A DNA stretch of 64,000 nucleotides. It comes from Hemiscyllium ocellatum. Lineage: Eukaryota. Location: NCBI RefSeq assembly GCF_020745735.1, contig NC_083409.1:11897052-11961051 (forward strand), in the 5' to 3' direction. The notes below the pieces were generated by a model, which searched no databases, was not told where the DNA came from, and worked only from the letters and a program-made list of their open reading frames with translations. The position numbers and the translations under genes are program-made. Within the stretch, counting starts at the first letter, position 1. Each line of letters opens with the position of its first letter. Below are positions 1 to 64,000 of the stretch, in pieces.

Positions 1-354
1 TGACTTTTCCCAATTGCCTTCAATCTGTGGTCTCTCGGTCTCAATCCTTTCTCAATTGGGAACATTTTCTCCCTATTTACTGTATCCAGGCCCCTCCTGA
101 TTTTAATTCCTCCAACAAATCTCCTCTCAGCCTTCTCCAAAGAAGTCAGTCCCAAATTGTCCAAACTATCTTAATAACTGATGTTCCTCATCCCTGGAAT
201 GATCTTTGGGAATATTTTTGCCATTTCTACAAAATTTCACCTGCTTCCTGAATGATTTACATTATCTATGTCCCTCATGATTTTATAAACCTCTATAAGG
301 TCACTCCTCAGACTCTTACACTTGAGGGAAAAACTCTCAGCTTTTCCAGCTGCT

Positions 355-1255
355 CATAGTCATGGAGTCATACAGCGTGGAAACAGACATTTCAGTCCAA
401 CTTGCCTGTGTTAACCAGATATCCTAAATGACCTCATCCCATTTGCCAGCATTTGGCTTACATCCCTCTAAACCCTTCCTATCCATGTTCCCATCCCAAT
501 GTGTTTTAAATGTTGTAATTTTATCCGCCTCCAACGCTTTCTCTAGCAGCTCGATCCAGACACAAACCACCCTCTGTGTGACAAGTTACCACTCGGGTCC
601 CTTTTGAATCTTTTGCCTCTCACCTTAAACCTATGCCCTCTTGTTTTGGACTCCCGTTCCCAAGGAAAAGACCTTGGATATACACCTTGTCCATGCCCTT
701 CATGATTTTCTGCACATCCATAAGGTCACCCCGAGGCCTTAGATGCTGCAGGGAAAATAGGCCCATTTCTTCAGCCTCTCCCGACAGCTGAAACTCTCCA
801 ATTCCTGGCCACATCCTTGTAAATCTTTTCCGCTGCCTTTTAAGTTTAACAACATCCTTCCTATCTCAGGATGATCAGAATTGTTCACATTATTCCCAAA
901 GTGGCCTCACCAACTGCTGTACCACTGCAACATCATGTCCCAACTCCTTTACTCAATGCAGTGACCAATAAAAGTAAGCATACCCAACACCTTCTTCATC
1001 TCCCTGTCTACCTGTGACTCCACTGTCAAGGAATAATGCACCTGCACCTGCACCTTCACCACTCAGTCTCTTTGTTCAGCAACACTCCGCAGGGCCCTAC
1101 CATTAACCATAAAAGTCCTGCCTTGGTTTGGCTTTGAAAAGTACAGCACTCACATTTATCTGAATTAAACTCCATCTGCCATTCCTCAGCCCACTGGCCC
1201 AGTTGGTCAAGATCCCATTGTACTCTTAGACAGCCTTCTTCACTGGCCACGATGC
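355..1255 (-). mobile_element. CR1-clade LINE (HER1-like) 3' fragment, decayed
   Basis: Minus-strand ORFs 620-814 and 1056-1286 resemble the CR1 ORF2 C-terminus (LGQWAEEWQMEFNSDKCE; LFSLQHLRPRGDL). The 3' tail points toward 355. Confidence 0.8.
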
Positions 1256-1544
1256 CACCTGAAAATTCACCTGAACAGACTCTCACAACTCTGGCCCCTC
1301 CCTGCCTGTTACACTGCTACTACCCCAGTCTATATTCAAAAATTAAAGAACCATTTATAATGACTCTATCATGTTTGCAGATATCTGTAAATTCCTTGCA
1401 TTTGTATTCCTCTGCATCCTTCCCATTGGGTGGTGACTTGTTGACTGTTCTGAGGATTCTGTGGTCCTTGGTGTTCCTCTCTGTTATTCCCTCCTGGCTC
1501 CCACAGCCCTGCCAAGTTAGTTTAAACCCTCGCCAACTGCACTA

Positions 1545-2400
1545 GTAAATCACCCCAAAGGAACTCAGTCCCAGCTCGGTTCAGGAACAACGCTGTCTGG
1601 TCTGTCCAGGTCCCATCTCCCCCAGACCCAGTCTCAATGTCCCAAGAATCTAAAGTCCTCCAACTTGGATCGTCTTTCCAGCTTCACATTCACCTGTGTT
1701 ATCCTCCTGTTCCTATTCTCACTTGGGTGGGGCACTGGGAGAAATCCGGAGATTCTAACTTTTGAGATCCCAGTGCTAATTCCCTCCAGAGCCCCCTAAA
1801 TTCTGACTGCAGGACCACATCCCTTTCCTCCCTCTGTCACTGGGACCGATGTGGACCACGACTGCTGCCTGTTCCCCCTCTCCCCTCAGGGTGCTCTGCA
1901 GCCGCTCAGAGACATCCTTGACCCTGGCACCAGGGAGACAACACACCATCCTGGATTCCCATCTGCAACTGCAGAAACACCTATCGATTGCCCTCACTCT
2001 CGAATCTCCTCTCGCTCTCCCTCTTCCTTGTACCCCCTGTACAGCTGAGCCCCCCGTGGTGCCATGGGCTTGGCTCTGGCTGCACTCCCCAGATGAACCA
2101 TCATTCTCATCAGGATTCTGAACTGAATCCTGGTTGGAGAGTGCGATGCACTCAGGGGATTCCTCTACTAGCTGCCTGGTCCTTTTAGACTGTCTGCTGC
2201 TCCCCCATTCCCTCTCACCCTGCATTCGCTGAAGCTGCAGAGTGACCACATCTAGAAACGTGCTCTCCACAGAGCTCTCAGCCTCACGGACGCTCCGAAC
2301 TGACACCAGCTGCTGCTCAAGCTCCGAAACCCGGAGTTCCAACTGCTGTCACTGACCACACTTTCTGTTCTCATGGTATTCCAGGAGCTAGGAAGCATTC
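1545..2400 (-). mobile_element. CR1 LINE 5' fragment with ORF1 coiled-coil and esterase (SGNH-like) remnant
   Basis: ORF 1776-2342: ELRVSELEQQL...RGDSRVRAIDR...VCCLPGARVKDVSERLQSTLRGEGEQAAVVVHIGPSD, typical of vertebrate CR1 ORF1. Confidence 0.8.
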
Positions 2401-2539
2401 TGAAGTTCCCACCTAAATGCACACTCTCTTCACCCTTTGGTCATCTCTTGGCAAAGTTCTGATGACAAACAGCTCCAGCAGGGCTCACAGTCCAGTGGGT
2501 TCAGTGTTCCAGGGTTTTGGGGAAACTCTCCAGAAGACT

Positions 2540-5500
2540 TTAAGAAATAGGAGCAGAAATCAGCCATTCAGCCCGTTGAATCTGCTCCGACAATTGATCT
2601 TGGCAGATATGCTTCTCACCCCCATTCTCTGCTTGATCCACAGGAACGTTCGATCCCCTTAACTATCACAAACTATCTACCTCTGTCTTAAATACACTCA
2701 GTGACTTGGCCTCCACTGCCCTCTGTAGCAATACATTCCACAGATTCACCACCCTCTGGCTGAAGAAATTCCTCCTCATCTCAGCTCGAAAGGGCCGGCC
2801 CTTCATACTGAGGCTGTGCCTTGGTTACCGACTCTCTCCTGTTTTTGGAAACATCTTTTTCACATCCACTCTATCCAGGTTGATCAGTATTCAGTAAATT
2901 TCAATAAGATCCCTCCTCATCTTTCTAAAGTCCATTGAGTACAGACCCAGAGTCCTCAAGCACATCTGATACGATAAGTCCTTCATCACCAAGATCATTG
3001 TTGTAAACCCCTCCAATGCCAGCCCATGGTTTCTTAGAATATGGGTCCGAAATCTGCTCACAATATTCCAAATGCAGTCTGACCAGAGCCTTACACAGCC
3101 TCAGCAGTACATCTCTGCTCTTGTATTCTGGCCCTATTGAAATGAATGCTATCATTTCATTTGCCTTCCCAAGCACAAACTGGACCTGCCTGTTAACCTG
3201 AAGGGAAACCTGAATGAGGTTCGTGCTTTAGATTTCCAAAAGATTTTCTTATTTAGAAAATAGTCTTTGCATCTCTTCTTCCTCCCAAAGTGCACACCCT
3301 CACACTGTCACACATTGTATTCTATCTGCCACTTCTTTGCCCACTCTCCGAGCCTATCCAGGAGCTTTTACATTCTTCCCACTTCCTCAACACTACCTGT
3401 CCCTCCACCTATCTCATGTCATCTGCAAACTTAGCAACAATGTCTTCCAGATTGTTAATGTATAATGTGAATAGTTAAGGTCCCAACATTGACCCCTACA
3501 TGACTCTACCAGTCACCAACGGCCATTTTTCCTCACTCTCTGCTTTATGCCAACCTGCCAGTCCTTAGTCCATGCCAGTGCCTCGGCCCTCACACTGAAT
3601 GCTCTTATCTAATGTCAAAGGCCTTCTAGAAATCCAAATAGATTACTTCCTTTGACTCTCCTTTGTCTGACTGGCTCATTGCCTCCTCAAAGAATTCTAA
3701 CAGATTTGCCAGGCATGACCTCCCCTTGATGAAGCCGTGTTGACTCAGCCCTAGTTTACAATTGCACCTCCAAGTCCTCTGCAATTTCATCCTTAAATTG
3801 AAGTCTAAAACCTTACCAACAACTGAGTCCAGGCTAACTGGCCTATAATTTCCCATCTTCTCCCTCCTCCCTCCCTTCTTAAACAGGGCTGTTATGTGAG
3901 CCACTTTCCAGTCCCTTGCCCCCATCAGATCCCTGCCCACCACACTGTCATACCCTGACTCCATCGATTCCTGAAAGATCATCTCCAATACCTCCATAAT
4001 TTACTCAGTGATCTCCTTCAGAACACACTCATGTAGTTCATCTAGTCTGGGTGAGTTATCCACATTCAACCTTTCAGCTTCGATTCAATTCCTCTGCTAT
4101 TTCTTCACTTCCTATAATACTTTCTCCAGCCTCATTTTCCAATGTCTATTTTTGCCTTCCTCTTCCTTTTTATACATCTGATAAAACTCGTGCAATCTTC
4201 TTTTGTATTACCGGCTAACTTACCCCCACATTTCCCCTTCTCCACCTTTAATGCTTTTTTATTTATCCTCTCCAGGTTTTTAAAGGCTTCCTAACCCTCT
4301 GGCTTCCCACTTTTCTCTACCACATTGTGCATTTTTTTTCTTTTGCTTTTATGCTGTCCGTGACTTCCCTCACCAGCCATGGTTGCCTTGTCCTCCCCTT
4401 AGTATGTTTCTTCTTTTTCGGATGAATTCCTGCTCTGCTTCCTGAATTATGCCCAGAAACCCTGCTGTTTGCTGCCCCACCATCTTACCTGCTTGGCTCC
4501 CCTTCCAACCAACTCTGGTCAACTCCTTCCTCATGTCTTTGTTGTTCCCTTTACTCAACTGAAATACAGATCCATCTGATTGCAGCTTCTCCCTCTCAAA
4601 CTACAGGGGGAATTCTATCATATTATGATCATTTTTCCAGAAGGATACTTTCACCTTCAGCTCATTAATCAAGTTTGCCTCATTCCACATCACTGAATCC
4701 AGAACTGCCTGTTCCATAATGGCTCAACCGCAAGCTGCTCCAAAAACGATCTTGTAGACATCCATGAAATCCTTTTCTTGAGACGCGCTACCCAGTCCAC
4801 CTATCCATTGAGGTCTGCCCTGACATTTTGTATACGGCTTTTCTGTCTCCTGATTGATTTCCTTCTCCACACCCTGATTACTGCTTGGAGATCTGGACAT
4901 AACTTGCATCATATTCTTTATTTCTTGCGGTTCCTCAACTCTACCCACACACATTCTACACCTTTTGACTCTATCTCACTTCTTGCTTTGATTTAATTTA
5001 ATATCGTACTAACAAGGCAACTCTTTCCCCTCTGTCCATCTGCCTGTTCTTTTGATGGGACATATATCCTTGGATATTTAGTTCCCAGCCCGGATCCCCT
5101 TACAGCCATGTCTCTGTGATACCCACAACATCGTACCTGCCAGTTTCAATCTGCACTACCAGCTCATTGCGTATACTGTGTGCTTTTAAGTCCAACACCT
5201 TCAGTCCTGCATTGACTGCCCTCCTTCTCATCATTATCCTCTTATCTGCTGTGCTTGATGCTCGACTCTTGTTCCTTTCTGTACTCTCTCTCCTGGTATG
5301 CCTTCTAGAAACCGAATAGCCTCTCTTGAGCCCTCCTCCACTTTAACTAGTTTAAATTCCTTGGAAACTCAATTTACCTCGATTTATGGCATCACTTTGT
5401 CTGCCTTACTCGGAATGCTTCGTGCATTTAGATACAAACCCTTTAAGTTTGTTCTATTGTTCGTTTTCCATGCACTTTCATGGTTCCTTCGATGTTCAAA

Positions 5501-5625
5501 AATTCCATCCCTTCCTTTTATTTTCTGGTAACAATCAATCCCATCACTAACCAGCAATCCTACCTTCTCCTTTACCTTCCATTTTCTCATTTTCCATCCA
5601 ACGGAACCAAATTCCTTTCTCTTTG
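2540..5625 (-). mobile_element. Long decayed CR1 LINE (endonuclease to RT to 3' tail), frameshifted
   Basis: APE start LKGLYLNARS (5384-5590); RT motifs HITALFKKGGR...GNYRPVSL, QHGFIKGRSCLANLLEFFEE, VIYLDF (3626-3997); C-terminal LRLCKALVRLHLEY (2925-3176). Confidence 0.85.
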
Positions 5626-5824
5626 GGTTGAGTTCAGGACAATATTTATCCTTGGACCAACATCATGAAAAATGCTCTTTGATCTCATTGCTTCTAGTGG
5701 GATCTTGCTGTGTAGAAATTGGCTGTCCCTTTCCTGACATTGCAACAGTGACTGGTTTTAAAACAAAATGTAAATGTCTTTGGGAGAGCCTGAGGTGTTA
5801 GGGGCTCGATTGAAATACAATTAC

Positions 5825-6490
5825 AGTTATGGAGATGTACAGCAGAGAAACTGACCCTTCAGTCCAAGTCATCCATCCTGACCAGATACCCTAAATTAAT
5901 CTAGTCCCATTTGCCAGTATGAGGCCCATGTCGCTCTCAACCCTTCCTATACATATACCCATCCAGATGGCTTTTTAAATATTGTAATCATACCAGCCTC
6001 CACCACTCCCTCTGGCAGCCCATTCCAAAAATGTACGACCCTCTGCATGAAAACGTTGCACCTTAGGTCCTTTTTAAATCTTTCCCCTGTCACCTTCAAC
6101 CTATGCCCTCTAGTTCTGGACTCCCCCACTCTGAAGAAAAGATCTACTCTATTCACCGTATCTATACCCCTCATGATTTTATAAACCACTGTGTGGTCAC
6201 CCCTCAGCCTCCAACAATCCAGGGAAAATAGTCTCAGTCTATTCAGCTTCCTCCGATAGCTCAAACTCTCCAACCTTGGCAACACACTTATAAAACTTTT
6301 CTGAAGCATTTTAAGGTTCACAATATTGTTCCTACAGCAGGGAGACCAGAATTACACACCGTATTCCAAAAGTGACCAATGTCTGGCACAACCACAACAG
6401 CTCCCAACTCCAATACTCAATGCGCTGCCCAATAAAGGAAACCATACCAAGTTACTTCGTCACTCCCCTACCTACCTGCAACTCCACTTT
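5825..6490 (-). mobile_element. HER1/CR1 LINE 3' fragment
   Basis: ORF 5947-6321: LPRLESLSYRRKLNRLRLFSLDCWRLRGD...RTRGHRLKVTGERF. Confidence 0.85.
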
Positions 6491-6969
6491 CACGGAACTT
6501 TTTTTTTGGTTGAACTGGGAGTCTTTCAGATGTGAAAGGTGCCATTCCATGGCACTGTTGGATGAAGAGCAGGCAGTTCCTTCTGGTGTACCTGGTCACT
6601 ATTTATCCCCCAATAAAAAATCACTAAAAATCTATTTCTCTGCTAATTATCATACTGTGTTTGGGATCTCACTGCACAAAGTCTGCTGGAAAGAGCCATT
6701 GGGACATCCTGAGCTGGGGACAGGTGCTACACAAATGCAGGTCTTTCTTTAAGGTTAGAGTCTCTTGATCCTGAACCTCACCCATTGTCTGCGCACTCTC
6801 ACCTTCCAGGAGGCATGGGGTCATTAGGAGCAGTGACCCTGCCTGACCCCAGGTCACTGAGACTCTTTGCAGCTTCACCCTTGATCTCAGCCCAGTGGTG
6901 TGCAGCAAGGTTTGAAATGTATTCAAGAGCATTCTACACAGACACCCCAATGTGACTCCTTCCCGAAAT

Positions 6970-7560
6970 GTTTGGATCCAAGTCTGCTCCAATGTTCTCG
7001 GATAAAGTTCTCCTCATCTGTGGGTAATCCGAGGTTTGTTAAAGAGGGATCGAGCTCCATCCCACTCTCCAGCTCTTGCTCCATAGCTCTGGATGTTTCG
7101 CTGTTCCAAGTGAATATCCAAGTGTTTTTTCAATGTGATGAGGGTTTCTGCCTCTCCCAACCTTTCAGACAGTGAGTCCCAGATCCCATCAGCCTCTGGG
7201 TGAAAACAATTACTCCTCAATTCACCTCGAACCCTGTCCCCAATTCATTTCAATCTCTCCCCATGGTTATTGCCCTCTCTGCTGATGGAAATCAGTCCTT
7301 CCTACCAATTCTATCTTGGCCCTCATCAGTTTACACACCTTGATCAAATCTCCCCTCAGCCTTCTCTGTTCCAAAGAAAACAGTCCCAGCCAAACCAATC
7401 ATTCCTCAAAACTAAAACTCCCCATTCCTGACAAAATCCTCCACTGTCCCCATCACTAGGGGGATCATATCCTTCCTGTAATGTGGTGACCAGAACTGTA
7501 CCCTGTTCTCTCACTGTGCTCTAACTGGGGTTTGATAAAGTTCCAGAATAAACAAATTTC
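6970..7560 (-). mobile_element. CR1 LINE 3' fragment
   Basis: ORF 7014-7220 (IWDSLSERLGEAETLITLKKHLDIHL) matches the CR1 ORF2 end seen in other copies. Confidence 0.7.
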
Positions 7561-7584
7561 TTGCTTTCACTCTCAACCAAAAAT

Positions 7585-7940
7585 GAGATAAGGGAGGTGA
7601 TGGCCTAATAGTATTATTGCTGACCTGTTAATCCAGAGATCCAGATTAATGTTCTAGGGACCAGGGCAGAATCCTGCCACAGCAGATGGTGGAATTTGAA
7701 TTCAATTTAAAAAATCTGGAATTAAGAGTCTGATGATGACCATGAAACAATTGTTGATTGTCAGGAAAAAAAGCCATCTGATTCCCTAATGTCCTTTAGG
7801 GAAGGAAACTGCCATCCTTACCATGTGACACCAGACCCACAGCAATGTGGGTGACTCTAAAATGCCCTCTGGGCGATTAGGGATGGGCAATAAATGCTGC
7901 CGATCCAGCAATGCCCTCATTCCATCAAGGGAAAAAGAAA
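7585..7940 (+). mobile_element. tRNA-derived SINE, second family (tail gggcaattagggatgggcaataaatgctg)
   Basis: The head gggaggtgatggcctaatagtatt, the body and the tail recur inverted at 59025-59343. The tail also appears at about 9047, 17750 and 25240. Confidence 0.7.
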
Positions 7941-8084
7941 AACTGTTTATCCCATGTGTCTTCTGAACCACCTCACTGACCTGCATTCATTAATCACCAT
8001 GGCCACATCTTCCACCTCCACACACATCTGACTTCCAGCCTCAAGCTGACGACAGACATTCCTTCATTATCTGAGAAACAGACA

Positions 8085-9010
8085 GAAACATAAAACACAG
8101 GAGCAGCAGTAGGCCATTCGGCCCCTCAAGCCTGCTCCACCATTCAATATGATCATGGCCGATCATCCAACACTGTCCCCTGTTCCTGCTTGCTCCCCAC
8201 ATTCTTTGAACTCATTAATCTTAAGAACTGTATCTAATTCCTTCTTGAACACATACCGCATCTAATTCTCTCATGCTGGTAAATTGATGAGAAGTATTGA
8301 GTTGTTTTTTGACACAATGATCCGTTGGGCCTTTTGGGTCTCTCTGACTCTGACTCTATTATTATACGTTATGAATAACTGGGTACCAAGGACTGATCCC
8401 TGTGGTACCCCAACTGGGAAATATCTGCCATTCAGAAAAAGACTCGCTCTTCCTGTCCTGTCTGCCAACCAGTTCTCAATCCATGTCAGTACATGATCCC
8501 AAATCCTCTTGTTTGTTGGGATTTCTTTGATTCAGTTGGACACAGTTAATCCTGTCTTTGCCTTCCTCAGGTCCTGTTCAATGTCACCCCTGCATTTTCG
8601 ATCCTCCTCTGGGCTTTCTGCAGATAACTCCAGATAACCAACATCACCTTCCCTGTTGGTCTTCCCTACTCTGGCTGCCTTTTGACATCCCAGGCTGAGA
8701 GTCTAGATTTGGGAGTCCCACCCTTACTCATTGTGGGAACAGATTCTGAACAATCTCTGTCTTTTCTTTTGAGGGATCCCACTGCCCTGACATTGATTTC
8801 ACATGATGGCGTTGGTTCCAGTCCACTTTTACTAAATTATCGCACAGTTTAGTAAAATAGTTCATTCCCAAGTGAAAACGTTAACACTTGCTGCATGGTT
8901 CTCCATTTCCATCTCTACTCTCAATCTCACTGAGTTCTGGTCACTGTCACTAAACTGCTCCCCCATTGAGAGCCCTTCCAGCTGCCCACATTCATTCCCT
9001 AAACAAGAGT
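8085..9010 (-). mobile_element. CR1 LINE tail plus RT fragments
   Basis: CR1-type tail at about 8090-8230; ORF 8271-8468 contains GVPQGSVLGTQLFITY (RT motif). Confidence 0.7.
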
Positions 9011-9245
9011 CCAAACCTGTTCCTTGTCTTTCCCCATCACCTTCTCGGGGCAATTAGGGATGAGAAATAAATGCTGGCCCTGCTCGTGACACTCACTCCC
9101 AAGAAGCAATTTAAACAATACCTGTTTTTTTTGTCGGGTTTGGTAGGTATTGGATACAAATGTTCAAACATTTTACCAGTGAATGTTCTGAGAGTTGAAG
9201 TTTCTTCAAATGGCAGGGATTAAAATTGTTTCTCTTGTCTTTCTG

Positions 9246-9574
9246 GCCGTGAGAACTCTCAGCCCAAGCTGACCCTGCTGCCCCCCTCCCTGGAGCAGGT
9301 CAATGCCAAGGGCACTGCCACCCTGGTGTGCCTTGCCAATCACTTCTATCCCGATGAGCTGGAGGTGCAGTGGAAGAAGGACGGTGCAGTCATTTCGGAC
9401 GGGGTTCAGACCAGCAACTACCTGCGAGCTTCGGACAGCACCTACAGTGTCAGCAGCCTGCTGACCCTCTCTGGGTCTGACTGGGAGTCCAACGCTCGCT
9501 TCTCCTGTGCCCTCACCCACGTGACCCTCCCCTCTCCCCTCAGCAAGAGCATCAGGAGATCAGAATGTGTGTAG
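9246..9574 (+). CDS. IGKC: Immunoglobulin kappa (shark NS4/type III) light-chain constant exon; open frame, non-canonical acceptor, possibly non-functional
   Basis: RENSQPKLTLLPPSLEQVNAKGTATLVCLANHFYPDELEVQWKKDGAVISDGVQTSNYLRASDSTYSVSSLLTLSGSDWESNARFSCALTHVTLPSPLSKSIRRSECV* shows C1-set Cys/Trp/Cys and a terminal interchain Cys. It closely resembles recalled nurse shark NS4 C regions. Confidence 0.93.
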
Positions 9575-10091
9575 AGTGTGTGAGACAGTCCACAGAGGAG
9601 ACACAACTTTAAATAGAACAGGGCTGAGCTGGCAGGACAAAGGTCATTGTCAGCACTAAATGTCAACGCTCCTCCTTCTCAGGACTGGTCTAGGGGACAC
9701 TTTTGAGGTTCAGGAGTTAAGGCAGTTCATTGGGACAGCGTAGAGAGAGTTTTATCCTATGTAAAACCTCATGCTGTCCTTGTCCTGGGAGTGTTTGACG
9801 GGTCAGGGTTGACTTGTGATGCTAAGTAAAATCTCTTGAAGATGCTGAAAAGTGCCAGCTGTACAAAACAATGTGAACCTCAGAAGTCTCTGCTTCAGTA
9901 AAACAGATCTCCTTCCTGCTCAGCCACCAGTTCCAATTTTTGTCACTGTTTAAAGGGACAGGATTCTCATGTTACTGAGAAAACCTCCACAAGTGTTTTC
10001 CTCAAGCACCATTGTGGCTGTGAATTTGAGCAGCTTCCTCTGTCTGGGCTGTTAATTTTAGTGTTTATTCTCCCAAAGCCAATCAAATCAG

Positions 10092-10097
10092 ATTAAA
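10092..10097 (+). terminator. Candidate poly(A) signal (ATTAAA) for the C-kappa transcript
   Basis: First AATAAA/ATTAAA after the stop at 9574, followed by GT/T-rich sequence (gtctctgtttctgtgtgc). Confidence 0.35.
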
Positions 10098-10475
10098 GTT
10101 GAAGAAGATTCAGTCTCTGTTTCTGTGTGCTTTGGAAATGGACCACTCCCTTCAGCTGATTGGATGCATTTCAGCACAGCATTGTCACAATTGGCTGTTT
10201 GGTCTGTCAATCAGTAAGACTTTCGTTGTAGTATGGACTGACAGCTAATCATCAATCATTTTCAAATGATCCCTTTGATCTGGAAACTGTGGAGGTTACA
10301 AGTTTCCAAACAAAACAGAAACTGAAAGCTGTTGGGACTCTGTAATTACAATCTGAGGCATTCCCTCTTCACTCTTTTGATCCAGGTAGAGTTGCTGGGA
10401 TAGTACTGTGCGCTCTCTGCTGCATGCTGGATAGTACCTGTAATGTTTTAAGGCCAGTCACTGAGAATGGAGGCT

Positions 10476-11066
10476 GTGTGTCTCTCTGAGTTGAGTGTGC
10501 GTGTTTTACATAATGCTGCCTGAGGTGTCACTGTGAGTGTGGGTGTGTTATTCAGAGACACCGACATGCAGCACTGAGTAACATGTTCACACTCAGAGAG
10601 ACACCTCCAGGCAGCATGGACTGTGAGCATGTTACTCAGTGCTCAAAGCGTGTGGAGGTGGAAAAGCATAGCAGGTCAGGCAACATCCGAGGAGCAGGAG
10701 AATCAATGCCTTCATCAGGAAAATTCCTTCATCAGGATGTCCAAAACGTTGATTTTGCTGCTGCTCAGATGCTGCCTGACCTGCTGTGCTTTTCCAGTAC
10801 CACACTCTCGACTCTAAGCTCCAGCATCTGCAGTCCTCACTTTTGCCTTGTTACTCAGTGCTGCCTGGCACTCTGAGTGTGTGTTACTCAGTGCTGCCTG
10901 ACTCTGAGTGTGTGTGTTACTCAGTGCTGCCTGGCACTCTGAGTGTGTGCGTTACTCAGTGTTGCCTGTAGATATCTCTCTGAGTGTGTGTGTTATTCTG
11001 TACTGCCTGTCAGTATCTCATTGAGTGTGAATGTGTTACTCTGTGCTGCCTGTAGGTGTCTCTGAG
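10476..11066. repeat. Degenerate minisatellite, unit about 30-40 bp (gagtgtgtgttactcagtgctgcctggcactct)
   Basis: At least six tandem units at 10850-11066, further units at 10490-10643 and one inverted unit at 10569-10617. Confidence 0.85.
10644..10849. mobile_element. Palindromic non-autonomous Penelope-like element, decayed hammerhead remnants
   Basis: Arms gaaaagcatagcaggtcaggcaacatc / gatgctgcctgacctgctgtgcttttcc; two ttcatcagg (reverse complement of CTGATGAA) in the centre. Same family as 54987-55173, in the opposite orientation. Confidence 0.75.
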
Positions 11067-11190
11067 GTATTTGTCTCTGAGTGATGGATAGAGAATGGGC
11101 TTTGTGATGGGAATTGAAGATTTGGCTTTAATCGTCTCAAATCATGAATGAAAAACAGTTCAGTCTGAAATGGCGCCTCAGTGAGATGGC

Positions 11191-11317
11191 CAAAGTTAAA
11201 AATCACACAACACCAGGTTATAGTCCAACAGGTTTCTTTGGAAGTACACGCTTTCAGAGCTCCTTCATCAGGCAGCTAGTGGGGCAGGATCATAGTTGAC
11301 AGAATTTACAGTGAAAT
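11191..11317 (-). mobile_element. Penelope-like terminal fragment with collapsed hammerhead core
   Basis: Minus strand reads CTGATGAAGGAGCTCTGAAAGC...aaacctgttggactataacctggtgttgtgtgattttt. Flanked by TGAGATGGC at 11182-11190 and 11318-11326. Confidence 0.7.
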
Positions 11318-11738
11318 TGAGATGGCAACTGAGAAAGGTGAATACTGAGAGTGTGTTCTCAGTAAGGGAGGGATTTCAGAGGCAGTGGGCACTGTGCTCC
11401 CTAATGTGTTGCCTGATTACAAGGGGATTTTTTGGATCCAGGGTCATTGCAGTTGTGGCTGCCTGCCCAGCCAGTGCTGACTACCCATAGTCATATTTCA
11501 ATGGTCAATTAGCTCTAAACTAGGTGCAGTAATATTACCTTACAGAGAGGGGAGCTGTCTGAACGAGGGTGGTTGAATTCTTGCAGCCCCAAGGGGGATT
11601 GCAGTGGATTAATGAAGGGCACTACCAACATGAAGGTGCCACCTTCTCTCCCCCTGCCTCAGCTGTGGTGACCCTTGGATTAAACTCACCACCATTTGGC
11701 TCTGTCTGTAATGAGTGAGTGGGACTATGCTCCTCTGG

Positions 11739-12037
11739 GATTAGATTAGATTAGATTACCTACAGTGTGGAAACAGGCCTTTCGGCCCAACCAATCCACA
11801 CCGACCCTCCAAACAGAAACCCACCCGACCCATTCCCTCTGACTAATGCACCTAACACTATGGGCAATTTAGCATGGCCAATTCACCTGATTTGCACATC
11901 TTCGGACTGTGGGAGGAAACCAGGGCACCCGGAGGAAACCCAGGCAGACACAGGGAGAATGTGCAAACTCCACACAGACATTCACCCGAGGCTGGAATCG
12001 AACCTGGGAACCTGGCGCTGTGAGGCAGCAGTGCTAG
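11739..12037 (-). mobile_element. HE1-type (V-SINE) tRNA-derived SINE
   Basis: (TAATC)n tail, HER1-shared 3' end ggcctgtttccacactgtag, conserved central domain and tRNA-like head. Confidence 0.9.
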
Positions 12038-12445
12038 CAGGGATGATGACCACGTTGCTGGGTGATGGAGGGAAGGTCAACCTCTCCCAAAGGCAGCACA
12101 AGCTGGATTGAAGGGGTATCAAGAGTAAGCATGAGGAGATTGAGGGTAACAGAAGGAGGGGGATGGTTGGCAGGTTGTTATTCAGAGTCAGGTAACAGAG
12201 TATCAGTCCTTCTGACACTCCCCTTTTTATCTGTCAGCCAAGGCTCCCTGATTGGACAAGGTTAAACCCCATCAGGGAACTCATATTTAATCAGGAAAAA
12301 AACACTTATCGAACAAGGAGCGAAAGAGCTAAAGGACACTGAACAATATGAATGGTTTGAAAGATTCCTTTACGAACATCGCAAATGAGATTTGGGAAAG
12401 AACCTCTTTCACTCAGAGGGTGGTGGGAATCTGGAATGGACTGTC

Positions 12446-12780
12446 ATAGAATCCCTACAGTGTGGAAACAGGCCATTTGGTGCAACAAGTCCCGACCAAT
12501 CCTCCGAAGAGAAATTCACCCGAGATCCACTCCCCTTGGCTATTTCCCCTGACTAACACACCTAACTAACACATCCCTGAACACTATGGGCAATTTTAGA
12601 ATGGCCAATTCACCTAACCTGCACATCTTTGGATTGTGGGAGGAAACTGGAGCATACAGAGGAAAACCACACAGACACGGGGAGACTGTGCAAACTCCAC
12701 ACAGATACCCGGGCTGGAATCGACCCGGGTCCCTAGTGCTGTGAGGCAGCAGTACTAACCACTGAGCCACCATGCCACCC
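12446..12780 (-). mobile_element. HE1-type SINE, full length, nested in a CR1 relic
   Basis: Head GGGTGGCATGGTGGCTCAGTGG (A box), B-box-like GGTCGATTCC and HER1 tail. Confidence 0.9.
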
Positions 12781-13689
12781 ATAAAAAAGCCCAAAGAGTT
12801 GAGATTTCATTCAGCTCCATGAGTCTGATGTGACACAAACTATAAACTCGCAACCCTCTGTCAGGGAAGGTAGTGGAGGGTAGATACCTTACAACCCTTG
12901 AATATCATAACATTCATGGATTTGGGACAACGGCAGGAAATTGGGATAAAAGTGCCTTCAGTTGTAATTATGTTCGTGCAGACTCAATGGCCAAAATGCC
13001 TTTTCTATGCTGTATCTATGCTGAGAGGGCTGTGCAGGTTAATGGTGACTAGTATCGGCTGTCGAGGGTGGCAAATACATGATCAAGGGTCAGAGGAAAT
13101 GGTTCAAGCTTCAGTGAAGGCCCAAGTAGGAGCTTGGAAGGAGGGTCAAGGCTAATGGAGGCAAGGCCAATGGAGACTGAGCGAGGGCACAGAGCGCTGG
13201 CTGACAGAATGTGGGGACAAGAGGGGAGTGTGTAGGGAGCGAGTACAGTTTCAGATGAAATGCGACCTTTGCCAGCAGCAGCATGACCTTCAGCACCAGG
13301 GGGTGTCCCTGACTGTGTCAGGCTCACTGACTGCTCTCTGTGTGATTCCACACAGCCACTCGTCTGGTCACCACGCAAAGTCTTGCACATGTTTATACTA
13401 CTGGCTACAGCACAGTCTGCACCCAGCATCTGCATCTTCTGTCGATGCCACTGTCTATACACACCGTCTGCACCCTCCGTTTACACCCCGTGTCCAAACC
13501 CACTGTCTACACCGCTGTCTGCACCCTCCATCTACACCTCCCATCTTTCTGCTGTTGTCAGATTGTATACAATGATTCCATTGAGCTTACTGCAACAGAA
13601 GCCTGAATTTTAGAACTGGCAATGACTGTCCTCTCACCCTGACCTTCAAAGTCTGTCTTCCATAATGAGGTGATTAATATTAATTACTG

Positions 13690-14200
13690 AATGCCATTTG
13701 ATTTCTGTGATGGCAGGACTGATGTATAAAGAGAGGTTGAGTTGGTGAGGATTGTGTTCATTGGAGTTTAGAAGAATGAAGGAAGGGAATCTTGTACAAA
13801 GGTATAAAATTGGAACAGGACGAGACATGTTAGATGGAGGAAGGATGTTCCAAATGGTGGGGAAGTCCAGAACCAGGGCTCATAGTTTAAGGTTAAGGGG
13901 TAAACTCTATAGGATAGAGATGAGGAAAAATGTTTTCACCCAGAGAGTGGTGAGCCTGTGGAATTCTCTGTCACAGAAAGTTGTTGAGGCCAAAACATTA
14001 TGTTTTCAAGAAGGGGGTAGAGATAGCTCTTGTGGCTAAAGATTCAAGGGATATGGGGTAGGGAGGGATTACAGTGTAGTGCTCGATGATCAGCCATGAC
14101 CATAGATAGATTCTTGATGACTGAAGGGATGAAACATTATCAGAGAATGTAGAGTTGAGGTTAAAATCAGATCAGCCATAAGGGCCGAGTGGCCTACTTT
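13690..14200 (+). mobile_element. CR1 LINE 3' fragment
   Basis: ORF 13752-14039: SRTRAHSLRLRG...RKNVFTQRVVSLWNSL. Confidence 0.8.
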
Positions 14201-14456
14201 TGTTCCTTGCCCATATGTTGCCTCATACACTTTCACACAATCGAAGACTGTCATTTGTATATTCTACCTGCAGATTAAGCTGCATGTGCAATAGGCCTCA
14301 TCTGTACAGTGTTTTCTCCAGCCTTTCACCATGATATAGTTAAGATAATGGTCCCATAATCAATCCATTAACTTTGTAAGTTAGTTTAGTTAAAGCAATA
14401 AAACACATTACAATCATGAAGCAGACATTACAGCAAGCAAGATTTCACTGCACTGA

Positions 14457-14763
14457 GGCTCAGTTGTCAGCAATGCTGTCCCGCAGCGCCAGGGACCCAG
14501 GTTCGATTCCAGCCTCGGGCAACTGTCTGTTTGGAGTTTGCACATTCTCCCCGTGTCTGTGGGTTTCCTCTGGATGCTCCGGTTTCTTCCCACAGTCGAA
14601 AGATGTGCAGGTTCGCTGAATTGGCCAAACTAAATTGTCCATGGTGTTCAGGGGTGTGTGGGTTAGGTGCAGTAGTCAGGGAATATGTAGAGTAATGGGG
14701 TGGGGGAGTGGGATGCTCTTTGGAGGGTCAGTGTGGAGGCCTATTTCCACACTGTAGGGATTC
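14457..14763 (+). mobile_element. HE1-type SINE
   Basis: B box GGTTCGATTCC, central domain and HER1 tail. Confidence 0.9.
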
Positions 14764-15050
14764 AGTGAATTGATCTTGGTCTGTGCAGCTTGCAGGCTCA
14801 CAGATGACTAACTGGTGGGTAGAGTTCAACACCGTACATACACAGGGATGGATTTTCTTAAAGGTAATGTGTGCACACAGCACACAGCTACTGAACATCA
14901 AGGCAAGATAGTTACATTCTCTCTTGTTGGAGACAGTCATTGCCTGGCAGCTGTGTGGCACAAATGTAACCTTATTCATGTTCCAAACCCACATCTCTAT
15001 CAGTAAAATGCTTTGGAACATTCTCAGGTGACAAAAGGTGCTATACATTT

Positions 15051-15380
15051 GGGGTGGCACGATGGCTCAGCGGTTGGCACTGCTGCCTCACAGCGTCAGG
15101 GACCCGCCTCAGGCAGGTCTGTGTGGAGTTTGCACATTCTCCCTATGTCTGCGTGGGCTTCCCCCGGGTGCTCTGGTTTCCTCCCACGGTCCTAAAGATC
15201 TGCAGGCTGGTAAACTGGCCATGCTAAATTGCCTATAGTGTCCAGGATGAGCAGGCTAGGTGGATTAGCCATTGGAAAATACAGGGATAGCATCGGGGTC
15301 TGGATGGAATGTCCTTTGGAGGGGTGGTGTGGACTCGATAGGCTGAATGACCTACTTCCACACTATAGGGATTCTGTGAT
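15051..15380 (+). mobile_element. HE1-type SINE with B box deleted
   Basis: Head ggggtggcacgatggctcagcgg; gacccgcctcagg lacks GGTTCRATTCC; HER1 tail present. Confidence 0.88.
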
Positions 15381-15929
15381 ACAAATGTAAGTTCCTTCTT
15401 TCCATTCTAGCCCTGAAGCATGTGGTTCTGTCTCATATCCACTCAAGAGATGGCAACCCTTTGAAAACAGGAGCAGCCTCTATTCTTTTGGAAAGTACTT
15501 CTTCCACTCTGTGTCCTTCACAGCCTTGTAGACAGCAACAATGAGATCGGGAAATAACCCAAAGCTATAATCTTCTGGACTCTTCATTAAACTGTGGAAC
15601 CTGAAAAGTACAATTAATGTCCAAGTCAATGAAGATATTTCTCAGCAATCCCTAAATGCTGAGGTTTAGTACTCAGCAGGCCCCAGGAGTCAAAATAACT
15701 GAGTAGATCATTGCTCTGAATTGCTCATAAATGTCACCTTCACATTTCTGGAGGCTTTGATCAAAAAGGTTGCTTACTCCTCTCCAAAATACAGCTTAAA
15801 ATCAGCTCCAACTCCCAACCATCCAGCTGAGAGCGGAGCCCTGTACAAACTGGAACCTGGTCAGTGGGAGCACTGTCACCTCTGTCTCAGAAGCTTTGTC
15901 TATTTAAACCAGTGTCTTAGTCAGAGAGT

Positions 15930-16740
15930 CATTCAGCACGGAAACAGACCCTTCGGTTCAACTCATCCGTGCCAACCAGACATCCTCATCTAATTCCATT
16001 TGCCATGATTTAGCCCATATCCCTCTAAACCCTTCCTATTCATGGACCCATATAAATGATGTAATTGTACCAGCTTCCACCACTTCCACTGGCAGCTCAT
16101 TCCGTGCATGCACCATCCTCTGCATGAAAAGTTGCCCCTTAGTTCCCTTACAAATTCTTCCTCTATTACCTTAAACCTATGCCCTCTAGTTTTGGACTGA
16201 CATACCCTGGGAAAAAGACCTTGGATATTCACCTTATCGATGCCCCTCATGATTTTATAAACCTCCATAAGTTCACCCCTCAACCTCCAACGCTCCAGGG
16301 GAAGTAGCCCCAATCGATTCAGCCTCTCCCTGTAGCTCAAACCCTCCAATCCCGACAACATCCTTGCAAATCTTTTTTTTGCCCCCTTTCAAGTTTAAAA
16401 ACATTGATCCTAGAGCAGGAAGACCAGAACTGAGCCCTGTATTCTCAAGGTGTCCTCACCAATGGCCACTTTGGTGGACAGCCAGAACATGACATCCCAA
16501 CTCCTATACTCAATGCACAGACCAATAAAGGCAAGTGTACCAATCACCTTCGTCACTACCCTGTTTATCCATGGCTTCACTTTCAAGGAACTGTGAGTCT
16601 GCACTCCAAGGTCTCGTTGCTCAGCAACACTCTCCAGGAACCTGCCCTGATTTGCCTTCCCAAAAAGCAATGCCTTACACTTATCTAAATTAAACTCCAT
16701 CTCCCACTCCTTGTCCATTGGCCCATCTGAACACGCATTG
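15930..16740 (-). mobile_element. HER1/CR1 LINE 3' fragment
   Basis: ORFs 15990-16361 and 16410-16745 carry CR1 RT C-terminal motifs. Confidence 0.85.
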
Positions 16741-16744
16741 ATCA

Positions 16745-17445
16745 TACATTACAAACTGGAACATATGGAAGGCATTGGTGAGACACAACTGCAGTATTGT
16801 GTCCAATTGTGGTCTGCTTATTAGATTAGATTACTTACAGTATGGAAACAGGCCCCTCGACCCAACAAGTCCACACTGACCCTCCCAAGAGCAACCCACC
16901 CAAACCCAATTCCTTACACCTAACACCATTTGAGGAAGGATGTGGTGGCACTGGAGGCTGTTCAGAGGATGTTCCCCAGACTGATTCCAGGGATGAAAGG
17001 GCTGTCCTATGAGGAGCAGTTAAATAGATTGGGCTTGTACTCACTGGAGTTCAAAAGAATGAGGAAGGATCTGATTGAGGGATAGAAAATGTGAAAGGGG
17101 ATTGAGAAGGTGGATATTGAATAGATGCTCCCCCTTGCGGGACAGTCTGGAACAAGAGGTCATCGATATAGAGTGAGAGGAAGTAGGTTCAAAACTGAGA
17201 TGAGGAGAAACTACTTCTCCCAGAGGGTTGTGAATCTGTGAAACTCAATGCCCCAGAGTGCAGTGGAGGCAGAATCAATCAACAGGTTCAAGAAAGATGT
17301 GTTTCTGATTAAACGTGAGATAAAGAACAAAGGCAACAGGCAGGAGAGTGGAGTTGAGACCAGGATAAGATCAGCCACAGTCATGTTAAATGGCGGAGCG
17401 GGCTCAAAGGGCTGAATTGCCTCCTCCCGCTCCTAATTCCTATGT
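16745..17445 (+). mobile_element. CR1 3' fragment interrupted by an inverted HE1/HER1 tail (16822-16925)
   Basis: LINE C-terminal homology continues on both sides of the (gatta)n tail insert. Confidence 0.7.
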
Positions 17446-19025
17446 TGAGCACACAGTCAAGGATGACACTGCAAAACTGAGGGAGCTGTTGTCTTTCAGG
17501 TGAGATACAAAACAGAGGTCCTGCCACAATCTATCGAACTGTACTATCTCCCCCAGTGACAAATGCTGGAATTTGAATTCAAATCACAAAGCAAGCCTCA
17601 TTAATAGTGACCACGATAATGATCCCTGATTGCTGTCCAGCCTCAGCCTTACCCAGTCTGGACTTCATGTGACTCCAGCCCCACAGCAATCTGGTTAACT
17701 CTTAGGTGCCTTCTGAGAGGCCACAGCAAGGCCAGCAGTTCAAGGGCAATTAGTCTTGGGTAACAAATGCTGATCGATGCCAGTGACACCCACCTCCCAG
17801 AAAACAGAATGCAACAGAGATTGGTGTCAGCCAAAATTGTCAGATCAGACTCCCAATGAGATGGGGAGATGGTTAAAGATGTATTCAGCTCAGTATGGAA
17901 CAGGTCCCCACTTGTTAGCACATCGTCACTGATAAAATAAGTGAGAGAAAACAGAAAACTAAAGGTGAGAACACTCAAATGTGGGAATATCAGTGAGAAT
18001 TCAGGCAACTGAAGGAAGATATGAAGAACTGCAAAGGAAGACAAAAAGGAAGCAAGAGTTACAGAAAGTGATGGAGAAAGAGACCTGCAAGGGGTCACAA
18101 GAATAACACAAATGTTTTACAAGAAAATTAGAAAATCAAGGAGGCTCCAGTGCAATGTGAGCCCTTTAAAAACAAACTGGGAATTCCATGAATGAGACTA
18201 AGGGAATGGCCGATGTGTACAATAATTAGTTGTGTCAGTCTTCACAGTCAAGGAACAGGATAATGCAGCTTCCATTCCAGGGAGGTTAGTAATGAATGGA
18301 AGATTGGAATTCACAAAACTTGATACTTGCCAGAAAACAGCATTGGAGAGTGAGCAGCTCTAAAGGCTGACAGATCTCCAGGACCTCAGGGGTTTAAAGG
18401 AAGAGGGGGAAGAAGTTTCAGAGGCTTTTCCCATCAGATTCCAAAGCAGCAACGATTCCTTTAGTTTGGAAAATGTCTTGCTGTAACTCCACGGGTTGAA
18501 GAAAGATGAGCGAGGGAACCGAGGAAATTATATCCTGGTCAATCTAACATCTCTTTTAGGGGCTTCATTGGAATCTATAATTAACAGCCGAGAGAATGAA
18601 CATGTAGAGAATTGGAAATAGCCCACATAGATTTGTGATGGGTAGGTTCTAACTAACAAACCAAATGCATTAAATAAAATAGTTGATAGGATGTATAGGC
18701 TTATCAACTTTCAGAAGTACTCGATCATTTACCACAAAACAGTCTGCTGACCAATATTAAAACCCATAGGATTGAAGATGAATGTTTGACTTGGTTCAGA
18801 GGCTGGTTTAGTGACAGACAACAGAGAAAGAAAGTGACGAGTGGTGTTCCACAAGGATTCTGTGGTGAGGCCTTAACTACTTACTGTATGTATTAATGAG
18901 GATCATAGTTCCACATTGACACAAAGACTGATGGAATAGTAAGCAGTGCAGATGATGTTTTTGTTTAAAACTCACTTGGAGGACATGGGTGTTGCTGTTT
19001 GGGCCAGATTCCTAGTTGCCCTTGA

Positions 19026-19360
19026 GAATCATAGAATCATAGAATCATTATATGGTGTGGAAGCAGGCCATTCAGCCCATCAAGTTCACACCAACCCACC
19101 AAACAGCAACCCGTCTAGATCAGCCCCATCCTTGTAATGCTGCATTTCCCATGGCTAATCCACCCTGCCTGCACATCCCTGGACACTGTGTGCAATTTAG
19201 CATGGCTAATCCACCAAACCTACACATCTATGGATTGTGTGGAGGAAACTCACTCAGACATGGGGAAAATGTGCAAACTCCAGACAGACAGTCATCCCAG
19301 GGTGGAATTGAACCCAGGTCCCTGGCGCTGTAAGGGAGCAGCACTAACCACTGACCCACA
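19026..19360 (-). mobile_element. HE1-type SINE
   Basis: (ATTCTATG)n tail, central domain and tRNA-like head. Confidence 0.88.
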
Positions 19361-19876
19361 ATGCTGCCCTTTGCAAGGTGGTCGTGAGCTGCCTTCTTGA
19401 ACTGCTGCAGTCCATGTGCTGTAGATAAACCCACAATGCCCTAAGGGAGGGTAGTCCAGGATTTTGACCCAGCGACACTGAAGGAACAGTAGTATATTTT
19501 CATATCAGGATGCTATGTAGATTTGAGTGAAACTTGAAGGTGGTGGTAATCTGTGTATCTGCTGCCCTTGTCCTTCTAATGGAAATGGCCTTGGGTTTGG
19601 AAGGTGCTCATTCTGCCTTTGATTCAATGCTAAAAGTTGAAAAAGCAGGAAAATATTGCCACCAAGTATTGTTCACATACTCTTTCTATTCATCAAAGTG
19701 CTGGATGAGGTTTCTTATGAATTTCAGGCCGTCACTGATAGTGTCCTTATATTCTTTATTCTTGCCTTGTCTCTTGTTCATGTCATTTAGGAGAACGGAG
19801 TCAACCGAGAAGGAAATGAACAGCAGAGTTTGTTTTCTCTGTTGATTGAATTCACCTTGCTTGCTCCTCTGAACAC

Positions 19877-19950
19877 CTGAAGAAGGGGCGAGGCTTGTGT
19901 CTTATAATAAACCTGTTGGACTATAACCTGGTGTCGTATGATTTTTGACC
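19877..19950 (+). mobile_element. Penelope-like terminal fragment, hammerhead core partly deleted
   Basis: CTGAAGAAGGGGCG...aataaacctgttggactataacctggtgtcgtatgattttt; same terminus as 11191 and 22394. Confidence 0.65.
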
Positions 19951-20759
19951 TAGGGGATTCCTGGATACAAGGTGTTCAGTAAAGATAGGAAAGAGAGAAA
20001 ATTGTGGGAAGTGGTGGGATGTGCTGGAGCATGAGAGTGCTGACCAACCTTAGGCCCTGAGATATGATGGAGATGAAGGGTGAACTCTACTGGGCTTTAA
20101 CTCACTGTTACCAGAGTAAAACAGGGATTGCCCATTTCACAAGAGAGTAAATGGAGCTAACAAACCAGGTGCATGTGAAACACCCACCCTGTCCCTGAGA
20201 GAGTGGGGGACAAGAACAGGGACATTCTCAGACAGAAAGGATGCTAAAAATGGTATCACCCCGAGAGTGAAGGGTGGGGATAGTGACAGCGGCACTCCCC
20301 CAGAGAGTGGGGAAAGTAACACTGACACATTTAAAACTGTATTATCACAAGTGAGAATTCAAACAGCCACCCAATCCATCATACGGTGTTGAAGATGCAC
20401 TGTCCTCATCAAAACATGTTTGCAAACCTCTTCACAACACATAAGGGGAGAGAAACATTGAAAACTGTATTATCACGAGTAAGGGTCCATTTAAAACTTG
20501 GATCATGATGTTAAATGTTCTCAGCCGCAAACAACACTGGTGTTTTGACGTCATTATCTTATTAAACAATATTAAAACCTCGGCCAAACATTTTCCTGCA
20601 GACAGTGTATTTAAAATATCAAGAGGCTTTCCCCATTGTTGGTTTGATCAGTGACGTAGCAAGGAAGCAGCAGCTGCCCCATGAACTCCAACAAAAGAAT
20701 GAGAACAGGCTCTTCATACGGAGCTGGCTCCCGAGAATCCAATTCAACAGCAGGGACCA

Positions 20760-21860
20760 AAGAACAAGGAACAATACAGCACAGGAACAGGCCCTTCAGC
20801 CCTACAAGCCTGTGCTGACACATTTTGCACTTCCATACTGAAACTATCTTCACCTACAGGATTCGTATCCCTCTATTCCCTTCCTATTCATGCATTAGTG
20901 CAGGTATTTTTTGAATACTTCTATTGTGTCTGCTTCCACCCTGTCCTCTGGCAGTGTGTTCCAGTTACTCAACTCCCTTTGTGTGAAATACTAGCCTTGC
21001 ACAATTCTTTAAATTCCCCCCTCCCCCCGCACCTTGAACCTCTGTCCCCGAGTAAGTGATCCCTCCATCCTGGGAAAAAGCCTCATATTTTCCACTCTAC
21101 CTATGCCATTCAAAACTTAATAAACTTCTATCAGGTCACACCTCATTTTCCCTCATTCTGGTGAAAACAAACCCAGTCTCTCCAACCTTTCTTCAGAACT
21201 AAAATCCCCCATACCAGACAATATCCTGGTAAACATTTTCTGCACCATCTTCAAAACATCCACATCCTTCTGATGGTGTGGCGACCAGAACTGTATACAA
21301 TATTCCAAGTGTGGCCTAACTAATGTTCAATAAGCTGCAGCATGACTTGTCTATCCTTATACTCAATGCCCCTTCCAATGAAGGCAAGCAGGCCATAAGC
21401 CTTTTTTACTGCCTTACCTCCCTGTGCTGCCACCTTCAGTGATCTGTGAACATACACACCCAGATCCCTCTGCATATCAATACTCCAAAGGATTCTGCCA
21501 TTCACTGTATAATTCCCACCTGTACATCACCTTTCAAAATGCATCACCTTACATTTGTCTGGATTAAACTACATCTGCCATTTTTCTGTCCATGCATCCA
21601 ACTGATCTATATCCTGCTGTATCCTCTGACAATCCTTCTCATTATCTGTAACTCTACCAATTTTTGTATCAACTGTAAACATTTAATTAGACCAGCTACA
21701 CTTTCCTCTAAATCATTTATGTAGACCACATACAGCAGAGTTCCCCCCACTGATCCCTGTGGGACACTAGGAATCACAGCCCTCCATTCTGAAAACCATC
21801 CTCCCATCACTGCCCTCTGTCTCCTCTGACTCAGCCAGTTCTGTATCCAATGCTGGGAAC
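20760..21860 (-). mobile_element. CR1 LINE 3' fragment
   Basis: ORFs 21320-21505 and 21607-21876 (SVPQGSVGGTLLYVVYINDL) plus a 3' tail at about 20760. Confidence 0.85.
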
Positions 21861-22393
21861 ATTTTAGACAAGACACCTTGTTGCCAGATCGTTACTGCAA
21901 CTTGATCCAGTTCATTCAGAAAGAGAAAAAGGACAATGTGCAGATTGGAGAACTGGCCCCTACACCTGGGCCTGAGGCAGGGGCCCAAGCTCCAACACAC
22001 TGGCCTCACTTCACACCAACCTTCACACAGAGTGAGGTCATGAACTCCAGCCATCAATTCCTCTGGGACCGGGACGGAGTGAGGGAACAGGGACAATGTC
22101 GAAAAATCAATAAGGAGTAAAGCAAGATGGAGAGAGTGTGCTGGAAAGTGTTTGATGGAGGAACCATTCTTTGTGATACTGACATAGTCCATGCATATCA
22201 CAGAATGAACAAAACAGCACACCGTGAAGACAATCAAAAGTCTTATCAAAGCACTTCTGTTTTGAAAAAACCACAGCATGCAGGACTTTTTTTTATTGTG
22301 GTGTGATCAATATCATGGTCCAAAGATCCTCGCAGAGCCCCAGTTTATTTGTACTGTTCAGTAATGTGGGGATACCGATGGGGGGCTGGGGTT

Positions 22394-22481
22394 ATCCTGA
22401 TGAAGGAGCAGCGCTTCGAAAACTTGTGATTTCAAATGAACCTGTTGGGCTAGAACCTGGTGTTGTGTGACTTCTGACTTT
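22394..22481 (+). mobile_element. Penelope-like terminal fragment with hammerhead core
   Basis: CTGATGA-A-GGAGC-AGC-GCTTC-GAAA-ACTT at 22397-22425, followed by the PLE terminal motif. Confidence 0.7.
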
Positions 22482-23519
22482 TTATTGTTCGGGCAGAGTG
22501 AAACAGCTGCCTTCGCATAACTATAGAGTACTTGCACTGCAACTGAGGATTATGGGTAATTACTCCATCCATTGGCCATGAACAAACCCACAGTCACTCC
22601 ATTGGATTTCAGTGGGAATGACCTGTCAGTTGCTTCCTAGGTATTATTTGATTCACCACCACTCTCTCCAGGGCAATTATGGAAGGACCGACACATCAAT
22701 GCGCCCCCTCCCATCTCAGGAGAAATCAAAATAAATGGCGTATAATTCAAATGATCAAACTGGTGAGGCTTGAATTCATCTCTTTGAAAGATTGGAGTCT
22801 CGGCCAGAAATAGAGCCATGACATGGGTGAACCTGGTTTGTCAGACAGGAAGGTGGAGTGTCCTTCAGATTGACACTGGGATCAGCAAAAAATGAATTAC
22901 ACTCAAAGATCTAACAAATGGCTATCAAAGCGTGTCCCAAACTGCAGAGAACAGCACTTTAGGCTTCGCGTCCCCATCTCCATCCTTGCTTGTTGCCCTT
23001 CCCTAACTGTCCTGGAGAGGGCGGTGGTGAGCCATGAGTTTCTCGAAGAGGATCTGACAGAGGGACAAGGTCATGTCCTCGGCCTGAGCACAACTGCCTG
23101 ACCTGCTGTGCTTTTCCAGCGCCACACTTTTTGACTCTGAGTGCAACAATTCCTCAGGAGAATGAGCTGTGACACAAGAGGAAACGTGGGAGTGTTGGAA
23201 AGGCACCGGCAGCCTGGTCAGCCTGCAGAGGGGCAGAAACAGATTTGATGAATGAGCTGATATCCTCCCGAGCTGAGATGCAGACTCAGGCTTTCAGAGC
23301 CACACAGTTTACATTGTTACTGACCGTGGCTCCATGGGCAATGCTCCTGCCTCATTGTCAAAATGGTCATCGGATTGAAAGCCACCTCAGAAATGAGAGC
23401 ACAGAATCCAGGCTGAGACTGCGGTGCACTGCTGAAAGTTGCACAGTCTCTGGCACCATCATTTACGCCTCCACCACCACCACACCCCGACCACCCACAC
23501 TCCACATCAGGAGGCTCAA

Positions 23520-24120
23520 CAAGATCCCATTCTGTACAGGAGATGGGAGGTCATGTAGCAGTTGTACAGGCCATTGGTTAGGCCACTGTTGGAATATTGT
23601 GTGCAATTCTCGTCTCTTCCTATCGGAAAGATGTTGTGAAACTTGAAAGGGTTCAGGAAAGATTTACAAAGATGTTGCCAAGGTTGGAGGATTTGAGCTA
23701 CAGGGAGAGGCTGGGCAGGCTGGGGCTGTTTTCCCTGGAGCATTGGAGGCTGAGGGGTGACCTTATAGAGGTTTACAAAATTATGAGGGGTATGGATAGG
23801 ATAAATAGGCAAAGTCTTTTCCCTGGGGTCGTGGAATCCAGAACGAGTGGGCATATGTTTAGGGTGAGAGGGGAAAGATATAAAAGAGACCTAAGGGACA
23901 AATCTTTCACACAGAGGGTGGTATGTGTATGGAATGAGCTGCCAGAGGAAGTAGTGGAGGCTGGTACAATTGCAACATTTAAGAGGCATTTGGATGGGTA
24001 TATGAATAGGAAGGGTTTGGAGGGATATGGGCCGGGTGCTGGCAGGTGGGATCTTTGGGTTTTGGGATATCTGGTTGGACTGAATGGTCTGTTTCCGTGC
24101 TGTACATCTCTATGACTCTA
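23520..24120 (+). mobile_element. HER1/CR1 LINE 3' end, relatively young
   Basis: ORF 23597-24115 is open for 172 aa of the ORF2 C-terminus; tail ctgtacatctctatgactctatga. Confidence 0.9.
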
Positions 24121-27100
24121 TGAATAGATTTGTCTCGTCATTTGTTTCCTGTCTGTGGGACTCACCATCTTGTCCGTGAAAGTGACTGCACTGTGCTCAC
24201 AGCTTTCAATATCCTGAGATGATTAAAAAAACTGCACCAGCAAGAGTTCTCTCTCCATTATCATGTAAAAGGGGAGCAATGAGCAAGTGATAATACACAC
24301 TGAGCGCAAACACTGAAGCTTCAGCTGAAAGGCTTTTTGCACCATGTTAACCTGCTCCCTGGGCATTTCCTTCCAATGTCCGAGATGGTTATCAGGCTGG
24401 GATGGAGACTGACAGATCACATGGAATCCTTCAGACAAGGTACCCAAGGGCACAGTCCAGGCTTGCTGCAAACATTGGCCTTCCTTCCATTGAAGGGCTG
24501 GGAGTTTGTCAATAGCGGTTTCCAGAGCACATCCTCCCTGGAAATATCACAGACTTTACTGAAATGGAATGAACTGAAAGAAGAGAAGGAAATGGGAAGA
24601 ATTAACCAGACAAGGGTGAGCATCAAGAGAGGTGGGAGCGTGTGGGAGATTCAATGCCATTAAAGAAATCCCAACTGGGTTTCACAAGAAAAGCTCAAAT
24701 CGTTACCAGGAGAAAACAAGGAGAATCCTCACTGACATAAACAGGCTGAGAGTCAGAGACCCTGAGCCTCCGGTGCCTGACTCTCTCTGAGGCATTACAG
24801 TCAAGGACTGTTCATGTGTCAATGAAGGGAGACTTGGTGACATGGGGTTATATTATAATCAATGATCGGAGGGGTACAGATTAAAGATAAATGGCCAAAG
24901 GTTAAGAGGGAACATAAGGAAAACGTTTTGACCCGGAGGGTGGTGGCAGTCTGGGACTCACTCCCTGTAAGGGTGGTTGAGGCAGAAGCTCTCCCATAAC
25001 ATTGACGTATTTTGATGTGCAGCTGTGATGCCAAGGTATACAGGGCTACGGGCCAAGTGCTGGAACATGGAATTAGAATAGTGAGGTGGTTGTTTTGACT
25101 GGCTTTGGCTCATTGGGCCGAAGGGCCTTGTTCTTGTAGACCTGTTGTAGATGTCTGACTCTGCCAGGACTCCAGCAATGTGGCTGACCCTTACCTGCCA
25201 TTTGAAAGGCCGAGCAAGCTACTCAGTTTCAGGGCAGTTAGGGATGGAGAACAAATGCTGGTCTTGCCAGTGACACCCACATCCCAGAAAAGAATAGATG
25301 GCCTCAGTGATAACACCGTCACCTGAACCTGCAGGTTTCAAGCCCCACTCCAGACACTGGAGCACTATCCTGAGGCTGGCAAAGGCAAAGACGCCATCTG
25401 CTGGATGATCGGTTAAACCACTGCCCTCTCAGGTCGATGTGAATATAAGGGCTTTGTGACCATCTCAGGGAAAATCTCCCCAGTGTGCTGGCCAATGCTT
25501 CTCTTATAACCAATGGCATTAAAACAGATACATAAACAAAATACTGCAAATCTCAAATAGAAGCTCGATGCTGGAGAAAGGGAACAGGTGCAGCCTCTGT
25601 GGGGAGAGGAGGAGTTAATTTTTTGTTTTATCAAAAAGGCAGCACATTTTTATTTTATTTTATTTTATGTTGTCTTACATTATTTTATTTAAATCTCGTT
25701 GAAAAAAAATTAGCCTGCTTGATTGGTACCACATCCACACACATCCATCCCCTCCACACCGACGCTCAGTAACGGCTCTGTGTATTATTTACAAAATGCA
25801 CTGCAGAGATTCACCAAAAATCCTGAGACAACATCTTCCAAAGTCATGATTACTTAAATCAAGGACAAAGGCAGCAGATACAATGGGAACATCACCCCAG
25901 CAAGTTCCCCTCCAAGCCATTCACTAGATTGACTTGGAATTATAACACTGTTCCTACATTGTCACTGGGTCAGAATCCTGGAATTCCCTTCCTAAATGCA
26001 TTGTGGATCTACCTACAGCACACAGACTGCAGGGGTTCAAGAAGGCAGCTAATCACCGCCTTGTCCAGGGCAATTAGACATGGACAGTAAAAAGGCTGGG
26101 AAAAGTAAGAGTAGGCGTGCTTAAGGACCAGAAAGTGAGACTGTGATGTTTCAGTTTTTCCTGAACATTGGTGTGACCACATCTCAAATACTGAGGGTAG
26201 TTTGGTCTCCTTATTGAAGGAAGAATATAAATGCATTGGAGGTGTTTCAGAGGAGTTTTACTCAATTGATCCCTGGAATGAGTGGGCTGTGTGATGAGGA
26301 AAGGTTGGAAAGACTGGCCTTGTTCTCAGTGGAGTTTAGAAGAGTGAAGGGTTTTCCTGTCCCATAGTATTCTCCAACTCCCTATCTGCCTCCCTCATGG
26401 GTCATCCCTTATTGAACTGTGCTGTCCTGAGGCCTATAACTTCCTTCTGGAACAAAGTCTCCAGGTATCTCCGCCCCTCCCGAATGTATCATTTTTTTCA
26501 ACTCAGCCTCCAAGTGGGAGTTCCGGTAGTTTTATACATTCACTACACATGTATTTACGCTGAATCATTTCAATTAAATAAATATATTGAGCTCACTTAC
26601 AAATGAAAAATATCCATTCCTTCATTGGACCAGTAATTGTCTTCAATCTCTGTTTTGAAGTTTCAGTACTTTCAATTTATAAACCTTCCCTAATGGACAT
26701 GTCCTGAAGCAATCTATTTAGACAGTCCCTCATACTGAACAATTCCCAGCTGATCTGCTTACCAGACTCCTATTCTCTTGTTTATCATTTTATTTCATTC
26801 AAACCAAGTGCATGTGCAGGCTCCCAGCAGCTGAAGTGACAGTTCCAAATCCGTTTGGAAAAGCAAAGGTAGGCTCCGTCCCCGAATTCTCCGAACTTCC
26901 ACACTGACCAAACTTCCCAGCATTCCCCTCTGTGTTGGCTGCACTCAGTGCTAGCTGCAGTATTAAGGCTGCCCTGTATTTATACTGTTTCTGATTTATA
27001 TCACTCCATTCTGTTGTGCTGTTGTTCAGGATCTGGGTTAAGCTCACTAATTTCTCAGTGGAGAGCTTCCTTTCTTCAGCCTGAGAGAGACATTACATGT

Positions 27101-27225
27101 GCAACCAGCAAATGGGACTTCAATGTTGGAATCTGTTTTCAGGATTGATGGGCTCGATGGTTTGATTCAATGAGATGAGATATGAAGTACCTGTGACTCT
27201 TGTTGCAATCCAACCTTCTCTGTCT

Positions 27226-27272
27226 AACCTCTTCAGGAGTCGACATTTCAGGTGTAACCCTTCTTCAGGACT
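27226..27272 (-). ncRNA. Minimal type I hammerhead-ribozyme motif in a PLE remnant
   Basis: Minus strand: AGUC-CUGAAGA-A-GGGU-UAC-ACCU-GAAA-U-GUC-GACU, with a 4-bp stem I. A second truncated CUGAAGA follows. Confidence 0.6.
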
Positions 27273-27371
27273 CAGGGTGGGTGTTGGGGGAGCTGTGTGG
27301 TGAGGTGGGGATAGGTTGAGAAAGGTAGAGAGTATGACCTGATTGGTTGATGGGAGAGATGAATCTGGATG

Positions 27372-29607
27372 GCGTTATCGCGAATAATATGAAATTGAGT
27401 AATTTTGGTGTGGGGAGGGGCAGCTGACAGGGATGTTCCCTGTTGCCCCTACTGTTTACCTTGGTACTTGAACCACTGGCAGGGACTGTCTGAAAAGACC
27501 CTGAAATAACGGCACCGAAGGTGGGAGTTGGGGAAACAAAAATCACTCTCTACACGGACAATGTCCTCTTGTTTTTAGCTAACTCTGAAATGTCCATACC
27601 CTGGCTAATAAAAAAAAAAATTATTCGTCAACCTTTCAGGATACAGAATAAATTTTCCAAAATCGGAAGTCCTGCCTGTGGGAGATTGGTGCAGGTACTG
27701 AAACTGGAGGACGGAATGGAGTTTCCTTTTAGATGGTCACAGAAAGGTTTTCCCTATCTGGGAATTTTTATTACCCCTCACTTCCCGCAACTGTATGGAG
27801 CTAACCTTGTGTCGCTGTTTGAGAGGGTAAAGCAGGACTTGCAGCGATGGGAGGGAATACCCAGATCATGGCTCGGCCGTATAGCCTTGATTAAAGTGAA
27901 TGTTGTTCCTTGGTGGTTCTATCCTGTGAGGATGCTCCCTTTGTTATTACCCAACCAGGTGCTGCGGAGGTTTGTGGGATGGCTTGGATCATTTATTTTG
28001 CGCTGTCGGTGCAATTTAATTAAATTTACCAAATTGCAACTTCCGCAGGATATGGAGGGTGGGCGGTGGACCTCCCAGATCTGAAGAGTATCAAAGCAGC
28101 ACCCTGTTGCTATATGTAGGTGAATGGGTGCGTAATGACTCAAAGTCGATGTGGCTTGATGCAGAGGCCTCGCAGGTGAGATGTCCCTTTAGAAACTTAC
28201 TGTTCATGGATAAGATGAGATCGGTAGGTGCGCATTGTGAAAGTCTGATTATCATAAATACAGTAAAGCATGGAGGATAATGCGGCAGGGTGGAGGCTAT
28301 TTGTAGTTCACCCCGTTAGTGGGAGCCCCAGGATTTAGACTGGGATCAAAGGACTCCAGCTTCAGAGCATGGGAGCGTAATCGAATCCCCTGTCTGGGAG
28401 ATTTATTTGACGGAGGGGTCTTGATGTTTTTTCGCCAATTAGGTCAGAAATATGGAATCCCTAATTGGGATCTTTTCCGATATTTCCAGGTTAGGGATTA
28501 CATACAGAAGAAGACTACGTTCTTGACCCAGCCCAACAAGTCGGATATAGAATGAAGAGTGCTCCGATGAGGGGGCACTCTTTCAGTTAGTACCTCATAT
28601 CATCTGCAGAGAGGGAATGCCTTGGGGGAATTGGAGAGAGTCAGGGAGATTTGGAATCAGGAGTTAAGGGAAGAAATCTCATCAGAAATGTAGGAGGATT
28701 AATGAGGGAATGTAAAGAAAATTTCAATCTACAATAAGGCACAAGCAATGCAATTGAAGATCCTCCCCAGGACCCAAATGGAGCCAGAGAGGTTAGCAAA
28801 GTTTAAGAAAGGGTCTTCCCCGAAATGTCCCAAATGTAAAAACAGTATTGACATCCTTACACATTGCTTTTGGTCCTGTTACAAGATCCTTGAATCCTGG
28901 GGGGGCCATAGTGAATGAGCTGGAGACAATCCTGGGAATGGAAGTTTGGGAGGATCTGGTGTCCCTCCTTTTGGGAACGACCGAAACTTCCCTCTTTGGG
29001 TGAGCACGGGAAGAGGTTATTCAACATTCTTACACATTGTGTGAGGAAGGACATCCTAATGAATTGAATATCAGCAAAGCCTCCAGGTCTTTCAGGGTGG
29101 CACAGACTTGTGATGGAGCACGTCCCTCAAGATTACCTGACAGTATGGGGCACCACGGAATGGAGCAATTTTATAAGACATGGCGGCCCTTTCTAATTTA
29201 CATCAACATGGATCTGTCGGCAGTACTGATTAGGGCCTTTATAGAGGCACGAGGGCTGTATGTGGTGGTCCGGGGATGACAGGGATGGGGGGTGGGGGGG
29301 GTGGGTGGGGGGGGTGGGGGGGGGGGGGTGGTCTCATAAATACGGGTATAATCACTGTTGTTCCTGTGGACAGGAGCTTTGATGGAGAGTGCGGCGAGTG
29401 GAGTCATGTAATATAGTACAAGTAGTGCAATTTAATTTTAATGGATTGTACTTAAATTTAGTGTTATTTTATTTAATTTGAGTTTGTGCTGATTTGTTTT
29501 AAGTTAAGCAAAATATGAGACAACTGTATCTTGAACAGTAGCCGGCGGTTTATTCACATTACTGTATTATAATATAATATTTTTTCAATAAATATTTACT
29601 AAAAAAA
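27372..29607 (+). mobile_element. 5'-truncated L1-clade LINE, decayed ORF2 and 3' UTR
   Basis: RT motifs GRG..QGCSLLPLLF, KITLYTDNVLLFL, FPYLGIFI and WLGRIALIKVN; C-terminal CPKC-x7-HCFWSC (28826-28879); G-rich tract 29282-29331; AATAAA 29587; A7 tail. Confidence 0.88.
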
Positions 29608-29700
29608 GAGGAACATTCGAGAAAATTAACAGACAGAAGCACCATGCAATAGAAATGATCAGGAGTGGTGAGAAAGGAGGGAGAAAAAGAGATTCCTGTA

Positions 29701-29705
<5 letters not shown>

Positions 29706-29737
<32 letters not shown>

Positions 29738-29800
29738 AAAAGAGAATGAGTTCTGAAGGGGAGAGAGAGAGAGTTCTGAATGAGAGAGAGAGAGAGAGAG
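29706..29800. repeat. (GA)n microsatellite blocks
   Basis: Pure GA run 29706-29736, then two shorter runs separated by gttctgaa. Confidence 0.95.
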
Positions 29801-30470
29801 TTCAGAAGAAGTTCTGAATTAGTGCAAGTGATCTCAAAAGCTGCTCAAAGTTTTCAACGTTTTCCTGAAAATCACAAATACAGTCCATTTACATGAATAA
29901 AAATCAATTGTCCTTTCTGAAATAATTTAAAACCAAAAAATAAAATCAAGACTTATAATGAAGTAAGTGCAAGTATTTAAAATCCTCAATACTTCTGCCT
30001 TCCACTTCAGTCATGCAGATATAGTCCTCCTCACTCAGAGGGAGTATTCAGTGTCTGGTATCAGCCATTGTTCAGAGTCTCAGAGCTAACATACACCAAA
30101 CACATATCATCGCACCACTAGATATACTTTTTAAAAAGGTAAACGTAGGTGTAAATACAAAACAAAATTAAATGTGCAATCTTCTTTGAATTCAAGTCCA
30201 TGCTACAGTTTGGATAAATAAATGGGATCGGGTTGTATATAAATAGGTCAGGAGAAAGGTTGGCACTTTTGGTATCCACATCCTGCCAGTCGGCTGACTC
30301 CAGTAAGGATCGATATCCCAAACCACCTACTTATTGAGGAAATTCTATGCCAGATGTCAAAACTCAATCAGAGAGAGGAGTTTAGAGGCCGAGGTGGATT
30401 CTCTTCTGCTCGGGGCATGAGGTTTGGTTTTCTTCTGGAGTCCACAAGTTGGCCGATGGCATGGCCCATG

Positions 30471-30635
30471 TTAGGATAACATGAGTTTTAACTGTTGCCC
30501 CTGAATCTGATTCAGTACATTTATTGTGTCTTTTATCAGAACTTCAAAAATATAATCTGCCAACTGCATCTTCACACAAAGCTCATCCTCATCATAATTC
30601 ACCCATTGGGCTTCCTCCTCATAAAGCTCTTGAAC
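30471..30635 (-). CDS. CEP350: CEP350-like terminal coding exon
   Basis: VQELYEEEAQWVNYDEDELCVKMQLADYIFEVLIKDTINVLNQIQGQQLKLMLS*; acceptor ttttctggcag; matches the recalled CEP350 C-terminal (DUF4378) end. Confidence 0.92.
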   Translation of the reverse strand, partial: VQELYEEEAQWVNYDEDELCVKMQLADYIFEVLIKDTINVLNQIQGQQLKLMLS

Positions 30636-32825
30636 CTGCCAGAAAAAACAGAGGGGGTGTTATTGTTTTTATATCAAGATTTATTTGATACAGCTCTTTC
30701 CTCTCGTACTGAGCAGCGTTTGCCCTGAAATCACTCAGACTGCAGGCCTCCCACTTTCCTTGTGTCCAGTATCACACAAGTGGCCATTCCCACACAGCAA
30801 GTGGAGCTTGGACAGGAGTTCTGGAGGGCTCGCTGCGAGATCAATGGAGAGTCACTAGTTATTCTTGTACAAAACAATACCAAGTCTGAGAAGGTTAAGG
30901 ACTGGCTACATAAATTAGGTCTGACCTGAATATTTCCAGCATTTTTTACTTTTATTTGATAAACGAGGCCTGCATTCTCTTGAGTAAAGATGACTAGGGG
31001 ATGGATCTATAGAAGTGACTGAGATGATTAAACGATTTGACAGCGAAGGAAGTGAGAAACTAGTTCCTTTAGCGAGGCATGCCAGAAATAGGGCATGCAG
31101 GAAAATAAGACTTAGGTTGATTAGGGGGATGATGTGAAGAAGCCTTTTGTCACACAAACAATACTAAAATAATCTGGTTCCTTCCAGCCTTAAAAACTAT
31201 TGTGACTGTTACAGCATTTCAATACGAGTGTTGACAGATATTTGTAAGGTCAAATAACAGTTCGGAAAAATTAGGAGATCAATATACAGAGGTAGATACA
31301 AATCAGCTATGATTAGGAGTACGAGAACAGACTGAAGGGAGCTGCTGGCTTAATCCTGTTCCTACCTGGTTTTGAATTTGATTCCAATGCCACAACTCCT
31401 CAAACCAGTGAGATCAATCACCAATATTGCCAGTAACATAATAAACGAGTGGAGATGTTTTACTCAGTATGCACAACCAGAAAGGAATACCCACCACAAG
31501 GAAAGAGCTGGTGAGTGTAACTGAATTACACGTTTTAACTTTAGGCTGGCCCTCTGCCCTGGTGTAGCTGTGGCCTGACGGTATCACTACTTGAGCTGGT
31601 GCAGAGCAGAGACTTCCAACCCTTGCCTAATGGACGCACACTATCAGCTGGAAATGTTTGATCCAAAGAGGGAAAAAAAGCAATGATTTGAAATTTTTGG
31701 CATACCAAGCACCCAATTTTTTAAAACTTCAGTGTTGGGATGCATGTTGCCACCCCCCCCCCACCCCACCATCACCATTTCTCTTTGGAAAGATATTTAT
31801 CTTGAAGTGCTACAGCCTGCGTGTTGAAGGTACTCCCACAGCACTGCAAGCTCAGGGATTCCAGGAGATTAACCATGTAAATATAAAAGGAAAGGTGATA
31901 TCTGACCAAGTCAAGGTGGTGGTGTGGCCTGAAGATAACGGTGTTCTTACAGACCTGTTAAACTCATCAATCTGCTGACACATGTTGTGCTGTGACACAC
32001 CAACACATGGGGAGGACTGGAAAGGTCTGCAAAAACTGTCTTCTAATTTTTCTATACTTTTGATTTTGGACTCAAATGGGGATAAAGCAATTTTAAAACC
32101 CAAGGATTGTTCAGGGATTGCTGGCACTTTTCAGTAGCAAGTTCCCTGACACACACTAAGTGCTACTCACTTTCAAACAAGCTCCAGCCAAGGGTTGTGT
32201 TCAATGGGAGCTTCAGTCAATAGTAAGTAGCTAACTAGTCACTAGGCCACAGACAAATATCCTTCGGACAAAAACGGAGATTGGCTCCCAGGTAACTGAT
32301 CAGCCGAGGCTGTATACAAGTGAATTGAGAAATCACCAGATCTCCACAAGTTGAGGATCTGTCTCCGCAGTGAAAAGTCTGAAGAAAACCAGCTTCTTTT
32401 CCCTTCAGCACTTGCTGTAAGCTGTGGCTATTAATTGATAAGTTACAGACTTGTACACGTGTGAACTAGTCACCCTGTGCCTCCTGAAAACAAATGGAAG
32501 CATCTGGAGAAGGAAGATCAAGGAACAGCATTCTGATCAGCACAAGGATTATCTCAAGAAAAGCGATCAATAGGTACCATGGAAGTACGTTCCCAGTCTT
32601 TCTCTTTATGCAAAACACCCAGTGCACTTTGTCCCTGTTTTTCTATCTGTGTATGTGTAATGAGGAATGCATTTGGGAGGGGTTGTTAGTTTTAGTTAGT
32701 AGTTATATGCCAGTGGTTGGTAATTATTTGCATTTTTTGTAACAAACTGTAACTCTTGTTAAGCAAAGAACCCTGACCTGTACTTTCTGTAAAACTGGGT
32801 CTAAAAGACAGGTAAGTGAGGAACT

Positions 32826-33008
32826 AAAAGAGAAAATGCTGGACAACCTCAGCAGGTCTGGCAGCATCTGTAAGGAGAGAAAAGAGCTGACATTTCGAGT
32901 CTAACTGACTCTTTTCTCTCCTTACAGATGCTGCCAGACCTACTGAGATTTTCCAGCATTTTCTCTTCTGGTTTCAGATTCCTGCATCTGCAGTAATTTG
33001 CTTTCATT
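32826..33008. mobile_element. Palindromic Penelope-like element with TSD
   Basis: 58-bp arms 32829-32886 / 32909-32966 (55/58 complementary). Flanking aggtaagtgaggaact / aggtgagtgaggaatt. Confidence 0.8.
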
Positions 33009-33287
33009 AGGTGAGTGAGGAATTCAATGTACTTCTGAATTTCTTTGAAACTTTTGTGGCAACTAATGAATTTCAGCAAATTACTCCAGTGAGGGCCAAG
33101 TTTTCAATTCAGTCAGAAAGTTGAAGCATTTTCTGGACAAATGCAGGATAGCCAGACAGGTCAGCCAAAGACAGATAAAGCCTTTGTCATTTAAAATAAT
33201 AGAAAATTCAGATGTACAATGAGGTTTCGTAATTGTGATACAATGGTACAATATAAAACTGAACAGTTCCTAAACTGAAGCACCTAC

Positions 33288-33410
33288 CAAAATATGGTCC
33301 ACCCGATCACGTTGTTTGGTGCCAAATTTCTTCAACTTCTGCCAAGTCGTCTTCTGATGTTGCTCTTCATTCAACCCAAATAACTTCAAAACTTCATTAG
33401 AAATGAAGAT
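33288..33410 (-). CDS. CEP350: CEP350-like exon
   Basis: IFISNEVLKLFGLNEEQHQKTTWQKLKKFGTKQRDRVDHIL; AG/GT, phase 0-0. Confidence 0.9.
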
Positions 33411-34559
33411 CTGTGGGTAGAAGCACAGGAGAAATGGCAGCTGTTGCACACACCCTAAATACACAGACAAACCCACTCCCAATCCATTATTCTTCCCTAA
33501 AACTGCTCAACGAAGACTTTGATGCTTCGACCTTCTGATTCTTCCCCCATTCAGAATTATGTAAAATTGGATGGAACTCAAAGCATGTTCAATGAAACAA
33601 AAATCTGCTAAATGCTTTAAAACTTAATTATAACTGAAATGAATAACATTAGTGAGATCCAAAAGCACAGACAATACAACTTTAAGGTAACATGCGATGC
33701 TCCCAAATTGAAAGAAGGTTTGAAATGTTCCTTTGCCTAAGAACTCGGCTGAGAAATGATGAATTATTCACTGCATTACATGGTTCAGCACTTTGCCTAC
33801 AGCATCTTCGAAGAAGCCTCTGCTTCGTCAAATTCCAAAAATGTTCTGCCTTTAATCGACTGTAGGCAGCCAACTGAAGATCAGCGCTGTGGGAAGTCTC
33901 ACAATAAATATTGGGGCTGACATGGATTCATACAGCGCTCCCAGCATTTCAGGATGGTCAAATCATTCTCAATTTAACAGATGAGTGCTTCAAAGCTATA
34001 TGACCTAGCCACTGACCACTGCCTCACATGGCTCCAGGCAGGAAGATTTTGATAGGTTTCTCGGCTAACACCATCAAAGGCAAGTAACATGCACAGAAAT
34101 GTTGGTGTGTGAAACAGTTCAGACTGAAGATACATTTGAGTCGAGTTATAAAGACAAAGCAAAGGAAATGAACAGTTCCAAATTTGCTGTGTGGATGAAA
34201 AGCTGATTTACACATGCCCATTCTCAGTCCCTGGCAAAGTGCAACACTTCACAAACTGTGCACAAAGGGAAGTCAGACAATGAGTAGGTTGATGTCGACT
34301 TTAGACTGTGGTAAAAAGTTCACATTGCAGTGTTGCAAGTCTGCGCTACTGGAAGGAGTCATCCAGTGTACACTTCAATGTCAGTGCCACAAGAAAAGAG
34401 AAGTTGCATTGTTGGAATTGTAAAGAACTTGGTCTTCGTGCTGGACAATACTTTGTAACCAATGCTCAAGTCACCCACCTTAACCTCAAACTGTCAAAAA
34501 CAGCATATCACTTATCTCACTTGTACCATGTTGTTCCCAACCTTTGAAGTACAGCCACT

Positions 34560-34866
34560 ATTATAATATCATCAAAAGCTGCAACAAACTTTCACACAGC
34601 AAGTTCCCACAAATTAGAGAAATGGTTCAGTAAACGTTTAGCCATAATGACGCATGATTAACCAGGTCCATGAGGGAGAACTTCACTCCTCTTCAAAGTA
34701 GCACTAAAAATCTTTTTTTAAAAAACTCACCCAAGGGGGAAAATGGGGCCTCACTTTGAAAACAATACTTCAGTACTGCACCAGGACTGTCATCCAGGAC
34801 TTCACTTCAGCGTTTGCTTAATCCCCTCTGCTGACTGAGGAAGAGTGCCACTGAGCCATAGCTAAC
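34560..34866 (-). mobile_element. DeuSINE (SacSINE1-like) relic
   Basis: Minus-strand head gttagctatggctcagtggcactc...cagtactga. Related pieces lie at about 5640-5805, 6520-6690, 17445-17570 and 25300-25530. Confidence 0.55.
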
Positions 34867-35119
34867 ACTCAGAGCTATTACATTGTGTCTCCAGTTTGGA
34901 GTAAAATGAGCTTCCTCGAGGATCAAAATAAAATGGGTATCCTCAGTTCCTGACCTTACTTCCATCATAAGGTCAGAAGTGCGGATGGTTGCACAATATT
35001 CAGTACCATTCATAGACTGTTTCAATATCTGAGGAGTTATGTTCAAAGGCAACAAGATCTGGACAATATGTAGGTTTGGACTGGCAAGAGGCAAATAATA
35101 TTCGGACCAAAACTGCCAG

Positions 35120-36150
35120 TCAATGACCATTCCCAGTAGGAGGCCTGTGACCAGTGGTGTGCCACAAGGATCGGTGCTGGGTTCATTGCATTTCGTCAAT
35201 TACATAAATGATTTGGATGTGAACATGGAACATAGTATGGTTAGTAATTTTGCAGATAACACCAAAATTGAAGGTGCAGTGGACAGTGAAGAAGGTTCAG
35301 AATACAACAGGATCTTGTTCAGATGGGCTGAGGAGTGGCAGATGAAGTTTAGTTTACATAAATGTGAGGTGCTGCATTTTGGAAAGGCAAATAAGGGCAG
35401 GACTTATACACTCAATGGTAAAGTCCTGGGGAGTGTTGCTGAGCAAAGAGACCTTGGAGTGCAGGTTCATAGTTCCTTGAAAGTGGAGTCACAAGTAAAC
35501 AGGATAGTGAAGGTGGTGTTTGGTATGTTTGCCTTTATTGGTCAGAGCATTGAGTACAGGAGTTGGGAGGTCATGTTGCAGCTGAATAAGACACTGATCA
35601 GGCCTCTTTTAGAATATTCTGTGCAATTCTGGACTCCCTGCTCTTGGAAGGATGTTGTGAATCTTGAAAGGGTTATGCAAAGATTTACAAGGGTGTTGCC
35701 TGGGTGGGGGGGTTCTGGTATAGGAAGAGAATGAATTGGTTGGGGTTACATTCCCTGGAGCACCAGAGGCTGAGAGGCGGCTGTGAAAAGATTTATAAAA
35801 TTATGAGTGGTATGGACAGGGTAAATAGACAAGTCTTTTCCCTGGTGAAGGCAATTCCAAAAATAGAGGGCAGAGGTGAGAGGGAAACATTTAAAAGGTA
35901 CGTAACAGGTAACTGTTTCATGCAGGGGGTGGTGTGTACATGGAATGGGTTGCCAGAGGAAGTGGAGGCAGCTGGCATAATGGCGATATTTAAAAGGCAT
36001 CTGGTGGTGTATATGAATAGGAAGGGTTAAAGAGGAAATGGACCAAATGCTGGCAAATGGGACTCGATTTTATCTCGGATAACTGGTCTGTATGGACAAG
36101 TTGAACCGAAGGGTCTGTTTCTGAGCTGTCCATCTCTACGACTCTAAGAG
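35120..36150 (+). mobile_element. HER1/CR1 LINE 3' 1 kb
   Basis: ORF 35123-35734 (GVPQGSVLGSLHFVNYINDL...FADNTKI) frameshifts into 35704-36030; HER1 tail. Confidence 0.9.
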
Positions 36151-36189
36151 ACAATTTAACCAATGGCCCTTGACATTCAATGGTATTAC

Positions 36190-36850
36190 CATCACTGAAT
36201 CTTCCACAATGAACATCATGGGGGTTATCATGGACCAGAAACTCATTTGGACTCATTATATAAATACTTTGGGCTACAAGGGCAGGTCAGAGGCTTGGAA
36301 TACTGGGGTGTATAACTCACTTCCTAATTCCCCATAGCAAATCCACCGAGTACAAAGCACAAGTCAGGAGTCTGATGGAATACGCCCCACTTGCCTGAAT
36401 GAGTGCAGCTCCAGTAACACACAAAAAGCTCGCCACATCCAAGGCAAAGGAGCCCACTTGATTGGCACCACATCCGCAAGCAGCCATGCCCTCCACCACA
36501 CTCCACTCAGTAGCAGCAGTGTGTACAATCTACAAGATGCATTGCAGAAATTCAGAGATCTTTAGCCAGATCCTCCCAAATCTGTGACCATTTAGATCAA
36601 GAAGGACAAGAGCAGCAGACCGCCACCTGCAAGTTCCCCTCCAAGCCACTCATCATTCTGACTTCGAAAAATATAATTGTTTCTTCAGGATTGCTGTATC
36701 AAATTCTGGGAATTCCCTCCTGAAGGGCATTGTGGGTCTACCTACAGCTCATGGACGGCAGTGGTTACAAAAGATAGCTTACCAGGTTCTCAAAAGCAAC
36801 TAGGATCGGTCAATAAATGCTGGCCAGCCGGCGATGCCCAGACCCTCTGA
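36190..36850 (+). mobile_element. LINE 3' end of a second family (partner of the second SINE family)
   Basis: Homologous blocks at 25740-26085, 53000-53520 and 57560-58205. Ends in the caataaatgctggcc tail shared with the SINE at 7585-7940. Confidence 0.7.
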
Positions 36851-37201
36851 GTCATTTAAAAAATGGTCATTGAGGAGTTTAGAATTAAAATGGAGTTCCT
36901 TGGTACTCAATGAGCATAGAGGAATTTTTTTTTTCATTCATGAAATGTGGATGTCACTGGCTGGCCAGCCCTTATTGCCCCTTCCTGGTTGTCTTTGAGA
37001 AGATGGTGCTGAGCTAGACCCACAATCTCATTAGGGAGGGACTTCCAAGAAGCAGTGACAGATTTCCAAGTCAGGATAGTGACCACTGTTTACAAGTTGA
37101 GTCACTCACTTACTCAATCTACATACTTTAACTCCAACCAGCATCACATTTGTCACATTATTACTGACAAATAGGAAAAAAGGATTACATGGAGTTATTA
37201 C

Positions 37202-37348
37202 CTTCACTTCATTTAAATTCTGTGGGTTCCTCGCTCGTTTGAAGAACAAAGAGCTAATTCGGCTTGGCTTCATCCACGGGGCTGGGCTGGCACGGAGGTC
37301 GTCAGAAAAGATGTCAGCAAAGATTTCCCTTGTCACATTAAAGATAAG
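37202..37348 (-). CDS. CEP350: CEP350-like exon
   Basis: LIFNVTREIFADIFSDDLRASPAPWMKPSRISSLFFKRARNPQNLNEVK; AG/GT, phase 0-0. Confidence 0.88.
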
Positions 37349-39113
37349 CTGGAAGTAGTAAAAGAGTAACAAAGAAAATATTATATTAGATACGTCCTCT
37401 CCACCCAAAAAAAAAGCTTGTTAGATCACGACAGTGAAAATAAAAGGGAATACTGTTCAAAATATATAAAATAACAACTGTTTGATTCACGATCTGAATC
37501 AAGGATAAATTTAGAATTTCATTGATTCCAGTAGAGAAGGCAAAAGAGAGATGAGAGAAGGGGTTTAAAAGGATTGCAGAACTACCAAGGCTAGGTGCAG
37601 ATGTATTAGACAAGATTACCTACATAATACTAAGGAAGGCACCACAACATAAAAGGAGGCAAATCTTTGAAACAAAATGAATGACATCTGTGGGACATGC
37701 TGTAAATAGAAAACAAACTATCATGGCTCCAATTATTACCTCCTAAAATTCGACCAGAGGGTTGGAGGGCAGCTAACTCCTCATTCAATAAGAAGAAAAA
37801 CAGGAATTTCTCAATCAGTTAGTTTTGTGTCATTTGTTGGTAAATTAAGAGTTAACAACATGGAGTGAAAGACGAGCAGTTAAAGAGACAATAGCAATTA
37901 GCATGAATTTCTAATTAGCAGGTTGTGAACTAGCAAGCGATTTGACAAGGCTGTATTAGTAAAGGAGCAGATTAGTGGGAAAAAAGTGTACAGGGTTGAC
38001 ATGGATTTTCAGAAAGTATTTCAAGTAGTTACCTCTGAGAAGACCAAAGGCAAAACTCAGGGGCACCTCAAATGAAGGGGAGCACAGTCAAGTGAATAGA
38101 GGTAGTTGGGAAAATGCAGGTCAGGGTAAAATAAAGATTTCACACAAGAAAGGTGTGGAGAATGGAAGGGGTCCACAGGAGCCCATACTCAGATCGTCCT
38201 TAATTGTTATCGTAATAAACACAATCTTGACTTGGGAATTTAAGAGAAAGGAATCAAATGATTCCAACTTGGGTTGAAGGGACAGAGATGGAACTATACT
38301 GCAGTGACAGTTACAGAAGAATATTTACCGGAAGATGGAATTGAAGTTAAGAGTGGGATGAAGTAATACATCGTGTGGATAAGAAAAGGAATTACACCTG
38401 AAATGGTAAGATCCTAATCAGATGAGAGCAAAGGCCACATAGACACAAACAATTACAGCCACGTTAAGCTGCATAAGATCTTAGAATACTTTGGTCAACT
38501 TTGGGAATCTCAACATCGTGCAAATTCTCAAGATGTTATCAGGAAAAGAGGTACAGACATGATCACAGATTGAGAAGTTCAACTTCTCAGGCTTTCTTTA
38601 TCTGAAAGTTACGGAATGACCTGTGATTCTAGCTTCTAGATCAAGATTCTAGAGAGTTTTAAGAAGGTGAATAATAATCAAATATTGTATTATCAACCAA
38701 TGGAAACAGCAATAGAAAGACAGAAACGATAGAGAAGAATTTGAAAAAAAAACACTGAGTGGCTGGAAGGGACACTATATATTATGTAAATAGAAACGGA
38801 ATCTACAGATTCTCAGACTGGGCAAAGTTATGACAGATGGGATTTAACGGATAATAGTATGATGATGATGATGATGATAAATTAATAATGGGAGAGTACA
38901 AACAGTGGAGGAGAAAGGGGCTTTGGATTTTTAGGGAAGGGGCAAAATGGTAAATTGAATTCAATGCAGTCATCAGGATCGAGATAATGTTTTTAACATG
39001 CTCTGTTATACATATCATCAATCAGAGCTGCAATGGAGCACTCTTAACCCATACGTTTCTTGCTTAACAAAGAAAAAATAATTTGGTTTTCAAATGCAAA
39101 ATCTGGGTCTCAC

Positions 39114-39353
39114 CTCACAATAAGCTCTTCTGCTGACACTCTCATCATCCTTCCATTTATAATTCACAAAGTCTGGGGGTATTTGCAAATCCCCCAAATC
39201 ATGGCCAAGTTCCTGCCATTTGTACAGCTCCTCAGCCGCTCCATGAACCAGTGTCACAATCTCGACTGCATCTTCAGCAAAAGCAAAGTTAATTTCCCCT
39301 TGGATTTTTCGGGGCACATCTTTTCGGGACTGGGGCTCCTGCACTGGGCTGCT
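39114..39353 (-). CDS. CEP350: CEP350-like exon (acceptor uncertain: 39353, or up to 39384)
   Basis: SSPVQEPQSRKDV...EIVTLVHGAAEELYKWQELGHDLGDLQIP...ESVSRRAYCE; donor GAG|GTGAGA. Confidence 0.85.
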
Positions 39354-40779
39354 CTGTTGCAAAGTACACATACTGTTGGTCAATCTAGATACTGAAGGTC
39401 AGGAACAAAAATGATGGAATTCATTTCAAAACATTAATGAACAATACATGGTTTTAATAAACTGTGAAATCAAAGCATGAAAACAGGAGACAAACAAACG
39501 ACAACCTTTGTTTTATATCTCAGAATATGTCTGACAAATCAGACACAGGCTGGAATTCATTTCCAATTTATTCTCAGCCATGTAATGAAAGTCAAGGTTT
39601 CCACATGGAGTGAGATCCAGATCATTAAACAGTATATTTTTTAAGACTGAGTACTCAAACTCAATACAAAATTTACTTGATGGAGTGAAAACAAAAGCTT
39701 TCTACTCCTTTTTAAGCTTCTTCTCAAAACTCCTCACAGCTTCCTTAACTTTTCCAAAACACTCATCATTCTTCTTATTTTACAATACTTTGAATTTCAA
39801 CACCACACGCTCTTAGCACATAATCAAATTATTAAATGAACACCGGAAATAAAAGTGCCCCCAGAAGCAAAGCCAGAAACCACGACTTTCTTGAACCACT
39901 CTGGAACTTCCCCAAGTCCTTTTCTATATTTCCACCCTTCTATCTGTTTAAATCCCGTTTGCTATCCCTGCCTTAATTCCTTGCCAATTAATCTCATGTA
40001 TGACACGTTGTCAAATGTTTTTTTAAAAAGTGCATGTACCCACCCATCATACCTCCACATCTGAAAGTTGAGGCTTTTTTAAGCACAGTCATCACTTTTG
40101 AAATCTGCTCGGATGCTTTATTTCACAGTTACCTGTTTTCTTCCTGTTTTATCTTTAAAAACTTGCATTGATAACAAATCTTTCATATGATAAAACAAAC
40201 CAAGTAGCTTCACAGAAATAGAATAAAACATGATACTGAGCCTCACAGAGATCCAAGGGCAGATGTGAAATCTGTCATACAGTTCGAGTGTCTTGTAGGA
40301 GGAAAGTGACACAGACAGAAGTAAAGTTCAGGGAGGGGATTAAAGAGGTCACTGTCTTAGTAACTGAAGGCTTTTCCATGAATGGAGCAATTAAAATTGA
40401 AATTCTCAAAGATTTAATTAAAGGAATACAAATAGCTTGCCTGCAATGTATAATCATATAAATTAATTTAAATGGTGCAAAGACTGGTTCTGGTATTATC
40501 CTTCACCAATCGGCTTTCTGGAATAGAACAAGTAGTATAATACAATCATCAAGTCTGGAAGTAAGACAGACATTGACGAGGTTTCTGCAGTGGAAGAACG
40601 GAGGTGGGACAGAGACAGATAATCAGAGATTCCGTAAAGTGTCGGAGCAGGTCATTTGGGCTTTTAAGTCCACATCAACCCCCGAGGACCAGCCCACCCA
40701 GAGCCCCCTCCCCCACCTGGATTTCCCATTGTTAATCCACCGAGCCCGCACATATTTCCCATGCCTTCACAAAATTCCT

Positions 40780-41010
40780 ATTCTTTCCCACATTACATTT
40801 CTCATTCCCCACAGAATTCCCATTCTCTGCCACTCCCGTTTCAAATTCCCTCTCAGAATTTCCATTTGATCCCACTCCCATGTTTCCCAACCCCACTCAG
40901 AATTCCCATTCCCCCCACACTTATATTTTCCATTCATTCTCAGAACTCCCATTCCCTCAGATCTCCCACCCCCCTCTCCATATTGTTTCCCATTCTCTCC
41001 ACTTCCTGTT
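40780..41010. repeat. Degenerate (cagaattcccattc)-type low-complexity tract, GGGAAT-rich on minus
   Basis: Repeated ttccc/attccc words with strong strand skew. Confidence 0.7.
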
Positions 41011-41127
41011 TCCCTGGGACTGATTTTGAGCAAAGCCAAGGATTTGCTATTCTCTGCAGCCTTATATGACATTCTTTACTCATTAGAAACAGTTTTTGTA
41101 AAAAAGACAATGCAAAACATCTTTTAC

Positions 41128-41330
41128 CATTTTACTGTGTGTTGCAACAAAATCCTGGGAATAAACACCATCCGTGAAAATAGGATGGTCAGGACTGGTG
41201 GTCAGCCGAAGGGCTGCTGATGGTGATTCCAGTGACTGAGCAGGTGAAATTCTAACTTCCTCAGGAACTGAACTGTCCCTGTGGGGCTGGGAGCAAGGCG
41301 GCACAGGACATTCTTCCTCACTGCCTGTGT
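41128..41330 (-). CDS. CEP350: CEP350-like exon (donor position approximate)
   Basis: (D)TGSEEECPVPPCSQPHRDSSVPEEV...SPDHPIFTDGVYSQDF; acceptor ttttctgtag; donor ATG|GTAAAA. Confidence 0.8.
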
Positions 41331-42182
41331 CTACAGAAAATAACAATACTTAGAACATTTATACAGCAATGGATTAACAGTGCTTAAAGTGAGATGCACA
41401 ATTCAGTATGACTGTCTTACAACTTCATCCTCCTTTCAATATGTTCTTTACTTCAGATGCATGTAACAGTATCATAAGGGGAGTAGGTTAGAAACAGTTA
41501 ACCAGAGAAAGTTAAGTATGCACAGGTCACTGATGAAAAGCACCTTGAGCCAACTCAGATACTATCAGACATATCTGCTCATCATCAAAATACTCCGATA
41601 CAACATTCTGTGCAGTCCTGGAGATAGTTTCATGTTGCTGCTAATGGGGAGGAATGAAATTAATTATCAATATTGCAAAGAAAATTAGATTTTTCCGTGT
41701 GAACAAAGTGGCCACATAGTCTTGTATAAACAACATCCAAGCTCTCACATTGATGACAACTTTTGCTGCTTCTCAACTCTGCAAGTGATACGCAACCACC
41801 AGCAGTGAAAGGAATTAAAATCTGAAACTTCAGTCTCCCTCGAGAGGGTGAGTGGGAAACTACACTGAGCTATCGTTTCAAGGTACCATTGAGAAAGATG
41901 ATAATTCCAACATCTGACCTATTCTGTTTAAATGCATCACGGCAGATGCTTGGGAAATGTGATTTCCTTGAATTAATGAGACAGGCTAAGTAAAAGGCCA
42001 GGTTTACACCTTGCTTCTTCTGCATTAATGCAGACTGATGACATTTACACATCAATATATCACCTCACACGTGCCATGACAATCAGCCATACCAAAGTGC
42101 ACTTGAAAGCAGTCAGAACCACAGTAAATGCATTACTGTCTTGAAGAAAAACAAACAAACAAGAAACAGAGGCTAACATTAC

Positions 42183-42376
42183 CGTTCAATTCGGGAATCT
42201 TCTTGCTTGCCTCTCTCTTTATCATGTTTGTTTTGAGCTGCTGGTCCCAAGCAGCCTGAGCCTGTTCTTCCATTTGCTGGATCGCAGCTTCCTCGGCATC
42301 GAGCCGCCGCTTCCACTCCAGCAGCTCCTCCGCACGCCGTCGCCGATGGAGTTTCTGCTCCCGTTTAGTGAGAAAC
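42183..42376 (-). CDS. CEP350: CEP350-like exon (coiled coil)
   Basis: FLTKREQKLHRRRRAEELLEWKRRLDAEEAAIQQMEEQAQAAWD; phase 2-1. Confidence 0.92.
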
Positions 42377-43046
42377 CTGATGGACATGCAAGCAGGACGG
42401 GGGAGAGCGAAAGAAAGTGTCAGCTAGCGCTGATATTCATTTCTAAAATTGGACATTAACCTGCAGCTCAAAATGTATAATTCTTACTTTTGAAATTCAA
42501 CACTGTTTGGGTGATAATTTCACAACACAAACAAAATTCAGGGCAATGTCTCCTTGGCCCCTTCACACATCCTAGAACATTGCAGCACTACTGCATGTAA
42601 ATAGGCTCAGTGCAGTTAATCAACACATTCAGAAGGATTTCCTCCAAGTTTGCTGACGTAATATTAGTCAAAACCATCAACTTTAATCTGCAATGCTGCT
42701 CTTAAATAAAACTTCAGTCTGACACAGATTTCCCCACCCCACTGCAATTGGTAACCTGGCCCGGCCCAGGGGTTGGCACTGGGACATTTGTGGACTGTGA
42801 TCTCAAAGGAAGCGTGCAAACAAAATTCTGATAGCCTGGTCCTCAAAGTTTGGGAAAAAGTTTGAGACCAGTCAGGTGCTATGCCTTCTTGTATTTAGCT
42901 CAACTGCATTTCCTATTTACAGTACAGTGTTTTGTAAAGTGTAAAGAATTATGTGTTCTTTTGCCATGGTGGAGGATTTTTATCCTAGTTAATCACAGTT
43001 GCTGCCTCTCACTCCCCAAGTCAAATTATTAGGATTTGTAACAAAA

Positions 43047-43226
43047 CAAAGAACTGCAGAAGCTGAACATCTGAACCGAAGAAGCAAAGTGCTGGAGAAA
43101 CTCAGCAGGTCTGACAGCATCTGTGAAGAAAAAGAAAAGTTATGTTTTAAGTTCACTAAATCTTCGTCTGAACGGACAACAGGTCACTGGACTTGAAACA
43201 TATAATGTCTTTTTCTCTTCAGTGAT
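43047..43226. mobile_element. Decayed palindromic Penelope-like element
   Basis: aaagtgctggagaaactcagcaggtctgacagcatctgtg arm with a degraded counter-arm; related to 32826. Confidence 0.55.
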
Positions 43227-44029
43227 GCTGCTGGCATTTTCAATATTGAACTTTATTTATAAAACAGATCGGAAAAATACTCATCTGCAAAAGTGAAACA
43301 AAAGCGTAAACTTGAGCGTAGTTTCCACACTTGAGTTAGAGAAAGTCACCTCAGTTTAAAAACACGATTTAATTCAAAGTAGCATTCCATCCCAAAATGA
43401 GCCAAGTTACACCAGTAATAAAGCTCACCCAGCCAATTAGACACTTCTGCACAAAATCCTGTAGTGTTGGACACAGCCACCTTTATCAAAGAATGACCAC
43501 ATGTCACAAAATTGTCGGCCTAGAGCATGTCTCTTTAAAGGAGCTGAAAACAAACTCTCAATTTTTACGAAGTTTTTTGATCATACCTAATTGAACACTT
43601 AAATCTCAGAGAATAATCTTTGCTTTTTAAAAAATGTTTGTGGGACACATCCCACACCTTGCTAAAGGTTCGGTTAGGTCTGATCCATAGAGACAAAGGT
43701 CAAGCAAGTATCACACTTTCCATTCACTTCTACAAAGGGCTAGCGTCACATTTCTTCAGGATTTAAAGAATTTTAGAAATTGTTTGTAAAATCAATGATC
43801 ACATGAAAGAATTGGACAATAAATGTATGCGATAAGAGTGAAGCCTGTGACAGCAGATTTTTCTTTGGAGGGCAGTGTGCCCGCTTTCCAAATTCTGGGA
43901 GCAGATACATTTACAAGCTATATTGGCGTACAGTCAAGTTTCTTACTGAACAGTGACAGGATTGGACAGAGTTGGCATGGATTTAAAAGAGGGGAATCAT
44001 ACTTAGCAAATCTACTGAAAGTTTGAAGA

Positions 44030-44880
44030 TCTACCTAGTAGAATTGATAAGGGGCAACCCGTGGGTGTTACTTTGACTTCAGAACTCTTTTGATCAGGTC
44101 CCACATAAGAAATTAGCATATAATGTGAGAGATCGGGTGGGGGAGTGTATTTGCATGGACAGAGCGCTAGTTGGCAGACAGGAAACAAAGAGCTGGAATA
44201 AACAGGCCATTTTCTGAGTGGCAGCCAGTGACCAGTGAGGTACTACAGGGATCAGTGGTTCAAACCCAGTTATTCACAATATATACGAATGATTTAAATG
44301 AGGGAACTATTACTATTTCTAAGTTTGTGGGTGACACAAAGCTGGGTGGAAGGTAAACTGTGAGGAGGATGCAGAGATGCTTCAAGTGTGATTTACATAA
44401 GTTGAGTGATAAGGAAAATGCATGGCAGATGAAAGATAATTTTGATAAATGTGAGATTTTTGGTTGCAAAAACAGACAGCGAGATTATCTGAATAGATTA
44501 GGAAAGGGAGAGTTACAACAAAGGGTGTCTTTGTACACCAGTCACTGAGAGTAAGCATGCAGGTGCAGCAGGTGGTGAAGACAAATGGTATGTTGGCCTT
44601 CATGGTGGGGTAGGCCAGAACCAGTGGTCATAGTCTAAAGGATATAGGTTAGGCTATTCAGAACTGAGATGAGGAGAAATTTCTTCATCCAGATAGTGTT
44701 GAACCAACAAAATATTCTGCCACAAAGTGTATTTCAGGACAAAACATTGAATATTTTCAAGGGTTAGATATAGTTGTTAGGGCTAAAGAGATCAAATGGT
44801 ATGGGGAGAAAGTGAGACCAGGGTTTGGAGTTGGATGATCAGTCATGATCAGACTGAATGACAGAGCAGGCTCAAGGGGC
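44030..44880 (+). mobile_element. CR1 LINE fragment
   Basis: ORF 44171-44356: WQPVTSEVLQGSVVQTQLFTIYTNDL...KFVGDTKLGG. Confidence 0.8.
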
Positions 44881-46189
44881 TTATTATTATCTTGCTTTTC
44901 ATGTTACTAACAGGAAAAATATACAATTACTTCTAAAACATGTTAATTGCTTATCTGGATCACAAAAGAAAAAGCTAATTATTTGTTACAGCCTCTTTAA
45001 AGCTTTACACAAGCATAATTATTACAAAGTTCCAGTGGTAGTTAATTCACCTTGGGAGAATGTGCTAGTTACTATTAGCTTTCCAATATTACAACATTCA
45101 CACAACAAACATAATTTACACTTCTAATTCTGCAATACTTTTCAATTATTTCACTAATTTTGGGTGAAGTTCATTCAGAAATGTAGTACAGCCAACATGT
45201 AGCTGCATGTAGTTGGAGATACTCATGTCTACTGTGACGGTTACATACCAATTAAGTTTTCATATCCATAAGAATACCTCAAATGTTCACCAAAGACACA
45301 TTTGCCCTCTTAAAGAGGCACTGCCTTATGAAAATTCAACCTTGCAACTCAAATTTCAGATTTCTTAAAGTTACATTTATCAAGGTTAGTGGGCTGCTAA
45401 CTCTGCCAGACTATTTGCAAAAGTCCAACTCAACGTTAAATAGGTCAATCTTTATTGTACCCTGTTAGCATGAGCAGCTCAAGATTGTTTGTGTAACTTC
45501 AACTTCTTGCTTTCACAGTAATGCCCCTATAAAACCACGTTCCAGATTAATTGTAAAGTATGCATTATATTGCAAACGAGCAGCTTGCAGCATCTATGTG
45601 AAGCCAAAATTCCTTTCCCCTTGACCCTCCACCGACCCCCCACATCATCCACATGCATGTGATGAAACAGAGCATGCTCGATCAGTGAGAAGCAGAGGTT
45701 GCACAGTACCTGACCAGCTGGTTGTAGATGTACATCTGGAATTTGGGATGTAGGATGGAAAAACAGACACTGAGAGAAGCCCACTGATGAGACGTAAAGC
45801 CAGAGAAGAAGTAGTGACAGGAGAGCGATGTTTACAAAATAAAGGAGCAAAACAAGAAAAACAAAACAGCTGAGTATCTCCCCAAAATTGCTTTATCTTT
45901 AGATACTCAAGAAAACCTCACATTATGAAGGAGAAATTACAAATATTCAATCAAAACATTTGTAACCAACTTCCCTACACCTCTACATCAACACAACCCC
46001 TTCTGCTCGGATTCATTAACTTCAAATGGCAACAGAGCTCATCAAAACCAACCCCAGCTCCATTTCTCTTTCTGACTTAGATAGTGGGAGAATCTCAAGC
46101 ACTGCCTTCCTAACAGTCCAACCACAGATTACAAGCCCATCTGATGTTTGTTTAATGTGGTAATTATTGTTGCCTTCACCATCATTTCA

Positions 46190-46690
46190 TACATGTGTGA
46201 AAAAGTTGCCCCTGAGGTAACTTTTAAATTTTTCCTTTCTTCCCTATGGTCTCTAGTTTTTGACTCCGCTATCCTGGAAAAAAAGATCATGGCTATTTAC
46301 CCTATCCATGCCCCTCACGATTTTATAAACTTTTAAGGTTACCCTTCAGCCTCTCCCTATAGCTCAAACCTTCAACCCTCGCAACATCCTTGTAAACCTT
46401 TTCTGAATCCTTTCAAGTTTGACAACACACCAGCACTGAATGCATTATTCCAAAAGTGGCCTCACCAATGTCCTGTACAACCATAACATGACATCCCAAC
46501 TCTTATACTTAATGCACTGACCAATAAATGCAAGCACACCAAACGATTTCTTCATGACTGAAACTCCGTCTTCAAGGAACTAGGAACCTGCACCCCAAGG
46601 TCTCTTTGTTCAGCAACACTGCCCAGGACCTTCCCATTAAGTCCTGCCCTGATTTGCCTTACCAAAATGCAGTACCTCACATTTATTGAA
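46190..46690 (-). mobile_element. HER1/CR1 fragment
   Basis: Homologous to the 620-1250 and 5950-6490 copies. Confidence 0.75.
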
Positions 46691-47282
46691 ATCAATTAGA
46701 TCAGAAAAAAACACCAGTAGTTTAGCACATCATCCCTATCTAATTATTTATTAAATATGCTAAACCTGAATCAAACCTTGCTGAAACCACACTTGGATAC
46801 TGTGTGCAGGCTGATCATCATACTATAAATAGAAAAAGGAGAAACTGAAGTGGGTACACAGACAAGATTGACAAGGTTGGTCACAGGAATGTGTGGGTTC
46901 ACATCTCAGGAAAGGGTTGACAGGCTATGTCTCTTTTCTCTGAAAGAAGGACAAACAGGGACATAATAGAGGTCTTTAAAATGTTGACAGGGTTCAGCAG
47001 ACTGGATACAGACAGAATGTTTCCTTTCACAGGGAAGAGCTACCTTGAGGTCACAAAGTATTCACCAAGAAATCCATCAGGGAGATATGGAAGTTCTGCA
47101 GAATTGGATTACAGCAATGAAGACTGAACAGGGAGCAGTTGAATCAAATATGATACGGGTGTTTAAGGGGAGGATAGACAAGATTAGAGGGAGAAAGGAA
47201 TAGAGGGTCAGGGTAATAGATGAGCAAGGGTGACAGGATTCTCAAGTGGAGCAGTAACACTGATGTGAAGTGATTGGAACAA

Positions 47283-47616
47283 ATCATAGAATCCCTCAGT
47301 GTGGAAACAGGCCATTCAGCCCATTGAGTCCATAATAACCCCTCGCACAGCAACCCACCCAAACTCACTCCCCTAAGCTATCAGTGTAACTTTGCATTTC
47401 CCATGGCTAATTCACCTCGCCTGCATATCGCTCGGCACTATGGGCAATTTAGCATGGCCAATCCACCTAACCTGCATATTTGTGGACAGCGGGAGGAAAC
47501 CCATGCAGACATTGGGAGAATGTGCAAACTCCACACAGTCACCTGAAGGTAGAATCGAACCCGGGTTCCTGGCACTGTGAGGCAGCAGTGCTCGCCATTG
47601 AGCCATGGTGCTGCCC
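47283..47616 (-). mobile_element. HE1-type SINE, full length
   Basis: Head GGGCAGCACCATGGCTCAATGG, B box GGTTCGATTC and HER1 tail. Confidence 0.9.
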
Positions 47617-48170
47617 TAATAAGACCTGTTTATATCCTCTGTAGTGTACACAATTGTCTTCATAGGATAAAAAAGCTAACACAATGATGTCAAGCTGATA
47701 ATTCCACCAGGAAAAACAATTCCTGCAACATTTGCATGTACCTCCAGTTTCCTAACACACTCCACTGAAAGGCAAAGCAAGCTTTGCACGAGTGAAAATT
47801 TTCACAGTGCAATCCCATTCTGAGACTGTTACTCCAGGGCAATGGGTGTAAATAAAAAAGATGAGGGTAAGAAAAAAGCTCCCCTACTTGGAGAGCAGTA
47901 GCAGTGAGGCCATATTGATGTTTTGCTGCCCCACTCGCAGGGTCAAACATGACAACACCTCAGGTGGGATCATTAGAAACACCATTTGCAGCAAACACAC
48001 TGCCTTTGAAAAGCACAGTGAAATGGACTTCCTATATTTATCTCTGCTCAGAGCCACTCGGTCTCTCTCTTTCTCATCCTCTCCATAACATCACCAGCTG
48101 ACAAATGAGCTGGTTGGCTTGCCAGTCTTTCACAGCAATATGCCTTATAAGAAGCCATAAGAGATATTAC

Positions 48171-48358
48171 TTTTCATCCACATGACTGCGCATCTTCTGT
48201 TTTTGCATGATGTTGCTGGTCTCGCTGCCTGAATTCGAAACAGAGGAGGGACTCCACGTCTCCGTATCTGTTTCCAGGAGAGTGGAAGTGGGGCTCACTT
48301 TGGAAACATTCTGCACTTCTGGTTGTCCTGCATTCCGCTGCTCCTGTCGAGTTGGAAC
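48171..48358 (-). CDS. CEP350: CEP350-like exon
   Basis: VPTRQE...ETWSPSSVSNSGSETSNIMQKQKMRSHVDE(K); phase 0-2. Confidence 0.88.
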
Positions 48359-49201
48359 CTGAGAATATACCAAGATGGACGCATGGAAAGTTACGTTTGC
48401 TCCTAAATGGAAACAGCTCCAGAATTAGTGAAACACAGATGAGATTCAAAGACAGGTTTCTGCAACTAAGCAACATCATTTCCTTTCAGGAGGCAGAGTG
48501 TTTCATTAGTTTTGAATTAATTGAGCTTTGAATTAATTGAACATTTTAAATGTGATTCTGATTTTTTTTGTTTGTTGGGAATGTTTATTCAGGGAAACAG
48601 ATTAAGGGAGGGAGATGTAGATCAATTATAATAGAAGCAAGTGCAAACAGATGAGTGGCTCGACAACCTAGTCCCATTCCTATGCACATGATCAAGTGCA
48701 AAAATGTTTTGACCCCTTTGTAGGATATGCTGATAACAGGTCGGAGACAGATTGCAGGGAGCGAAAGAACAGAAGCACAGATACATTGGGCTGAAAGCTC
48801 CATTTCTTGTGCTGTCACTTCTACAGAATGCAGAACAAAACACGATATCGATGAATACAAAGGATGGTATTCTCGGCAGCAGCAGGTATTCCTGGTATTT
48901 TAGGTTGCAGAGTTTTGGCCTCTACATAAGGGAACATGTGAACATGTTATCAACTTAATAAAGGTACCGAGGCTTAAGTTGATGTTTCTCAGTGGCAGAC
49001 AAACCATTCTTACATCTTTTCTGTAAAATATTAAAAGTTTTATTTATATTGTAATGATAATATAGACTAGAAACCTGGCTGATAGCAAGTTTGGATTGAA
49101 ATTGATCACCCATCATTCATGCTGCAGAGTAAGTAATTCCTTACTTTAATAGTAACCTTGAATTGATCAGTTCAGATGTTTGCAAATGGTGGGATACTAA
49201 C

Positions 49202-49348
49202 CAACTTGCTCTCCCCAACTGATTTGAGCCTCTCCTGAATTTCCCTGGTGGACTGGAGCATGTGTTGAATCTCCTCCTGCTGTTTCAGGATCAGCTGCCT
49301 CTCCCTGTGAGCAGCCTTGTTGGCTTTTTGAAGATGCCTGATTTCAGC
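49202..49348 (-). CDS. CEP350: CEP350-like exon
   Basis: AEIRHLQKANKAAHRERQLILKQQEEIQHMLQSTREIQERLKSVGESKL; phase 0-0. Confidence 0.92.
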
Positions 49349-50420
49349 CTGTGATGAAATTGTATACAATGTATTACCATGTTAGAGACCAACCAAACCC
49401 GTCTTTACGTCGTCAATAAATTTATTTTGACGACAAACTACAGACAAAAATGAAGTCAGGGCACGCAACTCCATAACCCATTAAGTTCTAAGTTGCACAG
49501 TTTCCAGGTGGCACTGTGCAACTTTTACAACTTATAATGCTTGTTCTTGATGAAAACTTTGTGGGTTTTTTCGACAAAATGTATTGTCAACACGAACTCA
49601 AACAGTCAAGTACTCCAGGTGGAAAATTATCATGAAAGAGTTACTCACGTTCTTTTTCAACAACTGATGCCTAACTTTGAGAGAGCATTTCTGATTTTAT
49701 TTCAGGAGGTTGCTTCCTGGCCTGTGGTGAGTTAACCTGAGTTCTCAAACCTGAAAAACTGTCCTCAGCTGCCAAGTACTTTGCAGAAGAGAAAGATGAT
49801 GAATAGGCAGATTTCCACTCACGAGAATTGCGTATTAGCTCTTGCTGCTGGGCAAGTTGGAAAGTGTGCCTGGGTTGAGTGAGTACAGAATCTGACAAAT
49901 CTGTAGTGAGTCCAACAGCAAATAACGTAACATTCCAAGTCTGTGTGATACTGCCTGACACTGCGTGATTGGCAACACCTCTGCCAACAAAAATCAGCAA
50001 CTTGTTGAGACCATCACTATATTTTTCTCATTTTTGGTTTGGAACTGTGAGCTGAAGTTGAGAATTGAACTTTGAAAAGCAACTTGTTTTAAAACAAAAA
50101 AAGGGGAGAACAAAGATAGATGTCTGCTGGCCTGGAGAGACAATGCAGATTAATTACTGGCCGAAGAACACTCCAGATGTTTCAGCCCCAGGGTGCTGCC
50201 GTGGGCATTGCCAGTAGAAAAACTGCATTCAGAAACACCATGGCATGGAAATCTGTCCCTAGGCCGAGCATATACATTACATTCAGTAGCATTTGTTATT
50301 GGCATTTCAAGGAAAACCTGGATCACCATTAATAAAAGGTTTGAAATCAAATCGGAACCTTGGGGAAACATGCTCATTCATGAAGTATGAACATTTTCCC
50401 TGGCATTCAGTGGGTCATAC

Positions 50421-50508
50421 CTGCTCCTGCTGCAGCCTGAGCAGAAGCCCACGCTGCCTCCTACGGATGGATGGCATCTTGTCATCTTCTCCATTGTCTC
50501 GAAGGCAT
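50421..50508 (-). CDS. CEP350: CEP350-like exon (missed by the ORF track)
   Basis: (K)CLRDNGEDDKMPSIRRRQRGLLLRLQQEQ; AG/GT, phase 2-0. Confidence 0.92.
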
Positions 50509-50539
50509 CTGGTTAGAGGACATGGCAAAGTCACATGAA

Positions 50540-52480
50540 CATAGAACGTAGAGCATTACAGCACACTACAGGCACTTTGGCCATCAATGTTGCACTGACC
50601 TGTAGAACCAATTTGAAGCCCATCTATCCTACACTATTCCATTTTCATCCATATGTTTATCCAATGAGCATGTAAATGCCCTTAAAGTTGATGAGTCCAC
50701 TACTGTTGCAGGCAGTGTGTTCCACACCACTACCACTCTGACTAAAGAAATTACCTCTGACATCTGTTCATCCTCCTGCAATTTAAAGCTATGTCCCCTT
50801 GTGCTAGCCATCACCATTTGGGAAAGAAGTCTCTCTCTGTCCACCCTATCTAACCCTCTGATTATCTTATATGTCACAATTAAATCACCTCTCAATCTTC
50901 TTCTCTCTAATGAAAACAGCCGTAAGTCCCTCAGCCTTTCCTCATAAGACCTTCCCTCCATACCAGGTAACATCCTTGTAAATCTCCTCTGAACCCTTTC
51001 TAAAGCTTCCACATCCTTTCTATAATGCAGTGACTAGAACTGTACACAGTACTCCAAGTATGGCCACACCAGAGTTTTGTACAGCTGCAACATGTCCTTG
51101 TGGCTCTGAAACTCAATCCCTCTACCAATAAAAGCTAATACACCGTATGCCTTCGGAACAACCCTATCAAGCTGGGTGGCAACTTTCAAGGACCTATACA
51201 TGGACACCGAGACCTCTCTGCTCATCTACACTACCAAGAATCTTACCATTAGCCCAGTATTCCTTATTCCTGTTGCTCCTTCCAAACTGAATAACCTCAT
51301 ACTTTTCTGCATTAAACTCCATTTGCCACTTCTCAGCCCAGCTCTGCAGCTTATCTATATCCTTCTGTAACCTGCAACACCCTTCAGCACTATACACAAC
51401 TCCACTGACCTTCTTGTCATCTGCAAATTTACTCACCCATCATTCTATGCCCTCATCTGAGTCAAAAATGACAAACAGCAGTGCACCCAAAATAGATCCT
51501 TGCGTTACATCATTCGTTATCGAACTCCAGGATGAACATTTCTCATTAGCTACTACACTCTGTCTTCTTTCAGCGAGCCAATTTCTGATCCAAACAGTTA
51601 AATCACCCTCACTCCCATGCCTCTGTATTTTGTGCAATAACCTACAGTGGCAAAGTTATCAAATGCCTTCCTGAAATCCATATACACCACATCAACTGCT
51701 TTACCCTCATCCATCTGTTTGGTCACTTTCTCAAAAGAACTCAATAGGGTTTGTGAGACACGACCTACCCTTCACAAAAATGTGTTGACTATCCCTAATC
51801 AACATATTCCCTTCTTGATGATTATAAATCCTACCTCTTATAACCTTTTCCAACATCTTACCCAGAACCGAATGAGGCTCACTCGTCTATAATACCAGGG
51901 TTGTTTTTACTCCCCTTCTCAAACAAGGGGACAACATTTGTTATCCTCCAGTCTTCTAGCACTGTTCCTGTAGACAACGACGACATATAGATCAAAGGTC
52001 AAGGTTCTGCAATCTCCTCCCTGGCTTCTCAGAAAATCCTCGGATTAATCCCATCTGGCCCAGGGGACTTATCTATTTTCACACTTTCTCGAATTGCTAA
52101 CACCTCCTCGTCAACCTCAATCCCATCTAGTCTAATAGCCTGCATCGCAGTATTCTCCTTGACAACACTGTCTTTTTCCAGTGTAAAAATGAACAAAAAA
52201 TATTCTTTAAGTGCTTCCCCATCTCCACGGACTCCATGCCCAACATCCCACAACTATCCTTGATTGGCCCTAATCTTTCTCATCATTCTTTTCTTCCTGA
52301 TATACTTATAGAAAACTTGATGGTTTTCCTTGATCCTATCTGCCAGTGATTTCTCATGTCCCTTCTTAGCTCTCTCTTTTGGTCTTTCCTGGCTAATCCA
52401 TAACTCTCAAGCACTCTGACTGAGCTTTACATCTCATCCTAACATAAGTTTTCTTCATCCTCTTGACAAGAGATTCAACT
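50540..52480 (-). mobile_element. CR1 LINE 3' 1.9 kb
   Basis: ORFs 50629-51012, 51194-51436 (SKFADDKKV), 51440-51637 and 52029-52253 (KSPGPDGI). Confidence 0.88.
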
Positions 52481-53988
52481 TCTTTAGTAAGCCACAGTTC
52501 CCTACACATGGTATAATGATGCTCAAATTTACAGACAAACTTGGATAAATCTGCCCAAGTAGATCTCACAGTGTCACCACTGCTGAATTAGCAACTAAAC
52601 CAGAAAGAGAATGATCAGGGTTTAAGATTTTGTTTAGCAGCAAAGTCTTCTTAATATTTTATAACTGTAATGCCCCTCCATGCTTGTCATACTCAATTTG
52701 AAGAAATTTTATTTCAACAAGACAGTGTTTATGCTCACAAAATTAAAAAGGATATTTTGAAAGAAAATCTGGAAATAAAAGGTTGGTGTCAGTAAAAGTG
52801 TCCACAAAGATGTTGAGCAGCCGGAAAAACCCAAATAATTCACGGACGGACTTTGAAGGAAATCTTTTGCCCACAACTAATATGGCATACGTGACTACAG
52901 TATTACGGCAGCATGGATGCATGCATACCATACTGACCAAGCATTGACCATCTCTTGCAATCGTTTTGATATGAAGTGGTATTATCATCACTGCTTCCCT
53001 CACAATTATCACATTAGAGTTACCCTCGACCTGAAACTGAAGTGGATCAGCTATACAATACTGGGTCAACAAAACCAGGTCAGAAGCTGAAAATTCTTCA
53101 CTAAGTAACTTACTTTCTGTCTCCCCAGTACATGCCCAAGATGCATAACACCAAATAGGATGTAGCAACCTGCTACAGTGAGAGCTTTGTGCACTATATG
53201 ATGCACTGCAGAAACTCACTCAATTCCTTCAATAGCATCTTCAAAGCCTGTGACCTCTACCATCTAAAAGGACACAGACAGTAGATAACATGGTAACACC
53301 ATTACTTGTAAGCTCCTCTGCAAGCCACACACCGTCCTGACTTAGGAATACATCATTCCTTCACTGCTATAGGATCAAAATCCCAGGTACTCCTTTCCTG
53401 TCAGCATTGTGGTTGTACCTGTAGCAGGTGAACTGCAGATGTTTGAGGAAATGACTCACTATCACCTTACCAAGTGCAATGAAGGATGGACAACAATACT
53501 GGCCTTACCAGCAGCGAAGAAGTCTATTGAAATTATTTGTTTAAAATCCTGACCTGTGGGTGAGGACAACAGTCTTGCAACAATCTATTCCAGAGCCTTG
53601 AACTCCAAACCTAACAGCACTTGCGAGTTGATACGTTTATATTGACCAAGCAGACTGCAGTGGCTCAAGGCAGCTCAACACCATGACCATTTCGAGAATG
53701 AGGGAGAGTAAATAAATACCAGCATTACCGCAACATCCCAAGTTCAAAGAACAAACTTAAAAATTTGAAAAAAAAATCAAAATTGGCTTCATTCTACTCA
53801 ATCCAAACAGTGATAAGGGGAAAGATGACGTGAATACCTAGCTTCTGCACAACAGCCTCACTGCAATGAGAATAGACACTAGCTTTCCCCCTTCTCCGGA
53901 AAGGATTACTGGAAGGATCTGCACATTTTTACATTGCATTTTTGAAAGGCTATTCAGCTTACCATCACTGCATAGGTCAGCTACTCAC

Positions 53989-54176
53989 TTTTTCTGGTGT
54001 TCCAACCAGGCCAGCTCTGCTTTGGTCTTTTCCTTCATGGCTTGTTCTCTCAGTTTGAGGAGTGACACCTGGTGCTGTGCACGCATCTCCTCCTCCTCCA
54101 CGTATTGTCGCACCATCTCCATGGTGAATTTACAGAAACTGTCTTGACCTCCAGAGAAGGACATGCTGAAATCATG
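53989..54176 (-). CDS. CEP350: CEP350-like exon
   Basis: HDFSMSFSGGQDSFCKFTMEMVRQYVEEEEMRAQHQVSLLKLREQAMKEKTKAELAWLEHQK; phase 0-2. Confidence 0.95.
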
Positions 54177-54986
54177 CTGGACAGTGAAAGACAGGAGGAC
54201 AAACAGTACAGAGTGAGGTGATCTGCTTCCCCTGACCCAAGCAAAATTTGTCCTGTAATCCACAAAACCTCAGGACTGAGTGCAGACGACAACAACAACA
54301 ATTAAAAGTAGTTGGAGCATCATCAGATATGCCAATCATGCTGCATCACAAGTGATCCCATCAAACTATCCCAATATTTATCAGGATGAGTAAATGCTGA
54401 CTGTTTCATTTCATCATCTGTGAAACACATTAAGACTGGCAAAGTCCCTCATACTGATAATTTTCTGGTCAGGACTCCAGTTACTAATTTGCTGCCAGGT
54501 TCTGATAAATAACCAAAAACAGAATAGGAGTTGCACATACAGAGAATAAGGGTGTCATGGTTACATCAACATTAGCCAGGAGGTGGCTATTTAGCTTCTT
54601 GAGCCTATTCCACCATTCACCCAAATCATGGTAATCTTCAACATCATGACAAATCCCTGTCTTTGTCCCATAATCCTTCAGCATTTTGGTTAAAAATCTA
54701 CCAATCTCAGATTTAAAATTTGTAACTGATTTCAAATCAATCACTGTTTGTGGAAGGGAGTTTCAAACTTCATCCATTTCTGTGTGTAAAAGTGTTCCAC
54801 AATATCACACCTCAATGTTCTGACTCTAACATGTTATCTATTTAATCTCTCTTCTTAAATTAAGCCTCGGAGCCCAAGTATCACTTCAGTAAGTCTACAT
54901 TGCACTTCCACTAAGAGTGATACTCTTCTTAAGCCATGGTGCCCAGCCCTGACGGATTGGTCTGACTCGGTTTTGAATTGCTGAAG

Positions 54987-55173
54987 AGGAGAAAGTGAGG
55001 TCTGCAGATGCTGGAGATCAGAGCTGAAAATGTGTTGCTGGAAAAGCGCAGCAGGTCAGGCAGCATCCAAGGAACAGGAAATTCTGATGAAGGGCTTATG
55101 CCCGAAACGTCGAATTTCCTGTTCCTTGCACGCTGCCTGACCTGCTGCGCTTTTCCAGCAACACATTTACAGC
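54987..55173. mobile_element. Palindromic Penelope-like element with 15-bp TSD
   Basis: 62-bp arms 55022-55083 / 55113-55174 (59/62 complementary). TTTGAATTGCTGAAG at 54972-54986 and 55174-55188. Confidence 0.88.
55077..55120 (+). ncRNA. Minimal type I hammerhead-ribozyme core
   Basis: CUGAUGA (55084-55090), extra A, GGGC-UUAU-GCCC, GAAA, C, GUC (55109-55111), closed by the element's long stem. Confidence 0.7.
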
Positions 55174-56093
55174 TTTGAATTGCTGAAGCATGACTTCTAA
55201 TCCTTTGCTTTTGCAACTTCTTTGGATATAAATGTCAACATTCCACTGATCCTTGTTCACTGTTTTGAGCCTGTTTGTGACATTTTCATGAACTACATAC
55301 AGCTGGATCACCCCCATCAAGTTTCTTTGAACTCCACTGTCTCTCGATTTTCACAATCAAGAAATATCCTATCTTGATCCAACCTCTCACTTGCTGACAC
55401 AAACTCATCTGTAGATTTTTCATTTACTTCATCTATCAAGATTGTTTTCTTATTTTATGCTTTCATCTACCTACACTCGAGATCGCTGCTAATCTGGAGA
55501 GAGGCCCCAAGTTTTGAATGTGGCTTTCCTTTCATCATGAATAGCGAGTAGTTAGGGCACTGACATAGATCCATGCAAGATATCACTAACCATATCCTTC
55601 CAATTAGAATATCTCTTATTATCTGCACAAATGTCTCTTGTTCAAATCAAATTCCTCTGCAAGCGCCACTTGTCTTTTGCATCTTATTACCACCTTTAAT
55701 GGACAGTAGAAAGTTGTAAATTCAGGGACATTCTTAGCAGTCAAATTTAGCTTGTGTTTACCGGACGAGGTGAGCAAGGAATCCCAGTAAATATTAATCT
55801 TTGTCTTCACTGCATGGTAACTCGATCACAAAGATTAACAATGTAAAAGATTAATTCCTCTTCAATATTTATAAACTCTGGTCACATTGTTAGTGAGTGG
55901 TAATTATCATTTGTAAAAAACAGCCCCTGCCCAACACTTCCCTTACACTCATTGACCCATCTGCTCCTCATCCTCTACATCTGAGTCTCATAGCAAGATA
56001 CCTAGAACATGGAGAGGAGCAACTATGCCAAGCACTGAGATCCCACAAACTGGCACCATCACTCACCCTTGGCTAACCCATGGGAGAACTCAC

Positions 56094-56278
56094 TTTGACA
56101 GCTATTGAAGCCGATTGATCCTGCAGAATGTCCTCATCGGAATCATCCTGCTGCCTGTGTTTCTTCCCCATGTTAAAGCAGCAATGGCTCTTTGATGGCA
56201 GAAGGGGATAAAAGGATTGCTCTTCAATTTCATCCTCAGTCATTGACTCATCGAACTCAGTGGCAACAGAAGCAGAGT
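56094..56278 (-). CDS. CEP350: CEP350-like exon
   Basis: (D)SASVATEFDESMTEDEIEEQSFYPLLPSKSHCCFNMGKKHRQQDDSDED...K; acceptor ttgtctctccag; donor GTGAGT; phase 1-0. Confidence 0.92.
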
Positions 56279-56737
56279 CTGGAGAGACAATAAATGATTT
56301 ACATTGTTCTTTGTTATTTTCCATTGTTCACTGAAAGATTTAGAAGTTGAACGCGAAGTTAAAGGCTGAGCTAGAATCCTTGGACTGGTTTCCTGCCCAA
56401 GGAGCAGAGTTCGGTTACAATTATTGATTCAACACAACTGTTATGTTGAATCACACATTGTTTAAGGGGACATGTGGAAGTTTCCATCTGCACAACCACA
56501 GATCCAAGGGGAACACAAGGAAGTTGGATTGAATAGCTTGAGCACATGACTGAATAAAGGAATCTTGAAATAAATTAGTGCTCAACTTGTTACTATTTGA
56601 ACCACATATCCTTTGGGTATGGAAGGAGTGCTTACATGACAGTTGATTTGAATCATCTAATTGAAGAGACACAAATCCCCATTTAAGTCATGAGATCAGT
56701 GAAAGGACAAAACACCATTTCTGGTTAAAGAATTCGC

Positions 56738-56898
56738 CTTTCTCACCAGGTAATGAAGGCAGACTGTCACTGTGGATCGAGTTGTCAGCTGTTGTTTGAA
56801 CCACCTCTTCAATAGAGCTGTTTCCCTTTGTATGGTGGGAGGTTCTGCTTTTCTCCAAGAATGGTACGGATGGGCTGTCTTGTTTACTGCTGCCACTG
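56738..56898 (-). CDS. CEP350: CEP350-like exon with GC donor (or GT donor 9 nt earlier)
   Basis: (S)SGSSKQDSPSVPF...SSIEEVVQTTADNSIHSDSLPSLPGEK; phase 2-1. Confidence 0.88.
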
Positions 56899-58439
56899 CT
56901 GCCATAGAAATGTCACAGATCAACACACATGCACAGATTTAGAACGCAAAAACAGAGTCTCGGTATTTGAGATTTACATAGGCCTCCTTCTGTATCTCTC
57001 CACCTAAACCCATCAACATATTTTTTTTCGATCACTTGTATTCCAAGCTTCTTCTTGAATTCATCTGTTGTTTGCTTCAATTATTCCTGGTGGTGTAATT
57101 TTGACCTCAAACCTCTTTCTGGGTAAAGACCTTCCCCACCACCCTCCTCCCCAGCAAATTCCCTGTTGGATGTAATAGTGACTACAATTGTATCCACAGC
57201 TCCAGTGGATAGTGTCATTCACAAGCAGAAATATCTTTTCTATGTCAACCCTATCAAACCCCGACATAACTTTAATGGCCTCGACCATGATACTCTTTTT
57301 CAACAAGACAAGACTGTCCAATCTTGCTTGATGGATTCAAATTCAGTTTTGATATAATTCCAGTAAATATTTTTAATATATTCCCTACTGCCTCTACATC
57401 CATATTACAATGGATCAGAACTGTTTGCAGTGCTCCAAGGGTGATCTGTTCATGGTTCTACACATATCTAACACATCTCCATTCTGTAGCCCCAGAAATA
57501 AACCCATGCTCAACTTTTCTTTGTAACCTGATGAACCGGTATCATTTACTGCTAGTGACTCATTTTTATCACCAAATTCCTCACCATCAACATTCTGGGG
57601 GGTTACTATTGACTAGAAATTGAACTGGACTTGCCATCTGACTACTGTGGCTACAAGAGAAGGTCAGAGGCAATGAATCCTGCAAAAATAAACCACCTCC
57701 CGAATCCCTGAAGCCTGTCCACCATCTACAATCCTCAAGTCAGAAGTGCAATAGACTATTCGCCACTTGGCTTGGTTTGGGTGCAGCTCCAAGAACACTC
57801 AAGAAGCTTGACGTCAGCTGGAAAAAAGCAGACTGCATTCACTCCCTCCACCACTAATGCCCAGGGCAGCAGTGTGTACTATCGACAAGATACACTGCAG
57901 AAATTCATAACACTTCAATATGGATCGTACAAACCCATGACTAGTACCATCTCGAAGTCAAGGGAAGCAGATTCATGGGAACACCGCCACCTACAGGTTC
58001 CCTTCCGAGCTACTACCATCTTGAGTTGAAAATCTTTCAGTTGTCCTTAAGTGTCATTGGGCCAAAATTCTGGAACTCCCTCCCAACAGCATGACCAGTC
58101 GGCCTACATGGACTGCAGTGATTCAAAAAGGGAGCTCACAGCCACCTTCTCAAGGGCATTAGAATTAGCCAATAAATGTTCGCACAGCCAGTGACATCCA
58201 CATTCCATAAATTAATTCATTAATTAACGCTGCCTCCTTCCTTCCACAGCACCCCCATCCATATATCCCTGCGCTTCTCAAACACAAGGCCTTGAGTAGC
58301 ATGTGGTAACCCACAAGGAGGCCGAAGCCACATTTAGGAATCTCTTGAGGCCCTGAGCCATGCTCAGCAAGGGGTGGTCCTGAATGAACAATAATCCCCA
58401 GCGATTCACTCACCGCAGGCAACAGTGAAACCATCAGTT

Positions 58440-58670
58440 GCCAACTTTTTCACAAAGAGGTTGAGTCGTACATAGAATGAACAGCCACCAGAAGTGGTAG
58501 ATGCAAGTACAGTTACAATATTCAAAAGGCATTTGGAGAGGGACACGAATAGGAAAGGTTGAGGAATATGGGTCAAATGCAGGCTAATTGGACTAGTTTA
58601 ATCTGGGAAATTTGGTTGGCATGGACGAGTTGGACCGAAGGGTCCGTTTCCATGTCGTATGACTCTGATT
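58440..58670 (+). mobile_element. HER1 LINE 3' tail
   Basis: ccagaagtggtagatgcaagtac...gggtccgtttccatgtcgtatgactct. Confidence 0.75.
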
Positions 58671-58837
58671 CCATTCCTTTCAGCCACAGTGGCATTTTGC
58701 AATTTCCCCAACGTATGGTGTAATTGAACAAGTCAATGGAGGTTTTTGGCACCAGGACCACAGTACTCTGTTGGGAAGGTGTTGAGTAGGAGTTGCAATT
58801 TAGTGGACATTTAATAAACAAAATACAGAAGAAATAT

Positions 58838-59016
58838 ATAAGGAAATTACTGCAGATGATGGAATCTGTACTGAAAACAACAAATGCTGGAGCTCACAGC
58901 AGATGAGGCAGCATCCATGGAGACTGAGCAAGCTAACATTGAGTCGAGATGACTCTATCAGAGCTCTGATGAGGAGTCATCTCGACTCAAAATGTTAGCT
59001 TGCTCTCTCCATGGAT
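58838..59016. mobile_element. Palindromic Penelope-like element with two back-to-back degenerate hammerhead cores
   Basis: Inverted repeat 58913-59016 centred on GAGCTC (58961-58966). Confidence 0.75.
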
Positions 59017-59024
59017 TTTTAAAA

Positions 59025-59343
59025 ATAATATGTTTATGGGATGAGGGTGTCACTGACTAGGCAGCATTTATTGCCCATCCCTAACTGCCCAGAGGGCAGT
59101 TCAGAGTCAACCTCATTGCTGTGTGTCTGGAGTAGGCCAAACTAGGCAAGGATGGTAGTTTCCTACCTAAATGATTTTAGTGAACCAGATGGGTTTTTCC
59201 CAACAATCGACCAAGGATTCATAGTCATTTGATTCTTAATTCCAGATATTTATTGAATTCAATTCGAACCCGGTTCTCCGGGATGTTATCTGGATCTCTG
59301 GATTAACAGTCCAGCAATAATACCACTGGGCCATCACCTCCCC
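59025..59343 (-). mobile_element. tRNA-derived SINE, second family
   Basis: Reverse-complement match to 7585-7940. Confidence 0.75.
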
Positions 59344-59444
59344 ACTGTGATCTCCAATATTTATTGTTTTCAGTACTCAAGAAGTATGTTATGGATTAAT
59401 ATTGTACTATGTAAAAGCATCCACAGCGAACATAAATAGCCCAC

Positions 59445-59567
59445 CTCCGATCATGATGTTTGAGTCTGGATGACTCAGTCAGACTGTCTAATAAAGTGGA
59501 GTTACGCATTTTAGTGTCTGGCAGTTTCTCTGCAGATCCAGCTGGTGTTGGGCTGCACTCGTTCTTT
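59445..59567 (-). CDS. CEP350: CEP350-like exon
   Basis: KNECSPTPAGSAEK...LLDSLTESSRLKHHDR; acceptor tttcatcgtag; phase 2-2. Confidence 0.75.
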
Positions 59568-60808
59568 CTACGATGAAACAAAGAAAGAAACAACGATCAG
59601 CTACTTCTAGCTAAGTCTCTGGATTCAATTCCACCACAGCCAAAGCAGTTTTTTTTTAATTCAAACAATTTTTTCAGTGAAGGACATCTCAGCAAGCTCA
59701 CCATCTCCTGTCTCAGTTCAATGGAAAATGGGATCAATACTGCAACACCTACTGTCCCTTAAACAGACTATCAGCTAATCTGACTTTACAATCTTGTTCT
59801 TTGACAGGTTGCAACAGGTTTTGCACAAGGGAGCGTGCAGACAGGACAAACTTCAATTATATTCAACACAAGCAAAGGCAATTCAGTTTAAATGAGATGG
59901 GTTAATTGAGATCAGGCCTCAGGTGAGGATACAAAATAGTCAAGTTTGGAATTTCCAGAGACCATCAAGATTGTACATTCAATTACTGAAGTTTGTCTCA
60001 TGTTTCTTTCCTAATCAACACTTCTGGAGCAGGTAGGATTTATCCAGGCCTCTGGCTCAAAGTTGGAGACATGACCACAGCATCACAAGAGCACTTTGTT
60101 TTAGACTGAGTAACTCGTGGAATAATTTGCCCAATTATCTTACTAATCTGCAAGATACTGTTACCATCCCAAAGGTGGGAAAAAAGCAAGGTATATAATG
60201 GGAGGTAAGATGTTATAACAGTCTCTATCACAAGGGACAAAGTATCTTCCAGCAGTTTTTTGCTCATCCTTCGATAGTTTGAAATTCTCAAATTTTCTGG
60301 CCTACCACCACCTTTGCAGTTTTGTATATCTTTTCTTTCAATTTGATGTCACCCACAATTCCTTTAGCTATGCCCCGCTGTTGCCACCTTTTCATTGTGC
60401 ATTTCTTTTATAAATAAATGTACATTGTTGAGAATTATGAAATAACTGAATTGGTTCTTCTGCTTTAACATTCTAACCTCTCGTCCCATTCCCATTTAGC
60501 TCACTATTACTTTATACCCTTGTGACTGCCTTTAACTTTAGATACCAGTTCAAGAACCAAATTCCTTCGCCTAAAGCTAAATTCTATTATGCTGCATTGA
60601 ATCTTACCAAAAGAGTCTTTAATTTTGAACTCATTAATCAATCATATTACCAAGTCCCTGACTGGTTCAAGAACAAAATGTTTGAAGAATCTGTACAGAG
60701 CAGTCTACCTCAAATTGCTGCAGAAGGTAAGAGTGCACAATACTATTTTAACTAACAGAGTGCCTTCTGAATAACAGGATTCTGTTAGACCCCCAAAATT
60801 ACTCTGAC

Positions 60809-61148
60809 CATAGAATAGAATAGAATTCCTACAGTGTGGAAACAGGCCCTTCGGCCCAACAAATCCACATCAACCCTCTGAAGAGTATCCCAACCAAACC
60901 TATCCCTTAACACTATTACTCAACATTTACCCCTGACTAATGCACCAAACCTGCACATCCCTGAACACTATTGGCAATTTAGCACGGCCAATTCACCTCA
61001 CCTGCACATCTTTGGATTGTGGGAGAAAACCGGAGCACTCAGAGGAAACCCATGCAGACACAGGAGAATGTGCACGGACAGTCATCTGAGGCTGGAGTCA
61101 CCTGGGTGCCTGGCGCTGTGAGGCAGCAGTGTTAAACACTGAGCCACC
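60809..61148 (-). mobile_element. HE1-type SINE
   Basis: (TTCTA)n tail, central domain and tRNA-like head. Confidence 0.9.
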
Positions 61149-61311
61149 TCCTTTTTCCTAAAAGACTGAGTGCATTGACCCTGCCTCTCCTGATCACAGA
61201 TAATAGCAAAAACATCAAAAACTGTGCATCGCATCAAGCAACAAGCCTTAGGTTATGAAGCCAAGAAGCTTAATATTATTGATCAGGTTTGGGACAGTGT
61301 AAAAATCTTAC

Positions 61312-61472
61312 CTGTCAGGTTCAGTTCTGGTTCGAAGTTGGTTCATGAAGTCTGAATGTTGCTGCCTCTGTTGGTCCAGCAGCACTGTCACTGGCACAGG
61401 AGCTGTTCCATGAGGTGGGTTTGTGGCAGTCAGAGATCCTGCTGCAACCTGCGCACATGCCAACTCAGTCAT
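61312..61472 (-). CDS. CEP350: CEP350-like exon (most 5' exon found in the window; gene continues upstream)
   Basis: MTELACAQVAAG...VLLDQQRQQHSDFMNQLRTRTEPD(R); donor AG|GTAAG; phase 0-2. Confidence 0.85.
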
Positions 61473-61789
61473 CTAAACCAGCAAGAATTAGCACAGCACA
61501 GGTTAGAAGACAACTTGGATCACATCTTGCTTTTGAAATCAGAGGCCCCTACTCAACCCATCACATGTGTGCCGCCTCTTTGGAATAGCTATTTGGCTAG
61601 ACCCCTGCTCTCACAATATTGCAAGTAATTTATTTTTGCAAGTATTCAAATTAATTCTGGAACTAATCCTGAATCAGCTGCCACCTCCTTTCCAGATGAT
61701 CTCAGCTCTTCTGTGAAACAGCAAAAACCAATGAGAACATCATTAAAATTGAAGCATCCAGTGTTAAAAAATTCACATGCTCCGTCACT

Positions 61790-63350
61790 GGGATATGATG
61801 GGCTTTTCTCATAATGCTGAGCAAAATGTTATTTGAGGCAGAAAGGAGAACTCTAAGAGAAAGGTGAACCACCCGTGGGTAACAAAGGCAGTCAAGGACA
61901 GTACCCACAAGGAAAAGAACGACACAGCAGCGGAGGACGAAAAAGGAAAAAAAATTGATCATGAAATTAAATTGACAAGATACAAAAACGAATGGCAAAA
62001 GTTTCTACAGGTATGTAAAAAGTGAGTAGCTAAAGTGAGCATCGAACCCTTGGAGGTTCTGATTCGGGAATTGATAATGTGTACAGGGAAAACAGCAGAT
62101 AATTTAAACCAATATTTTACATTGGTCTTCATGGAGGAGAATACCGTTATCATCCCAAAGATAGCAAAAAGCAAGGTATTCGTGGGAGGAAAAATGCTAC
62201 AACAGTCTTTGTCACAAGGGACAAAGTAATGACAAACTAATAGGATTAAAGGCAGACAGGACCTAATGGCCTGTATCAAACATTTTTTAAGGCAACTGGC
62301 TGCAGAGATATTCAAGGCATCAATTGAATTATTCCCGAATCAGTGGATACAGGGAGCTTCCAGTGGATTGATGCGCCTGTTCAGGAAGGGAGGGAGACAG
62401 AAATCAGGAAAGTTAGTTTAATATCTGTTTTGGCAGAACAGCAGAGTTGATTATTAAAGGAAGAAATAGATTTGGAAAAGCTTATCATTAAACATGGTAG
62501 ACTGGATTTTGTGAAAGGGAACTATATTTGACAAATTTGCTAGAGTTCATTAAGGAGATAAGAAGTAGGGCTGATAAAGGAGAATCTGATGATGTTCTGT
62601 ATTTGGATTTTAAAAATGCATTTGATAAGGTGCTACATAAAAGTTAATTGCACAAGATAGGAGCTCACGGCATCGGGGGTCATGTATTAGCATGGACTGA
62701 GGATTGGTTAACCACAATGGCTGTTGCTGAGACCTCACTTGGAGTACTGTATACAATGTTTGCTCTCATATTTAAGAAAGGATAAACTAGCATTGGAGGC
62801 CACTCAAAAAAAGATTCATTTAGTTGCTTCGAGGATGAAAAGGTTGGTCTGTCAAGAATAGGTTAGGTCATTATTCAATACAGTCTGGACAAATAACGGG
62901 TGATCTTATGGAAACAATGTTCTGAGGAGCTTGACAGGGGTTGATGTTGACTAGATGTTCGAGTACCAGTGAAGTCTCAACCCAGGGGACATTACAGAAG
63001 GGAACATTCATTTTTTAAAAAATAAAGATTTTTTTTCTCTCTCAGTGAATGGCTGGAATTCTCTCGCCCAAAAAATTGTGACAGCTAAATGGGGTAGGGG
63101 AATGGGTCTGGTGGGTTACTCTTCGGAGGGTGGGTGTGGACTTGCTCAGCCGAAGAGCCTGTTTCCACACAGTAGGGATTCTATGATTCTATATCAAATT
63201 ATTTTAAAAGAGGGTAGATAGAGTTTTGAAATATTAAGCAGTTGAGGGCTATGAGGATCAAGCATAAAAGACAAGTTGAGGCCTGGTTTGGCCCAGCCAT
63301 GATCTGATAGAATGGGGGAGCAAGCTCAAGGGAACGAATACCCTACTCCT
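61790..63350 (+). mobile_element. Heavily decayed CR1 LINE with a nested HE1/HER1 tail (63088-63193)
   Basis: ORF2 relics (ELIMCTGKTADNLNQYFTLVF; ggattttaaaaatgcatttgataagg = DF.KAFDK). Confidence 0.75.
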
Positions 63351-64000
63351 GCTCCGATTCCTTGAGGCTCCATTTCATGCTTTCTTTTCTCCAAAGGGGA
63401 GCATGAGACAATGTGTTAAAAGATCTCAGACGTTGTGAAAAGGAGTGAAAATGGGGTGTTTATGTATTGATTCCGATGGCATTTATCAATCAATCACAGC
63501 TATGCAGTCATGAATACGAAGGCAATTCCCTCCATGAATAAAGGAAACCTACTACAGAGCTCATCCAACGGGAATTCTTACCTTCAGTAAACTCTTCCAT
63601 CACATGACCCAAAATTGCACCCTCAGCTGTTTACTTATTTGTTCACTTCCAGACATGACTATTCCAATGTTCTCTTGACTGAACTTTCATCAACTTCAAC
63701 ATATTCAAAAGCTCCACTTACTGCACCCTCTTTCCAAGCCCCTTTTACCCACGATCCTTGTACTTGCTGATTCATGACTTGCCAACAGCTTCAGTATAAG
63801 AAGTCCTGTCCTTCCGGACATATTTTTCCTTTCTATCTCTGCAATTTCCTTCAATCCTCGAAATTTTTGAAGTGTCTACGTTCCCCATTTTAGCATTTTC
63901 ATTTTCACCACCCCAGCTCAGCACTGAAGCTTTCAGCTGCATGGTCATCAGCTATGCAATTCTGTCCTAACGCAGTTCAAATAGTAACATTTTCTTCCTT

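Follow-up and report, generated by a model that had tools for sequence, protein, structure and literature searches.

Does the CEP350-related sequence on contig NC_083409.1 of Hemiscyllium ocellatum encode a shortened protein, or is it what remains of a dead duplicate? We examined the sequence within a window, by which we mean the whole stretch of 64,000 nucleotides analysed here (positions 11,897,052 to 11,961,051 of the contig, assembly GCF_020745735.1); all coordinates below are window coordinates. The reading that we prefer, with a probability of roughly 0.6, is that the locus is a fast-evolving partial paralogue of CEP350 that lacks the CAP-Gly domain, is protein-coding now or was until recently, and has a putative diverged function.

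Fourteen exons of a duplicated CEP350

Fourteen exons on the minus strand, when spliced, give exactly 2,313 nt, or 770 codons and a stop with no internal stop codon. This rebuilt model recovers the 14-exon stop-free frame of a preliminary description of the locus, and re-examination found the exon boundaries and phases at the 41128 donor and the 39353 acceptor to be as described there. The features of the locus are as follows.

61312..61472, minus strand: exon 1 (numbering from the part inside the window), 161 nt; an in-frame ATG abuts the AG acceptor; matches H. ocellatum CEP350 (P0027) from residue 1443
59445..59567, minus strand: exon 2, 123 nt; AG/GT splice sites
56738..56898, minus strand: exon 3, 161 nt; GC donor instead of GT
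56094..56278, minus strand: exon 4, 185 nt
53989..54176, minus strand: exon 5, 188 nt; coiled-coil region FTMEMVRQY...AWLEHQKK
50421..50508, minus strand: exon 6, short at 88 nt
49202..49348, minus strand: exon 7, 147 nt
48171..48358, minus strand: exon 8, 188 nt
45710..45831, minus strand: relic of an alternative cassette exon, outside the 770-residue frame; 122 nt, against 123 in the orthologue
42183..42376, minus strand: exon 9, 194 nt
41128..41330, minus strand: exon 10, the last before the deletion; phase-0 end; matches P0027 ~1931-1999
39354..41127, minus strand: intron at the deletion, 1,774 nt; GT...AG splice sites
39114..39353, minus strand: exon 11, the first past the deletion, 240 nt; matches P0027 from about 3024-3026 to 3105
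37202..37348, minus strand: exon 12, 147 nt
33288..33410, minus strand: exon 13, 123 nt
30471..30635, minus strand: exon 14, where the coding sequence ends with a TAA stop at 30473-30471
9224..9571, plus strand: immunoglobulin light-chain constant (C1-set) exon; open reading frame; PF07654, E 8.7e-22

Splice dinucleotides are canonical at 25 of 26 positions, the remaining one being the GC donor of exon 3, which has a strong in-frame GT alternative 9 nt upstream (the last exon base would then become 56747). At the deletion, exon 10 (203 nt, phase 1 to 0) has the edges tag/AC...ATG/gtaaaa and exon 11 (phase 0 to 0) the edges cag/AGC...GAG/gtgaga. Two phase-0 exon edges have about a 1 in 3 chance of joining in frame, so their junction is not surprising alone; what goes beyond chance is that the frame is intact across all 14 exons despite the level of divergence. 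Exon 11 is the most diverged from the orthologue, at 69% identity, and exon 14 is 91% identical; exon 1 differs from H. ocellatum CEP350 at just 1 of 53 residues (P ~5e-4 at the mean divergence). In the 2.5 kb before exon 1, where the window ends, we found no CpG island or upstream exon.

The locus is a duplicated paralogue of CEP350, as had been proposed. Full-length H. ocellatum CEP350 is a separate gene, annotated over 130 kb in GCA_020745735.1, and the copy retains 13 introns at the parental positions. Over 770 residues it shares 82.5% identity with the H. ocellatum CEP350 protein, differing at 135 of them, whereas the Hemiscyllium and Chiloscyllium CEP350 orthologues are 95.8% identical to one another; its branch in the tree (0.21) is ~14 times longer than that of the orthologue (0.015). 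Compared with H. ocellatum CEP350 (XP_060686055.1 and isoforms; P0204, P0027), the copy preserves the exon-intron layout throughout its 14 exons, and with it the coiled-coil centre and C-terminal segment of the protein. Missing are about 1,023 to 1,026 residues, the CAP-Gly domain among them; the copy also evolves at ~14 times the rate, alters invariant residues and adjoins an immunoglobulin light-chain exon. No sequence for the N-terminal 1,442 parental residues was found in the window. A processed (retrotransposed) pseudogene is ruled out by the thirteen introns at parental positions.

In a homologue search over proteins of 303 to 5,684 aa, Hemiscyllium and Chiloscyllium yielded full-length orthologues only, and nothing annotated in either genus resembled the copy; none of the short proteins in that search is close to it (best 70%), and exon 11 had no match in a PDB sequence search. 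CEP350-like proteins of Pristiophorus japonicus (P0138, 672 aa) and Callorhinchus milii (P0188, 1,636 aa) are likewise derived from CEP350, keep its coiled-coil centre and have no CAP-Gly domain on record. Their identity to the copy is 37 to 39% over mafft-aligned columns and 45 to 47% by local BLAST. Because they are no closer to the copy than to any orthologue, we regard them as separate, older derivatives that belong to another family.

Frame preservation and lost constraint

Possible, though in our view rather doubtful, is that the copy is an unprocessed pseudogene: a dead CEP350 fragment carried as a passenger of amplified light-chain clusters, its frame intact by luck or through recent copying from a less decayed relative. 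CEP350's site-specific constraint is lost in the copy, as is typical of pseudogenes. Among 17 jawed-vertebrate orthologues 365 of the aligned columns are invariant, and the copy has changed 55 of them, a rate of 15.1% against 19.8% at variable columns (Fisher p 0.11). The branch ~14 times the length of the parent's, the GC donor, the failure to find an annotated protein or, in the window, a promoter signal, and a related copy in Chiloscyllium punctatum that is plainly dead all point in the same direction.

Against this stands the condition of the reading frame. Neutral simulation to equal amino-acid divergence predicts 6.4 to 9.2 stop codons, and 0 are observed (probability of no stop, 0 to 0.002). 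The small deletions relative to the parent are all multiples of three (6/6), compared with 3/11 of the gaps in introns (P ~4e-4). The 122 replacements are more conservative than random missense changes, with a mean BLOSUM62 score of +0.07 versus -0.30 to -0.39 (P 0.0005 to 0.0075), and what lesions there are occur where they do no harm. Because the stop, indel and replacement tests are largely independent, pure neutral decay along this lineage is very unlikely; disabling lesions have not accumulated at the neutral rate that marks unprocessed pseudogenes. GC-biased substitution was considered as a means of stop avoidance and rejected, with 33 W-to-S and 37 S-to-W changes.

The lesions within the copy are confined to the relic of the skippable cassette exon, where they are harmless, and so provide an internal control. 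There the acceptor has AA in place of AG, and a single base is missing at 45817/45816. The orthologous cassette peptide, 41 aa long, does not vary among the isoforms of Chiloscyllium, Stegostoma and Scyliorhinus.

The preliminary description had offered two fates for the duplicate, a CAP-Gly-less centrosomal scaffold or a young pseudogene. Coding potential, the first half of the former, is borne out by the frame statistics; the scaffold label finds no support, 55 of the 365 invariant columns having changed. The young pseudogene does not fit a copy in which 135 of 770 residues differ from the parent and the expected lesions are absent, and which arose near or before the Hemiscyllium/Chiloscyllium split, though the dating signals conflict. 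Reading frame, splice sites and replacement type all appear to have undergone continued filtering, from which we infer that the copy is probably translated now, or was until recently, and that selection may have acted on the window copy itself. Its intactness could also stem in part from recent copying, or from gene conversion by an intact relative.

A dead relative in Chiloscyllium and the age of the copy

The C. punctatum copy (L001, contig BEZZ01031324.1) is collinear with window positions 39344-34696, and its introns are 86.6% identical. It has a CEP350 part in common with the window copy and a similar divergence from the parent. L001 is clearly dead: exon 11, inside which it starts at the contig end, carries a 1-nt deletion and a stop, and exon 12 is without both splice sites. 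The window copy, by contrast, has none of these lesions. Over exons 11-12 the two copies are 24.1% diverged in exons versus 13.4% in the flanking introns, a ratio of ~1.8 (p 6e-7), and transversions alone show 12.2% versus 7.0%. CpG decay was rejected as the cause of this exon excess, for with CpG contexts removed the values are 21.9% and 12.4%.

Exons that have diverged ~1.8 times faster than introns, in a copy that has kept its frame, allow a more ambitious reading, which we put forward tentatively and consider unlikely. The shortened CEP350 copies would then be a translated, fast-evolving family under diversifying selection, arisen in hemiscylliid sharks with antibody light-chain clusters, and their products could function at the centrosome, as decoys or adaptors, in cells expressing the neighbouring antibody genes. 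Such products would keep the coiled coil and a C-terminus of the FOP-binding type, with both microtubule-binding parts gone. The C-terminal domain of CEP350 binds FOP (PMC5493781), and human CAP350 binds microtubules through its N-terminal domain (PMC4357431). Exons 11-14 align to P0027 3024-3248, a parental segment that scores as DUF4378 (PF14309, E 1.3e-7); single exons of the window are too short for domain scoring and gave 0 families each.

In the whole-length tree the copy is sister to the H. ocellatum orthologue (99/96), and the two have 7 derived states in common. However, 5 of 29 sites derived in the hemiscylliid stem are ancestral in the copy. The sister placement conflicts with these ancestral sites and with the collinear Chiloscyllium copy.

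The missing block and the antibody neighbour

Between exons 10 and 11, about 1,023 to 1,026 parental residues are absent by alignment to P0027, rather than the ~850 aa given, for the human protein, in the preliminary description. The absent block contains the CAP-Gly domain (CAP_GLY, PF01302; P0027 2576-2640, E 7.6e-23) and the motif QSDIEIRIRALK at P0027 residue 2055. That no such block is found in this stretch, as had been claimed, was upheld: in tblastn with the corresponding sequences of three sharks, the lowest E values were 0.14 across the window and 1.5 within the intron. Intron 39354-41127 has a 42-nt tandem repeat at 40804-40911, and a comparison with the remaining window found no repeats common to both.

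The partial paralogue that we favour would belong to a family of partial CEP350 duplicates in hemiscylliid sharks, whose members were copied at the level of genomic DNA, introns included. A genomic deletion removed the exons for the missing residues, CAP-Gly among them, and joined the intron downstream of one exon with a phase-0 end to the intron upstream of another with a phase-0 start. Since phase-0 edges were joined in this way, splicing from 41128 to 39353 would stay in frame. What is left in the window is 770 codons: P0027 residues 1443-1999, which form the central coiled-coil region, and a C-terminal stretch of 224 residues that corresponds to the DUF4378-bearing part of the parent.

It is improbable that the gap reflects a fusion and not a deletion, exons 1-10 (the 5' piece) and exons 11-14 (the 3' piece) being independent partial duplicates juxtaposed by rearrangement within the antibody locus. 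Divergence from the parent does differ slightly between the pieces (15.8% in exons 1-10 versus 21.9% in exons 11-14, p 0.047), and L001 is a 3' piece that exists in Chiloscyllium; but L001, since it begins at a contig end in exon 11, is uninformative on an upstream piece, the pieces agree in orientation and order and are compatible in phase, and a single deletion is the simpler event. Still less probable, to the point where we give it very little weight, is an assembly artefact in which CAP-Gly exons at the locus were collapsed or dropped: loci of repeated families are hard to assemble, but no N occurs in the window, the intron consists of ordinary unique sequence and has canonical splice ends, and the flanking exons are far too diverged for a misassembled parent gene.

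Full-length CEP350 with a CAP-Gly domain is present in every elasmobranch (sharks, rays) checked, H. ocellatum and Chiloscyllium among them, which settles the existence of a full-length orthologue that the preliminary description had wished to see established. PF01302 is carried by 16 of the 16 orthologues listed (chondrichthyan and others), including those of H. ocellatum, C. punctatum and C. plagiosum, and it is not the case that shark orthologues generally lack these exons. The window copy lacks the CAP-Gly domain that the CEP350 orthologue group carries in its C-terminal third, and it shows neither one-to-one orthology nor an orthologue-like rate. That the copy represents the true orthologue in a shark lineage whose CEP350 lost the CAP-Gly region, a reading with the similarity itself and nothing else in its favour, is refuted by the universal PF01302 among these orthologues, the full-length gene in H. 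ocellatum, the gap between 82.5% identity to the nearest orthologue and 95.8% between those of the two genera, and the branch length.

The immunoglobulin light-chain exon at 9224-9571 lies tail to tail with the CEP350 copy, 21 kb from the copy's 3' end. It has TG where an acceptor AG would be expected, and simple motif and RSS scans of window positions 1-9,700 found no V or J segments. This neighbour was absent from the preliminary account of the locus. Most likely, the copy would have spread as a passenger of antibody-gene amplification; as a passenger should, it shares its stretch of DNA with a light-chain gene segment.

Human SRGAP2C, ARHGAP11B and NOTCH2NL are truncated duplicate genes inside segmental duplications, and partial duplicates surviving in amplified regions are known to give rise to new proteins. 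The shark copy resembles these genes in being a DNA-level duplicate of part of a large gene, with introns and an open frame, and by analogy it could code for a shortened protein capable of binding its parent's partners. It differs from them in combining an internal deletion with 5' truncation and in its co-location with an antibody gene. To our knowledge, cases outside primates that combine a kept frame, the loss of an internal domain and a clear dead relative are uncommon. Should the copy not be expressed, the matter becomes one of annotation, because such copies can be mistaken for CEP350 and inflate shark gene counts, and the kept frame would need another cause, such as gene conversion within the family. 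If it is expressed, sharks would carry lineage-specific, CAP-Gly-less derivatives of CEP350 that are physically tied to antibody light-chain loci, and the locus would offer a tractable case of gene birth via hitch-hiking.

Exon structure and the missing block

When 1.8 billion proteins were searched without a profile, the 80-residue peptide of exon 11 matched residues 3025-3104 of P0002, the 3,248-residue CEP350 of the ray Narcine bancroftii, which carries its CAP_GLY domain at 2585-2649. With tblastn, two separate parts of P0027, the full-length CEP350 of Hemiscyllium ocellatum, were placed in the window: residues 1443-1999 on ten exons from 61472 to 41128, and residues 3026-3248 on four exons from 39353 to 30474. 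The intervening block was undetectable by tblastn (the best matches reach E 0.14 across the window and E 1.5 within the intron, and are scattered over both strands). Both the motif QSDIEIRIRALK (residue 2055 of P0027) and the CAP_GLY domain (2576-2640) map within this block, in agreement with the preliminary description, which had reported both absent; its figure of about 850 residues for the loss was too low, the copy lacking about 1,023 to 1,026.

Elements of the gene model
41330-41128, minus: exon 10, 203 nt, preceded by tag and followed by gtaaaa, ending in phase 0
39353-39114, minus: exon 11, 240 nt (80 codons), preceded by cag and followed by gtgaga, starting in phase 0
50508-50421, minus: small exon, 88 nt, needed for the 14-exon frame
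45831-45710, minus: cassette exon relic, a fifteenth element, corresponding to an alternative exon of some orthologue isoforms

The neighbourhood and phases of exons 10 and 11 are as first described, and the 14 exons reproduce exactly the stop-free frame then proposed: 2,313 nt, comprising 770 codons free of internal stops and a terminal TAA. The 1,774 nt between these two exons contain a 42-nt tandem repeat (40804-40911) and no sequence found repeated in the rest of the window, which itself contains no N. Splice dinucleotides are canonical at 25 of 26 positions; the exception is the GC donor of exon 3 (56738-56737, minus), which has a strong in-frame GT donor (consensus GTGAGA) 9 nt upstream. 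The cassette relic is broken, with AA at its acceptor and one base deleted; skipping it preserves the frame, and isoform X4 of H. ocellatum also skips it. The 41-residue cassette peptide (HCSPVHYFF...NQLVR) does not differ among isoforms of Chiloscyllium, Stegostoma and Scyliorhinus and is thus unusually well conserved for so odd and hydrophobic a sequence.

It had been considered that shark orthologues might generally lack the missing exons. Full-length CEP350 bearing PF01302 is on record for H. ocellatum itself, Chiloscyllium punctatum and C. plagiosum, Stegostoma, Rhincodon, Scyliorhinus, Mustelus, Cetorhinus, Heterodontus, Heptranchias and Pristiophorus, as well as for four batoids and Callorhinchus; sharks therefore generally keep the CAP-Gly block. 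Two proteins annotated 'CEP350-like', P0138 of Pristiophorus japonicus (672 aa) and P0188 of Callorhinchus milii (1,636 aa), resemble the copy in having no CAP-Gly match, but at 37 to 41% identity to both the copy and the orthologues over mafft-aligned columns (42 to 49% by local BLAST) they appear from sequence to be separate, older CEP350 derivatives.

Paralogy and age

The copy is a paralogue of CEP350 and not its orthologue, as the preliminary description had proposed. Over 770 aligned residues it shares 82.5% identity with H. ocellatum CEP350 and 81.2% with that of C. punctatum, whereas these orthologues share 95.8%. In the maximum-likelihood tree it falls within Hemiscylliidae, where the H. 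ocellatum orthologue is its sister (99/96), on an end branch of 0.21 versus 0.015 for the orthologue. The true H. ocellatum gene is annotated separately and spans 130 kb of a 116-Mb sequence in GCA_020745735.1.

Evidence for the age of the duplication is mixed. The tree, together with seven derived states common to the copy and H. ocellatum (none is common to the copy and C. punctatum), points to an origin after the split between Hemiscyllium and Chiloscyllium; by these shared states the genome belongs to the Hemiscyllium lineage. At 5 of 29 family-stem derived sites, however, the copy is ancestral, and L001, a CEP350 3' copy in C. punctatum (contig BEZZ01031324.1), is collinear with window positions 39344-34696, its introns being 86.6% identical. 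Exon 1 (61312-61472, minus) has a single difference from the H. ocellatum orthologue in 53 residues (P ~5e-4), against an average of 17.5% over the rest of the copy, a pattern suggestive of either local constraint or a recent gene conversion by the parent. Our tentative reading is that the copy arose close to the split or earlier and afterwards exchanged some sequence with its parent.

Constraint on the reading frame

Constraint tests conflict: CEP350-type conservation has been lost, yet neutral decay looks very unlikely. In 17 orthologues, spanning coelacanth to sharks, 365 alignment columns are invariant; the copy is changed at 55 of them (15.1%), compared with 80 of 405 variable columns (19.8%; p 0.11). 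The copy has ceased to evolve like CEP350, and these proportions leave the suggested role as a centrosomal scaffold unsupported as stated.

The suggestion of a young pseudogene fares no better as worded, given the origin we favour and the lack of lesions at a neutral rate. Neutral substitution simulated to 110-135 amino acid differences produced 6.4 to 9.2 stops, and only 0 to 0.2% of runs had none. All six small deletions relative to the parent (4, 4, 1, 1, 2 and 1 codons) preserve the frame, with no frameshifts; because only 3 of 11 flanking-intron gaps are divisible by three, six of six has a probability of ~4e-4. The 122 polarised replacements average +0.07 on BLOSUM62, comparable to differences among true orthologues (-0.23 to -0.01), whereas random missense changes average -0.30 to -0.39 (P 0.0005 to 0.0075). 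The copy's lesions fall where they are harmless, in the cassette exon, while two exons of L001 together show a frameshift, a stop and the loss of two splice sites. Since the stop, indel and BLOSUM62 tests agree and lesions lie only elsewhere, filtering for an open, spliceable frame has acted along the lineage of the copy. A weak-to-strong mutation bias sparing stops was also considered; the inferred mutation spectrum contains none.

Compared with L001, identity is 75.9% in exons 11-12 (377 nt) and 86.6% in the introns (1,774 nt; p 5.6e-7), so that exons are ~1.8 times as diverged (24.1% vs 13.4%). CpG decay is rejected as the cause, as the excess survives removal of CpG contexts and is present in transversions alone. 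It extends to every codon position, with exon differences of 0.23, 0.20 and 0.30. By the Nei-Gojobori method dN is 0.23 and dS 0.58, compared with 0.148 for the intron distance. Because exon 11 is the copy's most diverged exon and the comparison covers two exons only, the excess may be local rate variation; it would also be expected from positive selection or from exon-limited exchange with more distant family members. The excess is seen even though L001 is a dead pseudogene.

Genomic setting and predicted product

Neighbouring features
9224-9571, plus: immunoglobulin light-chain constant exon (C1-set, E 8.7e-22), tail to tail with the copy
50632-52253, minus: LINE reverse-transcriptase relic, inside or around the copy
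35099-35731, plus: LINE reverse-transcriptase relic (RVT_1, E 5.8e-10)
23582-24112 and 27494-28081, plus: LINE reverse-transcriptase relics, inside or around the copy

LINE relics occupy much of the remaining window. The immunoglobulin constant exon has TG at its expected splice acceptor, and simple scans of the 9 kb upstream found no V or J segment; it therefore looks like an orphan or a decayed cluster. Positions 1-8000, upstream of this exon, have a strong negative GC skew on the plus strand (about -0.3). Our literature search found no paper tying shark light-chain loci to CEP350. The copy was most likely carried along as a passenger when the antibody locus was amplified.

The 2.5 kb upstream of exon 1 contain neither a CpG island nor a further exon; the genuine 5' end therefore lies beyond the window, if it exists at all. 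The predicted product of 770 residues retains the coiled-coil centre and the last 224 residues of CEP350, and the parental region corresponding to the latter scores as DUF4378. FOP binds the C-terminal domain of CEP350 (PMC5493781) and microtubules its N-terminal domain (PMC4357431). Judged by the missing block and the window's content against these published roles, the product would be without the CAP-Gly domain and, as far as the window shows, without the N-terminal microtubule-binding part. Our best reading is that the copy is a fast-evolving partial CEP350 paralogue whose frame is under selection now or was until recently.
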